Source of the DNA: an uncultured Anaerolineales bacterium
GTDB lineage: Bacteria > Chloroflexota > Anaerolineae > Anaerolineales > VGOW01
NCBI GenBank assembly: GCA_964431175.1
Contig: CAYSIV010000010.1
Coordinates: 2,194-43,402, forward strand
DNA length: 41,209 nucleotides
Direction of reading: 5' to 3'
Shown here: positions 1 to 41,209 of the stretch, piece by piece
How the letters are laid out: each line of letters opens with the position of its first letter
How positions within the stretch are numbered: position 1 is the first letter of the stretch
The notes under the pieces: model-generated
Told to the model about the DNA's origin: nothing
The model's input: only the letters and a program-made list of their open reading frames with translations
Databases searched by the model: none
Made by a program: the position numbers and the translations under genes

Positions 1-17
1 CGAAAGAGATTTCCCTC

Positions 18-1217
18 ATGACGACCCTCGCTCCCTTTCTTGAAGCACATCGCCAATCCTTTCTCGCCGATCTCGAATCGCTGGTGAATGTGGACTGCGG
101 CACTCACAACAAAGCCGGCGTGGATCGCGTCGGCGAGTGGATCAGCGCGCGATGCCACGAATGGGGCTGGGAGGTGGAGCGCCTGACGCAAACCGACTAC
201 GGCGATTGCTGGATTGCGCGCTGGCGCGGCGCAAACGCCAAGGGTGGCCGCCTCATGCTCATCGGCCACCTCGACACGGTGTACCCGGACGGTACAGCGG
301 CGGTCCGACCGATGCGCTTCGAGGGGGACAAGATTCTCGGCCCGGGCGCTTGCGACATGAAGGGCGGCCTGCTCGTCGGCATGTATGCCTTGCGTGCTTT
401 GCAGATGGCCGAAGACTTCAATGACTTTGCCGAGATCGCTTTCTTCTTCAACAGCGAAGAGGAAGTTGGCTCGCCGGTTTCGCGCGCCGTCTACAGCCCG
501 CTTGTTCAACAGATGGACGCGGCCATTGTGTTCGAGTCGGCGCGGGCCAACGGCGATATTGTGAGCGCGCGTAAAGGCTCGGCGGAGTACAAGCTGACGG
601 TGAAGGGCAAGTCGGCGCACGCCGGGGTGGAACCGGAGAAGGGCGCTAACGCCGCCCTCGAACTGGCCCATCAACTCATCGCCCTCACCAAACTCAACGG
701 CCTCGCCCCCGGGGTGACCGTCAACCCAGACGTGATCGGCGGCGGCACCAAGTCGAACGTCATTCCGGATGAAGCCTGGGCGCTGATTGACGTGCGGGCC
801 GCCGACTCTGCCGGGGCCGACGTTATCTCGCGCGCGCTGGCGAACTGGCCCGCGCAAACCACCGTGCTCGGCACGCAAGTTTCCATCACGGGCCGCTTCG
901 GTTTCGCGCCCATGGCCAAGACTCCGGCCACGGCCCAACTTGCCCTATTGGCGAAAGAGGCCGCGCGTGAGTTGGGCTTCAGCCTCAACGACACAGCCAC
1001 CGGCGGCGCTTCGGACGCGAACACCATCGCCGGGTTGGGCCTGCCGGTGATTGACGGCCTGGGGCCAATCGGCGGCCTCGACCACAGCCCGAATGAATAC
1101 ATCGAAGCCGAGAGCATTGTGCCCCGCACGGCGCTGGCGGCAGAACTGATTCGCCGGATTCTTTCGCAGAAGGAACTTGAGGCGTTGAGAGAATTGAAAA
1201 GGACTTCGTATGGATGA
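18..1217 (+). CDS. M20 family metallopeptidase (carboxypeptidase G2 / ArgE-DapE-like)
   Basis: 399-aa ORF. M20-type signatures are visible: 'LIGHLDTVYP', 'GACDMKGG', 'NSEEEVGSP' and C-terminal 'DHSPNEY'. Confidence 0.85.
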   Translation: MTTLAPFLEAHRQSFLADLESLVNVDCGTHNKAGVDRVGEWISARCHEWGWEVERLTQTDYGDCWIARWRGANAKGGRLMLIGHLDTVYPDGTAAVRPMRFEGDKILGPGACDMKGGLLVGMYALRALQMAEDFNDFAEIAFFFNSEEEVGSPVSRAVYSPLVQQMDAAIVFESARANGDIVSARKGSAEYKLTVKGKSAHAGVEPEKGANAALELAHQLIALTKLNGLAPGVTVNPDVIGGGTKSNVIPDEAWALIDVRAADSAGADVISRALANWPAQTTVLGTQVSITGRFGFAPMAKTPATAQLALLAKEAARELGFSLNDTATGGASDANTIAGLGLPVIDGLGPIGGLDHSPNEYIEAESIVPRTALAAELIRRILSQKELEALRELKRTSYG

Positions 1218-2460
1218 AACAACGATAACGGATCCCGAACCAGCGGAAGTTCAACCCACAATCGTCGCCTCCCCGGTGGAGGCGGCTAAACCGACTGCCG
1301 AGAAAACGACTTCGGCCTGGGAAGTGCTGGCGCTGGTGTTGGGACTCGGCGGCATGGCCGCCGGAGTCGGGTTGGCCGCCGTGGTTGCCCTGGTCTTGAG
1401 TCTGAGTCCGGCCGGGCAGGGCCTTGACCTGGTGGCGGCAGTGACGATTTTGGGCTTAGGGCTGTTGGGCGCGCCGCTGGCCTGGCAGGCCGGGCAAGCT
1501 TTGCGTGGCCGCCCGCCACTGGCCTGGCAACCTGGCACGCGCTGGCTGATCGTTGGCGGTGTTGTCGTCGTCGCTTCGCTGTTGGGCGGGCAAGTCTCGT
1601 TGAGCCTCAATTTTGCCCCGGGCGTGCTGATCGGCGCGGCGCAATATCTGGCCCTGCTCGGCGCGGTGGCGATGCTGGTCGGGCTCATTGCTGGCGGCTG
1701 GGACGGGTTCAGCCGCTTGCGCGCCTGGGGGCACTTCATCAGCGGCGCGTGGCTGGGGGTGATAATCGCGTTTATCGCCGAAGTCGTTGTCATTGGCGTG
1801 CTGGCCGTGGCCGGGGTGGCATTGCTGGCGGTGCTGGCGCCCGATGAGTTTGAGCGGCTGACTCGGCTCTTTCGCACTTTCCAACAGACTCTAGACCTTG
1901 ATCAGTTGATGAGTCTGGCGCTCCAACCCTGGGCGATCGTGATGATCGTGATCGTGGCTTCGGGCTTGCTTCCGGCCATTGAAGAATTGCTCAAGCCGCT
2001 GGGCGTGATGTTGATGTTGCGGCGGCGGCCCACCCCCATGGCCGCTTTTCTGGGCGGCGCCCTGGGTGGCGTGGGCTTTGCCGTGGTGGAGAGCTTGAGC
2101 AACTTGAGCACGATTCAAGAAGGATGGCTGGCGCTGGTGGTGGCCCGCATCGGCACGACGATCATGCACGGGCTGACAGCCGGTTTGGTGGGGTGGGGTT
2201 GGGGGCAATTGGCGGCTACCCGCAAACCATGGCGGCTGGTCGCTTCGTACCTGACAGCCGTCGCCATTCACGGTTTATGGAATGGGGCCGTGATCGCCGT
2301 CTCGTTTGGCAGTGTCTCGCTGATGTCCCCGGAAACAGACGCCCTGCAAAAAGCCCTGCTGGTTTCGCTGATGTTAGTTAGCGTCGCTATCCTCATTGGG
2401 CTGACGCTGGGCGGCCTGGCCACGCTGGGTGTGATTGGTTACCGTTTGCGCAAGGCGTAG
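1210..2460 (+). CDS. PrsW-like intramembrane protease (polytopic membrane protein)
   Basis: 416 aa, almost entirely hydrophobic helices. PrsW-type motifs 'AIEELLKPLG' (EExxK) and 'AIHGLWNG' (HxxxN) are present. The ATG at 1210 overlaps the stop of the upstream gene. Confidence 0.7.
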   Translation: MDETTITDPEPAEVQPTIVASPVEAAKPTAEKTTSAWEVLALVLGLGGMAAGVGLAAVVALVLSLSPAGQGLDLVAAVTILGLGLLGAPLAWQAGQALRGRPPLAWQPGTRWLIVGGVVVVASLLGGQVSLSLNFAPGVLIGAAQYLALLGAVAMLVGLIAGGWDGFSRLRAWGHFISGAWLGVIIAFIAEVVVIGVLAVAGVALLAVLAPDEFERLTRLFRTFQQTLDLDQLMSLALQPWAIVMIVIVASGLLPAIEELLKPLGVMLMLRRRPTPMAAFLGGALGGVGFAVVESLSNLSTIQEGWLALVVARIGTTIMHGLTAGLVGWGWGQLAATRKPWRLVASYLTAVAIHGLWNGAVIAVSFGSVSLMSPETDALQKALLVSLMLVSVAILIGLTLGGLATLGVIGYRLRKA

Positions 2461-2482
2461 GGGCGTTCAATTGAACGCCCCT
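2459..2482. terminator. Perfect 24-nt palindrome between convergent genes (candidate bidirectional terminator hairpin)
   Basis: AGGGGCGTTCAA|TTGAACGCCCCT lies between the stop of the 1210-2460 gene and the stop of the minus-strand helicase. There is no clear U-tract. Confidence 0.5.
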
Positions 2483-2489
2483 GCCTGGT

Positions 2490-3986
2490 TCACCTGCGGC
2501 GGGAGCGGGACCCCCGGTCGCGCCGCTCGCCGGACTTTGGCTCCCGGCTTCTCGGAGCCGGGGCGGCTTCCCCGGTAGGGTGAGGCGGCGGAGCGTGAAG
2601 AGTCTGCTGGTAAGAATCATCCAACAACATGGCGATCAGGTCAGACTCATCTTCGCTTTCGGCCAGGCTTCGGGCCAGCGGCACAAACCGCCGACTGCGC
2701 TCGGTTTGTAGTTTGTCGCGTTCGCGCAGGCGCGCTTCGAGCAGGGCCGTCAGCCGCTGGGAGACGATGGCTTCCACATCCTCGTCGGTGGGCAGGGGCC
2801 GCTCTTGCAGATCAATGCCCCACCGTTTGGCGATGCGATCCAGTTCAAATTTTTCCACGCCTGATATAAGCGAGATCGCTACGCCGCTGGCGCCGGCCCG
2901 CCCGGTGCGCCCGGCGCGGTGAATGTAGGCTTCGGAATCTTCGGGCGGTTCGTATAGAATGACGTGCGAGAGTTCGGGGATATCCAGCCCACGCGCGGCC
3001 ACATCGGTGGCGACAAGGAAGCGCAGGGTTCCCTGCCGCATGCGCTCCATCACTTTGTCGCGCGCGCCCTGCGCCAGATCGGAACTCAACTCGTCGGCGT
3101 CGTAGCCAAAGCGTTGCAGGACGACGGTGACGTAGTGCACTTTGGTTTTGGTGTTGCAGAAGATGAGGGCCGAAGCCGGGTTCTCGATCTCGATGAGGCG
3201 AATCAGTCCCCGATCTTTATCCATGCCGGGTGTCATGTAGTAAACGTGCTCGGTGTCGGTGACGTGGACGTGGTCGCGGCTGAGGCTGAGGGTTTCAGGC
3301 TGGCGGAGGAACTGGCGGGCCAGGCCGATAACGTGCGGCGGGAAGGTGGCCGAGAACATGCAGGCGTTGATCGGGCGCGAGGGCAGGTAACTCTGCACCT
3401 GTCTCATGTCGGGGTAGAAACCCATCGACAACATGCGGTCGGCTTCGTCGAAGATCAGAATCTTCAGGCGCTCCAGCGACAGGGTGCGCCGGAGCAAATG
3501 GTCGAGCACGCGGCCCGGCGTGCCCACCACCAGATGCGCGCCCTGACGCAGGGCATCCAATTGCGGGCCGTAGTGAACACCGCCATATACTGCCGCCGTG
3601 CGCGCGCCCGAGTCGCCGCACAACATCTCGGCCTCTTGCGCCACCTGGCGGGCCAGCTCGCGGGTGGGAACCAGCACCAGCGCCTGGCACTCGTTCCGCT
3701 TCGGGTCAATCCGATTCAGAATGGGCAGGATGAACGCGCCCGTCTTGCCACTGCCGGTGCGCGACTGGATCATCATGTCCCGCTCGGCCAGAAGATAAGG
3801 GATGGCTTTGGCCTGCACCGGCATGAGGGTCGTCCACCCGGCGCGGGCGGCGGCCTCGCGCAGGCGCGGCGGCAATTGTTCGAGTGTTATTTCGGGGACG
3901 GTATTTTCGAGTTCCTGGCCGGGAGCCTGGCCAGGGTTAGGGCTGTTTTCTGCCTCGTCAATTTGTGACATCAACCACCTTTTCAC
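2490..3986 (-). CDS. DEAD-box ATP-dependent RNA helicase with Arg-rich C-terminal tail
   Basis: Motifs 'SRTGSGKTGAF' (Walker A), 'IFDEADRML' (DEAD), 'SAT' and 'HRAGRTGRAG' are present. The C-terminus is 'RRDRGSRSRRR'. Confidence 0.95.
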   Translation of the reverse strand: MKRWLMSQIDEAENSPNPGQAPGQELENTVPEITLEQLPPRLREAAARAGWTTLMPVQAKAIPYLLAERDMMIQSRTGSGKTGAFILPILNRIDPKRNECQALVLVPTRELARQVAQEAEMLCGDSGARTAAVYGGVHYGPQLDALRQGAHLVVGTPGRVLDHLLRRTLSLERLKILIFDEADRMLSMGFYPDMRQVQSYLPSRPINACMFSATFPPHVIGLARQFLRQPETLSLSRDHVHVTDTEHVYYMTPGMDKDRGLIRLIEIENPASALIFCNTKTKVHYVTVVLQRFGYDADELSSDLAQGARDKVMERMRQGTLRFLVATDVAARGLDIPELSHVILYEPPEDSEAYIHRAGRTGRAGASGVAISLISGVEKFELDRIAKRWGIDLQERPLPTDEDVEAIVSQRLTALLEARLRERDKLQTERSRRFVPLARSLAESEDESDLIAMLLDDSYQQTLHAPPPHPTGEAAPAPRSREPKSGERRDRGSRSRRR

Positions 3987-4142
3987 TTTCCTTCCAAATT
4001 ATAGTTGAAGACAGGATACTCCAACGCGATTGAAGCGTCAAACAGAAGGCGTTTCCTCAACCTCTCCATCCTCCCTTCATAATTCATCCACAATCCTGTT
4101 AGATACTCCTACTTAATAAATACACTCAAATAGGAGAAAAAC

Positions 4143-4619
4143 ATGAACAGGAGAATTATTTTCGGTATTTTGCTCGCGCTTGTCCTGCTGGCGGGCGCGG
4201 CGGCCATCGGTGTCACGGCTTATCGAATCGGTGTCGGGCGCGGCCTGGCCGACAGTGGCCAGTTGGTCGGACCGGGCGGCGATGGCGTTGCGCCTCAGGG
4301 CGGTGTCCCCGCCTATCCGTATTATGGTTTCCGTGGGCACAGAGCATTCGGGTTTGGGCCGTTCGGTGGGGGTTGGGGGTTTGGTTTTGGCTTCCTCCAA
4401 TGCCTCTTCCCGCTGATCTTCTTCTTCCTCTTCTTCAGCCTTCTGCGCGGCCTCTTCGGCTGGCGCCGACCCTGGGGCCGGGGCTGGGGCGGACATCATG
4501 GCGAGCATGGCCCGTGGGGCAAGGGCGCGCCGCCGATGTTTGAAGAGTGGCACAAGCAAGCCCACGCCCAGACCCCGTCGCCCGAACCGCCTGCTTCGGA
4601 TGCAAACAAGCAAGGCTGA
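4143..4619 (+). CDS. Small Gly/Trp/Phe-rich membrane protein, function unknown
   Basis: 158 aa. An AGGAG Shine-Dalgarno lies 6 nt upstream of the ATG. It has an N-terminal TM helix 'IIFGILLALVLLAGAAAIGV', a 'GFGFGF' tract, a second hydrophobic helix and a C-terminal 'PPMFEEWHKQAH'. Confidence 0.6.
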   Translation: MNRRIIFGILLALVLLAGAAAIGVTAYRIGVGRGLADSGQLVGPGGDGVAPQGGVPAYPYYGFRGHRAFGFGPFGGGWGFGFGFLQCLFPLIFFFLFFSLLRGLFGWRRPWGRGWGGHHGEHGPWGKGAPPMFEEWHKQAHAQTPSPEPPASDANKQG

Positions 4620-4650
4620 AGAAGCTCTGAATAACGAGCGAGAAAACTAA

Positions 4651-4712
4651 CCACGAATTTCACGAATTACACGAAGAAGCACCCACATTCGTGAAATTCG
4701 TGTAATTCGTGG
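4651..4712. repeat. Periodic-unit hairpin element, CACGAAT family
   Basis: The left arm is CCACGAATTTCACGAATTACACGAA, the loop is 12 nt, and the right arm is TTCGTGAAATTCGTGTAATTCGTGG. A related copy lies at 26851-26902. Confidence 0.85.
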
Positions 4713-4745
4713 CGAAGAGTCTTTGCGCTCTTCGCGTCTTGCGGT
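4713..4745. repeat. GCGAAG/GCAAAG-family repeat unit block (small hairpin GCGAAGAG/CTCTTCGC)
   Basis: The minus strand reads CCGCAAGACGCGAAGAGCGCAAAGACTCTTCGC. It shares the 16-mer CGCGAAGAGCGCAAAG with 29256-29275. Confidence 0.75.
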
Positions 4746-4759
4746 TAAACTAGGGCTCA

Positions 4760-5443
4760 ATGAAAATCATCCTCGTGGTTGACGACGAATCGAAGATCAC
4801 ACAGCTGGCTCGCGATTATCTGGAGCATGCCGGGTTTGGAGTGCTGACGGCTCACGACGGGCCAACGGCGCTGGCCGCCGCCCGCTCGGCCAAGCCTGAT
4901 CTGGTCGTCCTCGACCTCGGTCTGCCCAAACTCGACGGCCTCGACGTGACTCGCACCTTGCGCAAAGACTCGCAAGTGCCGATCATCATGCTCACCGCGC
5001 GCGGCGAGGAAAGCGATAAGCTGGTGGGTCTCGAACTCGGCGCCGACGACTACATCACTAAACCGTTCAGCCCCAAGGAACTGGTAGCCCGGGTCCGCGC
5101 CGTTCTGCGCCGGGCCGAAGCCACCGAGACGGCGGCTACTGAGATTATCCGCGCCGCTGACCTGACCCTGGACGCGCCTCGAATGAGGCTGACTCGCGGC
5201 GATCAAGCTATCGAATTGACGACGACCGAGTTTCAACTGCTGGCGGCGCTGGCCGCTCAACCGGGCCGCATCTTCACTCGCGCCCAACTGCTCGACGCCG
5301 TGCGCGGCGTGGCCTTTGAATCTTACGAGCGCGCCATTGATACCCACATCAAAAACATCCGCCGCAAGATCGAACCGGAGCCGCGCGAGCCGCGCTACGT
5401 GTTGACGGTCTACGGAGTCGGCTACAAGTTCGCAGATACTTAA
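4760..5443 (+). CDS. OmpR/PhoB-family response regulator
   Basis: The receiver shows 'ILVVDDE', 'DLVVLDLGLPKLDG' and 'YITKPF'. The C-terminal winged helix shows 'LTTTEFQLLAALA' through 'GVGYKF'. Confidence 0.95.
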   Translation: MKIILVVDDESKITQLARDYLEHAGFGVLTAHDGPTALAAARSAKPDLVVLDLGLPKLDGLDVTRTLRKDSQVPIIMLTARGEESDKLVGLELGADDYITKPFSPKELVARVRAVLRRAEATETAATEIIRAADLTLDAPRMRLTRGDQAIELTTTEFQLLAALAAQPGRIFTRAQLLDAVRGVAFESYERAIDTHIKNIRRKIEPEPREPRYVLTVYGVGYKFADT

Positions 5444-5446
5444 ACA

Positions 5447-5510
5447 AAGGACGTAAGACGGGTGACGAAAGAATCAACACCGTCCTTCGTCCATCGTCTG
5501 CCGTCGTTTC
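5447..5510. repeat. Periodic-unit hairpin element, GACG/CGTC family
   Basis: AAGGACGTAAGACGGGTGACGAAAGA, a loop, then CGTCCTTCGTCCATCGTCTGCCGTCGTTTC. It fills the gap between the response regulator stop and the kinase start. Confidence 0.7.
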
Positions 5511-5514
5511 TCAA

Positions 5515-6627
5515 ATGCACTTTCGCCGCTTCCCTCGCCGCCGCCCGCCGTGGTGGCCCAATGATGAACCCTGGCCGCCAACGGGGCCGCCAGGCCTGCA
5601 CGCCTGGCGAAACATGCGCGGACGATTCGTGTGGCGGGTGGTCGGCCTGTTTGCGCTTCTGCCCATGTTAGCCATCGGCGGCTGTGGGCTGACAGTTGCC
5701 CTGGCATTTGTCGGCGCACAGGTCTTGCACATCCCGCGCGGCGCAATTCCCTTCCTGAGTTTCAGCAGTTTTGTAATCGTGGTTATGGCTTTTACCCTAA
5801 TAGGGCGAAGCGTGTTTCGCCTCACCGCGCCGGTGGGCGATTTGATGGAAGCGGCTGGGCGGGTGGAAGAGGGCGACTATACCGTGCGCGTGGCTGAGCA
5901 CGGCCCGCGTGATCTTCGCGCCCTGGCCCGCGCCTTCAACGCCATGACCGAGCGCCTGGAGAAGAACGAAGACCAACGCCGCAACCTGCTGGCCGACGTC
6001 ACCCACGAACTGCGCACGCCGCTCACGGTGGTGCAGGGCAACCTCGAAGCCTTGCTCGACGGTGTCTATCCGCCTGACGAATTGCACCTGGCGCCGATTC
6101 TGGAAGAGACGCGCGTGCTGTCGCGCCTGATTGACGACTTGCGGACGTTGACTCTGGCCGAGAGCGGCATGCTCAAACTACAACGTGAGCAAACCGACGT
6201 GGACGTGTTGCTCGGCGAGGCGGTTGCTTCGTTTCAAACCGGGGCCGACGCGGCCAATGTTGAACTGAGTCTCTCAACACCCGACTTGCCACTGCTCGAC
6301 ATTGATCCGGTTCGTATTCGTGAAGTGCTGTCGAACTTGATTGCCAATGCTTTGCGCTACACGCCGCGCGGCGGCAGGATACAAGTGACGGCTGTCGCCG
6401 CCGAAACCGGTGTCGCCATCTCTGTCAGTGACACCGGTTCTGGCATTTCCCTGGACGACCTGCCCCACATCTTTGATCGCTTCTACAAATCTGCCGAGTC
6501 GCGCGGGACGGGCTTGGGGTTGGCTATCGCCAAAAATTTAGTGGCCGCTCATGGCGGGGAAATCGTCGCCGAGAGCGCGCCGGGCCAGGGCACGACGATC
6601 CGTTTCACGCTGCCAACAAAAGGCTGA
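5515..6627 (+). CDS. HAMP-domain sensor histidine kinase
   Basis: It has two TM segments and a HAMP region. HisKA is 'VTHELRTPLT', and HATPase shows 'NLIANALRYTP', 'DTGSGI' and 'GTGLGLAIAK'. It sits immediately downstream of the cognate response regulator. Confidence 0.9.
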   Translation: MHFRRFPRRRPPWWPNDEPWPPTGPPGLHAWRNMRGRFVWRVVGLFALLPMLAIGGCGLTVALAFVGAQVLHIPRGAIPFLSFSSFVIVVMAFTLIGRSVFRLTAPVGDLMEAAGRVEEGDYTVRVAEHGPRDLRALARAFNAMTERLEKNEDQRRNLLADVTHELRTPLTVVQGNLEALLDGVYPPDELHLAPILEETRVLSRLIDDLRTLTLAESGMLKLQREQTDVDVLLGEAVASFQTGADAANVELSLSTPDLPLLDIDPVRIREVLSNLIANALRYTPRGGRIQVTAVAAETGVAISVSDTGSGISLDDLPHIFDRFYKSAESRGTGLGLAIAKNLVAAHGGEIVAESAPGQGTTIRFTLPTKG

Positions 6628-6681
6628 GCTTGTTTGCTACAGAGAGTACAGAGTAGTCTCAAACCTGGCCGGGTTAACAAC

Positions 6682-6718
6682 AACGGGCGCGCAGATGAAA
6701 TTTTGCGCGCCCGTTTTG
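6682..6718. terminator. Intrinsic terminator hairpin between convergent genes
   Basis: The stem is AACGGGCGCGC / GCGCGCCCGTT (11 bp) with a 12-nt loop, followed by TTTTGC on the + strand. Confidence 0.55.
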
Positions 6719-6736
6719 CTGAGAATGGATTGGTGG

Positions 6737-7144
6737 CTATTTGTGTTGGGTTAGGCTGAACCAGTTGCCACAGCCATCCCTGAAAATCGCCTCAACGCCG
6801 TAAGGCCGATCCTGCGGCGGCTGAATGAACTCGACGCCTTTGCTTGAAAGTTCCTTGAACGTTGTCTGGCAGTCGCTCGTCTCAAACACGCCCGCGCCCA
6901 TCGCGCCCTTTTCAAGCACGGCCTTGAGGTGGCCCACAGTGGCCTCGTCCATCATCCCGCCGCCGACGCCGTACAAGATGATTTCCAGGTCGGGTTGACC
7001 TTTTGGGCCAACGGTGAGCCAGCGGAAGCCGCCGTCCATCGTGAAGTCGGTGCGGACTTCGAACCCCAGCTTCTGGGTGTAGAAGTCCAGTGCCTTGTTT
7101 TGATCGGTAACATAGATGGTGGCATGTGAAAGTTTGCTGATCAT
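6737..7144 (-). CDS. VOC (glyoxalase/bleomycin-resistance/dioxygenase) family protein
   Basis: The 135-aa form starts 'MISKLSHATIYVTDQNKALDFYTQKLGFEV', typical of a VOC N-terminus. A GAGGAG Shine-Dalgarno lies upstream of the ATG at 7144. The longer ORF-track start at 7189 is unlikely. Confidence 0.85.
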   Translation of the reverse strand: MISKLSHATIYVTDQNKALDFYTQKLGFEVRTDFTMDGGFRWLTVGPKGQPDLEIILYGVGGGMMDEATVGHLKAVLEKGAMGAGVFETSDCQTTFKELSSKGVEFIQPPQDRPYGVEAIFRDGCGNWFSLTQHK

Positions 7145-7219
7145 TGTTGTTCTCCTCGCGTTGGTTTTAGCAAGAGAATACTGCAACATCCGTTCGAGGG
7201 CTTCTCGAAAATTGCTCTT

Positions 7220-7705
7220 TTATGAACTAGGGTGGCCGGTGACGCCCGACATTTTGAGGAAGCATCCAGGGATGTATTTGTGGGGTGACTGCCGCCGATC
7301 GGTTATGAGGGCGCGATACTCGGTAGGCGGCTGGCCGGTGGCCTTGTGGAAGAGGGCGCTGAATGAGCCTAAACTTTGGAAGCCCACGGCAAAACAGACT
7401 TCAGTGACGGTCAGAGAGCTGGAAGCCAGAAGCTCCCTGGCTTTTTCGATTCGTTTTTGGACAAGATACTGATGCGGCGTTCGTTTGTAGGTTTTGCGAA
7501 ACAGGCGGATGAGGTGATAACGCGAAAAGTTTGCCTGCCGTGCTATCTCATCCAGATCAAGCGGGCGGTCGTAACAGGCGTCAATGAAGGCGCGGGCGCG
7601 ACCCAGGCGTTCGCGAGACTTGAACAGCGTTGCATGTGATCTGGAAACGGGATGAAGCCTAGCCGACACAAGCTCAATCATACGACGGTCTGCCGGGAAA
7701 ATCAA
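7220..7705 (-). CDS. AraC/XylS-family transcriptional regulator (HTH-only, short form)
   Basis: The double HTH reads 'LDLDEIARQANFSRYHLIRLFRKTYKRTPHQYLVQKRIEKARELL' followed by 'VTEVCFAVGFQSLGSFSALFHKATGQPPTEYR'. The start could instead be the internal Met at 7681. Confidence 0.9.
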   Translation of the reverse strand: MIFPADRRMIELVSARLHPVSRSHATLFKSRERLGRARAFIDACYDRPLDLDEIARQANFSRYHLIRLFRKTYKRTPHQYLVQKRIEKARELLASSSLTVTEVCFAVGFQSLGSFSALFHKATGQPPTEYRALITDRRQSPHKYIPGCFLKMSGVTGHPSS

Positions 7706-7747
7706 AAGCTCACTTTTCGCTCATTCGTTTCGGCAACTCCATGGCTT

Positions 7748-10700
7748 TCACTTCCCTTCCGGCCACTGCTCGCAAGTTTTGCGATACGGCGCGCCGGGCA
7801 AGTATTGCGCCCACTCATCTTGAGTCAGATTGCGCCCGGCCAACACACAGGCCCGATCAACCCACCGCTTGACATTGAAGTCCAGGAAAATCACGGCGCC
7901 GGATTCAGTGCCTGCGGCCAACCACTGACCGTCGAGGCTGAACGCGAGGTTGAGCACATTACCCGCCGGGCTGGTCAACGGATCGCCGAGGTGTTGGCGA
8001 GAACCAACATCCCACAGGTTGATCGTGCTATCGTCACCACCGGAGGCCAGCAATCCGTTCGGGCCGAGGGCCAAACTGGTCACACTGCTGGACGAACCCA
8101 CCAGGCTGAGGCCCAGCGATTCGCCGGTCGCTACATCCCACAGGATGATCGTTTTGTCGCGACTGCCAGAAATCAGGGTCTTGCCGTCGGGGCTGAAGAT
8201 CACACTGAGGATGGCGTCTTTATGCCCAACGAACTGGCGGGTGATTGCCCCGGTCGTTACATCAAATAGACTAATCGTTGCGTCCCCACCGCCTTGCGCC
8301 AGAAATTTTCCATCGGGACTGAAAGCCACACTACGCACAACCTGACTCGAGCTGGCTAACTGCGCCCGTGGCTGGCCCGTCGCCACGTCCCATAGGATGA
8401 CCGTGTTGTCCGCACTACCCGAAGCCAATGCCTGACCGTCGGGGCTGAAGACGACACTCCGCACCGAGTCGGTGTGGCCGAGGAACGGCTGGCCAATTTG
8501 CTTCTTTGTCGCTACATCCCACAAAAGGACCGCGCCATCCGAACTGCCTGAAGCCAGCATCTTGCCATCCGGGCTGAAATCCAAAGCATTTACAGCATCT
8601 TTGTGACCGGTGAGTGGTTCGCCGATCAGTTCGCGCTTGGCCACCTGCCAAAAATTGATTGCGCCGTCAGCGTTGCCCGAAGCCAGCACTGTGCCATCGG
8701 GACTGAAATCCACTGCGCGCACGGCGGAGTTCTGGTCGGCCACGGTAACGGCATCGCCGAGCGGCTGTTGCACGACCACATTCCACAGCCGGGTCACTTC
8801 GTCCACACTGCTGGTAGCCAGGGTGCGGCCATCTTTGCTAAACGCCACGCTGGCGACCTCCTGTAGATGCTTGATCTCGTCCAACCGTTGCCCGCTGAAT
8901 ACATCCCATAGCACAACCACTTTGCTATTAATCGCGCTGGTCACCAGCAGTTTGCTATCGGGGCTGAAGGCGCTACTGCTGAAACGGCCTCCATCTTCCT
9001 GGCGCCAGACAACTTGATAATTGCCAGCCGCATTCCCCCACCCCAGGGGGGCTTCTTCACCTCCCGAGGCGATCCTCCGCCCGTCCGACGACCAGGATAC
9101 GCTTCGCACCGTGCCTTTATGATCCTGCAACACCTGCAAGGGTTGTTGGTTGGCAACATCCCATACCCGAAGGGTGTTATCCGCACTGCCGGAAATGAGC
9201 CGGACGCTGTCCGGCGACCAGGCGAGGCTCCGCACCGAGTTCCGGTGCCCTTCAAGCACGCCGAGTTGAGTCAACGTGGCCGCATCCCACAAAACAATTT
9301 TGCCGTTGCCCGTCCCGACAGCTAGTGTCCTACTATCGGGGCTGAAGGCGACAGTTAACAGCGCCGGGCCGCCGGCCACCGATAACTGTTTTTGCTCGCT
9401 ACTGCTCAGGTTCCACACAATGACATGGCCCTGGTCACTACTCGCCGCCAGCCGTTGTCCATCCGGCGACCAAGCGACACTGTAAACCGTCGTCGGGAAT
9501 TTAACCGGGGGTTGTTGGGTGGATGCCCGTTGCCCAACAACATCCCACAATACCACCTGACCATCACGGCTGGCGGCGGCCAACAACTTGCCATCGGGGC
9601 TAAAGGCGAGGCCATTCGCGAAGCTATAGGTGCTCTGGAGAGAAGCGACCAGTTTGGTGGTGGGGCGGGCACTCCGCTCCAATCCGGTGAGCAGACTGTT
9701 TCTCGCCTCCAGCGTGTCGTTGACGTTGTAAGCTTCAATCCCAAGCAGTAAAGCCAACTGCTGTTGCGTATTGAGGTAATTGAATGCCTGAGCTGAGAGT
9801 TGGCGCGAAAAGGCAATTTGCTCCTGGGCCTCGGCGTTGGCCCGGGCCGTGGCGGCCACATCGCGCTCAGCCTGGGCCGTTCCCCGTTGGGCCACGGCTT
9901 GAATGCTGGCGGCCTCGGCAGTGGCTTTTTGGGCAGAGGCCTGGGTGCTGGCGGCCTGGGCAATGTCTTTTTGGGCAACGGCCTGGGTGTTGGCAGCCTG
10001 AGCCGTGTTGGCGAGGGCGGCGTTACGGCTAGCCGTCTGGCTGGCTTGTCGGCCAAAGAAAGCGGCGACGATTGCCAGGAGGAAAGCCACCACGCCCACG
10101 GCGGTGATGACCCGGTTGCCCCGGCGCAGTCGTCTGGCGGCCTCGGTCTGCTCTTCAGCTCTCCGTTTTTCAGCTTCGGCAATACGGCGGGCATCGTCCA
10201 GTTCGCGCTGGCGAATCGCCTCCTTCTGACGCTCGGCGGCTTCCTCTGCATCCTTACTGGCCTGGACGAACTCGGCTTCCAGCGGATCCAAATCGTCGTA
10301 TTGCAAGGCCTCGGCCAGTAGCACACCGCGCCGCAAGGCGTTGGGGTCTTTGCCCAACCTCAGCCATTGCTCGGCGGCGGCGGTCAGCCGGTGGCGCTGG
10401 CGCAGAGTGATGCGTTCCTCGTCCAGCCAATCCACCAGGCGCGGCCAGTTGCGCAACAGCGCCTCGTGCGCTATTTCCATCTGCGCCTCGCTCCCGGACT
10501 CGCCTGGAGTCACACGCACCAGATGAGCGCGACTCAATTTATCCAGCACACCATCAACCCGGTCGTCCGCCTCGGCCTGGTGATAGAGCGCGCCGCGCCG
10601 CACGCGGTTGCTGATCATTTCCGCCCCATCGCCCGGCTTGACCATCTTGAGCAAGACGCGTTTGGCTGTGACCTGCTCTTCAGGGGTCAGGCTGTTGTAA

Positions 10701-11851
10701 AGCTCGTCGGCGGTGTTCGCCAGAGCCTGGCGGCCTCCACCTAGCTTGCGGTAGGCTTCCCAGGTGATCTGGTTGTGATCACGGCGCTCCCACAACTCGA
10801 GCAAAGTAAACTGCAAGAGCGGCAGAGCCGCCGGTTCGCCCAGAAGGTCATTCAGCAAGTCATCCACCACGCCTTCTTCAAACTTCAGGCCGATCATCGC
10901 CGCCGGCGCTTCAATGGCCTCACGCAGTTCGCTGGCGTTGAGCGGCCCCACCCGCACCACCGCTTGCTCGAAGAGTTTTTGGAAGTCGGGCAGGCGGGCC
11001 ACCTGCGCTTCAAATTCGGTCCGCATGGTAAGGATGACGACGTGCCCGGCGTTCATCAGGCCTGCCAGGTTGTCCACGAAGGTTTGCCTCAGCCCATCAT
11101 CGGCGCAGAGGGTGAAGGCTTCTTCAAATCGATTCACCACGATGACAACACCGCCGGTGAAGTGGCTGGCAATCAATTGAGTCAGGTGGCCCGGTCGTTC
11201 GAGAGTTAACTTGACCTGCTCACGAGTCCACTCTGCGGAGTTGGCATTGGGCGGGCGGGTCAATTCGGACAAGTTGGCGAGTGGGTTCGAGCCGGGCACG
11301 ATGGGTGGAAAGTAATGCCAACCGGCGCTATCGGTCAGCGCGCCGCTCTTGAGAGCCGGAATCAACCCTGCCCACACCAGCGACGACTTGCCACTGCCCG
11401 ACGGGCCCAACACGGCCAGCAGAGGAGTCTTCTTTAGTTTGTTGACAATGTCTTTCACTAATCGTGTACGCCCAAAGAACACGCCCTTATTCGCTTCGCC
11501 AAACGCGTCCAGGCCCACATAAGGGCAGAGGGCATCGTCCAGTTCGGGGGCGAGATTTGAGTCGAACTCGGCCAGAGTGGCATCGGGCGGCTCATAGCCG
11601 GGGCGGTAGAGGCGGGTGCTCCAGTAGTCGAGAAAGCCCTGGGCCGCCTGACGGTCACCATCTTCGTCGAGCAGGACGCCGGTGGCCCGCCCCTTCAAGA
11701 TGAAGGCTTCGGCCTCAGCCAGCAGTTCGGGAGATTTGGCCTGCTCGCGCTGGCGCTTGAGCAGGTTGCGATAGGCGGCGCGCATCGCTTCCAACGACGG
11801 AAAGCGATCTACTGGCGCACTATCGGCAGTTTGAGACGGTACGTTGTTCAT
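7748..11851 (-). CDS. STAND-type P-loop NTPase fused to a single TM helix, an Ala/Gln repeat linker and 14 WD40 blades
   Basis: The 1367-aa protein reads as follows:
- An approximately 105-aa helical N-terminal domain.
- 'CPYVGLDAFGEANKGVFFGR' then Walker A 'GPSGSGKSS' (nt 11381-11407).
- 'VVIVVNRFEEAF' in the Walker B position.
- 'LPLLQFTLLELWERR' and 'HEALLRNWPRLVDWL'.
- A coiled coil, then the hydrophobic helix 'VITAVGVVAFLLAIVAAFFG'.
- 14 repeats of the 'FSPDG...LASGS...WD' type. Confidence 0.85.
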   Translation of the reverse strand: MNNVPSQTADSAPVDRFPSLEAMRAAYRNLLKRQREQAKSPELLAEAEAFILKGRATGVLLDEDGDRQAAQGFLDYWSTRLYRPGYEPPDATLAEFDSNLAPELDDALCPYVGLDAFGEANKGVFFGRTRLVKDIVNKLKKTPLLAVLGPSGSGKSSLVWAGLIPALKSGALTDSAGWHYFPPIVPGSNPLANLSELTRPPNANSAEWTREQVKLTLERPGHLTQLIASHFTGGVVIVVNRFEEAFTLCADDGLRQTFVDNLAGLMNAGHVVILTMRTEFEAQVARLPDFQKLFEQAVVRVGPLNASELREAIEAPAAMIGLKFEEGVVDDLLNDLLGEPAALPLLQFTLLELWERRDHNQITWEAYRKLGGGRQALANTADELYNSLTPEEQVTAKRVLLKMVKPGDGAEMISNRVRRGALYHQAEADDRVDGVLDKLSRAHLVRVTPGESGSEAQMEIAHEALLRNWPRLVDWLDEERITLRQRHRLTAAAEQWLRLGKDPNALRRGVLLAEALQYDDLDPLEAEFVQASKDAEEAAERQKEAIRQRELDDARRIAEAEKRRAEEQTEAARRLRRGNRVITAVGVVAFLLAIVAAFFGRQASQTASRNAALANTAQAANTQAVAQKDIAQAASTQASAQKATAEAASIQAVAQRGTAQAERDVAATARANAEAQEQIAFSRQLSAQAFNYLNTQQQLALLLGIEAYNVNDTLEARNSLLTGLERSARPTTKLVASLQSTYSFANGLAFSPDGKLLAAASRDGQVVLWDVVGQRASTQQPPVKFPTTVYSVAWSPDGQRLAASSDQGHVIVWNLSSSEQKQLSVAGGPALLTVAFSPDSRTLAVGTGNGKIVLWDAATLTQLGVLEGHRNSVRSLAWSPDSVRLISGSADNTLRVWDVANQQPLQVLQDHKGTVRSVSWSSDGRRIASGGEEAPLGWGNAAGNYQVVWRQEDGGRFSSSAFSPDSKLLVTSAINSKVVVLWDVFSGQRLDEIKHLQEVASVAFSKDGRTLATSSVDEVTRLWNVVVQQPLGDAVTVADQNSAVRAVDFSPDGTVLASGNADGAINFWQVAKRELIGEPLTGHKDAVNALDFSPDGKMLASGSSDGAVLLWDVATKKQIGQPFLGHTDSVRSVVFSPDGQALASGSADNTVILWDVATGQPRAQLASSSQVVRSVAFSPDGKFLAQGGGDATISLFDVTTGAITRQFVGHKDAILSVIFSPDGKTLISGSRDKTIILWDVATGESLGLSLVGSSSSVTSLALGPNGLLASGGDDSTINLWDVGSRQHLGDPLTSPAGNVLNLAFSLDGQWLAAGTESGAVIFLDFNVKRWVDRACVLAGRNLTQDEWAQYLPGAPYRKTCEQWPEGK

Positions 11852-13014
11852 TCGATCATCCCCAGCACAGAGGCCAGCGGCGCGCCGATTTTGCGAAGCT
11901 CACCGCACAGCGTTTTCAAATCAACATCCACCCGATAAAAACGATCCCCGGCCCGGCGGCGGTAACTGCGGAAGGCGCGTTTGACTTTGACCGGATTGTT
12001 GGAAGCCAGGGTTTCGTCCAGGCCATCGCCTTCTTTTTTGATGGCGACGGCCCATTCGTCGGTCAGGCCGTCGTACAAGGGGGCGGCTTTGGTCTTCAAG
12101 TCGGGCCACGACATTTCAAGTTCTTCCAGGTCTTGATCAATGGCAGTTTCGAGCCGCCGCAGTTCGACGTCAATGTCTTGCCAATGGTCGTGCTCGTCCA
12201 CGAGCGCGCTCAGGGCGCGGTCGAGGTTGCTCAGGGCTTCGATGCCGGTTTTAAATTGGCCGACTTTTTCGGGATCGAGGTCAAGCGAGACTAGATTCTC
12301 ACTTACTTGCGAGAGGGTTTGGACGAGGGCGGGCAGGCGCAGGGCGCGGGCGGTTTGATTCAAAAGGGCATTGATGCGCGCCGGCTGAACAGCCAGGAGA
12401 CGGTTCAACCGCCAGGTTACGCGCTTGAGTTGTTTGTCGTCCAGCTTCTCGATGGCCGTGCTGAGGTCGGCGCGAGCCAGTACCGCTTCTTCAATCCATT
12501 GCACATCCTGCTTGGGTGCGGACGGGCGTTCGGCCACCTGGCGCAGTTCGGCGACGATGCCTTCGAGGGTGAGCATGTAGTCGGTGAGGTTGTCGAGGGC
12601 CATCTCGTCGTCGGGGAAGCGGGTGGCGGCCTGGGTGATGCCGGTGAAGCAGTGGAACTGGAGGCGATGCAGGAGATCGTGCAGGTCTTTGTAGTCGCCC
12701 AGCGTGTCCACCTGATCGCGCGCCGCCGAGAAGTCGGTCCCGAAGGCGATGACGGCGTTGCGCACGTCGGAGGAGCGCTCCATCAGTTCGTGCAGGGCGG
12801 CCAGGCCTTCGCCGACGGCGTCGGGGGCCGCGCCCCCGATGATGACCGTGGCCCCGGCGGCGGCTTGGATGACGTTGCCGCCGGCGGTGATCTTGTCACC
12901 CCCGGTCACGTCGCCACTGCCGACGGTGATTTGGGCGCTTTCGCCGATGGAGACACCGCCCTGCTGGACTGAACCAGAGGGAGGAATGGTATCCGGTTGT
13001 GGGTCTTCGGTCAC
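11848..13014 (-). CDS. Hypothetical protein, Gly-rich repeat N-terminus plus all-helical body; translationally coupled to the STAND NTPase
   Basis: 388 aa with a GTG start. The N-terminus 'GGVSIGESAQITVGSGDVTGGDKITAGGNVIQAAAGATVIIGG' looks beta-helix or bactofilin-like. The remainder looks helical. Its TGA stop overlaps the ATG of the downstream gene (ATGA at 11848-11851). Confidence 0.6.
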   Translation of the reverse strand: MTEDPQPDTIPPSGSVQQGGVSIGESAQITVGSGDVTGGDKITAGGNVIQAAAGATVIIGGAAPDAVGEGLAALHELMERSSDVRNAVIAFGTDFSAARDQVDTLGDYKDLHDLLHRLQFHCFTGITQAATRFPDDEMALDNLTDYMLTLEGIVAELRQVAERPSAPKQDVQWIEEAVLARADLSTAIEKLDDKQLKRVTWRLNRLLAVQPARINALLNQTARALRLPALVQTLSQVSENLVSLDLDPEKVGQFKTGIEALSNLDRALSALVDEHDHWQDIDVELRRLETAIDQDLEELEMSWPDLKTKAAPLYDGLTDEWAVAIKKEGDGLDETLASNNPVKVKRAFRSYRRRAGDRFYRVDVDLKTLCGELRKIGAPLASVLGMIE

Positions 13015-13142
13015 GATAATAGTCTTCTTTCAAAGGAAAGGGGCGGTTGTTGATATGATTGTATGCTAATAAAGGAAAAACACAACCACTTTGCTCCTAT
13101 TTTCCGTTACGTTCGTTAAATCCATTCCTCCTATTCCTTCGG

Positions 13143-13151
13143 TGTTATAAT
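13143..13151 (+). promoter_or_regulatory. Candidate extended -10 promoter element (TGtTATAAT) upstream of prfA
   Basis: TGTTATAAT lies 45 nt upstream of the prfA ATG in a divergent intergenic region. There is no good -35 hexamer. Confidence 0.3.
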
Positions 13152-13195
13152 CATTTCACCCTCCCACCTCTTGTGGGATTTTTTGTGTGACCGCC

Positions 13196-14257
13196 ATGCT
13201 CGATAAACTCACCGGAATCGAAACCCGCTACGAAGAACTAAACCGTCTGATGTCCGACCCGGCTCAGTTGGATAACTACAGCAAAGTCGCCGAGTTCGCC
13301 AAGGAACGGTCGGCGCTGGAAGAAATTGTGACGAAGTTCCGCGAACACAAAGAGGTGCTCAAGAACCTGGCCGACGCCCGCGCCCTGCTCGACAACGAGG
13401 AAATGAAGGAACTGGCCGAGGCCGAAATCCCCGACCTGGAGAAAAAGCAAGTCGAACTCGAAGCGCAACTTAAGGAGCTTCTCCTGCCCCGCGACCCGCG
13501 CGACCAGAAGAGCGTGATTGTGGAAATTCGAGCCGGGGCCGGTGGCGACGAAGCCGGGTTGTTCGCCGCCGAGCTTTACCGCCTTTACATGCGCTACGCC
13601 GAAGGGCGCGGCTGGAAGGTGTCAATGATGTCGTCGAACGAGAGCGGCATCGGCGGCTTCAAGGAAGTGATCTTTGAAGTGAGCGGCAAGGGCGCGTACT
13701 CGCGGCTCAAATTTGAGTCGGGCGTGCACCGGGTTCAACGGGTGCCCGTCACCGAGTCGTCGGGCCGGATTCACACCTCCACCGCCACCGTGGCCGTGCT
13801 GGCCGAGGTAGATGAAGTGGAAATTGACGTGCCGGACAAAGACGTGAAGATCGACACCTATCGCGCCTCGAGCGCGGGCGGCCAGAACGTGCAGAAGAAC
13901 GCGACCGCAGTGCGCCTCACGCACCTGCCAAGCGGACTCGTGGTGACGTGCGAAGACGAGCGCTCGCAGACCCAAAACCGCCTGCGGGCGATGAGCATTT
14001 TGCGGGCGCGGCTCTATGAAGCTGAAATGGAAAAGCGGCAGATGGCGGCGTCTGTCGAGCGCAAGAGCCAGGTGGGCAGTGGCGACCGGAGCGAGAAGAT
14101 TCGCACCTACAACTTTCCGCAGGGCCGCGTCACCGATCACCGCATCGGCGTCTCGTCTTTCAACCTGCCCGCCGTGATGGACGGCGACATTGACCTGTTT
14201 ATTGACGAACTGGCAACGCGCGAGCAAGCGGAGAAATTGGCGGAGGCGGGGGTATGA
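13196..14257 (+). CDS. prfA: Peptide chain release factor 1
   Basis: The N-terminus 'MLDKLTGIETRYEELNRLMSDP' is typical of RF1. The tripeptide 'PVT' sits in 'RVQRVPVTES', and the GGQ motif in 'SSAGGQNVQKNATAVRLTHLPSG'. I prefer the ATG at 13196 over the GTG at 13187. Confidence 0.97.
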   Translation: MLDKLTGIETRYEELNRLMSDPAQLDNYSKVAEFAKERSALEEIVTKFREHKEVLKNLADARALLDNEEMKELAEAEIPDLEKKQVELEAQLKELLLPRDPRDQKSVIVEIRAGAGGDEAGLFAAELYRLYMRYAEGRGWKVSMMSSNESGIGGFKEVIFEVSGKGAYSRLKFESGVHRVQRVPVTESSGRIHTSTATVAVLAEVDEVEIDVPDKDVKIDTYRASSAGGQNVQKNATAVRLTHLPSGLVVTCEDERSQTQNRLRAMSILRARLYEAEMEKRQMAASVERKSQVGSGDRSEKIRTYNFPQGRVTDHRIGVSSFNLPAVMDGDIDLFIDELATREQAEKLAEAGV

Positions 14258-15522
14258 AGCGAAAAGGGAAAGAATTGAAGGAAAGAAGGGAAACCGACAC
14301 GCTCAGTCTGGAGTCGGTTGAGGGTGCCGCAACAAACGAAGAAAAGCGTGTAGCCGTTTATGACTCTTCCTCAAGGCCCACCATCCCAAGTAGGGTCACT
14401 CCTGAAACGCCTCTAAGCGATCTTAATCTCAACTGGCGTGAAAAAGATTTGCCGGAGCGAGAGCGCACCAAACATGTTCATCGCCTTCACCCTTATCTTG
14501 GTAAATTTATTCCCCAGCTTGCAGAGATTTTTCTACGGAAGTTCCAACCAACCTTAGTTTGTGATCCCTTTTCAGGTTCAGGGACAACTTTAGTCGAGGC
14601 AACGGCTTTCGGCGTCGACTCAGTCGGGTGTGATATATCGGACTTCAATTGCTTGTTGACCCGAGTCAAGACTGCGCGCTACAACCTTCCTTTATTGGAA
14701 CGCGAGATTAAAGACATTATGACAAAGCTGAATCTTCAGCTAAGCGACGATGGACTGTTTGTAAGGAATTTGCCTGAGTCTGTGACCGATAATGATTACT
14801 TGAATGCCTGGCTCCATCCGAATGCTCTCAGGCAGTTGCTTTACTATAGTGAACTAATCCCAAGCTACCAGCATCAGGACTTCCTCAAAGTGGTTTTGTC
14901 ACGCGCAGCAAGGTCAGCAAGATTGACGACACATTTTGACCTGGATTGGCCTAAGAAGCCGCAGACCGAGCCCTATTACTGCTTCAAACATAGCCGCACT
15001 TGCCAGCCAACGGATGATGCTTTGCAGTTTCTTAATCGCTATAGTCTTGATGCCTTGAAACGAGTCAAAGAGTTTGATGTGATCCGGAAGGATGTAGCAA
15101 CCCAGGTTATTTATGGAGATGCGCGAAGCGCGACTTTCTCAAGCGGAATCGACGTTGTAATTACCTCACCGCCCTACGTCGGAATTATTGATTACCATGA
15201 ACAACACCGATACGCTTATGAACTGCTTGGACTGGCCTGGGGCGCAGAAAAGGAAATTGGCCCGGCTTTCAAAGGCAGTTCCAAAGTGGCGCAGAAGACG
15301 TACGTAGAGCAAATATCAGATGTATTTACTAATCTGCGGCGCAGTCTAACGTCAGACGCCGTAGCAGTTATCATAGTCAATGACCGTTACCAACTTTATG
15401 ATGGCTTGCCGGAGCGCTTGGGGTTCAGGTTGGAAGACAGACTGGAACGCCACGTTAATCGGCGCACTGGGATTAGAAGTGGCGAGTTCTTCGAGTCGAT
15501 TTTTGTATGGAGGCGAAGCTAG
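14254..15522 (+). CDS. Amino (N4-cytosine or N6-adenine) DNA methyltransferase
   Basis: 'HRLHPYLGKFIPQL' is followed by the AdoMet motif I 'DPFSGSGTT' (nt 14563-14589). About 190 aa later come 'YGDA' and the catalytic 'VVITSPPYVG' (SPPY at nt 15166-15177). The start ATG overlaps the prfA stop (ATGA). Confidence 0.85.
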   Translation: MKRKGKELKERRETDTLSLESVEGAATNEEKRVAVYDSSSRPTIPSRVTPETPLSDLNLNWREKDLPERERTKHVHRLHPYLGKFIPQLAEIFLRKFQPTLVCDPFSGSGTTLVEATAFGVDSVGCDISDFNCLLTRVKTARYNLPLLEREIKDIMTKLNLQLSDDGLFVRNLPESVTDNDYLNAWLHPNALRQLLYYSELIPSYQHQDFLKVVLSRAARSARLTTHFDLDWPKKPQTEPYYCFKHSRTCQPTDDALQFLNRYSLDALKRVKEFDVIRKDVATQVIYGDARSATFSSGIDVVITSPPYVGIIDYHEQHRYAYELLGLAWGAEKEIGPAFKGSSKVAQKTYVEQISDVFTNLRRSLTSDAVAVIIVNDRYQLYDGLPERLGFRLEDRLERHVNRRTGIRSGEFFESIFVWRRS

Positions 15523-16371
15523 ATGAAAAGTTCGCGCAAATCAAATTTGCCTGACGACCTGAAGCAAGAAATCAGGAGTTATTTATCAAAGAAAGTCAGG
15601 GAGAAATTCGATAAGCGCGAAGAACTTCGCCAAGATTTGGAGGATCAAGACTTGCCATTTCATCGCCGAATATTGCATTTTCTAGGCGAGGATGAGCTAA
15701 AGCGTTTGCTATTTGAAGGTAGTTTTGTTCATGGCTTACACACAAGCATGGGTAACTGGTATCAGTATATGGCAGGTCGCATTGCTGTGCATCATTTTGG
15801 GCTACCTCAAAATCGCCAAGTTACTCAAGTTAAAGTCCGCGGCTATTTATCTGAGGATGTCGTTGCGTGTATAAGCAAAATCATGCTTGACCTTGATGGC
15901 AAGGTGACCGCGCCCAATTATCTGGCTGAAGGCCGGCAGATCAAAGAAGCCATTCTTCGAAGTGACCCTGACGACAAGACCCATGACCGAGAAATCATGG
16001 TGGACTTGTACGTGCCCGAAGCAAAGGATTGGCTACTTGCAGTTGAGATGAAAACACCTAAGACGAACATCTCCATTTTTCGTGGCGAGAAGCGAAAACT
16101 GCTAGAGTTGCGAGCGCTGCTGTTTCAGGAATTTCCCGATAAACCAATTGACAAATTCAAGGTGTGTCTGGCCTTCTCCTACAATCCTTATAAAACACTC
16201 AAAGGCTTTGAGAAAAAGTGGGGCTTTGGAAAAAAACTTATTGACTATGGCAATGATTTACTGATAGGTGAAGACTTCTGGAATTTTATAGGCGGTGAAG
16301 GAACTTATCAGAGTTTGCTGAATGTGGTGAGACAGGTTGGATACACACTGAAAGCCAAAGATTTTAGATGA
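15523..16371 (+). CDS. PD-(D/E)xK nuclease-like protein, probable type II restriction endonuclease (TdeIII-like by recollection)
   Basis: 282 aa, abutting the methyltransferase stop. A D-x13-E-x-K pattern, 'MVDLYVPEAKDWLLAVEMKTPK', lies at nt 16003-16053. The N-terminal 'LPFHRRIL...SFVHGLHTSMGNWYQYMA' and C-terminal 'EDFWNFIGGEGTY' resemble restriction-enzyme families as I remember them. Confidence 0.55.
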   Translation: MKSSRKSNLPDDLKQEIRSYLSKKVREKFDKREELRQDLEDQDLPFHRRILHFLGEDELKRLLFEGSFVHGLHTSMGNWYQYMAGRIAVHHFGLPQNRQVTQVKVRGYLSEDVVACISKIMLDLDGKVTAPNYLAEGRQIKEAILRSDPDDKTHDREIMVDLYVPEAKDWLLAVEMKTPKTNISIFRGEKRKLLELRALLFQEFPDKPIDKFKVCLAFSYNPYKTLKGFEKKWGFGKKLIDYGNDLLIGEDFWNFIGGEGTYQSLLNVVRQVGYTLKAKDFR

Positions 16372-16928
16372 GCCGTAGAGACCGTATGAAAGACGAAGAA
16401 CTGCAAATCCTTATCCTCGAATCTCTGACCGAGTTTTACCAGCGTCGAACGCGGCTTTTGGAAACCCTGAAATTTCGAGACGCTCTCAGGCAGGAGAATC
16501 CATATTTGCTGAGGGTGAATATGGGGCATGGTGGACCAAAGATAGTTGAGCATATCTTGTCTGCTCACCTGAGTCTATCGGATGAACGTTTCTTTGGTGA
16601 AGCTTTCCTAAAGATTGCCAGAGTTGTCTCAAAAGGCTTCGTTTCGCCCAATCAGTTTGGCTATGGTCACTTGTTTAACCAGGCATTTTGGCAGGAGATA
16701 ACAGGCGATCCGGATTTTTATCTGAAAATAATTCGATTGATGGATAATGACACAGTTAGGCAATGCCGTTATGAATTTGACAACGCATGGGCAAATGCAA
16801 ACAATCGTTGCGTTGGAGAGTTTCTCTCCGAATTTTGTAACGAGGACGGAAACATAAATTGGGAACTACTAGTGAAATCGAACAGCGGGTCAGAAAAACC
16901 GCGGAAACAAAAGAAAAAAACAGCATAA
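16368..16928 (+). CDS. Paralog of the preceding nuclease-like protein, lacking the D..ExK core
   Basis: 186 aa. Residues 41-90 align without gaps to residues 41-90 of the 282-aa protein (Q42, acidic 43, P45, aromatic 46, R49, G77, aromatic 80, A84). 'AFWQEITGDPDFY' matches 'DFWNFIGGEGTY'. The roughly 160 aa between these landmarks in the neighbour are absent here. Confidence 0.5.
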   Translation: MSRRDRMKDEELQILILESLTEFYQRRTRLLETLKFRDALRQENPYLLRVNMGHGGPKIVEHILSAHLSLSDERFFGEAFLKIARVVSKGFVSPNQFGYGHLFNQAFWQEITGDPDFYLKIIRLMDNDTVRQCRYEFDNAWANANNRCVGEFLSEFCNEDGNINWELLVKSNSGSEKPRKQKKKTA

Positions 16929-17740
16929 GAATAGCTTTATCTGACGTTGCTGTTTCTACCCTTCCCTCCCGCGAAGCCGCCCTCCTCCTCGCCCACGTCC
17001 TCGGCCAAAGCCGTGAGTGGGTGCTGGCCCATCCCGAAGCCGAACTGACGCCCGAACAGAGCGGACGCTTTGCCAAACTGATTGAACAAGCTGAACGTGG
17101 CACGCCCCTGCCTTACCTGCTAGGCCAGTGGGAATTCTTCGGTCTCAGCTTCAAAGTCACGCCCGACGTTCTCATTCCACGACCGGAAACCGAATTGCTG
17201 GTTGAAAAAGCGTTGGGGAAAACCCCAAAACCCAAAACCCCAAATTCCAAAATCGCTGACGTTGGAACCGGAAGTGGCATCATTGCCATCACGCTCGCAG
17301 TCAAACTTCCGCAAGCTCATATCATCGCCACCGACGTTTCCGTCGCCGCGCTGGAAGTAGCGCGGGCAAATGCAGTTGCTCACAGCGTGGCCGACCGGGT
17401 AAAATTCATTCATGGCGATCTGCTGGAAAGCGCGGGCAAAGTGAACCTGATTTGCGCCAACCTGCCCTACATCTCAACCGTCGAACTCACAACCCTGCCG
17501 GTCGCCAAACACGAGCCGACTCTGGCCCTCGACGGCGGCGAGGACGGTTTGCGGCTCATTGAGCGATTGCTGGCAACCGCAGGCGATCATCTTCTGCCGG
17601 ACGGCGCACTGCTGGCCGAGATTGCGGCCACACAAGGCGAAGCGGCGGCATCCCTGGCCCACCACTACTTCCCCTCAGCGCGAGTGGAAGTCTATAAGGA
17701 TTTGGCCGGACTAGATAGAGTGCTGGAAATTGAAATTTGA
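16859..17740 (+). CDS. prmC: Release-factor glutamine N5-methyltransferase (HemK/PrmC)
   Basis: 'PLPYLLGQWEFFGL', 'VLIPRPETE', motif I 'DVGTGSGIIAI' and the catalytic 'ANLPYI' (an NPPY variant) are present. The only in-frame start upstream of the conserved N-terminus is the ATG at 16859. It lies inside the island and overlaps the previous ORF by 70 nt. Confidence 0.88.
   Translation: MGTTSEIEQRVRKTAETKEKNSIRIALSDVAVSTLPSREAALLLAHVLGQSREWVLAHPEAELTPEQSGRFAKLIEQAERGTPLPYLLGQWEFFGLSFKVTPDVLIPRPETELLVEKALGKTPKPKTPNSKIADVGTGSGIIAITLAVKLPQAHIIATDVSVAALEVARANAVAHSVADRVKFIHGDLLESAGKVNLICANLPYISTVELTTLPVAKHEPTLALDGGEDGLRLIERLLATAGDHLLPDGALLAEIAATQGEAAASLAHHYFPSARVEVYKDLAGLDRVLEIEI
17215..17254. repeat. 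CCCAAAA-type periodic tract inside prmC
   Basis: GGGGAAAACCCCAAAACCCAAAACCCCAAATTCCAAAATC encodes 'GKTPKPKTPNSKI' just before motif I. An inverted relative lies at 17775-17798. Confidence 0.8.
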
Positions 17741-17774
17741 TTTGGCTCTCGCGTGCTTTTTGCGGGCTGTGCCT

Positions 17775-17798
17775 GGGATTTTGGGATTTGGGATTTTG
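17775..17798. repeat. GGGATTTT periodic tract (inverse of the 17223-17254 tract)
   Basis: GGGATTTTGGGATTTGGGATTTTG lies in the prmC-HAD intergenic gap. It generates the spurious N-terminal extension 'WDFGIWDFAF' in the ORF track. Confidence 0.8.
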
Positions 17799-17803
17799 CT
17801 TTT

Positions 17804-18616
17804 ATGATTCGTCTCGCCGCCTTCGACCTCGACGGCACGCTCGTGGGCCACGATCTGAAACTTAGCCCCCGAGTGAAGGCTGCCATAGCCCGTGCTCAGG
17901 TGCAGGGCGTTGTCATCAGCCTGGCCACCGGGCGCGGCCCTTCGCCCACCGACCAGTTCGCCGCCGAATTAAACATCACCGCGCCCCTCATCTGCTTTCA
18001 GGGCGGCATTGTGTATGACTACCGCACTCGCAAAATTCTGCACGAAACGCGCCTCGACCCTGTCGTGGTGCCCATCATCGTCCGGCTGGCCGGAGAGCGC
18101 GGCTGGAACTTGCAGTTCGAAAGCCCGGATATGATCTACCTGCCCCGCGAGTCGAATCATCCCGAAGCGCTGTTTAATTTGCTCAAGGTATCTAACTGGA
18201 AGCGGGTGGATAACTTCCTCACTGATCTGCCGGAGACGCCGCACAAGTTCATTCTCTCGGTGCACGACACCGCCGAACGCGATGCGCTGGCCGCCGAACT
18301 CAAGGCCAGTTTTGACAAAACTTTGGCCGAAATCACGGTTGTGCCGTCGCACCCTATATTGGTCGAAGGCTTGCCGCGTGGCATGAGCAAGGCGGTTGGG
18401 CTTGAGTGGCTGGCAAGCCACCTGAACATCGCTCGCCAAGAGGTACTGGCCGTGGGCGACAACGACAACGATGCCGAGATGTTGAAGTGGGCCGGGGTCG
18501 GGGTGGCCATGGGCAACAGCAGCCCCGCCGCCCGCGCCGCCGCCGACTGCATCGCGCCGCCATTGAGTGAAGATGGGGCGGCAGTGGCGCTGGAGAAATG
18601 TCTTGAAGAGAATTAA
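17804..18616 (+). CDS. Cof-type HAD-IIB family hydrolase (sugar-phosphate phosphatase-like)
   Basis: The sequence starts 'MIRLAAFDLDGTL' (DxD nucleophile motif), with 'SLATGR' and 'GDNDNDAEML' downstream. I prefer the ATG at 17804 over 17753. Confidence 0.9.
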   Translation: MIRLAAFDLDGTLVGHDLKLSPRVKAAIARAQVQGVVISLATGRGPSPTDQFAAELNITAPLICFQGGIVYDYRTRKILHETRLDPVVVPIIVRLAGERGWNLQFESPDMIYLPRESNHPEALFNLLKVSNWKRVDNFLTDLPETPHKFILSVHDTAERDALAAELKASFDKTLAEITVVPSHPILVEGLPRGMSKAVGLEWLASHLNIARQEVLAVGDNDNDAEMLKWAGVGVAMGNSSPAARAAADCIAPPLSEDGAAVALEKCLEEN

Positions 18617-18681
18617 CCGCGAAGACGCAAAGGGCGCTAAGATTTCTCTGTTTTTCTTTGCGTGCTTCGCGCCTTCGCGGT
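18616..18681. repeat. Periodic-unit hairpin element, GCGAAG/GCAAAG family
   Basis: ACCGCGAAGACGCAAAGGGCGC, a loop, then CTTTGCGTGCTTCGCGCCTTCGCGGT. It lies between the HAD stop and the tsaC start. Confidence 0.75.
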
Positions 18682-18689
18682 GAAGAAAA

Positions 18690-19316
18690 ATGAAGACCGA
18701 AGTTCTTCCCGCCGACTCGCCTGACACCTTACCTCATGCCCTCGAAGTCTTGAAGCGCGGCGGCGTGGTCGCCTTCCCGACCGACACCGTGTACGGCATT
18801 GGGGCGATGGTGTTCGACGCCGAGGCAGTGGCGCGGCTATATGTGGCGAAGGGGCGACCGCCAGAAAAAGCCATCCCTGTCCTCGTCGGCCAAACCGAGG
18901 ATGTGAGTCAGGTGGCGGCGGAGATCACCCCATCCGCAAAAAAGTTGGCTGACGCTTTCTGGCCGGGCGCGCTCACCATCACCCTCCCCAAACTTCCAGC
19001 CGTGCCGGAAATTGTCTCGACCTACCCAACCGTCGGCGTGCGCCTGCCGGATCACGCAATTGCCCGCGCTCTGCTCATCCTCACCGGCCCGCTGGCCGTC
19101 ACCAGCGCCAACCTGTCGGGCATGAACAGTCACTTGCGAGCCGGCGCCGTGTTGGCCGATCTCAAAGGCCGCATTGATTTGCTGATAGATGGCGGCTCCT
19201 GCCCTGGCGGCGTGCCTTCAACCGTCGTGGAATGCACGACCGAGCCGCCGACGATTTTGCGCCAGGGGCCGATCACGGCTGAGATGATCCAGGCCGTGTT
19301 GTCGGCAGATGCTTGA
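18690..19316 (+). CDS. tsaC: L-threonylcarbamoyladenylate synthase, short TsaC/YwlC form (Sua5/YciO/YrdC family)
   Basis: 'GGVVAFPTDTVYGIGA', 'KGRPPEKAIPVLV' and 'VTSANLSG' are present. It has the conserved prfA-prmC-ywlC neighbourhood. Confidence 0.9.
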   Translation: MKTEVLPADSPDTLPHALEVLKRGGVVAFPTDTVYGIGAMVFDAEAVARLYVAKGRPPEKAIPVLVGQTEDVSQVAAEITPSAKKLADAFWPGALTITLPKLPAVPEIVSTYPTVGVRLPDHAIARALLILTGPLAVTSANLSGMNSHLRAGAVLADLKGRIDLLIDGGSCPGGVPSTVVECTTEPPTILRQGPITAEMIQAVLSADA

Positions 19317-19363
19317 ACGTTCAACTCAATTGCGATTTATAATCAAGGCGGAGGAACAATCTC

Positions 19364-19882
19364 ATGAGACAACGCGGTGCTTTCATCCCTGGTTTGATTC
19401 TGATTGTCATTGGTGGTTGGTTTTTGGCGGCCAATCTTGGCGTGCGTTTGCCCGACCTCAGCGCGCTCTGGCCCATCTTTCCGCTGGTCGGCGGACTGGC
19501 GGCCATTTTTGATTATGTCCGAGGCGGAAGGCATGACTCTGGCAAAATCTTTGTCGGGGTTGCCGCCGTGGGGGTGGGCGTCTTCTTCTTCATGTTCACC
19601 CTGGGGCGTTTGACATGGTCACAAATGGGCGACTACTGGCCGGTGTTCGTCCTCATCGGCAGTGCCGCGTTCTTCGCCCAGTGGCTGGTCGATCCGTCAC
19701 GACGCGGCCTGCTCGTTCCAGCGACCATTACCCTCATCGTCGGCCTCATCTTCTTGCCCGAAACCCGGCGCTTCCTCAGTCCTGCCGTCAGGGATCAGCT
19801 TATTCAATTCTGGCCGCTGGCCCTCATCGTGCTTGGGTTGTTGGTCTTAGTCATGAACATTCGGCGCAGTAGCACGCCCTAA
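19364..19882 (+). CDS. Polytopic membrane protein, function unknown
   Basis: 172 aa with a GGAGGA Shine-Dalgarno upstream and about 5 hydrophobic helices. I recognise no catalytic motif. Confidence 0.6.
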   Translation: MRQRGAFIPGLILIVIGGWFLAANLGVRLPDLSALWPIFPLVGGLAAIFDYVRGGRHDSGKIFVGVAAVGVGVFFFMFTLGRLTWSQMGDYWPVFVLIGSAAFFAQWLVDPSRRGLLVPATITLIVGLIFLPETRRFLSPAVRDQLIQFWPLALIVLGLLVLVMNIRRSSTP

Positions 19883-20971
19883 ATGATCATCGGCGTTGAC
19901 GCCAGCCGGACGACGGTCGCCCGCCGCACCGGCACCGAGGCCTATTCGCTGGCGATCACCCGCGCCCTCCTCAACCTGAATTCGCCCCACCAGTGGCGGT
20001 TGTACTTTCGCGATGAACCACTTTCTGATTTATTTCCGCCGACAGAAACCCTAAGGGTCTTTAAGACCCTTAGGGTTTCGCGGCTGTGGACTCATCTCGG
20101 CATCTCGAATGAACTGCGCCGATCCGCGCCCAGCCGCCTTTTCATCCCCGCCCACGTTCTGCCCGTTTACCACCCCTGCCCGTCAGTCGTCACCATTCAC
20201 GATTTGGGCTACCTGCGCTTTCCCGACTCTCACCCGCCCGGCCAACGCCTCTATCTTGATTGGTCAACGCGCTTCAGCGCCCGCTTCGCTTCGGCCATCA
20301 TTGCCGACAGTGAAGCCACCAAACGCGACCTCGTCGAACACTATAATGTCCCGCCGGAAAAAATCAACGTCGTCTACCCCGGCTACGACAACTCGCTCAA
20401 GCCGGTGCGTCACCCCTCGCGCCGCAACCCGGTTCTTGAGAAGTACAACATCAGCCAAAACTTTCTGCTTCACGTTGGCACGATCCAGCCGCGCAAGAAT
20501 CTCGAACGGCTGATTGACGCTTACGATCCGAGCCAAATCGCGCTGGTGCTGGCCGGGCGGCGCGGCTGGCTCTCGGACTCGATTTACGAGAAGGGCAAAG
20601 CTAAAGGGGCGCTGTTTTTGGATTACGTGGCCGACGACGATTTGGCCGCCTTGTACTCGTCGGCCACGGCCTGCGTTGCGCCTTCTTTATATGAAGGCTT
20701 CGGCTTCACCGTGCTGGAGGCCATGGCTTGCGGCGCGCCCGTCATCTGCTCCGACGGCGGCTCACTGCCCGAAGTGGCCGGGGACGCCGCCGTCGTCGTC
20801 CCGGCTCATGACACTCAGGCTCTGGCCGAAGCCATTCGGCGTGTCGTCACCGATTCTGATTTGCGCCGGACGATGACCATGCAGGGCTTCCGCAACCTGG
20901 GCCGCTTCTCGTGGCGGCGCGCGGCGGAGCAGACGTTACGAGTGATTGAGTCAACTGGGTCAACGGATTGA
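19883..20971 (+). CDS. GT-B glycosyltransferase, family 1/4
   Basis: 'HVGTIQPRKN' and the C-terminal signature 'PSLYEGFGFTVLEAMACGAPVICSDGGSLPEV' are present. Confidence 0.9.
   Translation: MIIGVDASRTTVARRTGTEAYSLAITRALLNLNSPHQWRLYFRDEPLSDLFPPTETLRVFKTLRVSRLWTHLGISNELRRSAPSRLFIPAHVLPVYHPCPSVVTIHDLGYLRFPDSHPPGQRLYLDWSTRFSARFASAIIADSEATKRDLVEHYNVPPEKINVVYPGYDNSLKPVRHPSRRNPVLEKYNISQNFLLHVGTIQPRKNLERLIDAYDPSQIALVLAGRRGWLSDSIYEKGKAKGALFLDYVADDDLAALYSSATACVAPSLYEGFGFTVLEAMACGAPVICSDGGSLPEVAGDAAVVVPAHDTQALAEAIRRVVTDSDLRRTMTMQGFRNLGRFSWRRAAEQTLRVIESTGSTD
20045..20079. repeat. 35-nt near-perfect palindrome embedded in-frame in the glycosyltransferase gene
   Basis: GAAACCCTAAGGGTCTT-T-AAGACCCTTAGGGTTTC is translated as 'ETLRVFKTLRVS', which repeats TLRV. 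Confidence 0.9.
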
Positions 20972-21024
20972 ACGGATTTAGCGGATTGTTTTTAATTTAT
21001 CCGTTCAATCCGCTAAATCCGTTG
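20961..21024. repeat. Periodic-unit hairpin element, CGGATT family
   Basis: CAACGGATTGAACGGATTTAGCGGAT, a 12-nt loop, then ATCCGTTCAATCCGCTAAATCCGTTG. It spans the stop of the GT1 gene and creates the spurious 'MNGFSGLFLIYPFNPLNPL' extension of the next ORF. Confidence 0.85.
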
Positions 21025-21033
21025 ATCCTTCTT

Positions 21034-21774
21034 ATGATCGCAACCGTAAACATTCTCTCCGTTCCCGTTCACAACATCACTCAAGCCGAGACGTTGGCGC
21101 TAATTGGCGAGTTCATTGCCAGCCGCCAGCTACACCAGCTTTGCACGGCCAACCCGGAATTCGTCATGGCGGCGCAGGCCGACCCGGAGTTCATGACGAT
21201 TCTGCGCGACTCCGATCTGTGCTTGCCGGACGGCGTTGGCTTGTTGTGGGCGGCGAAGGTGCTGGGCAAGCCTTTGCGTGAGCGCGTGGCTGGCTCGGAC
21301 CTGGTTCCGGCTATTGCCGGGGAGGCGGCCAAACGAGGGTGGCGGGTGTTCTTCCTGGGAGCGGCGGAGCGTGTGGCTGATCAAACTGCGTCCATTCTCA
21401 AAGCACGTCACCCCAACTTGATCGTCGCCGGAACATGGGCCGGGTCGCCTGATCTAAAAGAAGAGGACGCCATCATCGCCCGCGTTCGCGCCGCGCGGCC
21501 CGACGTGCTGTTGGTGGCTTATGGCGCTCCGGCCCAAGACAAGTGGCTCGCCCGCAACCGCGACCGCCTGCGGGCGCCGGTGATGATGGGCGTGGGCGGC
21601 GCATTTGATTTTATTACGGGTGTGGCCGAGCGCGCCCCGCGCTGGATGCAAGGACTTGGGCTGGAATGGTTGCATCGTCTCATTCGCCAACCTTGGCGCT
21701 GGCGAAGAATGCTGGCTTTGCCAAAATTTATGTGGGCGGTTTTGCTATATAATCGTCAACGAAGGGAGACGTGA
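21034..21774 (+). CDS. WecB/TagA/CpsF-family glycosyltransferase
   Basis: 'ILSVPVHNIT', 'LCLPDGVGLLWAAK', 'FFLGA', 'LLVAYGAPAQDKW' and 'MGVGGAFDF' are present. I prefer the ATG at 21034, downstream of the repeat element. Confidence 0.9.
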   Translation: MIATVNILSVPVHNITQAETLALIGEFIASRQLHQLCTANPEFVMAAQADPEFMTILRDSDLCLPDGVGLLWAAKVLGKPLRERVAGSDLVPAIAGEAAKRGWRVFFLGAAERVADQTASILKARHPNLIVAGTWAGSPDLKEEDAIIARVRAARPDVLLVAYGAPAQDKWLARNRDRLRAPVMMGVGGAFDFITGVAERAPRWMQGLGLEWLHRLIRQPWRWRRMLALPKFMWAVLLYNRQRRET

Positions 21775-21775
21775 G

Positions 21776-22027
21776 ATGGAACTCAAGGAACTCAACGACA
21801 CCCAAAAGAAGATGCTGGCCTGGATCGAGAGAGCCGGGGCCGCCAGCCCCAGCCGCCTCTCGGCAGAGGCGGGGCTTTCGCCTAAGGAGACGTGGGGCCT
21901 GCTCAACCAGATGGCCGAGTGGGGCTACGTGGTGATCCGCGACGACCCCGACAGCGTGGACGGGGCGCTGGTGCTGGCCAACGCGCAACGGACGATGAGC
22001 CAGTTCAAGCAAATTAAACGCAAGTAG
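21776..22027 (+). CDS. Small (83-aa) putative winged-helix DNA-binding protein
   Basis: A GGGAG Shine-Dalgarno lies upstream. 'LNDTQKKMLAWIERAGAASPSRLSAEAGLSPKETWGLLNQMAEWGYVV' has a MarR/wHTH-like helix pattern. The longer ORF-track start at 21605 overlaps the previous gene. Confidence 0.5.
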   Translation: MELKELNDTQKKMLAWIERAGAASPSRLSAEAGLSPKETWGLLNQMAEWGYVVIRDDPDSVDGALVLANAQRTMSQFKQIKRK

Positions 22028-22031
22028 CGGT

Positions 22032-23114
22032 GTGAGTGATATGGAGGTCCGCAACCTTCGCCAGCCGTTTAGACTTGGCTTCGCCTGGGCGTTCTGGGGA
22101 ATTGCCCTCGGAGCGGCGGCAATTTTTATCGCTTTTCCGTTGGAGCGATTAGACCCGCCGCCGGTGGCGCTGGTGCTCTTGATTCAGGAACAGGGCCGGG
22201 CGTTGCTGGCGCTCTTGTGGCCTTTGGCCACCGCCGCCGTTCTTGGCGCGGGCGTGGGCATAACCGAGTTGTCGTCATACAAAGAGTTGTGGCGGGAGGC
22301 GATTGGCGCGCGTTGGGGCATGTACTTGATCCTGCTCAACACGGCGGTGGCAGCGCTGGCTTACGTCGCCGTTCGGGCCTACATGCCTGAGACTGATCCT
22401 TTTCTCCTGGCGATTAGCGTGGGCGTGGGCTTCCCGGCCTTGATTCGCACCAAGTTTACCCTGGTCAAGCAATTTGGCGGCGAAGGCGGCTCCGACATTG
22501 CCCTGAATCTCGGCTGGCTATACGACCAGTTTCAGAATTTTTGCCGGCAGGAAATTGACAAGGAGATCTTCACCTTTCGCCAGGTCGTCGCCAACAAGCT
22601 GATCGAACAGTATCCGACGATTCAGGAACTGTATCAGTTGGCCCTCTACACTCTCAAAACTCGCACCAACCTGCCTCTAGTCGAGGAAGAGGCGCGCCTC
22701 AAAGACTTGCAGGAGTTGATCGATCCACAGGTGCCGCCGGAAGTAGCGCGGATTAACCTGGGTCTTTTTGTGCTTGAGCTGGGCGGGGTGGGATACGTGG
22801 ATTTGCTCGTTCGGGCTAAAGCCAGGAAAGAAATTTCTCCTATGGCTTCAGCCGCCGCGCCCATTCCCTCAGCCGCCTCTGCCGGTTCGTCGGCCGAAAC
22901 CGTGGTGAAAAGACTGGTGGAATTACCGCTGGCCGATCTGGAAAAATTGGCGCTGGACTTGCTTAACTCATCCAACGACCAGGGCTGGGTGAAGCAGGCC
23001 GCTGAACCCGCGCCCGGCATCTCCGAAGTGCGCCAGAAAGCGCCCATTGCCTACTACGTCGTCTCGCATGCCGGAGAAGAAGCAGCATCGCAGGCGCTGA
23101 AGAATAGAGGTTAG
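22032..23114 (+). CDS. Membrane protein (about 4 N-terminal TM helices plus helical cytoplasmic domain), function unknown
   Basis: A 360-aa ORF with a GTG start 4 nt after the preceding stop. I recognise no motif. Confidence 0.5.
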   Translation: MSDMEVRNLRQPFRLGFAWAFWGIALGAAAIFIAFPLERLDPPPVALVLLIQEQGRALLALLWPLATAAVLGAGVGITELSSYKELWREAIGARWGMYLILLNTAVAALAYVAVRAYMPETDPFLLAISVGVGFPALIRTKFTLVKQFGGEGGSDIALNLGWLYDQFQNFCRQEIDKEIFTFRQVVANKLIEQYPTIQELYQLALYTLKTRTNLPLVEEEARLKDLQELIDPQVPPEVARINLGLFVLELGGVGYVDLLVRAKARKEISPMASAAAPIPSAASAGSSAETVVKRLVELPLADLEKLALDLLNSSNDQGWVKQAAEPAPGISEVRQKAPIAYYVVSHAGEEAASQALKNRG

Positions 23115-23169
23115 AAGTTGGAGATTGGATGTTGGACTCTTCTCCAACATCTAGCCTCCAACATCCAAA
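23111..23169. repeat. Periodic-unit hairpin element, TTGGAGATTGGA family
   Basis: TTAGAAGTTGGAGATTGGATGTTGGA, loop CTCTTC, then TCCAACATCTAGCCTCCAACATCCAAAC. The first 26 nt match the reverse complement of 30009-30034 at 24 of 26 positions. Confidence 0.85.
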
Positions 23170-23171
23170 CC

Positions 23172-24617
23172 ATGCCCGACTCCCGCTCTGTCCTCAGTGT
23201 TGGCATTGACGTTGGCACCACCACCACCCAACTCGTCTTCTCGCGCCTCGTTTTGGCCGACACTTCCCGCCCCGGCCAAATTCCCCGCATCGGCATCACC
23301 GACAAGTCGGTCGTCTATCAATCCCCAATCACCTTCACGCCGCTGGCCGACCGCGAGACGATTGACGTGGTTCGCCTCACCGATTTGGTGAAGCGTGAGT
23401 ATGCGGCGGCGGGTGTTGACCCGAAAGATATTGAAACCGGCGCCGTCATCATTACCGGCGAGATGGCCAAGAAGAAGAACGCCGATGAAATTCTGCGCGG
23501 GCTGGGCGGGCTGGCCGGTGAATTTGTGGTGACGGTGGCCGGGCCACATCTGGAGTCGCTCATTGCCGGGCGCGGCGCAGGCGCAACCGATTATTCAAAA
23601 CGGCACTTTTGCAAAGTGGTCAACGTTGACATCGGCGGCGGAAGCGCCAACTCGGCCTTGTTCAACGCCGGAGCATTAGTGGCCGCGGCGGCTATGAATT
23701 ACGGCGGGCGCATCCTTGAAATTGAGCATAGCACCGGACGAGTGCGGCACATTGCCGATCCCGCCAAACATATTTTGAATGATATTGGATTGAGATTGGC
23801 GATTGGCGATTTGCCCTCACTCGGCGACTTGAAGCGCTTCACCGATCGCATGACCGATCTCACGATTGAGCTAATCGAAGGCGCCGCTCCCGCGTCGCCG
23901 CTGGCGCAGAAAGTATATCTGACTCCGCCCGCGCCCACCTCTGGCAAGGGCGCAGTGCTGATGTTGTCGGGCGGGGTGGGGCATTATTTTTATGAGCCTG
24001 TTTCCATCCACTCGGTGGCCGACGCGACGATCTACGACGATCTGGGGCCGCTATTGGCCGAGTCACTACGGCTCGACCCGAGGCTCAAAGCGTATGAAAC
24101 GGCCAAACCGGCGGAGACCCTGCGAGCCACCGTGCTGGGCGCAAGTTCGCAAACCGTCACCCTCTCCGGTTCGACCATCTGGGCCGAGCGCGAGATTTTG
24201 CCGATGAGAAATCTGCCGGTGATCCGCCCGGTGATGAGCACGGCCTACGCTCCCCGGCAAATGGCGGCCTCCATCGCGGACGCCGTCAGGCGTTGGGACG
24301 TGAATCCGGCCACGGACAATTTCGCCGTCGCTCTTGAGTTGGATCAGTCGCTAAACTATTCTCTGCTCCTCCAGCTTGCCACCGGGCTGGCCGAGTTCGC
24401 CAAAAGCCTGCCCGATGGCCGCCCGCTGGTGGCCATCATCGAGCACGATTACGCCCAGGCGCTCGGCCAGACGGTGAAGGCGATGGCCCCCGACCGGCCC
24501 CTGCTGGTGATTGACCAGGTGGGCTTGCAGGAAGGCGACTATATTGACGTGGGGATGCCGATGATGGACGGGCGGGTGGTGCCGTTGAGCGTGAAGACGC
24601 TGATTTTCTATCATTAA
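23172..24617 (+). CDS. eutA: Ethanolamine ammonia-lyase reactivase EutA
   Basis: 'LSVGIDVGTTTTQLVFSRL', 'GAVIITGEMAKKKNA' and 'NVDIGGGSAN' are typical of EutA. I prefer the ATG at 23172, downstream of the repeat. Confidence 0.9.
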   Translation: MPDSRSVLSVGIDVGTTTTQLVFSRLVLADTSRPGQIPRIGITDKSVVYQSPITFTPLADRETIDVVRLTDLVKREYAAAGVDPKDIETGAVIITGEMAKKKNADEILRGLGGLAGEFVVTVAGPHLESLIAGRGAGATDYSKRHFCKVVNVDIGGGSANSALFNAGALVAAAAMNYGGRILEIEHSTGRVRHIADPAKHILNDIGLRLAIGDLPSLGDLKRFTDRMTDLTIELIEGAAPASPLAQKVYLTPPAPTSGKGAVLMLSGGVGHYFYEPVSIHSVADATIYDDLGPLLAESLRLDPRLKAYETAKPAETLRATVLGASSQTVTLSGSTIWAEREILPMRNLPVIRPVMSTAYAPRQMAASIADAVRRWDVNPATDNFAVALELDQSLNYSLLLQLATGLAEFAKSLPDGRPLVAIIEHDYAQALGQTVKAMAPDRPLLVIDQVGLQEGDYIDVGMPMMDGRVVPLSVKTLIFYH

Positions 24618-25055
24618 GGTCTTGTTTTTACCCTTCGTCACTATTCCCCAAACGCGGGGTTAACTATGGAAAGTGTTGCTCTGCCTGCCGAGCCGATTTC
24701 TGCCAACCGGGCGCTTCGTTACTCGCCCTGGTCCCCGCCGCCTCGCTCCAGGAATCTTCGACAGGCCCGCGACACCGATGACCCGTTTTGCCGAGACTTC
24801 GCCTACTGCCCGCATTGCGGCTTTGATGGCGACGAGACCCGGCTGTTTCGTTTTCGGATACACGGCTGTAGTAGAACCGCAACCCGTTGCCGCCAGAGCG
24901 GCGGCACAAGGAGGTGATTGCCGACCTAAAGCACAGCGCCGACTACATACCCAGACAGGGTGGTGGCGCTTTTTTGTTTCTAGCAATCCAAACTGATTTT
25001 GTTTTTAAAACCATATCTTAGGCAGGTGATCCCTGCCACATGGAGGAGTCTCATC
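24618..25055 (+). promoter_or_regulatory. 438-nt non-coding leader between eutA and the permease gene (candidate cis-regulatory RNA)
   Basis: This is the only long gap in the eut cluster and has no convincing ORF. It contains several GC hairpins, a terminator-like hairpin, and a GGCAGG/CCTGCC hairpin (25021-25037) next to the GGAGGAG Shine-Dalgarno. Confidence 0.35.
24935..24980 (+). terminator. Terminator/attenuator-like hairpin with U-tract inside the leader
   Basis: AGCGCC(G)AC, a 19-nt loop, then GTGGCGCT, followed by TTTTTGTTT. It lies about 75 nt upstream of the permease ATG. Confidence 0.45.
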
Positions 25056-26696
25056 ATGGCAGACATGAAAGGCAAGTCGCGCGAAGAAATCATTCAACAG
25101 GACGTGCGCGACCTTCACAAGCTGGGCTACGCCCAGCAGTTGTTCCGCGAGATGGGCGGGTTCTCCAACTTCGCCATCTCGTTTTCGATTATTTCTATCC
25201 TCACCGGGGCGATCCTGCTCTACGGCTACGGTCTGCAGTTCGCCGGGCCGATCATCAACACCTACGGCTGGCCGCTGGTGAGCTTTTTCGTGCTGTGCAT
25301 TGCGGCCTCGATGGCCGAACTGGCTTCGGCCTACCCTACGGCGGGCGGCCTGTACTTCTGGGCGCACCGGTTGGGCGGCTACAAGTGGGCCTGGGTGACG
25401 GCTTGGTTCAACATGCTCGGCCAGATCATGATCACCGCCGGTATCAACTTCGCCGCCGCGATTTACATCGCCGGGGCGGTCAACCGCCTCTTTGGCGCGA
25501 GCATTGACACCACCAACACGATGACGATGGTCGTCGTCATGACCATCATCATGATCCCGCAGGTACTGATCAACATCTTCGGCATCAAGCTCACCGCTTT
25601 TCTCAACGACTTCAGCGTGTACTGGCACATCGGCGGCGTAATCATCATGGCGCTGTTGCTCACGATCTTCGGCACGCACGCCCAGCCGTTCAGCTTCCTG
25701 TTTCAGGGCGCCGTGTCGGTCAACCCCAATGACCTGGCGGGCTCATTCGCCGCCGGCCCATTCACCTTCAACTCGCTGATGATGAAGATACCGGGCTTCG
25801 TCGGGCTGTACGCGGGTGGCGGGCTGGCGCTGGCCTTTGTGCTGGGCCTGCTGCAAGCGCAGTGGACGTACACCGGCTACGACGCTTCGGCGCACGTGGC
25901 CGAAGAGACGGTGATGGCTCGCCTGAATAGCGCCTGGGGTGTGTTCCTCTCGGTGGCAGTGTCGTTCGTGGTCGGTTACGTGATGTTGCTCATCCTCACC
26001 CTGCACATCCCCGACATCGCGGCGACGATTGATCCGGCGAACTCACCGGCGGTGCTATACATCGTGTATTCCAACTTCGACAACGTGCTGTTCGGCCACA
26101 TTATCGCCGTCATCATCGGCGTAGCTATGTGGCTGTGCGGCCTGTCGTCCATCACCAGCATGAGCCGCATGTGGTTCGCCTTTGCCCGCGACGGCGGCAT
26201 GCCGGGCCACGGCCTGATCAAGCAGATCCACCCCAAGTGGCGCACGCCGATGTGGTCCATCATCATTACCAGCGTGCTCGCCGTGCTGTTGACTGTGTAC
26301 GCCGCGGTGTACTCGGCCATTGTGGCCGTCAGCACGACCGCGCTGTATCTGGCTTACGGCATCCCGATCTACTTGAACGTAATGAACAAGATGAAGAAGC
26401 AGGGCGAGTATGCCACGCCGGAGACCGCGCCGTGGAGCCTGAAGAACTGGGGCACGGTGATCAACTGGATCGCCATTGCCTGGATCGTGTTCATCACCAT
26501 CCTTTTCTCCATCCCGCCGAACGAACTGGCCGGGTGGTCTATCATCACCCTGGGCGTGTTCATGGTGCTCTACTGGCAGTTGGATGCCAAGAAGCGCTTC
26601 AGCGGCCCGAAGAAGACGGCGGAGGAAGACCTGCGCCGCATCGAGGCTGATATGGCCGCCGCGGCCAAAGCTGGCGGTGGTGACGGGCAGGATTAG
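25056..26696 (+). CDS. APC-superfamily permease (amino acid/choline-type); ethanolamine transporter by context
   Basis: 546 aa with about 12 TM helices. 'ELASAYPTAGGLYFWA' and 'GYDASAHVAEE' are typical APC signatures. A GGAGGAG Shine-Dalgarno lies 8 nt upstream of the ATG at 25056. Confidence 0.85.
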   Translation: MADMKGKSREEIIQQDVRDLHKLGYAQQLFREMGGFSNFAISFSIISILTGAILLYGYGLQFAGPIINTYGWPLVSFFVLCIAASMAELASAYPTAGGLYFWAHRLGGYKWAWVTAWFNMLGQIMITAGINFAAAIYIAGAVNRLFGASIDTTNTMTMVVVMTIIMIPQVLINIFGIKLTAFLNDFSVYWHIGGVIIMALLLTIFGTHAQPFSFLFQGAVSVNPNDLAGSFAAGPFTFNSLMMKIPGFVGLYAGGGLALAFVLGLLQAQWTYTGYDASAHVAEETVMARLNSAWGVFLSVAVSFVVGYVMLLILTLHIPDIAATIDPANSPAVLYIVYSNFDNVLFGHIIAVIIGVAMWLCGLSSITSMSRMWFAFARDGGMPGHGLIKQIHPKWRTPMWSIIITSVLAVLLTVYAAVYSAIVAVSTTALYLAYGIPIYLNVMNKMKKQGEYATPETAPWSLKNWGTVINWIAIAWIVFITILFSIPPNELAGWSIITLGVFMVLYWQLDAKKRFSGPKKTAEEDLRRIEADMAAAAKAGGGDGQD

Positions 26697-26706
26697 CCTC
26701 GCCCCT

Positions 26707-26758
26707 CCCGCGCTCCTCTCTTGTCCGCGTTGTTTGGCGGGCAGGAGAGGAGCGCGGG
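26707..26758. other. Long GC-rich stem-loop after the permease gene (no U-tract)
   Basis: CCCGCGCTCCTCTCTTGTCCGC, loop GTTGTTTG, then GCGGGCAGGAGAGGAGCGCGGG. That is 22 positions with 2 mismatches. Confidence 0.6.
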
Positions 26759-26850
26759 TCGCCCTCGCAATTCTCATCTCCACGAAATTACAAAAACCCT
26801 GTTATCATTTGCCTCAGCGCTTGAGGTAGATTGACCTCTCAGTTATACTG

Positions 26851-26902
26851 TTCGTGAAACTCGTGTAACACGAACACTTGCCTGCTAGCGCAAGTGTTCG
26901 TG
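26851..26902. repeat. CACGAA-family element with perfect 13-bp hairpin, immediately upstream of eutB
   Basis: TTCGTGAAACTCGTGTAA differs by 1 nt from 4688-4705. It is followed by the stem CACGAACACTTGC / GCAAGTGTTCGTG. The element ends 16 nt before the eutB ATG. Confidence 0.85.
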
Positions 26903-26918
26903 GCAAAGGCCTATTCTT

Positions 26919-28286
26919 ATGCTCCTTCGCACTAAACTTCACGGCAAGACTTACGAATTCCCCGACATCCGCCTCCTCATGGGTAAAGCCAATGAGGAGA
27001 AGTCCGGCGACCGGCTGGCCGGGGTGGTCGCCGAGACGACCGCCGAACGCGTGGCCGCCCGCTTCGTTCTGGCCGAAGTGCCGCTGTGGGTCCTGCGCCA
27101 GAACCCTGCCGTCCCCTACGAGCAAGACGAAGTCACCCGGGTGATTCAGGATGCCGTAAACGAGACAGCCTACAACGAGATCAAAGATTGGACAGTGGGC
27201 GGACTGCGCGAATGGCTTCTGGCCGACACCACCACCAGCGGCATGATCCAGCGCATCTCCACCGGACTCACTGCCGAGATGATCTCCGCCGTCACCAAAC
27301 TCATGTCCAATTTGGACTTGATGTATTGCGCCAAAAAGATTCCGCGCACCGCTCACTGCGCCAACACCATCGGCTCGCCCGGCACGCTCTCCAGCCGCAA
27401 CCAGCCCAACCACCCCACCGACTCGCCGGAAGGCATCCGCGCCGAAATCTACGAAGGCCTTTCCTACGGCAGTGGCGACTCGGTCATCGGCATCAATCCG
27501 GTTGACGACTCGTACGGTTCTGTCGCCCGCCTGCTCGACATGACTTACGACGTCATCAAGACGTGGAACATTCCGACCCAGAACTGTGTGCTCTCTCACG
27601 TCACCACCCAGATGAAATGCCTGCAATCCGGTTCGCCAATCGGCCTGGTCTTCCAATCCATCGCCGGGTCGCAAAAGGGCAACGATTCCTTCGGCATTTC
27701 GGTCGGCATGTTGGATGAAGCTTACGCCCTGGCCAAAAAATACTGCTTCCCGGCCGGCCCCAACTTCATGTACTTTGAAACCGGGCAGGGCTCGGCTCTT
27801 TCGGCTGAAGCCCACAATGGCTGGGATCAACTCACTCTCGAAGCTCGCAACTATGGCCTGGCCAAACGCTGGAATCCTTATCAGGTCAACACCGTCGTTG
27901 GCTTTATCGGCCCCGAATATCTCTTCGACGCTCGCCAGATTCAACGCGCCGGGCTTGAAGATCACTTCATGGGCAAGCTGACCGGCATCCCGATGGGCGT
28001 TGACGCCTGCTACACCAACCATGCCCGCGCCGATCAAAATGCCATCGAGAATCTGGCGGTGATGCTCACCGCCGCCGGGTGCAACTACTTCATGGGCGTG
28101 CCGATGGGCGACGACTCGATGCTCTCGTATCAATGCACCAGTTATCACGACGCCCCAACCTTGCGTCAACTCTTCGGCTTGCGCCCCGCGCCGGAGTTCG
28201 AAGCCTGGCTTACAGAACTCGGCTTGATGAAAAACGGCGTGCTGACCGAGAAGGCTGGCGATCCGACGTTCTTCCTGAAGAGGTGA
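26919..28286 (+). CDS. eutB: Ethanolamine ammonia-lyase large subunit
   Basis: 455 aa. The N-terminus 'KLHGKTYEFPDIRLLMGKANEEKSGDRLAGV' and the overall length are typical of EutB. Confidence 0.97.
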   Translation: MLLRTKLHGKTYEFPDIRLLMGKANEEKSGDRLAGVVAETTAERVAARFVLAEVPLWVLRQNPAVPYEQDEVTRVIQDAVNETAYNEIKDWTVGGLREWLLADTTTSGMIQRISTGLTAEMISAVTKLMSNLDLMYCAKKIPRTAHCANTIGSPGTLSSRNQPNHPTDSPEGIRAEIYEGLSYGSGDSVIGINPVDDSYGSVARLLDMTYDVIKTWNIPTQNCVLSHVTTQMKCLQSGSPIGLVFQSIAGSQKGNDSFGISVGMLDEAYALAKKYCFPAGPNFMYFETGQGSALSAEAHNGWDQLTLEARNYGLAKRWNPYQVNTVVGFIGPEYLFDARQIQRAGLEDHFMGKLTGIPMGVDACYTNHARADQNAIENLAVMLTAAGCNYFMGVPMGDDSMLSYQCTSYHDAPTLRQLFGLRPAPEFEAWLTELGLMKNGVLTEKAGDPTFFLKR

Positions 28287-28290
28287 CCAC

Positions 28291-29235
28291 ATGGATGAAA
28301 CTCAGCTCAACGCCATCATCGAAGCAGTTGTAAAAGAACTGGCGGCGGCCAAGGTTGGAACGCCGCTTGCCTCAGGGGAAGCCGCTCCGGCACCCAAAGC
28401 TTCCCCCTCAGAGGCGGCTCCAACTTCCAACTTCCAATCTCAAATCTCTAATCTCAATATCGATCTTCCTGATCCCACCCTGCCCGAGCATCGTTACAAG
28501 CCGCGAGTCAAGAATCCCAAAGACGCCGACGCCGTCAAAGCCCTCATCGCCTCCACCACTGCGCGTATCGGGGTGGGCCGGGCCGGGCCGCATTACAACA
28601 CCTTCTCGCTCCTGCTCTTTCAGGGTGATCACGCCATTACCCAGGACGCCCTCATGCGCGATGTCGATCAAAAACTACTCGACGACCTGGGCCTCTTCAC
28701 CGTGCAAACCAACATCCAAGGCGGCAAACAGGAATATTTACTGCGGCCCGATCTGGGGCGGCAGTTGAGCGATGAGGCGAAGAAAGTGATCGGCGAGAAG
28801 TGCGTCAAGTCGCCCAACATTCAACTCGTCGTCGGCGACGGGTTGAGCGCCGCCGCTGTAGAAGCCAACGCGCGCGAAATGTTCCCGGTCATTATGCAAG
28901 GCGCAAAGTCCGCCGGGTTGAGCGTGGGCACGCCGTTCTTCATTAAGTATTGCCGGGTGGGGGTGTTGAACGACATCGGCGAAATGCTCAAGCCCGATGT
29001 TGTGATTCTGCTCATCGGCGAGCGCCCCGGCCTGGGCCGCGCCGAGTCGCTAAGCGCCTACATGGCTTATCGCCCCAAAACCGGCGACACCGACGCCGAC
29101 CGCGACGTGGTGTGCAACATCTTCAACAACGGCGGCACTAACCCGCTCGAAGGCGCGGCCTTCACCATCCAGGTCGCGCAGAAGATGATGAAACAGCAGG
29201 CCAGCGGGGTGAAGCTAAAATTGGCAACGAAGTAA
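28291..29235 (+). CDS. eutC: Ethanolamine ammonia-lyase small subunit with N-terminal amphipathic helix and extended linker
   Basis: The C-terminal 220 aa are EutC-like ('ARIGVGRAGPHY', 'LVVGDGLSA', 'IGERPGLG'). The N-terminus 'MDETQLNAIIEAVVKELAAA' is followed by a Pro/Ala/Ser-rich linker. Confidence 0.93.
   Translation: MDETQLNAIIEAVVKELAAAKVGTPLASGEAAPAPKASPSEAAPTSNFQSQISNLNIDLPDPTLPEHRYKPRVKNPKDADAVKALIASTTARIGVGRAGPHYNTFSLLLFQGDHAITQDALMRDVDQKLLDDLGLFTVQTNIQGGKQEYLLRPDLGRQLSDEAKKVIGEKCVKSPNIQLVVGDGLSAAAVEANAREMFPVIMQGAKSAGLSVGTPFFIKYCRVGVLNDIGEMLKPDVVILLIGERPGLGRAESLSAYMAYRPKTGDTDADRDVVCNIFNNGGTNPLEGAAFTIQVAQKMMKQQASGVKLKLATK
28420..28458. repeat. CCAACTT/CCAATCT/TAATCTC periodic tract inside the eutC linker
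   Basis: CCAACTTCCAACTTCCAATCTCAAATCTCTAATCTCAAT encodes 'TSNFQSQISNLN'. It resembles the arms of the 29981-30034 element. No inverted partner is nearby. Confidence 0.75.
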
Positions 29236-29247
29236 ATTCACTGCAAA

Positions 29248-29314
29248 GAACCGCTTCGCGAAGAGCGCAAAGTTCCTTTTTTTAATTCCTGGCGTCTTTC
29301 GCGCCTCGCGGTTC
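29248..29314. repeat. Periodic-unit hairpin element, GCGAAG/GCAAAG family
   Basis: GAACCGCTTCGCGAAGAGCGCAAAG, a T-rich loop, then GCGTCTTTCGCGCCTCGCGGTTC. It lies between eutC and eutL. Confidence 0.8.
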
Positions 29315-29326
29315 AAAGGAGAAAGC

Positions 29327-29983
29327 ATGGCTGCACTCGATCCCATTTACGCCACCCCGCTCGCCGTTCGCATGATCCCGAATGTTGATCCGAATTTTGC
29401 CGAGCAATTGAAACTCAAGCCGGAGCAAAAATCCATCGGCCTGATTACGGCTGACAACGACGATGCCACTTACGTCTCGGTTGACGAAGCCACCAAGATG
29501 GCCGACGTGGAAGTGGTGTACGCGCGCTCGTTTTACGCCGGAGCCAGGCATGCCTCGGGCCTGCTCTCTGGCGAAATTCTGGCCGTCATTGCCGGGCCAA
29601 ACCCCGCCGAAGTCCGCGCCGGGTTGAGCGCCGCTCTCAATTACATGAAGAACGAGGCCATCTGGTATTCGGCCAACGAAGATGCTTCAATTGCGTTCTT
29701 CCCGCACCTTATCTCACGCACCGGCACCTATCTTTCGAAAACCTGCAACATCCCGCTCGGCGATCCGATTGCTTATCTCATCGCCCCGCCGCTCGAAGGC
29801 GTATACGCGCTCGATGCCGCCCTCAAAGCCGCCGCCGTGCACATCGTTGCTCTCACCATGCCGCCCTCCGAGACAAACTATATGGGCGTCATGCTCACCG
29901 GCGATCAGCCCGCCTGCAAAGCCGCCACCATTGCCTTCCGCGAAGCGGTGTTGGAAGTGGCGAGAGACCCGATTAAATTCTAG
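29327..29983 (+). CDS. eutL: BMC-T (tandem-domain) shell protein EutL
   Basis: 218 aa. 'LDPIYATPLAVRMIPNVDPNFAEQLKLKPEQKSIGLITADNDDATYVSVDEATK' and 'GPNPAEVRAGL' match my memory of EutL closely. Confidence 0.93.
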   Translation: MAALDPIYATPLAVRMIPNVDPNFAEQLKLKPEQKSIGLITADNDDATYVSVDEATKMADVEVVYARSFYAGARHASGLLSGEILAVIAGPNPAEVRAGLSAALNYMKNEAIWYSANEDASIAFFPHLISRTGTYLSKTCNIPLGDPIAYLIAPPLEGVYALDAALKAAAVHIVALTMPPSETNYMGVMLTGDQPACKAATIAFREAVLEVARDPIKF

Positions 29984-30034
29984 AGATTAGAGATTGGACG
30001 TTAGAATATCTAACGTCCAATCTCCAACTTCTAA
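29981..30034. repeat. Periodic-unit hairpin element, TTGGAGATTGGA family (16-bp perfect core stem)
   Basis: TAGAGATTAGAGATTGGACGTTAGA, loop ATA, then TCTAACGTCCAATCTCCAACTTCTA. It starts at the eutL stop codon and ends 16 nt before the BMC-H ATG. Confidence 0.9.
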
Positions 30035-30050
30035 ATAAGGAGAACTCACA

Positions 30051-30368
30051 ATGCCTGTCGATGTCGCAATGATTGCTCTGGGAATGGTGGAAACCAAAGG
30101 CCTGATTGGGGCCATTGAAGCCGCCGACGCGATGGTGAAGGCCGCCAATGTCACCCTCATTGGGAGCGAATATGTGGGCGGTGGATTCGTGACGGTGATG
30201 GTGCGCGGCGACGTGGGCGCTGTAAAAGCGGCCACCGACGCCGGGGCCGCCGCCGCCAAGCGGGTGGGCGAACTTGTGTCCGTCCATGTCATTCCGCGCC
30301 CGCACTCCGATGTGGAAATGATCCTGCCCCAGAATTCCAAGGGCAGTTTTGGCGGCAAGGGTAAATAG
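30051..30368 (+). CDS. eutM: BMC-H (single Pfam00936-type domain) shell protein, EutM/PduA-like
   Basis: '[30 protein letters not shown]...[23 protein letters not shown]...VHVIPRPH' is the canonical hexamer sequence. An AAGGAG Shine-Dalgarno lies upstream. Confidence 0.9.
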
Positions 30369-30458
30369 CCAACCCGAGCGTTGAGATCTGCATCCGGCGA
30401 AGGAGAGCCTGTCGCCCTCTTGCCCGTCTCAGCTCATGCTCGACTCCGGTTTTCAACC

Positions 30459-30523
30459 AGTGCGGCATCTCTCCGACTCCGGGATGCCGCACTCAACGCC
30501 GCCGCCCCTAGGCGGCTTCTTAT
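30459..30523 (+). terminator. Two consecutive hairpins after the BMC-H gene (candidate operon terminator)
   Basis: The first stem is AGTGCGGCATC / GATGCCGCACT (11 bp, 13-nt loop). The second is GCCGCC-CCTA-GGCGGC, followed by TTCTTAT. Confidence 0.45.
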
Positions 30524-30626
30524 GCCCAATCGCCTCATTTGCTTTTCTCCCTGCTAAGGTGCGCCCCCTCTACTCGCAATTGCCTCGTCCTTTGCTAACC
30601 TTGCATCATGCCCCGGTTCTCGGCAG

Positions 30627-33600
30627 ATGGCGATGATGAAGCGTTCGACGTTGCGTTACTTAGGAGGCGCGGGGCTTCTGGCCACTGCCTACTTTGGCGC
30701 GGCCCAATTTGGGTTGCAGTTCTCCACCCTTTCACCCAATGTAATATCGGTGTGGCCGCCAACCGGCTTGGCTTTGGCCGCCCTGCTGTTGTTTGGCAAT
30801 CGCCTGTGGCCTGGCGTGGCTCTGGGCGCCGTTCTCGCCACAGTCTCAACCGGCGCGCCGCTTGAAATTGTGGTTGGCGTCGCAGTTGGTAACACACTCG
30901 AAGCGCTGGTGGGCGCACACCTCCTTCGGCGGGTTGGCTTTCATCACACCCTGGATCGGATTCGCGATGTCCTCTGCCTCCTGCTTTTTTCCGCCGGGTT
31001 GAGCACGACACTCAGCGCTACCATTGGCGCGGCCAGTTGGTGTCTCGCCGGCAGAATCGCGTGGTCTGAGTATGGCTCGATCTGGCCGGTGTGGTGGCTG
31101 GGCAATGCAACGGGTGCGCTGGTGGTGGCCCCGATGTTGCTCACCTGGGGATCGTCTCCTCGCCCCAGATGGCCGCTCGGAAAACTTATCGAGGTGGGGG
31201 CGCTGGTGGCTTCAGCGCTAATCCTGAGTCAAACAGCCTTTGGCCAAAGTTTTTTATCGCGCTCCGTCCTCAACCTGGCGGCTTACTTCATCTTTGCCTT
31301 GCTGATCTGGGTCGCGCTCCGGTTCGGCCCGCGTGGAACCGCGACGTTAAGTTTTATCGCCTCGAGCCTGGCCGTTGTTGGAACGGCCCGGGGTGTTGGC
31401 GCTTTTGGCCAACAGACGATTGATAACAGCCTGTTGTTTTTGTGGGCGTATGTCATTGGAGTCTCCGTAGTGTCCATGCTCCTCGCCGCCGCCGCTCGCG
31501 AGCGCATGCACGCCGTTGCCGCCCAGGCGCAATTGCTCGAGCGCCTCAAATCTCTGGAGCCGATCAGTTCGCCTCTGCCAAGCGGCGACGCGGAACCTGA
31601 CCAGGCGGTGAGCGCATTCCGGTTGGGCGCTCCCTTGCTAACAGTGGCCATGGTGGCCATCATCATCATGCTCGTCTTTGAAGTCGCCAAGGAAGTGCTG
31701 GATGTTGGGCTAGCCGAATGGCAGTCACATGCTGTCACCATTGCCTTCGTCGGCCTGGTCGCGCCGCTGGGCGCTTACCTGGCGTTGCGCCGACAGAAAA
31801 TGCTTTACCAGCAAATCATCGACGAGGTCAGTGAGCGACGCCGGGTGGAAGAAATACAAAAGCGGCTGACCGAACGCACGCACCAGCTTGAGCAGACGAC
31901 CCAAACCTTGCAGGCGCTGGTGACCGAGCGCCAACGGGCAGAAGAAGCCCTGCAACAGGAACGCGACTTCGCCCTGACGGTCATGAACGCTTTGGGACAA
32001 GGGGTCACCGTTACCGGCCCCGGCGGGCTTTATGAGTATGTGAACCCGGTTTACGCCCGCATGTTGGGCTATACGCCGGAAAATATGATTGGCATGACGC
32101 CGCAAGACATCACCGTGCCCGAAGATTTTCATATTCTGCAACAGGCCCATGCCCGGCGCAAAATGGGCGAGACGACTTCCTACGAAACCAGGTTACTGCG
32201 GGTAGATGGGAGCCTGATCCACGCCTTGACCACTGGCGTGCCGCGCTGGCATAACGACCAGGTGCTCGGCACCATTGCCGTCGTCACCGACCTCACCGAG
32301 CGCAAGCAAACGGAAGATGTTTTGCGTGAAAGCGAGGAGCAATTGCGCCAGTTTTTCGAACTGGCCCCCACTGGCAAAGCTGTCACCACCCTGGATGGGC
32401 GCTACATTCACGCCAACCGGGCCTACTGTGAACTGGTAGGCTATACCCTTGAAGAGTTGCAGACCCGGACGTTTACCGAGATCACCCACCCTGATGATGT
32501 AGATGATGATTTGTCGCTGTTTCAGCGGCCGGCTCAAGATAAATTGCCCCAATATTACCTTGAAAAACGTTACATCCGAAAAGGCGGTGATATCGTTCAT
32601 GTTCTGATTCAGACGACGCTGTTGCACGACGCCGACGGCCAGCCTAAATACATCATCGGCCAGGCGGTGGACATCACCGACCGCAAGAATGCGGAAGAGA
32701 AAATCAGGAAGCTCAACGAGGAGTTGGAACTGCGCGTGACCGAGCGCACGATGCAACTGGCCGCCGCCAACCGCGACCTGGAGAGAGAAATTGCCGAACG
32801 TCAGCGGATGCACGAACAGTTGCTTCACACGACCTCTGAATTGCAAGCAGTGTTTCAGGCCTCGCCGGATTTGTATTTCCGGCTTGACCCGGAAGGCACC
32901 TACCTCGATTATCTGGCCGGGCCAACATCGGAACTCTACGCCTCTCCGCAAACGTTCATGGGGAAAAAGATTCGCGACGTAATGCCGCCGGAAATCGCCG
33001 GCCAGCTTCACGCAGCCGTGCGGAAAGCGTACCAGACGCGGACGATGACGGCTGTGGAATACACCTTGCCAACCTCGGATGGCGCGAACTATTTTGAGGC
33101 CCGCCTATTCCCCTTTCTTGAAACGCAGGTGATCGCCATCGTCCGGGACATTACTCGGCGCAAGCAGGCCGAGGAGCGCATCCGCAAACTGAATGTGGAC
33201 CTGGAGCGCCGGGCGCAGGAATTGGAAGCGGCCAACAAGGAACTGGAAGCGTTCAGCTATTCGGTGTCTCACGATTTGCGCGCCCCTCTGCGGGCCATTG
33301 ACGGCTTCTCGCGCATCCTGCTCAAGGATTTTGCGCCGCAGGTTAGCCCGGACGCGCAACGTTACATACGTCTGGTAACCGACAATGCCAACCGCATGGG
33401 TCAATTGATCGACGACTTGCTGGCCTTCTCACGCCTGAGCCGCCAGCCGGTAAAAAAGCAACCCATTGCCCTGAGCGAGTTGGTGCAACAGACTGCCGAT
33501 GATCTGCGCCTGGATTATCAGGGCCGCCAGGTAAAATTTGTCATTGGCGACCTGCCCGCCTGCCAGGGCGACCCGCCTTTACTTAAACAGGTCATCACCA

Positions 33601-33896
33601 ATTTGTTGTCTAATGCCATCAAGTTTACGCGCCAGCGCGAAGCGGCCCGCATCGAAATCGGCTCATTTAGCAACGACGGTGAAGTCGTCTACTTTGTCAA
33701 AGACAACGGAGTGGGATTCGACATGCGCTACGCGCATAAGCTCTTTGGGGTGTTCCAGCGTCTGCATCGCAGTGAAGACTACGAAGGCACTGGCGTAGGG
33801 TTGGCTATCGTTCAGCGCATCATTCACCGGCACGGCGGGCGGGTTTGGGCCGAGGCCGGGCCGGATGAAGGCTCAACTTTCTACTTTACGATCTGA
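30627..33896 (+). CDS. MASE1 / multi-PAS sensor histidine kinase
   Basis: The N-terminus is a polytopic MASE1-like region ('VWPPTGLALAALLLFGNRLWPG'). Three PAS-like modules are separated by coiled coils. HisKA is 'FSYSVSHDLRAPLRAI', and HATPase shows 'NLLSNAIKFT', 'DNGVGFD' and 'GTGVGLAIV'. Confidence 0.9.
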   Translation: MAMMKRSTLRYLGGAGLLATAYFGAAQFGLQFSTLSPNVISVWPPTGLALAALLLFGNRLWPGVALGAVLATVSTGAPLEIVVGVAVGNTLEALVGAHLLRRVGFHHTLDRIRDVLCLLLFSAGLSTTLSATIGAASWCLAGRIAWSEYGSIWPVWWLGNATGALVVAPMLLTWGSSPRPRWPLGKLIEVGALVASALILSQTAFGQSFLSRSVLNLAAYFIFALLIWVALRFGPRGTATLSFIASSLAVVGTARGVGAFGQQTIDNSLLFLWAYVIGVSVVSMLLAAAARERMHAVAAQAQLLERLKSLEPISSPLPSGDAEPDQAVSAFRLGAPLLTVAMVAIIIMLVFEVAKEVLDVGLAEWQSHAVTIAFVGLVAPLGAYLALRRQKMLYQQIIDEVSERRRVEEIQKRLTERTHQLEQTTQTLQALVTERQRAEEALQQERDFALTVMNALGQGVTVTGPGGLYEYVNPVYARMLGYTPENMIGMTPQDITVPEDFHILQQAHARRKMGETTSYETRLLRVDGSLIHALTTGVPRWHNDQVLGTIAVVTDLTERKQTEDVLRESEEQLRQFFELAPTGKAVTTLDGRYIHANRAYCELVGYTLEELQTRTFTEITHPDDVDDDLSLFQRPAQDKLPQYYLEKRYIRKGGDIVHVLIQTTLLHDADGQPKYIIGQAVDITDRKNAEEKIRKLNEELELRVTERTMQLAAANRDLEREIAERQRMHEQLLHTTSELQAVFQASPDLYFRLDPEGTYLDYLAGPTSELYASPQTFMGKKIRDVMPPEIAGQLHAAVRKAYQTRTMTAVEYTLPTSDGANYFEARLFPFLETQVIAIVRDITRRKQAEERIRKLNVDLERRAQELEAANKELEAFSYSVSHDLRAPLRAIDGFSRILLKDFAPQVSPDAQRYIRLVTDNANRMGQLIDDLLAFSRLSRQPVKKQPIALSELVQQTADDLRLDYQGRQVKFVIGDLPACQGDPPLLKQVITNLLSNAIKFTRQREAARIEIGSFSNDGEVVYFVKDNGVGFDMRYAHKLFGVFQRLHRSEDYEGTGVGLAIVQRIIHRHGGRVWAEAGPDEGSTFYFTI

Positions 33897-33910
33897 AGTG
33901 AGAGGCGATC

Positions 33911-34357
33911 GTGTCGCAAGATGAGACGGGGATTTTGTTGGTTGAGGACAATCCTCACGACGTGGAACTGGCTTTGCACGCCCTGAAGCTAACCCACCTG
34001 GCCGAGCGGGTTGATGTGGTGCGGGATGGCGCTGAGGCGCTGGATTTTATATTTTGCGCAGGGGCTTACGCCCACCGCAATATTGGCAACGGCCCGAAGT
34101 TGATCCTGTTGGATTTGAAACTGCCCAAAATGGACGGGCTGGAAGTTCTGCAACGCATCAAATCAGATGCGCGCACCCGCCAGTTCCCGGTTGTCATGCT
34201 CACAACCTCTCGGGAAGAGCGCGACATCGCTCAGAGTTACCAACTGGGCGCGAATAGTTACATTGTCAAACCGGTGGACTTCGAAAGTTTTACCGAAGCC
34301 GTGCGGCAATTGGGCTTATACTGGTTGTCGCTCAACCACCCGCCGCAAGGAAGTTGA
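33911..34357 (+). CDS. Stand-alone receiver (CheY/Rcp1-like) response regulator
   Basis: 148 aa with a GTG start. '[13 protein letters not shown]', '[13 protein letters not shown]', 'VVMLTTS' and 'YIVKP' are present, with no output domain. Confidence 0.9.
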
Positions 34358-34412
34358 AACGGTTCGCCAATCTTCAATTCAGGGTTGGCGATCTACAATA
34401 AAATCATCGGAC

Positions 34413-37079
34413 ATGGCTGACACTTTGCGCGTTCTCATTCTGGATAACCAGCACGCCAATGGCGAGCTGGCGCTTGGCGCGCTCCGCCAGACCGGGTTTG
34501 ACCCGGATTGCCAGTATGTGGCCGACGAAGCAGGCTACCTGACCGAACTGGGTAAAGACCCGGACCTGATCATTTCGGATTGCCTCACCCCTCAGTTAGA
34601 CAACCTGCGCGCGTTGGGCCTTTTACAAGAACACAACCCCGACATTCCTTTCGTCGTTATTGCCCGGAGCGCCGACGAAGAAATGGTCGCGGATTGCTTG
34701 CGACATGGCGCGGATGACTACGTGTTGAAAAGCAATCTGGCGCGGCTGGGGGTGGCGGCGGGCCGGGCCTTGCGCGCCCGAAAATTGCGCGAGGCCAAAC
34801 ACCAGGCCGAACACGCTTTGCAGCAAAGTGAAGTCCTGTTTGACCGCATCACCCGGCACCTGGCCATCCTTAGCCAGGTAGGGCAGGAAGTGGCCGCCAG
34901 TCTGGAGTTGGAAACTGTGCTTCGTCAGCTTATCGACAAGTTGGTTCCACTGCTGGGCGCAGAAGTCTCCATTCTGTTGCTGGAAGATGAAGAACTGGTG
35001 TTCGCCGGGGTGAGCGGCGCGCGCGCCGAACGCTTGCGCGGTCAGCGCATCCCGGCAGACATTGGCATTGCCGGCGAAGTGATACAGACCGGCCATCCAG
35101 TTTGGGCGGCGGGCGGGGCAGAACTGCAGACGCTTCACCCCGGAATCGGCGACAGCAACATCCTCAGCAGCCAATCTTTTCTAGCCGTTCCGCTCAAGCT
35201 GGGCGACGAAATCATCGGCGTGATGGAAGTCATCAATCTCAAGCCGGAAGCCTTTACCAACGACGACTTGCGCCTGTTGGAAGCCGCCTCGAACTGGGCG
35301 GCTATTGCCATTGGCAACGCCCGCCGGCATGAGCACACCCGGCGGCGTTTGCAGGAAAGCGAAGCCTTCGGCGTCATCAGCCGCGCCCTGAGCAGCACCC
35401 TCGACCTCGACCAGATTCTTCAACTCATCGTCGACTCGGTTCACCAGATCATTCCCAAAGTTGAGCGCGCCGTCATTCACTTGCTGGATGAAGAGAAGCA
35501 AGCCCTGCGCCCGGCGGCGGTGGCTGGCCTGGTGGATGTGTTGGGCCGCCCCGACTTCTCCATGCGCCCTGGCGAAGGCATTGCCGGACGGGTGATTGAA
35601 GAAGGCGCGGTTATTAACGTGCGCGACACCTTCACTGACCCACGCTACCTGCGGCTCGGCGTGGCGATTCATTTGCGCTCACTGTTGGTGGCCCCGGTGC
35701 AAAGCGGCACCCGCCGCCTGGGGACGTTGAGCGCCAGCAGCGCCGCCCCCCGGACTTTTTCTACCGACGATGAACACCTCTTTACCACTCTGGGTGTTCA
35801 GGCCGCCCTGGCCATCGAAAATGCCAGGTTGTTTGAAGTGGAGCGCCGCCGCGCTGAAGAGGCCGAAGCACTGCAACGAGTGACTCAGACGCTCATCAGC
35901 CGCCTCAACCTGTCAGAGATGCTGGAAGCGGTGGTCGCCACCATCGCCTCCATCGCTAACTACAAAGGCGTAAGCATCTATCTGCTAAATAAAAACCTTC
36001 TCGTATGGCAGGCGCAAAAAGGTTATCAGGATTCGTTTCAAACGATTCGGATCGATCAGGGCATCCCTGGTCGAGTAGCACGCACCGGCCAGCCCGCGTT
36101 TGTGCCAGATGTGAGCAAAGACTCGGACTACTTCGAAGCGATACCAGGAGTGCAGTCGGTAGTCGGCGTCCCTCTCATCCGCGCCGAGCAAACCCTGGGC
36201 GTGCTCATGGTCGAATCTGGCGCCGAACGTTTGTTGGATCGCAACGATTTCAACTGGCTGATCAGCATTGGCCAGCAATTGAGCGTTGCCATTGAAAACG
36301 CGCGCCTGATCACCGATCTGGAGAGAGCTCTCAAGCAAGAGCAAGCTACGCGGGCCCAGATGGTGCAAACCGAAAAGCTGGCCGCAATGGGCCGCCTCGT
36401 CGCTTCGGTGGCCCATGAACTCAACAACCCTCTCCAAGCCATTCAAAACGCGCTCTTTCTCGTCCGGCAGGAACCGGCCCTGAGCGCTCAGGCCCACGAC
36501 GACCTGCAAGTCGCCTTCACCGAAGCCGAACGCATGGCCGACCTGATAGGCCGCCTGCGCGAAACCTATCGCCCCACCATTAATGAAGAATTCCGGCTGG
36601 AATCGGTCAATGCCCTGATCATCGAAGTGCAAAGGCTAATCAACACCCACCTGCGCCACAACCACATCAACTTTGAGTTCAACCCCAACCCGTCTCTGCC
36701 TTTTGTGCCGGCAGTCCGAGATCAACTCAAGCAAGTCATACTCAACCTGTGCCTCAACGCCGTCGAAGCCATGCCCGACGGCGGGCAACTCACCCTCAGC
36801 GCCAGCCACCTCCGATTCGAAAGCAAAGTGCTGATCACTATCACCGACACCGGCATTGGCATTGATCCAATAAACAAGGATAATATCTTTGACCCGTTCT
36901 TCACCACCAAACAGGGCGGCACCGGGTTGGGGCTGGCAATCACTTATGACATTGTGCAACGCCACAGCGGCCGCATTGAAGTAGACAGTCAACTAGGCGT
37001 GGGAACCACTTTCAAAATCAGGCTCCCCGCCGACGAAAAACCGGAGACCGGCCCGCTCAAGTCCGTCACCAGGCGTTAA
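34413..37079 (+). CDS. Hybrid sensor kinase: receiver-like domain, three GAF domains, HisKA, HATPase
   Basis: I prefer the ATG at 34413 ('MADTLRVLILDN'), because the ORF-track start at 34167 overlaps the previous gene. GAF-like starts are 'SLELETVLRQLIDKL', 'TLDLDQILQLIVDSV' and 'RLNLSEMLEAVVATI'. HisKA is 'SVAHELNNPLQAI', and HATPase shows 'GTGLGLAITYDIV'. Confidence 0.88.
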   Translation: MADTLRVLILDNQHANGELALGALRQTGFDPDCQYVADEAGYLTELGKDPDLIISDCLTPQLDNLRALGLLQEHNPDIPFVVIARSADEEMVADCLRHGADDYVLKSNLARLGVAAGRALRARKLREAKHQAEHALQQSEVLFDRITRHLAILSQVGQEVAASLELETVLRQLIDKLVPLLGAEVSILLLEDEELVFAGVSGARAERLRGQRIPADIGIAGEVIQTGHPVWAAGGAELQTLHPGIGDSNILSSQSFLAVPLKLGDEIIGVMEVINLKPEAFTNDDLRLLEAASNWAAIAIGNARRHEHTRRRLQESEAFGVISRALSSTLDLDQILQLIVDSVHQIIPKVERAVIHLLDEEKQALRPAAVAGLVDVLGRPDFSMRPGEGIAGRVIEEGAVINVRDTFTDPRYLRLGVAIHLRSLLVAPVQSGTRRLGTLSASSAAPRTFSTDDEHLFTTLGVQAALAIENARLFEVERRRAEEAEALQRVTQTLISRLNLSEMLEAVVATIASIANYKGVSIYLLNKNLLVWQAQKGYQDSFQTIRIDQGIPGRVARTGQPAFVPDVSKDSDYFEAIPGVQSVVGVPLIRAEQTLGVLMVESGAERLLDRNDFNWLISIGQQLSVAIENARLITDLERALKQEQATRAQMVQTEKLAAMGRLVASVAHELNNPLQAIQNALFLVRQEPALSAQAHDDLQVAFTEAERMADLIGRLRETYRPTINEEFRLESVNALIIEVQRLINTHLRHNHINFEFNPNPSLPFVPAVRDQLKQVILNLCLNAVEAMPDGGQLTLSASHLRFESKVLITITDTGIGIDPINKDNIFDPFFTTKQGGTGLGLAITYDIVQRHSGRIEVDSQLGVGTTFKIRLPADEKPETGPLKSVTRR

Positions 37080-37086
37080 TCACTTT

Positions 37087-37896
37087 TTGACTATGACTCT
37101 TTCAGGCAGGATTCTTATCATTGATGACGAAGCGAACCTGCGGCAAACCTTGGTCCGGGTGTTGCGGCAGGCTGGGTGTGAAGTGACCGCCGCCGCCGAC
37201 GGCCCGGAAGCTTTGCGCCTGCTTGGCGCAAGCGCTTACGATCTGGTTTACCTCGACATCCACCTGCCCGGCATGGATGGTTTGCAGGTTCTGCAGGAAA
37301 TTCATAGCCAGCACACGCATCCGCCGGTGATCCTCTTCACCGCCCACGCCTCATTGCAGTCGGCCCTGCAGGCAATGCGCCTCGGGGCAATTGACTATCT
37401 GATCAAACCCATTGACCCCGAAACTCTCATCGCCCGAACCCGGGTCGTCCTGTCCGAGCAAGCCGTCGAACGTCGGCGGCGCGAAATTCAAGAGCAGGTG
37501 ATCGCCCTCCAGGCTGAACTCCAAAGCCTGGACGCCGCCGCCCAGACCCTGCCGCTCCCCCCATCCACCACCTCCCCAACCGGCGATCGCTTCCTCAAAC
37601 GCGGCTTCTTAATTCTCGACTTGCAAGCCCGCCGCGCCACCTTTGGTGACCGGGTGCTTTCTCTGCCACCCGCGGCTTTCGACTACCTGCTGGTACTCGC
37701 TCGCCACACACCCGACACCGTCAGCTACCAAACCCTCGTCGGCGAAGCGCAAGGCTATCAAACCGACCGCCAGCAGGCGCAGGAGCTAGCCAAGTGGCAC
37801 ATTCATGAACTGCGCGAATCTATCGAACCCGACTCCAAGCATCCCCGCCATGTTCTCAACATCAGGGGAACAGGGTACCGGTTAATTTTGGATTAA
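37087..37896 (+). CDS. Response regulator with long coiled/Pro-rich linker and OmpR-type winged-helix output
   Basis: The receiver shows 'ILIIDDEANL', 'LVYLDIHLPGMDG' and 'DYLIKP'. The C-terminus runs 'LSLPPAAFDYLLVLARH' through 'IRGTGYRL'. The start is either TTG at 37087 or ATG at 37093. Confidence 0.88.
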   Translation: MTMTLSGRILIIDDEANLRQTLVRVLRQAGCEVTAAADGPEALRLLGASAYDLVYLDIHLPGMDGLQVLQEIHSQHTHPPVILFTAHASLQSALQAMRLGAIDYLIKPIDPETLIARTRVVLSEQAVERRRREIQEQVIALQAELQSLDAAAQTLPLPPSTTSPTGDRFLKRGFLILDLQARRATFGDRVLSLPPAAFDYLLVLARHTPDTVSYQTLVGEAQGYQTDRQQAQELAKWHIHELRESIEPDSKHPRHVLNIRGTGYRLILD

Positions 37897-37970
37897 CGCC
37901 CCCAACTTACTCCAACCAACCCGCCGTGACTCCAACAGTGATCGGGGCAGTTTGAGCCGATAATGAGAGC

Positions 37971-40814
37971 ATGGCTGATTCAACCCCTCCTCCCACCTCG
38001 CCTCAGGCCCGCATCCTCATTGTTGACGATCACCCCAAAACAGCCTCCATGCTGGCCCGGGTGCTCGGCCAATTCAAAACGCCGGTCGAAGTCCTCACTG
38101 CCAGCAGTGGCCAGGAAGCGCTCGACACAATTGGCAACAACGGAATCGATGTGCTCATCACTGATTTCATGATGCCCGGCATGAACGGGTTGGAACTGAT
38201 CGAAAAGCTACAGGGCGCGCACGAACCGGCGCATACCATCCTCATCACTGCTTACGATAGCCCCGGTCTGGCCGCCACCGCCCGTCGCCTTAAGGTCAAA
38301 GATTACCTGGTCAAACCCGTCCAGCCAGAAAGAATCCAATCTATCGTCAGCCAGGCATTAGAAGGGCTTCGCCCCATGCTGGCCGCTACGGCCCAGGCTT
38401 CCAGCCGCGCCCAGTTCAAAATCCTCATCGCCGACGATCGTTCCGACAACATCCAGCTTCTCGCAACCCGCCTGAGCAGTGAAGGCTACAACTTCATCAC
38501 TGCCGCCGACGGCGAAGAGACCCTGGCCCAAATCTACGCCGAACTGCCCGATCTGGTATTGCTGGACATCAACATGCCCAAGAAGGACGGGTTTGAAGTG
38601 CTGGCCGAAATGAGGACCGACCCCCGCATCGCTCATATTCCAGTCATCATCATCACCGCCGCCCGGATCGAACCGCGCGACGTGCGCCAGGGTCTCAGCC
38701 TGGGCGCGGATGACTACGTCACCAAACCCTTCGACTGGCGTGAGCTGACCGCCCGCGTCCGCTCCAAACTACGCGTCAAACTTGCCGAAGACGCCTTGCG
38801 CCGCCGCAACCGCGAACTTGGTCTTCTGCCTGAAATTGGGCAGGATCTCAGCGCTCGAATGGACATTGAGGAGCTGGCAACCGTCACCTTGCGTCGAAGC
38901 GTGCAAGCCCTCGAAGCCATCAACGGCTACATCGTCATCTTCCAGCCCGATGGCAGTGTGCTTCACCAAATGCACACTACGGTCGACTTCTCGCCGTGGA
39001 GCTGGCAGGTGGCTAAGGAAAAACTTGTCAGCGAAGGCATCGTGCCACAAGTCGTTTCTTCGCGTAAAGGCTTCCTCGTCGAAAACGCCGCCACCGACCC
39101 ATGCTGGCTCAAGATACCCAATGACCCGACTCGTTCGGCCGTAGCCGTGCCTCTTCTCAGCCGTCGCGGAGTCATCGGCGTCCTCACCCTCCACCATTCG
39201 CAGAGGGCCTATTTCACTCAGGATCATCTCACCCTCCTGCAAGCCATTGCCGGTCAAGCCGCCATTGCCATCGAGAACGCCCAGTTCTACGCCATTGAGC
39301 ACAAACGTGTGACCGAACTTGTCGCTCTCAACCGGCTCACTCGCGAGATCAGCCTCTTCACCCACTCGATGGAACTTTTTGAGCGAACCGCCGAACTGAT
39401 CCGCCAGGCGTTGGGTTACCCGGTCGTGTCGCTCTGGCTCACTGACGGCGATGCTCCGCGGTTGTGCAGTGTGGCCGGAGCCGAGACCGGCCTGCGCCCC
39501 TCACTGCTGGCCCTGGCCCCGCAACAGGTGGCCGCCACCGGCCAGCCCGCCCACTTCTCCGGCGCGGTAGAAGAACGCGCCCGGCCGCGTGAAAAATCCG
39601 GCGTGCCGCCCACCCAATCGGCAATTGCCGTCCCACTCACTTGGGATGGAAAAGTGAGCGGCGTGCTGGCCATTCACAGCATGCGGCCTCACGCCTTCCA
39701 GGAAAGTGACCGGGTAGTGTTGGAGAATCTGGCCTCGCAAATTGCTACTGCCTTCGACCGCATCAAGTTGTTTGAGTCGGTGGAACAGGAAGAACGGCGG
39801 TTGTCGGCCGTCCTCCACAGCGCCGCCGATGCCATCCTGGTCATCGACGCCGAAGGCCGCTTGCAGTTGATGAACCCGGCGAGCGAGAAACTATTCACCG
39901 ACATCAAGACCAAAATTGGCGCGTTGCTCCCGATCAACCGGGGCTACGATACGCTGATCAATATGCTTGAACGCGCCCGCCTCTCCGGCTCGCCGGAGCA
40001 AGGTGAGATCGCCTGGCCCGACAAGCGCACCTTCGCCACCCTAATCACGCCCATCGAAGAAGGCGGCCAGGTGGCGGTTTTGCACGACGTGACTCACTTC
40101 AAAGACGTGGAGCGGGTGAAGAACGAGTTTATTGCGACAGCCTCGCATGATCTCAAAGGCCCTATCACCGCCATCGTTGGCTACAATCATCTCATCGGCA
40201 AGGTCGGGCCGCTTACGCCGCAACAGGCCGAATACTTGGGCCGGGTTGATAAAGCCACCAAGCAAATGTACGAACTGGTACAGAACTTGCTGGAGATGGC
40301 CCGGATTGACCTGGGGGTAGGCCTCAAGCTAGAGCCTTGCAACTTGCGCGACTTGTTGGCCAGCGTAGCCGACGAATTCAAAGCGCAGGCGTTTCACAAA
40401 CAGCAGACACTCTCTCTTCTGCCGTTTGCAGGCCAGGCCCAGGTGGCGGGTGATGCACCGCGCCTACGGCAGGTGCTCCGCAACCTCATCGGCAACGCCG
40501 TCAAATACACGCCCAATGGCGGGCAAATCACGGTGACTGTCAAAGTTGAGGAAGCTTACCTTCGCACTACGGTCGCCGACACCGGCGTGGGCATCCCTGC
40601 CGCTGATCTGCCTTTCATCTTTGACAAGTTTTATCGGGCCAAAACCGATGACATCAACGACATTGAAGGCAACGGTCTAGGATTGGCGATTGTAAAATCC
40701 ATCGTTGAACAACACGGCGGTTCGGTTAATGTGGAAAGTGTTGTCGGCCAGGGCAGTTGCTTCAATTTTACCCTGCCGCTGGCGCATCTGCCCTGGCAGG
40801 CGGTGACGACGTAG
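37971..40814 (+). CDS. Hybrid sensor kinase: two receivers, two GAF, PAS, HisKA, HATPase
   Basis: The domain evidence is:
- Receiver 1: 'ILIVDDHPKT' and 'VLITDFMMPGMNG'.
- Receiver 2: 'ILIADDRSDN', 'VLLDINMPKKDG' and 'DYVTKPF'.
- PAS: 'AILVIDAEGRLQLMNPA'.
- HisKA: 'ATASHDLKGPITAI'.
- HATPase: 'NLIGNAVKYTP', 'DTGVGI' and 'GNGLGLAIV'. Confidence 0.9.
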   Translation: MADSTPPPTSPQARILIVDDHPKTASMLARVLGQFKTPVEVLTASSGQEALDTIGNNGIDVLITDFMMPGMNGLELIEKLQGAHEPAHTILITAYDSPGLAATARRLKVKDYLVKPVQPERIQSIVSQALEGLRPMLAATAQASSRAQFKILIADDRSDNIQLLATRLSSEGYNFITAADGEETLAQIYAELPDLVLLDINMPKKDGFEVLAEMRTDPRIAHIPVIIITAARIEPRDVRQGLSLGADDYVTKPFDWRELTARVRSKLRVKLAEDALRRRNRELGLLPEIGQDLSARMDIEELATVTLRRSVQALEAINGYIVIFQPDGSVLHQMHTTVDFSPWSWQVAKEKLVSEGIVPQVVSSRKGFLVENAATDPCWLKIPNDPTRSAVAVPLLSRRGVIGVLTLHHSQRAYFTQDHLTLLQAIAGQAAIAIENAQFYAIEHKRVTELVALNRLTREISLFTHSMELFERTAELIRQALGYPVVSLWLTDGDAPRLCSVAGAETGLRPSLLALAPQQVAATGQPAHFSGAVEERARPREKSGVPPTQSAIAVPLTWDGKVSGVLAIHSMRPHAFQESDRVVLENLASQIATAFDRIKLFESVEQEERRLSAVLHSAADAILVIDAEGRLQLMNPASEKLFTDIKTKIGALLPINRGYDTLINMLERARLSGSPEQGEIAWPDKRTFATLITPIEEGGQVAVLHDVTHFKDVERVKNEFIATASHDLKGPITAIVGYNHLIGKVGPLTPQQAEYLGRVDKATKQMYELVQNLLEMARIDLGVGLKLEPCNLRDLLASVADEFKAQAFHKQQTLSLLPFAGQAQVAGDAPRLRQVLRNLIGNAVKYTPNGGQITVTVKVEEAYLRTTVADTGVGIPAADLPFIFDKFYRAKTDDINDIEGNGLGLAIVKSIVEQHGGSVNVESVVGQGSCFNFTLPLAHLPWQAVTT

Positions 40815-40942
40815 CGCCTTCAACAAATTCGTTGCCGGGAATTTAGGTTGGGTTTATGCCTGCTTCACGGAGAATTTACTGACTTTTTGGCCCCAGGCTG
40901 ACACACTTGCCGAGCAACACGATGGAGATTGGAAAATGAAAA

Positions 40943-41119
40943 ATGAACACAACATTCACTTCTAGTTTCAAAAATATCAACATCGGCCAGAAGATACAGA
41001 GCGCGATGACCGTGGAGAGCGCCTTGCAAATCGCCGTGCGCGAAGTAGGCCGGGCGCTGGGCGGTTTGCCTACCCGTGTGAAGTTACACGCTGACGGGCC
41101 AATAAATGGCCAAGGATAA
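40943..41119 (+). CDS. Possible 58-aa small ORF (below the ORF-track length cutoff)
   Basis: My own translation is 'MNTTFTSSFKNINIGQKIQSAMTVESALQIAVREVGRALGGLPTRVKLHADGPINGQG*'. The 'VESALQIAVREVGRALG' segment reads like a GAF-domain first helix. The Shine-Dalgarno is weak and the local GC is lower. Confidence 0.3.
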   Translation: MNTTFTSSFKNINIGQKIQSAMTVESALQIAVREVGRALGGLPTRVKLHADGPINGQG

Positions 41120-41209
41120 ACCTCAGACGCCCATTTCCACGCGCTCACCACTTGAGAGCCTGTTTGATAAATCGAGTTTTGGCCGATTTTTGTAGGGCGA
41201 ATTGTCAAT

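Follow-up and report, generated by a model that had tools for sequence, protein, structure and literature searches.

STRR sequences, made of 7-bp repeats, form hairpins that separate co-transcribed genes in filamentous cyanobacteria, for example hupS from hupL; what they do is not known, and roles in transcript stability or translational coupling have been proposed (PMC2670836). In Xanthomonas, arrays of the heptamer GGGAATC occur as inverted pairs with convergent orientation, 70-75 times in each genome (Rehm et al. 2015, PMC4692102). These pairs are 89-93% intergenic, adjoin or overlap the upstream stop codon, lie mostly between co-oriented genes and are transcribed; their position is conserved between species, with variable length and sequence (PMC4692102). 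REP elements are single stems of 5-13 bp that carry an unpaired GTAG/CGTC tag and have linked RAYT transposases (PMC3733652), and the direct repeats of the heptamer TAACTGA in Beggiatoaceae and cyanobacteria include one inverted case among 170 sets (PMC4679880). Junction hairpins built from repeats are therefore already known from cyanobacteria and Xanthomonas, and their kind is not new (PMC2670836, PMC4692102). Our literature searches found no description of such hairpins for Anaerolineae.

Tandem-unit hairpins in an Anaerolineales chromosome segment

The window is the whole stretch of 41,209 nucleotides of DNA analyzed here, from an uncultured Anaerolineales bacterium, whose closest relatives by EutC and EutB homologs are Anaerolineales/Chloroflexota assemblies (uncultured Anaerolineales). 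Pfam scans identify the window as an ordinary bacterial chromosome segment with mostly plus-strand genes, which include a peptidase, a DEAD helicase, a response-regulator/histidine-kinase pair, a STAND-WD40 protein, prfA, a restriction-modification island, prmC, a HAD hydrolase, a Sua5-like protein, LiaF, GT1 and WecG. An ethanolamine cluster (eutA, permease, eutB, eutC and two BMC shell genes) and large sensor kinases are also present. Curated gene starts leave 6.9% of the window intergenic.

A sequence-only reading had proposed at least ten loci of one hairpin architecture in this window. To evaluate the 12 loci listed there, we compared the fold of each with 200 dinucleotide shuffles, expressed as a z-score. 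Nine loci form stable stems beyond the shuffles, with z from -2.6 to -8.9 (Table 1), and these bear out the proposed architecture; the other three (17215, 17775 and 28420; z -1.6 to +1.0) lack a hairpin fold and are one-directional arrays. Dinucleotide shuffles of the whole window lead to 0.27 expected ungapped hairpins with at least 14 paired bases and none with at least 20, versus seven and four observed, respectively. Ranked by length, the top three inverted repeats of the window are all listed loci, and each has a 12-nt loop. The tandem-unit hairpins are thus real and well outside chance expectation, and they are AT-richer than their surroundings, with a GC content of 36-58% versus ~60% for the window.

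Table 1. Repeat-built elements in the window, with fold z-scores against dinucleotide shuffles and their position relative to genes
Element	Position	Strand	Fold	Parts and gene context
CACGAA-N3 hairpin (first example)	4651..4712	+	z -8.3; -30.5 kcal/mol	Left arm 4651-4675, CCACGAATTT-CACGAATTA-CACGAA; loop 4676-4687; right arm 4688-4712; between a hypothetical gene (stop 4619) and the response-regulator gene (start 4760)
Outer degenerate GCRAAG-type hairpin enclosing the CACGAA hairpin	4632..4746	+		From RNAfold of the whole gap (4620-4759); outer stem, about 4633-4642 paired with 4735-4746; right-arm units TCTTTGCG / CTCTTCGCG / TCTTGCGG at 4721-4745
Small GCGAAGAG hairpin inside the GCRAAG-type outer hairpin	4712..4737		z -3.3	
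GACG-unit hairpin	5447..5510	+	z -2.6, weakest of the set	Response-regulator/histidine-kinase gap
CCCAAAA/CCCCAAA one-directional array, not a hairpin	17215..17254	+		Inside prmC; encodes the loop GKTPKPKTPNSK
TGGGATTT one-directional array, not a hairpin	17774..17798	+		prmC-HAD gap
GCGAAG/GCAAAG-unit hairpin	18616..18681	+	z -5.1	Starts at the HAD hydrolase stop codon; ends 8 nt ahead of the Sua5-like start
AACGGATT 9-nt-unit hairpin	20957..21028	+	z -8.9	GT1-WecG; GT1 stop codon 20969-20971 within left arm; WecG start 21034, 5 nt past the foot
TTGGAGA/TTGGATG heptamer hairpin	23111..23168	+	z -5.3	Overlaps stop codon 23112-23114; EutA start 23173, 4 nt past the foot, without Shine-Dalgarno
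Composite CACGAA-type element	26780..26903	+	z -4.6 (hairpin part)	Upstream of eutB; CCACGAAATTAC (26780-26791), units TTCGTGAAACTCGTGTAA (26851-26868), hairpin 26869-26902; promoter-like site between the pieces
TCCAACT/AATCTCA one-directional heptamer array, not a hairpin	28419..28457	+		eutC N-terminal linker (TSNFQSQISNLN)
GCGAAG/GCAAAG-unit hairpin	29248..29314	+	z -3.3	Between eutC and the first BMC shell gene; Shine-Dalgarno after the hairpin
TAGAGAT/TTGGACG heptamer hairpin	29981..30033	+	z -8.5	Between two BMC shell genes; overlaps stop codon 29981-29983; Shine-Dalgarno after the hairpin

The arms were described as tandem 7-9-nt units, and TRF agrees for the hairpins at 4651, 20957 and 23111, reporting a period of 7-9 with 2.6-4.3 copies in arms at 4652, 4687, 20962, 20999 and 23107; in the other hairpins the units are recognized by eye. 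TRF also finds a period of 7-9, with copy numbers in the same range, in the one-directional arrays at 28419 and 28436. In the 4651 hairpin, 23 of the 25 positions of each arm are paired; as had been noticed, the order of units in the right arm is swapped, reading AAATTCGTG and then TAATTCGTGG, which accounts for the two mismatches. The stretch 26851-26902 had been listed as a unit-built element as well, and here unit structure covers only part of it. The one-directional array at 17774 is of the reverse-complement type of that at 17215, ~520 nt away.

All nine hairpins lie in intergenic DNA. Those gaps of at least 40 nt that separate co-directional genes contain a hairpin in 8 of 14 cases versus none of the four other gaps, in keeping with the placement first proposed for these elements. 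Five hairpins start no more than 4 nt from the upstream stop codon or overlap it, and hairpin feet lie 4-17 nt ahead of the next start codon, leaving no room for a Shine-Dalgarno sequence between foot and start at eutA and wecG. The suspected false N-terminal extensions of the open reading frames at 20968 and 23118 are supported by the gene calls of relatives (WecG, 246 aa; EutA, 479 aa), which fit starts at 21034 and 23173; for the extension at 17753, the start at 17805 comes from reading the sequence only.

Polarity of the arms is strongly biased: the purine-rich arm is 5' and the pyrimidine-rich arm 3' in 40 of 45 tandem-unit hairpins (p = 8e-8 per hairpin), or roughly 18 versus 2-3 when counted by family. 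Because the polarity of an inverted repeat is the same on both strands, this corresponds to a preference for one of two isomers and not to an effect of gene orientation.

None of the nine hairpins is followed by a proper U-tract; eight have 0-4 T in the 10 nt after the stem, and the only weak T-run follows the 20957 hairpin. A terminator-pattern scan covering the first 20 kb of the window and 26600-27000 did not list the hairpins at 4651, 5447 and 18616 on the sense strand. For want of a U-tract, we reject a canonical-terminator identity; hairpins of the canonical type, GC-rich and with a T-tract, are present at other sites of the window (convergent gap 6628-6736; upstream of prfA, 13162-13178). 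Terminators or attenuators that work without a U-tract and lower read-through inside operons would fit the long, stable stems, the pyrimidine-rich 3' arm and the position directly past stop codons, including those of phage major head and major tail genes (see below). The missing U-tract in a window with canonical hairpins speaks against them all the same, as does the fact that several hairpins abut the next start codon of seemingly coupled genes and that 26869-26902, downstream of the promoter-like site, would mark a transcript 5' end and not a 3' end; we regard this explanation as quite improbable. A further convergent gap, 2461-2489, is filled by a GC-rich hairpin without a T-tract.

Conservation and unit turnover at orthologous junctions

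To compare orthologous junctions on the eut side, we used three syntenic loci (L001, L002 and L004) whose EutC proteins are 90-94% identical. At the hyp-eutA, eutC-BMC and BMC-BMC junctions a hairpin is found in all four genomes (-13 to -46 kcal/mol), and the units differ. At the hyp-eutA junction, the units are TTGGAGA/TTGGATG in the window, AGTAATT/GGTAATT in L001, GGAGATT in L002 and TTAGAGT in L004. At eutC-BMC, the GCGAAG/GCAAAG family of the window is found in L004 as well, with other families in L001 and L002, and upstream of eutB, L002 harbors units related to those of the composite element of the window. Fourfold-degenerate sites are 68-78% identical across the four genomes (68-73% for the window versus each relative); neutral DNA should therefore still align, and turnover of the heptamer hairpins outpaces point substitution. 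A TTRG is common to many of the heptamer variants (TTGGAGA, TTAGAGA, TTGGTAA and TTAGTAA), so part of this apparent replacement can be a mutated unit spreading through both arms, and other cases, such as GCGAAG versus GTAATTG at eutC-BMC, look like true unit replacement. The same junction hairpins are found in independent JGI, ENA and NCBI assemblies and in one isolate genome, which rules out an assembly artefact.

The 4651 hairpin behaves differently from these heptamer hairpins. Assembly GCA_016197225.1 (L166) was retrieved by a protein search, whereas a histidine-kinase metagenome scan gave only distant relatives, at most 67% identical; its histidine kinase is 84% identical, and it is syntenic with the window from the helicase to prmC. 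The same CACGAA hairpin is found there at 5399-5461 between the same genes. The arms are identical at 48 of 50 positions (96%), the loop at about half and the gap flanks at 65-74%, and the fourfold-degenerate sites of the adjacent regulator gene are identical at 82 of 122 (67%); at this neutral rate, we calculate a probability of <1e-6 for no more than two differences among 50 sites. The AACGGATT-family hairpin at GT1-WecG recurs in L006 (3208-3267), where the flanking proteins are ~70% identical. Thus, the 9-nt-unit families are kept in sequence and the 7-nt families mainly in place and shape.

Presence also varies. The response-regulator/kinase hairpin (5447) is absent in L166, where the gap is 17 nt, and the GT1-WecG hairpin is absent in L001, where the two genes overlap by 4 nt; in L004 the latter hairpin is split by a ~190-nt palindrome. 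In L167, the outer stem and a CTTTGCG x3 array are retained, with two unrelated GC-rich palindromes in the loop, which suggests nested insertion; L168 has the right CACGAA arm only. From these cases, hairpin loops look like insertion sites. As a whole, the comparison of orthologous junctions shows hairpins kept at the same junctions, with unit turnover and some absences.

Unit families in phages, relatives and protein linkers

The elements are indeed not copies of a single element. The sequence-only reading had further taken a common architecture with locus-specific units to suggest a common generating mechanism; the architecture is indeed common, but the units belong to recurrent families with recognizable ends, for example CCACGAA...TTCGTGG and AACCGCRAAG...CTTYGCGGTT, found at several loci, in independent genomes and in phages. 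Within the 41-kb window, each family is represented at 2-3 loci, and neighboring junctions can share a family in one genome (GTAATT twice in L001, TTAGAG twice in L004). This recurrence, with the occurrence of CACGAA in phages and a betaproteobacterial prophage, fits several dispersed families better than local products of one generating mechanism.

We carried out the viral searches with the exact pattern CCACGAA-N3-CACGAA-N10-40-TTCGTG-N3-TTCGTGG against IMG/VR. This pattern is found in 17 viral contigs, about a dozen of them distinct, with no matches for either of two scrambled cores, for the CGGATT pattern or for either of two heptamer-family patterns; a viral scan with the GCRAAG end motifs alone returned mostly spurious matches without repeated units. 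L185, which harbors a CACGAA hairpin, is a Mu-like prophage of the cultured betaproteobacterium Sulfuriferula multivorans, and, as a clue to the host of the viral contigs, the capsid encoded on viral contig L181 has a single named relative, in a Chloroflexi bin, at 48% identity. Viral CACGAA hairpins come after major head, major tail, portal and large terminase genes; overall, 13-14 of 18 instances start 0-55 nt past a stop codon. A third CACGAA-like unit, beyond what the pattern requires, is present in most instances. The pattern-free spacer triplets, which differ in sequence, pair at 35 of 57 positions versus 25% expected (p = 7e-9), and an alignment of five instances reveals a double compensatory change in 4 of 18 stem pairs. 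The CACGAA-N3 family is conserved, is borne by phages, where it stands between late genes, and occurs outside Chloroflexota. Separately, viral locus L170 contains AGGGATT units that resemble the G-rich heptamer of Xanthomonas.

Two further readings have to be weighed against these data. Double-stranded DNA arrays of binding sites for a regulator or nucleoid protein, three direct sites facing three inverted ones, would account for hexamer cores (CACGAA, CGGATT) that are kept as spacers vary, for an isomer preference in which facing sites reflect the mode of protein binding and for the location of the 4651 element upstream of a two-component regulator operon. Yet units spaced 7-9 bp apart fall out of helical phase, the spacers co-vary to keep pairing that a double-stranded site does not need, the same CACGAA family follows unrelated phage genes and many different cores coexist within one genome; this makes such arrays highly improbable. 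An operator for the adjacent OmpR-type regulator is likewise unlikely, given the 9-nt spacing and the recurrence of the family after unrelated phage genes. Alternatively, CACGAA-N3, and perhaps each family, might be a sequence-specific signal for a conserved host RNA-processing, RNA-binding or termination factor, which phages of several phyla would have copied to set late-operon expression. We consider this unlikely; were it true, the hairpins would amount to a U-tract-independent "operon punctuation" in which purine-first polarity would be part of recognition.

To place the hairpins across lineages, we scanned reference genomes with EutB along a gradient from Anaerolineales to Actinomycetota and Clostridia, counting hairpins in which a TRF repeat of period 6-10 overlaps the arms. 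Tandem-arm hairpins number 9.6 per 100 kb in close relatives, 4.1 in other Anaerolineales, 1.7 in other Chloroflexota and 1.0 in non-Chloroflexota, the last consisting of marginal low-complexity hits. They comprise 24% of all hairpins in close relatives versus 3% in non-Chloroflexota (Fisher p = 2e-5). Arrays of the unit families number 53 in 679 kb of Chloroflexota versus 5 in 771 kb outside, a comparison biased by defining the families from the Chloroflexota set. The Sulfuriferula prophage rules out a restriction to Chloroflexota for the CACGAA family; the heptamer families have no viral matches, and for them such a restriction holds as far as tested.

Finally, hairpin heptamers are also present in coding linkers, and inside genes only one-directional arrays are seen. 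Among relatives, the eutC linker varies in length by exactly 21 nt, equal to three units or 7 aa, and the prmC loop is built from CCCAAAA in the window and from GTTCACT x2 in L166; an orthologous linker reads TTAGAGATTGGAGA in L011 and TTGGTAATTGGTAATT in L014. These whole-unit differences between relatives indicate that unit slippage is active in the lineage.

Possible roles and comparison with described repeats

A role at the RNA level had been suggested from the outset. The positions, the conserved or co-varying arms and the missing U-tracts fit it. G-U pairs number 42 in sense and 49 in antisense orientation and hence show no sense-strand excess, at low power. Fold energies of sense and antisense strands do not differ either (p = 0.38), and thus there is no RNA-specific signature. 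A role in mRNA, be it stability, processing or translational coupling, is plausible on the sequence evidence. The reading toward which we lean, by a little, is one of stem-loops between cistrons or at 3' ends, with arms of short tandem repeats (7-9 nt) set out as an inverted pair, remodelled by slippage and acting in the transcript. Units would arise and turn over by replication slippage, and arm complementarity would be held by selection for pairing, by one arm templating repair of the other, or by both. As a stable stem that lacks a U-tract, the transcribed element may then protect or separate mRNA segments. As the foot of the stem brings the upstream stop codon beside the downstream start, coupling of translation between neighboring genes is also possible. 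Against this reading, the missing sense-strand signature is expected as well of a DNA-level palindrome or a selfish element, presence varies (GT1-WecG in L001, response-regulator/kinase in L166) and local slippage leaves the exact CACGAA core in distant hosts unexplained. Furthermore, the same units grow in protein linkers, where no hairpin role is open to them, and a large part of the pattern could thus be mutational.

The main rival is that the hairpins are selfish or neutral palindromic repeats, like REP or miniature transposons, that spread between loci and genomes, have no host function and persist only where harmless, at gene junctions and in protein linkers. Families with recognizable ends at unrelated loci, in independent genomes and in phages would be expected of such repeats, as would the variable presence at GT1-WecG, the insertions nested in hairpin loops, the use of one family at neighboring junctions of a genome and the missing sense-strand G-U bias. 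On the other side, Pfam scans detect no RAYT (IS200/IS605-type tyrosine transposase) in the window, and no transposase lies near the hairpins. The flanks of 19 CACGAA hairpins contain neither a GTAG/CGTC tag (PMC3733652) nor a duplicated flank indicative of target-site duplication, and the adjacent outside bases extend the stem. The CACGAA arms are conserved far above the neutral level with the loop drifting, the three eut junctions are occupied in 4/4 relatives (the window with L001, L002 and L004) and placement from the stop codon to just ahead of the next start is very regular. We therefore see the selfish reading as possible but doubtful. Membership in known classes is rejected in three cases: REP/RAYT, because there is neither an end tag nor a nearby transposase; MITEs, because the whole element is an inverted repeat with a 3-30-nt loop and no target duplication; and known RNA families, because Rfam 15 gives no matches at the gathering score and, at E up to 1, only generic microRNA-precursor models far below their thresholds.

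With these hairpins, a class of repeat-built junction elements that is still poorly understood now includes Chloroflexota. New here is that Anaerolineales have many families side by side, that CACGAA-N3 is conserved, crosses phyla and is carried by phages, that the purine-rich arm comes first and that the units connect the hairpins with repeat-encoded linkers. For annotation, the hairpins fill most intra-operon gaps in this lineage and create false N-terminal extensions (20968, 23118 and probably 17753), and the repeat units seed variable repeat-encoded protein linkers, for example in EutC and PrmC. Since CACGAA-N3 is common to phages and a cultured betaproteobacterium, it offers an experimentally reachable system for hairpin function. 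Any mechanism must also account for the strong purine-first polarity, a constraint not recognized before.

Among described repeats, the TAACTGA arrays are similar as heptamer arrays just upstream of start codons in filamentous bacteria with a scattered phylogeny (PMC4679880), but they are almost all one-directional, whereas the inverted hairpin layout is the rule in the intergenic gaps studied here. REP and REPIN elements are likewise short, dispersed intergenic palindromes of several families, often at co-directional junctions, which are targets of nested insertion and are proposed to stabilize mRNA; in contrast, the window hairpins have no tag or nearby transposase, and their arms show internal tandem periodicity. 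STRR hairpins are closer, with tandem units of ~7 bp, several families per genome, a location in intra-operon gaps and the capacity to form hairpins, and differ in their hosts (filamentous, heterocystous cyanobacteria versus Anaerolineales of the Chloroflexota) and unit sequences; the 4651 element also departs from them in its 9-nt units, an invariant hexamer plus a variable triplet, instead of 7. The Xanthomonas pairs are built on one dominant G-rich unit with G-quadruplex potential, whereas here many families occur, mostly without G-runs (CACGAAT, GCGAAG, CGGATT, TTGGAGA, GACG), and only the TGGGATTT array at 17774 and the AGGGATT units of L170 resemble it. They nonetheless have in common with the window hairpins convergent tandem arrays that lie near each other between genes and adjoin the upstream stop codon, conserved in position with variation in length and sequence, and their convergent orientation is matched by the purine-arm-first bias. 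The Anaerolineae hairpins are best regarded as the counterpart, in this lineage, of the STRR hairpins of cyanobacteria and the inverted heptamer pairs found in Xanthomonas.

Gene content around prmC and eutB

The window carries a restriction-modification island, flanked by prfA and prmC, with a GC content of 0.49–0.51 vs ~0.60 for the window. In GCA_016197225.1 (L166), a relative syntenic with the window in this region, the island is absent and prfA directly adjoins prmC; because the two genes are directly adjacent there, the island looks like a recent insertion. Farther along, three syntenic eut-region loci of relatives (L001, L002, and L004) encode an extra protein of 131 to 165 residues between eutB and eutC, a putative coiled-coil protein judging by its sequence. 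The window harbors no trace of this gene, and its eutB and eutC are spaced by just 4 nt (28287–28290).

Coordinates of features in the window and comparison loci
Feature	Position	Description
Restriction-modification island	window 14254–16930	DNA methylase, TdeIII-type and EcoO109I-type endonucleases
Extra eutB-eutC protein gene	L001 9511–10008; L002 9613–10008; L004 9514–10008	
Sigma-70-like promoter site	window 26821–26849	TTGAGG, 17 nt, TATACT; upstream of eutB
REP-like palindrome	L001 7931–7982; L002 8008–8074; L004 7157–7217	
GC-rich stem-loop, T-tract next	window 6628–6736	convergent gene end
GC-rich stem-loop, T-tract next	window 13162–13178	upstream of prfA
GC-rich stem-loop, no T-tract	window 2461–2489	convergent gene end
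Double-AGACCCTTAGGGTCT element	window 20045–20079; L001 5877–5913; L008 2222–2254; L014 20883–20915; L030 8299–8331	
Non-CACGAA unit-family hairpins	L169 2313–2379, 6861–6920; L170 3988–4043, 6985–7047	

Putative promoter, palindromes, and possible terminators

Upstream of eutB lies a sigma-70-like site, and the same motif is visible at the corresponding junction in L001 and L004. If transcription starts from this putative promoter, the eutB mRNA would carry the CACGAA-type hairpin at 26869–26902 at its 5′ end. The three relatives also share a REP-like palindrome, GTGGGAGCGGCTTGTAGCCGCGAT...ATCGCGGGTGCAACCCGCTCCCAC, upstream of eutB; the window lacks it and has instead another GC-rich 22-bp hairpin at 26707–26758. 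Ordinary GC-rich stem-loops occupy the two places in the window where convergent genes end, and another precedes prfA; the T-tract that follows two of these three suggests that U-tract terminators coexist with tandem-unit hairpins in the source organism.

In a separate repeated element, the small palindrome AGACCCTTAGGGTCT occurs twice, with TAA/TTA between the copies. This element is intergenic outside the window, at least in L001; the window's own instance is part of the GT1 reading frame, in place of a variable loop (ETLRVFKTLRV). At the GT1-WecG junction of L004 (1146–1335), and likewise in comparison locus L005, a GC-rich palindromic element of ~190 nt resembling a miniature transposon sits inside the loop of the AACGGATT hairpin.

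Heptamer arrays and further unit families

The CCCAAAA array inside prmC (17215–17254) and the TGGGATTT array after it (17774–17798) are mutual reverse complements ~520 nt apart that enclose the 3′ half of prmC, and may represent either coincidence or a long-range inverted pair. In an Anaerolineales-group contig (L017), GTGCAAA forms a pure tandem array of at least 12 copies (2590–2679) that reaches the contig end; long heptamer arrays of this kind may break assemblies. Finally, two viral contigs (L169 and L170) combine the CACGAA hairpin with hairpins from different unit families, namely GAATGAT and AGGGATT, the latter unit being similar to the G-rich heptamers of Xanthomonas and Nostoc.

Follow-up and report, generated by a model that had tools for sequence, protein, structure and literature searches.

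Paired nSTAND1 and partner genes of an Anaerolineales bacterium resemble a bacterial immune-type receptor and its adaptor

The window analyzed here, a 41,209-nucleotide stretch of DNA from an uncultured Anaerolineales bacterium, carries two overlapping genes, ORF-A and ORF-B, which look like a widespread, undescribed bacterial pair of immune-type receptor and adaptor. We consider it probable that the pair is one operonic module of a widespread, unannotated two-gene nSTAND1 system, in which a single-pass receptor would be combined with a soluble adaptor and whose role would most likely lie in conflict or immunity.

The gene pair and its domain architecture

ORF-A (11848..13014, minus strand; 388 aa, GTG start) lies directly upstream of ORF-B (7748..11851, minus strand; 1367 aa), and both ORFs and the ATGA overlap between them were found as the initial annotation had described them. 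The junction sequence is atcgaATGAacaac; therefore, the two ORFs share 4 nt (11848..11851, minus strand), which contain the stop codon of ORF-A and the start codon of ORF-B, an arrangement that points to translational coupling of ORF-A to ORF-B. The same -4 spacing was observed in about 20 related loci, and also in L049 and L052, and both orthologous loci retain intact ORFs together with the overlap. A PADLOC run on both proteins (PADLOC-DB v2), proposed in the initial annotation, yielded no curated defense-system model for the pair: ORF-A was without any match, ORF-B gave only a WD40-driven HEAT-ARM_XIII match and weak P-loop matches (mad3, mad8), and the Avs and bNACHT models matched neither protein.

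Most of ORF-A (aa 62-388; 11851..12831, minus strand, followed by the stop codon at 11848-11850) consists of an all-alpha constant module of about 325 aa, which AF2 modeled as long helices with a pLDDT of about 85-97. The protein had been noted as having no recognizable motif, and Pfam, NCBIfam, and PADLOC were indeed all blank; moreover, the module had neither a fold nor a sequence relative in the PDB, neither fold nor sequence linked it to an enzyme or to a regulator already known, and no description of the protein was found in the literature searched. ORF-A contains no helix of TM-like hydrophobicity, and its AF2 model is a soluble helical bundle. The module defines a family of 1,786 cluster representatives (clusters at 50% identity) from Chloroflexota, Cyanobacteria, and Acidobacteriota, and it always occupies the C-terminal position in these proteins. 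Ten of its residues are near-invariant (K109, H112, D113, H116, N215, H275, W278, Q279, D363, and C370); the His, Asp, Cys, and Gln among them hint at a metal site or catalysis, not a pure scaffold. The remaining N-terminal segment of ORF-A (aa 1-61; 12832..13014, minus strand) is a Gly-rich, beta-prone motif (GGVSIGESAQITVGSGDVTGGDKITAGGNVIQAAAGATVIIGG). AF2 gave it a pLDDT below 50 throughout, and neither an enzymatic effector nor a Pfam EAD was detected at this N-terminus.

ORF-B begins with a domain, termed B_N (aa 1-108; 11528..11851, minus strand), that AF2 modeled as a three-helix bundle (helices at aa 20-36, 41-60, and 64-81), with a pLDDT of about 88-96 over aa 21-80. The N-terminal 105 aa had been described as lacking a recognizable effector, which agrees with this bundle and with a Pfam search of aa 1-118 that returned nothing even at E<=10; a fold search with B_N likewise gave no significant match. 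The subsequent NTPase module (aa 110-503; 10343..11524, minus strand) matched nSTAND1 (Pfam PF20703) with 373.1 bits against a cut-off of 27.1 (E 3.2e-111), covering profile positions 1-378 of 379. Together with the WD40 profile matches, this result bears out the earlier assignment of the large protein to STAND NTPases with C-terminal WD40 repeats. The P-loop is intact (Walker A, GPSGSGKSS, aa 149-157 with K155; nt 11381-11407, minus strand). The segment CPYVGLDAFGEANKGVFFGR, which had been placed directly before it, occupies aa 109-128 and actually lies 20 residues upstream of GPSGSGKSS, and LPLLQFTLLELWERR and HEALLRNWPRLVDWL were both present in ORF-B as reported. In the Walker B region, VVIVVNRFEE (nt 11122-11151, minus strand; family consensus hhVVDQFEE), the window protein and both orthologues have Asn (Asn240 in the window); Asp was found in 36/36 locus proteins and 108/108 database proteins, counted where the motif was found. 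Judging from this substitution, the window NTPase and its orthologues may hydrolyze ATP poorly.

Downstream of the NTPase, ORF-B continues on the minus strand with a charged juxtamembrane coiled-coil segment (aa 505-578; 10118..10339), a single transmembrane helix detected by hydropathy (aa 581-603; 10043..10111), an Ala/Gln/Thr-rich stalk (aa 604-735; 9647..10042) containing a 42-bp x 2.7 tandem repeat (9887-10000; TRF), and a region of 14 WD40 blades, or two propellers, with a short C-terminal tail (aa 736-1367; 7751..9646, with the stop codon at 7748-7750; Pfam WD40 and beta-propeller families). The order of a central NTPase and then a C-terminal repeat sensor fits a STAND/NLR-like tripartite receptor. 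A dipeptide of the W/F-D/N type closes 13 of the blades, the remaining one is degenerate, and Pfam WD40 gave 12 stretches; the coiled coil, the one hydrophobic helix, and the 14 blades noted earlier were all recovered. The helix, VITAVGVVAFLLAIVAAFF from aa 581, has a mean Kyte-Doolittle value of 2.84 over 19 aa. It is conserved in the family: a single TM helix was observed 36-90 aa past the nSTAND1 module in 34/36 locus homologues with a full-length module, and its N-side flank is richer in K/R, in line with a positive-inside bias, in 27/35 TM-bearing proteins, including that of the window. Because this single helix is conserved, the WD40 sensor is expected outside the cytoplasm, and the propellers are predicted to form an extracytoplasmic sensor, a topology read from hydropathy and charge bias only. 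The initial annotation, which called the protein membrane-anchored, was right about the TM helix, but the term understates an arrangement in which the WD40 region is predicted to lie beyond the membrane.

Conservation, pairing, and module exchange

Comparison with the two orthologues showed that conservation differs strongly along the pair. Identity was 91/83% for the partner, 84-86% for B_N, 86-90% for the NTPase, 85-86% for the coiled-coil segment, 56% for the stalk, and only 35-40% for the WD40 region; that is, the sensor is hypervariable. DNA homology to both close relatives ends at 9861-9886, at the tandem repeat of the stalk, and the ORF-B orthologues are about 315 aa shorter than the window protein and therefore probably have fewer blades. 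Against the two orthologues, dN/dS was 0.16-0.22 across the Gly-rich segment (0.17-0.19), partner module, B_N, NTPase, and coiled coil, which indicates purifying selection on both genes, the Gly-rich segment included. The pair occupies the same site adjoining prfA in three related genomes and is thus not obviously mobile. A type II R-M insertion adjoins it in the window, and the loci of relatives contain a PIN gene preceded by a small ORF, along with a serpin, a Y1 transposase-like gene, and another copy of the pair in tandem.

The pairing is strict. At all 43 testable loci found from the partner side, which come from Chloroflexota, Cyanobacteria, and Acidobacteriota, the partner gene lies directly upstream of a B_N-nSTAND1 gene on the same strand, usually with a spacing of -4 nt, and reverse look-ups from the NTPase side recovered the pairing in 4/4 loci (L049-L052), giving 47/47 testable loci in total. 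Co-occurrence of the 388-aa gene with homologous NTPases, a check suggested in the initial annotation, thus extends over three phyla, contrary to the first outcome that had been named there as refuting, a lack of conservation of this gene beside such NTPases. Identity to B_N was 45-67% in 42/43 downstream NTPases and 35% in the one outlier; in L049-L052 it was 48-63%. The domain was missing from neighboring nSTAND1 paralogues without a partner gene of their own. Because B_N co-occurs strictly with the partner, an adaptor role is suggested for it, and from this co-occurrence we propose that B_N is likely the docking site for the partner module. The window shows the features proposed to define the family, namely a partner module upstream of a B_N-nSTAND1 protein with one TM helix after the NTPase.

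In addition, modules are swapped at both ends of the system. Among 89 divergent partner proteins with long N-termini, we observed 25 TIR, 23 CHAT, 8 EAD1, 8 EAD7, 4 EAD10, and 3 DUF4062 domains, and Pkinase, HEPN_Swt1, BTAD, DUF1269, and Peptidase_C25 once each. These N-terminal TIR, CHAT, EAD1/7/10, kinase, and HEPN domains in homologues with the same C-terminal module bear out the early suggestion that the partner is a candidate effector or adaptor. In the EAD10-type loci (L049 and L052), the partner carries EAD10 and is accompanied by neighboring EAD10 proteins, including EAD10-NACHT, and by a separate caspase-family gene. At the other end, the domains past the TM helix of the NTPase homologues include WD40, TPR, SH3_3, pYEATS, CAP, and FGE-sulfatase. 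Several of the post-TM domains are of types that are typically extracellular. One NTPase variant (L003) contains GAF-GAF.

The Gly-rich segment occupies the slot in which homologues have TIR, CHAT, or EAD domains. About half of the partner family has short N-termini, many of them of the Gly-rich motif type, apparently the most frequent kind among the short ones. In related loci, the same motif type was also found at the N-termini of neighboring nSTAND1 receptors that have no B_N, and of one TCAD2 protein. Specifically, at L001, L002, L005, and L028 the motif of the partner is matched in subtype by that of a neighboring nSTAND1-TM-propeller protein or TCAD2 protein, and the best cognate pair scored 106 in motif comparison versus 21-31 between subtypes. 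By sequence comparison, the motif behaves like an adaptor motif in these loci; no second protein with a Gly-rich motif was found in the 41-kb window.

Relation to known systems

The NTPase belongs to the same clade as that of the nSTAND1-centered conflict systems (Kaur, Iyer, Burroughs & Aravind, eLife 2021, PMC8195603; PF20703), and EAD1, EAD7, and EAD10, which occur in those systems, also occur in the partner/B_N-nSTAND1 system. However, in the described systems the NTPase bears the EAD or effector as a fusion at its own N-terminus, whereas here this position is taken by the constant three-helix B_N and the effector or EAD resides on a separate, obligatory partner; furthermore, the constant module of this partner is in no library, and the TM helix between NTPase and sensor is near-constant. 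The EACC1 system is likewise membrane-associated and pairs a 5' constant-component gene with a 3' multidomain gene, the product of which combines a constant caspase with a C-terminus that varies and sometimes contains nSTAND1; EACC1 itself is a small domain with one conserved Gly-rich TM helix and short flanks (Kaur et al., eLife 2020, PMC7159879). In contrast, the 5' protein here is soluble and joins a variable N-terminus to a helical module of 325 aa, and the TM helix resides on the NTPase protein. An identification of ORF-A as EACC1 was rejected on account of the lack of any Pfam family or TM-like helix and of the soluble helical bundle modeled by AF2.

Shared adaptor motifs offer two further comparisons. 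In EAD-coupled recruitment, the same EAD is present on a core component and on separate effector proteins (Kaur et al. 2020); EAD10 on the partner and on neighboring NACHT proteins in L049 and L052 resembles this arrangement, but the window partner is without a Pfam EAD. In the Bell/BASS-NLR pairs of multicellular bacteria, a small gene adjoins an NLR-like gene and a beta-prone motif of about 25 aa is present on both, at the C-terminus of the effector and at the N-terminus of the adjacent NLR itself (Dyrka et al. 2020, bioRxiv 10.1101/2020.01.06.895854). The subtype-matched Gly-rich motifs described above, on partners and on neighboring NLR-like N-termini, are similar to these pairs; however, the motif here stands at the start of the partner and recurs on another nSTAND1 receptor, which lacks B_N, or on a TCAD2 protein, no Bell domain is present, the window has one motif copy, and the amyloid-like character of the motif is putative. 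The low pLDDT of aa 1-61 would be in keeping with an amyloid-forming motif but does not count as evidence for one.

Avs and bNACHT are reportedly antiphage STAND NTPases (Gao 2022; Kibby 2023; 2026 census, PMC13581612). They share with the present system a STAND switch, a repeat sensor, a death effector, and an oligomerization that would be expected on ligand recognition. In Avs and bNACHT, however, one polypeptide contains both the effector and a cytoplasmic sensor for phage proteins, whereas the present system has its effector on an adaptor of its own and a sensor that is predicted to lie outside the cytoplasm. Outside these bacterial systems, we draw on Apaf-1 and TLR/MyD88 by analogy only, and any homology that we claim stops at the level of the STAND, WD40, and TIR superfamilies. 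Apaf-1 is a wholly cytosolic STAND ATPase with two WD40 propellers that recruits a caspase via an adaptor domain. TLRs sense with repeats outside the cell, cross the membrane with one helix, and cluster TIR-bearing adaptors in the cytoplasm; they contain no NTPase.

Proposed mechanism and alternatives

We propose that B_N, the NTPase, and the coiled coil of ORF-B would be cytoplasmic, with the stalk and two propellers beyond the cytoplasmic membrane, and that ORF-A would be a soluble adaptor whose helical module docks on B_N and whose N-terminus serves as an output slot. Binding of a ligand by the external propellers would be relayed by the TM helix and coiled coil, leading to nucleotide-dependent oligomerization of the NTPase, and the resulting clustering of B_N with bound adaptor would activate the adaptor N-termini by proximity. 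The output in relatives would be a TIR, a CHAT/caspase-like protease, a kinase, a HEPN RNase, or an EAD recruiting further effectors, whereas the 60-aa Gly-rich motif of the window may be a homotypic adaptor, EAD-like or amyloid-signaling-like, that self-assembles or recruits proteins with the same motif. Most likely, the pair would serve in conflict or immunity, for example by triggering regulated cell death or alarm signaling once an extracellular threat is sensed.

The same receptor-adaptor machinery might instead serve a purpose other than defense, such as cell-cell or kin recognition, developmental signaling, or the signaling of envelope or extracellular cues in filamentous or aggregating bacteria. 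The predicted outward orientation of the sensor, the prfA-adjacent synteny in three relatives, the lack of a fitting defense model in PADLOC, and the GAF-GAF variant of L003, which suggests small-molecule input, are compatible with such a use, as are the many hosts that belong to filamentous genera of Cyanobacteria. Nevertheless, we regard it as rather unlikely, because the swapped outputs are mostly TIR and CHAT, with HEPN also represented, all of them output types typical of regulated cell death and abortive infection, because even near relatives differ in a hypervariable sensor, and because R-M genes, PIN genes, and paralogous copies of the pair are clustered in the surroundings of the locus. 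The boundary with conflict is itself soft, since the mechanism would be no different in allorecognition that ends in cell death.

Two other explanations concern the individual proteins. If the partner regulated the NTPase as an inhibitor, chaperone, or antitoxin-like lock and had a metal or catalytic His-Asp-Cys site of its own, rather than passing on the signal as an adaptor, then the strict 1:1 pairing and translational coupling would fit a stoichiometric regulator equally well, and the near-invariant H112, D113, H116, H275, Q279, D363, and C370 of the module and the missing effector domain of the window partner would be in keeping with it. However, TIR, CHAT, kinase, HEPN, and EAD N-termini in most long-N-terminus lineages would be unexpected for a pure inhibitor, the searches for a related enzyme or regulator found none, and, as the NTPase itself has no effector, the output must come from elsewhere; such a regulator is therefore improbable. 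It is more improbable still that the window copy is a decaying or neutralized relic that has lost its enzymatic effector, its Walker B Asp, and its signaling. Asn240 in place of an invariant Asp, the absent effector domain, and the absence of a cognate motif partner from the window would agree with decay, but dN/dS stays at 0.16-0.22 from the Gly-rich segment through the coiled coil, both ORFs are intact with the overlap kept in orthologues, the Asn is common to three orthologues, and the Gly-rich type is apparently the commonest short N-terminus of the family.

Returning to the receptor-adaptor reading, a more far-reaching version can be put forward tentatively: the pair may represent a large, unannotated family of outside-in transmembrane NLR-like receptors, combined with a helical adaptor of new fold whose outputs are interchangeable among TIR, caspase-like, EAD, or new Gly-rich, possibly amyloid-like, types. 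If this is true, a hypervariable extracytoplasmic sensor would drive a cytoplasmic STAND oligomer that activates a dedicated adaptor, and the Gly-rich motif would wire several receptors and effectors together. Such a system would then be a functional bacterial counterpart of TLR/MyD88-type signaling built on an NLR engine.

The gene pair and the constant module of the partner

The two-gene module described in the initial annotation is real. Its partner gene ORF-A (11848-13014, 388 aa, GTG start) and its NTPase gene ORF-B (7748-11851, 1367 aa), both on the minus strand, are the sole long ORFs on that strand and meet in an ATGA overlap. The peptide strings quoted there were all found in the sequence; CPYVGLDAFGEANKGVFFGR is indeed near the P-loop, but it lies 20 residues upstream and not directly before it. 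The STAND NTPase call was borne out by Pfam, which matched ORF-B aa 110-503 to the full-length nSTAND1 profile (PF20703, E 3.2e-111) and placed WD40 and beta-propeller families over aa ~740-1340. The single helix, at aa 581-603, is strongly hydrophobic (mean Kyte-Doolittle 2.84), and both it and the 14 WD40 blades (14 also by our own count) were recovered. As anticipated from the lack of recognizable motifs in ORF-A and of a recognizable effector at the NTPase N-terminus, ORF-A had no match in Pfam, NCBIfam or PADLOC, and residues 1-118 of ORF-B had none in Pfam. ORF-A also gave weak profile hits, to vinculin at E 0.021 and to arcadin-4 at E 8e-4 (well under the arcadin-4 cut-off), which were rejected as coiled-coil or helical noise. 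A promoter and terminator scan of 7100-13300 gave counts not above those of shuffled sequence.

Database searching with ORF-A returned many homologues, and an exhaustive profile search defined a partner family of 1,786 cluster representatives (clustered at 50% identity) at E<=1e-3, with 880 at E<=1e-30. The conserved portion, equivalent to ORF-A aa ~62-388, is C-terminal in all cases. In the AF2 model, this partner module is a bundle of long helices (pLDDT ~85-97), and residues 1-61 score below 50. Foldseek identified no relative of the module among PDB folds (best E 0.13, TM about 0.2), and sequence and profile searches of the PDB returned nothing, which leaves the partner with no sequence relative there. 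Among 150 divergent members, K109, H112, D113, H116, H275, W278, Q279, D363 and C370 were near-invariant, and N215 is a further near-invariant polar residue of the module. Residues conserved to this degree are atypical of a pure scaffold and suggest that the module may bind a metal or a ligand. It showed no enzyme fold. An HD-phosphohydrolase was considered because the all-alpha module has an invariant HD...H...HD...D pattern, and was dropped because no HD-domain structure appeared among the Foldseek matches. Identity with EACC1 was also ruled out, since EACC1 is a small TM domain (PMC7159879) and ORF-A has no Pfam match.

Obligatory pairing and the N-terminal domain of the NTPase

A one-genome-per-species scan yielded 45 loci from Chloroflexota (Anaerolineales), Cyanobacteria and Acidobacteriota. 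At every locus with downstream DNA (43/43), the gene after the partner gene lay on its strand and encoded both nSTAND1 and B_N, the N-terminal domain of the NTPase, typically with a spacing of -4 nt. The B_N sequences were 45-67% identical to ORF-B aa 1-108 in 42 loci and 35% identical in one. Approached from the opposite side, all four NTPase homologues on long contigs (4/4) had the partner module in the upstream gene. The co-occurrence that the initial annotation had proposed to check holds from both sides, and the pairing is obligatory.

As the query of a word-indexed homologue search, B_N by itself retrieved only 7 fragments, and a longer query was used instead. AF2 modeled B_N as a three-helix bundle (pLDDT about 88-96 across the helices), for which Foldseek gave generic three-helix matches and nothing informative (best E 1.7). 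B_N was absent from neighboring nSTAND1 paralogues without a partner gene of their own. Given this absence and the strict pairing, we propose from co-occurrence that B_N is the predicted docking site of the partner module. In one related locus (L003, 9190-10533), two GAF domains are fused before B_N of the NTPase homologue; with this GAF pair, the same receptor would have a second input, from small molecules in the cytoplasm.

A predicted membrane-spanning NTPase with a variable sensor region

Exactly one TM-like helix, located 36-90 residues past nSTAND1, was present in 34 of the 36 homologues from these loci with a full-length NTPase module, and K/R enrichment on its N-terminal flank was seen in 27 of 35 TM-bearing proteins, including that of the window. 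Because the NTPase is necessarily cytoplasmic, the region C-terminal to the helix is predicted to lie outside. The domains found after the helix in homologues were WD40, TPR, SH3_3, pYEATS, CAP and FGE-sulfatase, several of which are typically extracellular. All nSTAND1 homologues examined have the Walker B Asp (VVDQFEE), whereas the window NTPase (VVNRFEE; 11122-11151, ORF-B aa 235-244) and both of its orthologues have Asn at this position. Purifying selection otherwise acts on these genes, and the Asn form may represent a hydrolysis-impaired or 'locked' variant.

We compared the pair with its orthologues on two metagenomic contigs, whose partners are 91% and 83% identical to ORF-A; the pair adjoins prfA in all three genomes. 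Identity to the orthologous NTPases was 84-86% in B_N, 86-90% in nSTAND1, 85-86% in the coiled coil, 56% in the TM helix plus stalk, and 35-40% in the WD40 region, and dN/dS was 0.16-0.22 for each cytoplasmic segment, the Gly-rich segment included. At 1053 and 1049 aa, the orthologues are ~315 aa shorter than the window protein and thus probably have fewer blades. DNA homology to both relatives ends at 9861-9886, the edge of a tandem repeat in the predicted extracytoplasmic stalk (9887-10000; 42 bp x 2.7, encoding 14-aa Ala/Gln-rich units). This end point suggests replacement of the sensor cassette at the repeat, which may be a recombination joint for swapping. TRF analysis across the WD40 region detected no high-identity blade repeats, the repeat being restricted to the stalk; thus, concerted repeat evolution of the fungal style was not seen.

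The surroundings of the pair differ between the relatives. The closest relative (L047) carries two tandem partner/nSTAND1 pairs (6502-9605 and 10001-14331), both with a Gly-rich partner N-terminus; the partner of the extra pair is 50% identical to ORF-A, and its NTPase is 644 aa long. Around the pair of the other relative lie genes for a serpin, for a PIN-domain protein (preceded by a small ORF) and for a Y1 transposase-like protein. In the window, prfA (13187-14257) and prmC (16859-17740) are separated by a 2.7-kb low-GC (0.44-0.51) insertion (14254-16928) that encodes a type II restriction-modification system. The system consists of an N6_N4 DNA methylase (14254-15522), the endonuclease RE_TdeIII (15523-16371) and a fragment resembling RE_EcoO109I (16368-16928). 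Both close relatives lack the insertion and have prmC directly after prfA. Farther along the window, and unrelated to the gene pair, is a row of three large sensor histidine kinases (30627-40814): MASE1-PAS-HK (30627-33896), REC-GAF-HK (34167-37079) and REC-REC-GAF-HK (37971-40814).

The partner N-terminus and the meaning of the system

In a Pfam census of 89 divergent partner-family members with long N-termini, this segment was TIR in 25, CHAT in 23, EAD1 and EAD7 in 8 each, EAD10 in 4, DUF4062 in 3, and Pkinase, HEPN_Swt1, BTAD, DUF1269 and Peptidase_C25 in 1 each. The proposal that the partner is the effector or adaptor of a two-component STAND system was thereby both supported and sharpened: the partner N-terminus is an output slot whose content is swapped between members. 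In about half of the family the N-terminus is short (20-100 aa), and many of these short forms are a Gly-rich, beta-prone motif like that of the window. The EAD10-type partner loci of Kovacikia minuta (CP083582, L049) and of L052 lie inside dense clusters of EAD10 proteins, including EAD10-NACHT, EAD10-NACHT-HEAT-TIR and small EAD10 proteins. A caspase-family protein, encoded by a gene of its own, and an FHA-TIR-EAD9 protein are also nearby; these neighborhoods are multi-receptor islands.

A motif HMM found no second copy of the Gly-rich motif in the 41-kb window. At four related loci, neighboring proteins carry the motif subtype of the local partner N-terminus: it stands at the N-terminus of adjacent nSTAND1-TM-propeller receptors without B_N (L005, 3690-7097; L028, 205-4383), at the N-terminus of a downstream nSTAND1 protein without B_N that is interrupted by the contig end (L002, 11984-13087), and on a small TCAD2-domain protein (L001, 6015-6449). 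The cognate pair of L005 scored 106, versus 21-31 for pairs of different subtypes. In these loci the motif behaves like an adaptor motif, and it may be a new motif resembling those of EAD or BASS proteins. Its presence on partner and neighbor mirrors the principle of EAD coupling, and its sharing mirrors the amyloid-motif pairs of BASS (Dyrka et al. 2020, 10.1101/2020.01.06.895854), although amyloid behavior is only putative here.

The name nSTAND1 comes from Kaur et al. (2021; PMC8195603), who described the clade in NTPase-FGS systems and noted its occasional presence in EACC1 systems. Doré et al. (2024) observed that some STAND targets of diversity-generating retroelements have TM segments and may have periplasmic sensor domains, and a 2026 census of STAND clades (PMC13581612) covers nSTAND, with WD40 and FGE sensors. 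In the literature texts searched, we found neither the partner family nor B_N described, nor any account of the obligatory pairing. The general view is that STAND/NLR receptors sense from inside the cell; among bacterial STANDs, those characterized (Avs, bNACHT) recognize cytoplasmic phage proteins.

Taken together, the results support the window pair as a member of a conserved two-gene system, in which a membrane-spanning nSTAND1 receptor with a hypervariable, probably external sensor is combined with a dedicated adaptor bearing the output at its N-terminus; an immune or conflict role is likely. The way in which the window copy itself would fire, if it does, has to be viewed with caution, as this copy has a Gly-rich motif instead of an enzyme and the Walker B Asp-to-Asn change. 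The family is unusual in the predicted position of its sensor outside the membrane, in the splitting of its output onto an obligatory adaptor absent from Pfam, NCBIfam and PADLOC, and in the extent of this adaptor family, ~1,800 sequence clusters in three phyla. The TIR and CHAT versions in related loci are ready material for biochemistry. If true, this reading would add the partner module and B_N as a new pair of adaptor domains, offer a short motif as a new signaling candidate, name many 'hypothetical proteins' adjoining nSTAND1 genes, and make outside-in signaling in bacterial immunity or cell death open to testing.

Follow-up and report, generated by a model that had tools for sequence, protein, structure and literature searches.

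A putative type II restriction-modification pair and a core-less endonuclease relative at the prfA-prmC junction of an Anaerolineales bacterium

The three open reading frames (ORFs) that separate prfA from prmC in the 41,209-nucleotide stretch of Anaerolineales DNA analyzed here (the window) probably comprise a type II restriction-modification (R-M) pair and a core-less endonuclease relative, anciently inserted and vertically inherited. In the proposed explanation, ORF1 would methylate a short DNA site and ORF2 would cut that site in its unmethylated state. The pair would have entered the prfA-prmC junction in the ancestor of a small Anaerolineales sub-clade, with vertical inheritance thereafter. 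ORF3 would be what remains of another restriction enzyme, a member of the GGWCC-type EcoO109I/PmeII family, after an in-frame deletion took the β-sheet catalytic core and left the N- and C-terminal helical parts. The first-pass annotation had proposed either an R-M system with an unusual third component or a novel defence cassette; the Pfam and PADLOC assignments bear out the former, while the latter does not hold, the methyltransferase-endonuclease pair belonging to a large family found at many loci. More specifically, ORF1 and ORF2 are predicted to form an ordinary chromosomal type II R-M operon of a known kind.

Layout and composition of the insert

The island extends from 14254 to 16928 (its end had earlier been placed at 16950) and consists of three co-oriented ORFs between prfA and prmC, all on the + strand (Table 1). 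These are its only substantial ORFs, all assigned to methyltransferase or endonuclease families. The prfA frame is open from 13187, with ATG 13196 as the likely start, and its TGA stop overlaps the ORF1 ATG in an ATGA at 14254-14257. ORF1 and ORF2 abut at 15522/15523, and a second ATGA overlap joins ORF2 to ORF3 at 16368-16371; all three junctions are present in the sequence as previously described. Because homologues of ORF3 begin at a methionine matching 16386, the ATGA at 16368 may not be the start used, and ORF3 has 180 aa from the conserved start. The TTG that starts prmC in relatives is TTA in the window (16937-16939), and upstream of the conserved PrmC N-domain the frame offers only one canonical start, TTG 16859; this is the probable prmC start, overlapping ORF3 by 70 nt.

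Table 1. Features of the prfA-prmC region (positions in the window)
Feature	Position	Strand	Basis or remark
prfA (RF1)	13187-14257	+	PF03462 (3e-73), PF00472 (4e-41)
GGAGG, Shine-Dalgarno-like motif	14242-14246	+	Sequence; in prfA 3' end, 7 nt before ORF1 ATG
ORF1, predicted type II DNA amino-methyltransferase, 422 aa	14254-15522	+	PF01555, PADLOC MTase_II PDLC03249
GGAGG, Shine-Dalgarno-like motif	15510-15514	+	Sequence; 8 nt before ORF2 ATG
ORF2, predicted PF09520 (TdeIII-family) type II endonuclease, 282 aa	15523-16371	+	PF09520 HMM, PADLOC REase_II
ORF3, core-less EcoO109I/PmeII-family protein, 186 aa	16368-16928	+	PF14511 HMM
Promoter-like site, TTGACA-17-AACAAT	16777-16805	+	Consensus match only; in ORF3, upstream of prmC start
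prmC (RF1/RF2 N5-glutamine methyltransferase)	16859-17740	+	TIGR03534 (1.1e-76), PrmC_N

Between prfA and ORF3, a search for terminator-like sites gave none. Because of this, the stop/start overlap and the GGAGG motifs before ORF1 and ORF2, the cassette is probably expressed through prfA read-through; the way its genes join would allow the prfA operon to express them, and it is to this extent that the suggested co-transcription stands. The region of the promoter-like site is coding and conserved for protein reasons.

The ORF list for the window contains no integrase or transposase, and no direct or inverted repeats beyond chance-level matches flank the island, in agreement with the earlier reading. 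No Rfam family matched at gathering score anywhere in the window, and the insertion site is flanked by protein genes. The marks of a mobile genomic island (integrase, transposase or recombinase, flanking repeats, tRNA target) were thus not found, the last as judged from the Rfam search. Nor was a C-protein controller found, as no HTH family in Pfam, NCBIfam or PADLOC matches ORF3 or any other island ORF.

The GC content of the island (45.7%) is lower than that of the rest of the window (59.6%), so that the contrast first noticed is real, with flanks at about 60% rather than 65%. By gene, ORF1, ORF2 and ORF3 have 48, 44 and 44% GC, against 61% in prfA and 58% in prmC, and GC3 is 0.45-0.50 in the island versus 0.60-0.78 outside. 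A recent insertion is not supported by this difference, because the methyltransferase-endonuclease module lies 8-15 points under the GC content of its host at every locus examined.

The methyltransferase-endonuclease pair

ORF1 matches PF01555 (7e-11, 42.9 bits, cut-off 26.7) and the PADLOC type II methyltransferase model (1.3e-91). It possesses both a SAM-binding motif I (DPFSGSGTT, aa 104-112, 14563-14589) and a motif IV of the (D/S/N)PP(Y/F) type (SPPY, aa 305-308, 15166-15177), in an order that is permuted relative to beta-class PF01555 enzymes. Homologues number at least 8000, the best 120 of which are 58-77% identical. The SPPY motif suggests that ORF1 methylates N4-cytosine in a short DNA site. 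Its position beside prfA and prmC could instead be taken to indicate a methyltransferase that acts on protein or RNA in connection with translation termination, as could the JGI label 'tRNA G10 N-methylase Trm11' on some homologues and weak matches to PF01170 and TIGR01177 across the SAM-binding motif. This reading, foreseen in the first-pass annotation, was already disfavoured and is extremely improbable: the PF01555 score exceeds its cut-off, the PADLOC match is strong, the NCBIfam matches fall far under their cut-offs (25.9 bits versus 316), and enzymes of this type partner PF09520 endonucleases at loci unrelated to translation. Furthermore, ORF1 matches neither PrmC_N nor TIGR03534, both of which are matched by the true prmC downstream.

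The adjacent, separate ORF2 is a predicted PD-ExK endonuclease of the PF09520 (TdeIII) family, which it matches over its whole length (5.7e-43, 147.7 bits, cut-off 27.2); it also matches PADLOC REase_II. The D-x13-E-x-K motif reported at first inspection was located, like SPPY, and is intact, at D161 (16003-16005), E175 (16045-16047) and K177 (16051-16053), residues that are invariant in the family alignments (A4 and A6). An AF2 model of ORF2 (pLDDT 81.8) gave weak matches to PD-(D/E)XK folds. Close relatives are few (only 8 among 5.8 billion proteins).

The nearest described counterpart is M.TdeIII/TdeIII of Treponema denticola (TDE0909/TDE0911, PF09520), which likewise has separate tandem genes for a methyltransferase and a PD-ExK endonuclease, with D, E and K conserved in ORF2. 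Experiments support a role for TdeIII as a barrier by restriction in T. denticola (PMC12878829), and transfer of its genes from one species to another has been found (PMC3467074). In contrast to TdeIII-type systems, the ORF1 methyltransferase has motif I before motif IV, and ORF2 shares no more than 24-34% identity even with other PF09520 enzymes from the environment.

Pairs of the same kind occur at other loci, after murB in L084/L085 (numbers with L denote comparison loci) and also in L177 and L180, whose methyltransferases are 69-73% identical to ORF1; the pair thus travels as a unit across unrelated loci. In L084/L085 the endonuclease is split into 59 + 207 aa.

TdeIII recognizes GGNCC, and the same specificity in the cassette would be expected to appear as GGNCC avoidance confined to carrier genomes. 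The observed/expected ratio of GGNCC is 0.62 in the window and in L001, compared with 0.55 as the median of 63 loci lacking the cassette; GGSCC shows no depletion (0.73-0.85), and GGWCC is low (0.19-0.25), inside the lower tail of the non-carriers. Sites of the GGNCC type are under-represented across Anaerolineales whether the cassette is present or absent, and these site-avoidance statistics pick out no single recognition site.

Distribution, age and decay of the insert

In most of the Anaerolineales loci examined that hold both genes, prfA is directly followed by prmC, so that the insert does interrupt a junction that is intact in most relatives, as had been supposed. It is carried at the same site, and always at low GC, by four lineages (the window, L001-L003, L089 and L091). 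Identity of prfA is 77-86% among carriers and at most 73% between carriers and non-carriers. Between the window and L001, dS ranges from about 0.9 to saturated in island and flanks alike, and dN/dS, a rough estimate given the saturated dS, comes to 0.10-0.16 in the first two ORFs and to about 0.09 in ORF3. Because four related lineages share the site, the saturated synonymous sites and the low GC, the insertion appears to be old and vertically inherited within one Anaerolineales sub-clade, the case for vertical inheritance being founded on the four lineages and the prfA identities. The comparison with relatives therefore sustains an insertion, absent from most of them, but not a recent one.

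Several carriers are revealing of subsequent decay. In L001-L003, codon W79 of the endonuclease has become a stop while the methyltransferase is intact. A near-identical strain possibly has a truncated allele. L091 has no ORF3 and its methyltransferase is only 42% identical to ORF1, the latter pointing to past recombination inside the island. L089 has a spacer of about 200 nt between prfA and the methyltransferase gene, in place of the stop/start coupling of the window and L001. The cassette thus takes the usual R-M course, with retention of the methyltransferase and, in some lineages, inactivation of the endonuclease; L001-L003 and the split endonuclease of L084/L085 resemble decaying R-M systems and orphan methyltransferases, from which the window differs in that both genes look intact.

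Other genes have occupied the prfA-prmC junction elsewhere, namely an agmatinase-like gene, a pair of small ORFs (86 and about 130 aa) and membrane-protein genes, all at host GC. Because unrelated genes fill the same junction in other lineages, it is better regarded as a permissive site than as a specific target. It is accordingly very unlikely that the island is a selfish cassette that recently targeted an essential operon, its position shielding it from silencing and loss. That the genes on either side are linked in function, that stop/start coupling exists in the window and L001, and that four lineages have kept the island would suit such a cassette; against this, there is no mobility gene or repeat, the insertion is old, the L089 spacer breaks the coupling, and the same module occurs after murB and elsewhere. 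The notion that the operon position prevents silencing or loss, which the first-pass annotation had favoured, does not stand up, given the L001 nonsense codon, the possible truncated allele in a near-identical strain, the missing ORF3 and divergent methyltransferase of L091 and the unrelated occupants of the junction.

ORF3, a PmeII-like protein without its core

ORF3 belongs to the PF14511 family (3.6e-21, 76.3 bits, cut-off 22.5), which it matches in two stretches at the profile ends only. The gap of about 65-70 columns spans the nearly invariant D, E and K (alignments A1, A2, A3 and A8), with the deletion junction at about aa 92-99 (16641-16664), and no PD-(D/E)XK core with these residues is found in ORF3. 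Because the segment with the family's conserved D, E and K is gone, ORF3 is predicted to be unable to cleave DNA. The family motifs NPYL, SDE..FG and FW.EITGDPDFYLK are kept. An AF2 model (pLDDT 86.9) is all-helical with no β-sheet, and its top and only credible structural match in Foldseek is EcoO109I (1WTE; probability 0.99, TMq 0.54). ORF3 had been described as related to the nuclease; comparison by hhalign (probability 0.6-2.6%) gives this no support, ORF2 and ORF3 falling in different restriction-enzyme families, and ORF3 is a core-less derivative of the second.

The characterized relatives are EcoO109I (RGGNCCY; 1WTD/1WTE), AvaII and PmeII (GGWCC), from which ORF3 differs by the loss of the whole D/E/K segment. 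In P. mendocina, from which PmeII comes, the DNA carries GGWCC modification, a motif that agrees with the PmeII site (bioRxiv 10.1101/2021.02.10.430591). Among 104 ORFs neighbouring members of the family, 56 are beta-class PF01555 enzymes and 8 are C5 methyltransferases, and ORF3 lacks the methyltransferase type that usually partners its family.

The same deletion is common to the window, L001 and L089. ORF3 is predicted not to be an obligatory subunit of the R-M pair, because L091, L084, L177 and L180 are without it. Its dN is 0.25-0.57, versus 0.12-0.21 for ORF1 and ORF2, with dS above 1, so that it evolves 1.5-4.5 times faster at non-synonymous sites. These values and the model point to a protein that has kept its reading frame, folds well and is under purifying selection, real though weaker. 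Our best guess is that ORF3 persists as a non-catalytic remnant that may still dimerise or bind DNA. As for its origin, one comparison locus (L101) has consecutive genes for a methyltransferase, a PmeII-like enzyme of full length and a TdeIII-like enzyme, plausibly the ancestral arrangement of the cassette.

That ORF3 is a decaying pseudogene, an endonuclease disarmed by deletion and now functionless, is possible though not likely. Its lost catalytic core, its absence from L091, its rapid divergence on the L089 branch (identity down to 36-37%) and the occurrence of lone short forms among housekeeping genes all fit this alternative. However, the frame is open with the same deletion in three lineages at saturated synonymous sites; when the ORF3 DNA is shuffled, stop codons are missing from just 5e-5 of the resulting sequences, and a run of 186 codons without a stop would arise at this base composition with a probability likewise of about 5e-5; dN is well under dS; and the predicted fold is compact.

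Short ORF3-like forms (165-200 aa) make up about 15% of the PF14511 family representatives examined. They fall into at least 18 clusters at 50% identity, derived from different full-length enzymes, a recurrence that is partly an ascertainment effect since only in-frame deletions appear as single ORFs. No partner is common to the three contexts in which they occur, a pattern equally compatible with a remnant and with a function, and the stand-alone forms sit among housekeeping genes. The independent recurrence of core-less PmeII-like proteins is the only unusual aspect of the cassette.

Rather unlikely is a working third component, in which ORF3 would be a non-catalytic dimerisation or DNA-binding module from a GGWCC-type endonuclease that regulates or restrains restriction, or poisons incoming PmeII/AvaII-type endonucleases via dead heterodimers. 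In AvaII and EcoO109I, the dimer is held by intertwined helical extensions at the N and C termini, with a long helix inserted in the minor groove (PMC7337904). The purifying selection in three lineages, the confident helical model and the repeated origin of short forms also agree with a working component. On the other hand, ORF2-type enzymes manage without ORF3, its neighbours are not constant, it evolves faster than the pair, it contains no HTH or other regulator domain, and ascertainment inflates the apparent recurrence. Heterodimeric type IIT enzymes and nicking enzymes with an inactive subunit, such as BbvCI and Nt.BspD6I with its small subunit, recall the present arrangement of one methyltransferase with two endonuclease-like genes, of which one is non-catalytic. 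The parallel is no more than a likeness, since the ORF2 and ORF3 families share no significant profile similarity and ORF2-type enzymes occur without ORF3.

A broader proposal, that core-less EcoO109I/PmeII-like proteins form a recurrent functional class kept as non-cleaving site binders or dominant-negative partners, is quite doubtful. Were it true, a class without the catalytic sheet would keep the intertwined helical dimerisation and DNA-groove-binding parts, and ORF3-like proteins would blunt related GGWCC-type endonucleases as domesticated anti-restriction or anti-addiction factors, one of which would have become fixed here in an essential operon.

Island layout and the restriction-modification pair

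Three open reading frames separate prfA from prmC, and their junctions can be read directly from the sequence. The prfA and ORF1 genes share an ATGA overlap at 14254-14257, as do ORF2 and ORF3 at 16368-16371, while ORF1 and ORF2 abut at 15522/15523. The island has a GC content of 45.7% versus 59.6% elsewhere in the window; its GC3 is 0.45-0.50, with values of 0.78 for prfA, 0.60 for prmC and 0.73-0.75 for the two genes that follow. The ORFs, their junctions and this GC contrast confirm the three-gene island described in the first-pass annotation, which had also seen no integrase, transposase or direct repeats; inspection of ORFs and repeats likewise found no mobility gene and no bounding repeat at the island. 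The flanks are nevertheless about 60% GC and not 65% as first estimated, and the island ends at 16928 rather than at 16950.

Features of the prfA-prmC region in the window
Feature	Position	Strand	Basis
nSTAND1 NTPase gene (1367 aa) and coupled gene (388 aa)	7748-13014	-	NTPase: PF20703, 3e-111
Terminator-like hairpin and T-run	13162-13184
prfA	13187-14257	+	PCRF and RF-1 domains
ORF1 (methyltransferase), 422 aa	14254-15522	+	ORF call
ORF2 (endonuclease), 282 aa	15523-16371	+	ORF call
ORF3 (core-less protein), 186 aa	16368-16928	+	ORF call
Promoter-like match	16777-16805
prmC, open from TTG 16859	16859-17740	+	TIGR03534, 1.1e-76

The sequence GGAGG lies 7-8 nt ahead of the ATG codons of both ORF1 and ORF2, a scan from prfA to late in ORF3 found no terminator-like site, and we infer that the cassette is transcribed together with prfA. 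Immediately ahead of the prfA start, which is either GTG 13187 or ATG 13196, the stretch 13146-13196 holds a TATAAT box and then the terminator-like hairpin TCCCACCTCTTGTGGGA with its T-run; this hairpin matched no Rfam family, and an Rfam scan of the entire window returned no match. Just upstream and divergent to prfA is the gene for an nSTAND1 NTPase with WD40 propellers, coupled via a stop/start overlap to the gene for a 388-aa protein that had no Pfam hit. Together the two genes may form a conflict system.

ORF1 encodes a DNA amino-methyltransferase, with a match to PF01555 above the cut-off and to the PADLOC type II methyltransferase model at 1.3e-91, and carries DPFSGSGTT (residues 104-112) ahead of SPPY (residues 305-308). 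The motif IV form SPPY is associated with N4-cytosine methylation, which suggests N4-cytosine as the predicted target of ORF1. At least 8000 homologues were retrieved; the best 120 listed are 58-77% identical, and those named among them belong to metagenome-assembled Chloroflexota, Dehalococcoidia and Acidobacteria-type (Blastocatellia, Pyrinomonadaceae) genomes. ORF2 matches PF09520 (RE_TdeIII) over its full length (5.7e-43), and its residues D161, E175 and K177 are invariant across the family alignments. Only eight close relatives of ORF2 occur in a collection of 5.8 billion proteins, and a PDB sequence search with it returned no genuine match. Its AlphaFold model has a pLDDT of 81.8; a fold search with this model gave only generic PD-(D/E)XK matches (Can2, Bse634I and Cfr10I), none of them a close structure.

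The same gene pair recurs at other sites. More specifically, it follows murB in two further loci (L084/L085), with a methyltransferase that shares 75% identity with ORF1, and at both L177 and L180 a PF09520 gene, whose product is only 24-28% identical to ORF2, comes after a methyltransferase gene with 69-73% identity to ORF1. Because of this recurrence, ORF1 and ORF2 are taken to be a cognate pair, in which ORF1 would protect a short palindromic site and ORF2 would cleave that site where methylation is absent. The pair belongs, as an ordinary member, to a large family of type II systems that has already been catalogued, and such systems usually end with decay of the endonuclease, as seen in L001 (a carrier of the island) and L084. 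In plasmid and phage collections ORF2 had no homologues, and ORF1-like methyltransferases were only about 26-29% identical on plasmids and not found in phages. For annotation purposes, the AT-rich block that this uncultured Anaerolineales lineage carries in its prfA-prmC operon is a conventional restriction-modification unit and not the novel defence cassette that had been entertained; for genetics, transformation of these organisms would meet a probable m4C-type restriction barrier, as judged from the SPPY motif.

Palindrome avoidance was considered as a guide to the specificity of ORF1 and ORF2. The sequence RGGNCCY is depleted in the window (6 observed, 34-52 expected), as is GGWCC, but GG(N)CC-type motifs are under-represented across Anaerolineales generally. 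The most depleted short palindrome outside 14254-16928 is GCWGC, a TseI/ApeKI-type site (13 observed, about 118 expected); other strong depletions outside the island, as observed/expected, are CGGCCG (8/62), GGCGCC (15/53), GCCGGC (16/66) and GGGCCC (2/23). The GCWGC depletion is the strongest window-specific one and is not common to the other carriers, and is therefore attributed to some other system; the source organism probably has further restriction systems elsewhere. Since the GG(N)CC depletion is general and that of GCWGC is not carrier-wide, palindrome avoidance was rejected as evidence of specificity.

Insertion site, carriers and age

A scan with RF1, using one genome per species, returned Anaerolineales and other Chloroflexota, the closest being 71% identical. 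In most loci with both genes prmC directly follows prfA. Other genes occupy the junction in further lineages (L015, L043, L017, L020, L030, L059 and L021), all at host GC: an agmatinase-like gene (312 aa); two small ORFs (86 and about 130 aa) followed by an agmatinase-like gene; or a 710-aa membrane protein with a 285-aa membrane-protein gene. By sequence, the two small ORFs look like a putative VapBC-like pair. Other genes being accepted there too, the prfA-prmC position is a curiosity and not a mechanism, and none of the papers searched linked prfA-prmC with restriction-modification.

The cassette occupies this junction only in the window and three other lineages. In the first (L001-L003), identities to the window are 86% for prfA, 77% for ORF1, 73% for ORF2 and 65% for ORF3, and W79 of ORF2 is changed to a stop. 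In the second (L089), ORF1 is 72%, ORF2 82% and ORF3 36% identical, the last with the same deletion, and the third (L091) has ORF1 at 42% and ORF2 at 80% and lacks ORF3. RF1 is 77-86% identical among the four carrier lineages and at most 73% identical to that of non-carriers. For genes of the island and of its flanks, synonymous divergence ranges from about 0.9 up to saturation, and dN/dS is about 0.1-0.16 for ORF1 and ORF2. All carriers have a low-GC island, and the module elsewhere is also 8-15 points below its host. From the clustering of carrier RF1 sequences, the near-saturated dS and the shared low GC we conclude that a single old insertion was vertically inherited and later remodelled. 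Comparison with related genomes thus upholds the proposed insertion, the site being empty in most, but makes it old rather than recent. Low GC is accordingly a property of the module, and in annotation it should not be read as a mark of recent arrival.

At L091 (3484-4983) the methyltransferase that adjoins the well-conserved endonuclease is so divergent as to suggest that its gene was replaced within the island. The protein P0400, encoded on a JGI contig of 5731 bp, is identical to ORF2 over residues 1-219 and ends there; it may represent an allele of the endonuclease gene truncated in a strain nearly identical to this one. A JGI contig of equal length is listed as carrying ORF3 (as P0401), and the two are probably one contig.

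A core-less endonuclease derivative

Only the two ends of ORF3 match PF14511 (RE_EcoO109I). Most homologues of ORF3 have lengths of 238-275 aa, the few named by NCBI being PmeII-family restriction endonucleases, and ORF3 lacks the approximately 65-70 central residues in which these hold a nearly invariant D, E and K. The predicted structure is compact and all-helical (pLDDT 86.9, pTM 0.78), and EcoO109I (1WTE; probability 0.99, TMq 0.54) is the one credible match to a known structure. In AvaII and EcoO109I, N- and C-terminal helical extensions form an intertwined dimer interface, and a long helix lies in the minor groove (PMC7337904). PmeII comes from P. mendocina, whose DNA carries GGWCC modification, and the recognition site of PmeII fits that motif (bioRxiv 10.1101/2021.02.10.430591). 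PDB sequence searches with ORF3 and with a PmeII-family profile found no genuine match, and hits to SAKe designer proteins were repeat artefacts. The first-pass description of ORF3 as related to the nuclease is unproven: profile-profile comparison of ORF2 and ORF3 was not significant, and only weak Pfam cross-hits join their N-terminal helices.

We read ORF3 as what remains of a second endonuclease that was disarmed and then retained as a non-catalytic protein. This reading follows from the open frame and identical deletion kept in three lineages with saturated silent sites, from dN of 0.25-0.57 against dS above 1, from the rarity of stop-free shuffles (only 5e-5) and from the confidently predicted fold. 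An obligatory role for ORF3 with ORF2-type enzymes is argued against, as such enzymes exist without it, the non-synonymous rate of ORF3 is 1.5-4.5 times that of ORF1 and ORF2, and short forms elsewhere share no common neighbour. That ORF3 acts on restriction itself appears unlikely.

When 1.84 billion representatives were scanned in full with HMMER, proteins of 166-198 aa that align with ORF3 along its whole length fell into at least 18 clusters. The full-length enzymes nearest to these short forms differ, which means that the core was lost repeatedly. Of two independent core-less PmeII-like proteins seen elsewhere, P0112 (178 aa; L172, 2303-5113) has genes for an EVE-domain protein and a radical SAM protein beside it, and one of its contigs is labelled Dehalococcoidales by NCBI. 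The other, P0251 (189 aa; L182, 4755-5454), lies among shikimate-pathway (aromatic amino-acid) genes with no methyltransferase or endonuclease nearby. In plasmid and phage collections ORF3 matched nothing but PmeII-family genes of full length, carried by small enterobacterial plasmids; among viral contigs there was a single full-length PmeII-like locus, and short forms were absent. At L101 (3133-5563) a beta-class PF01555 methyltransferase is followed by a full-length PmeII-like protein (248 aa) and then a TdeIII-like endonuclease (268 aa), that is, one methyltransferase and two endonucleases of the same two families as in the window; this order is plausible as the ancestral layout of the cassette. 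The core-less derivative is the one point of broader interest here and the only feature perhaps worth experiments, and the short forms, if functional, would constitute a small new class of restriction-enzyme-derived proteins.

The start of prmC

The TTG at which prmC starts in relatives (L001, 8552; L089, 4124) reads TTA in the window (16931-16939). Among canonical in-frame starts, just one retains the PrmC N-domain: a TTG within ORF3, preceded by GAGGA. Translation of prmC probably begins there, 24 codons upstream, and runs through the 3' end of ORF3 in a different frame. With the relatives' start lost to TTA, and with this TTG, its GAGGA and a promoter-like match all inside the island, the initiation signals of prmC are predicted to depend on the island.
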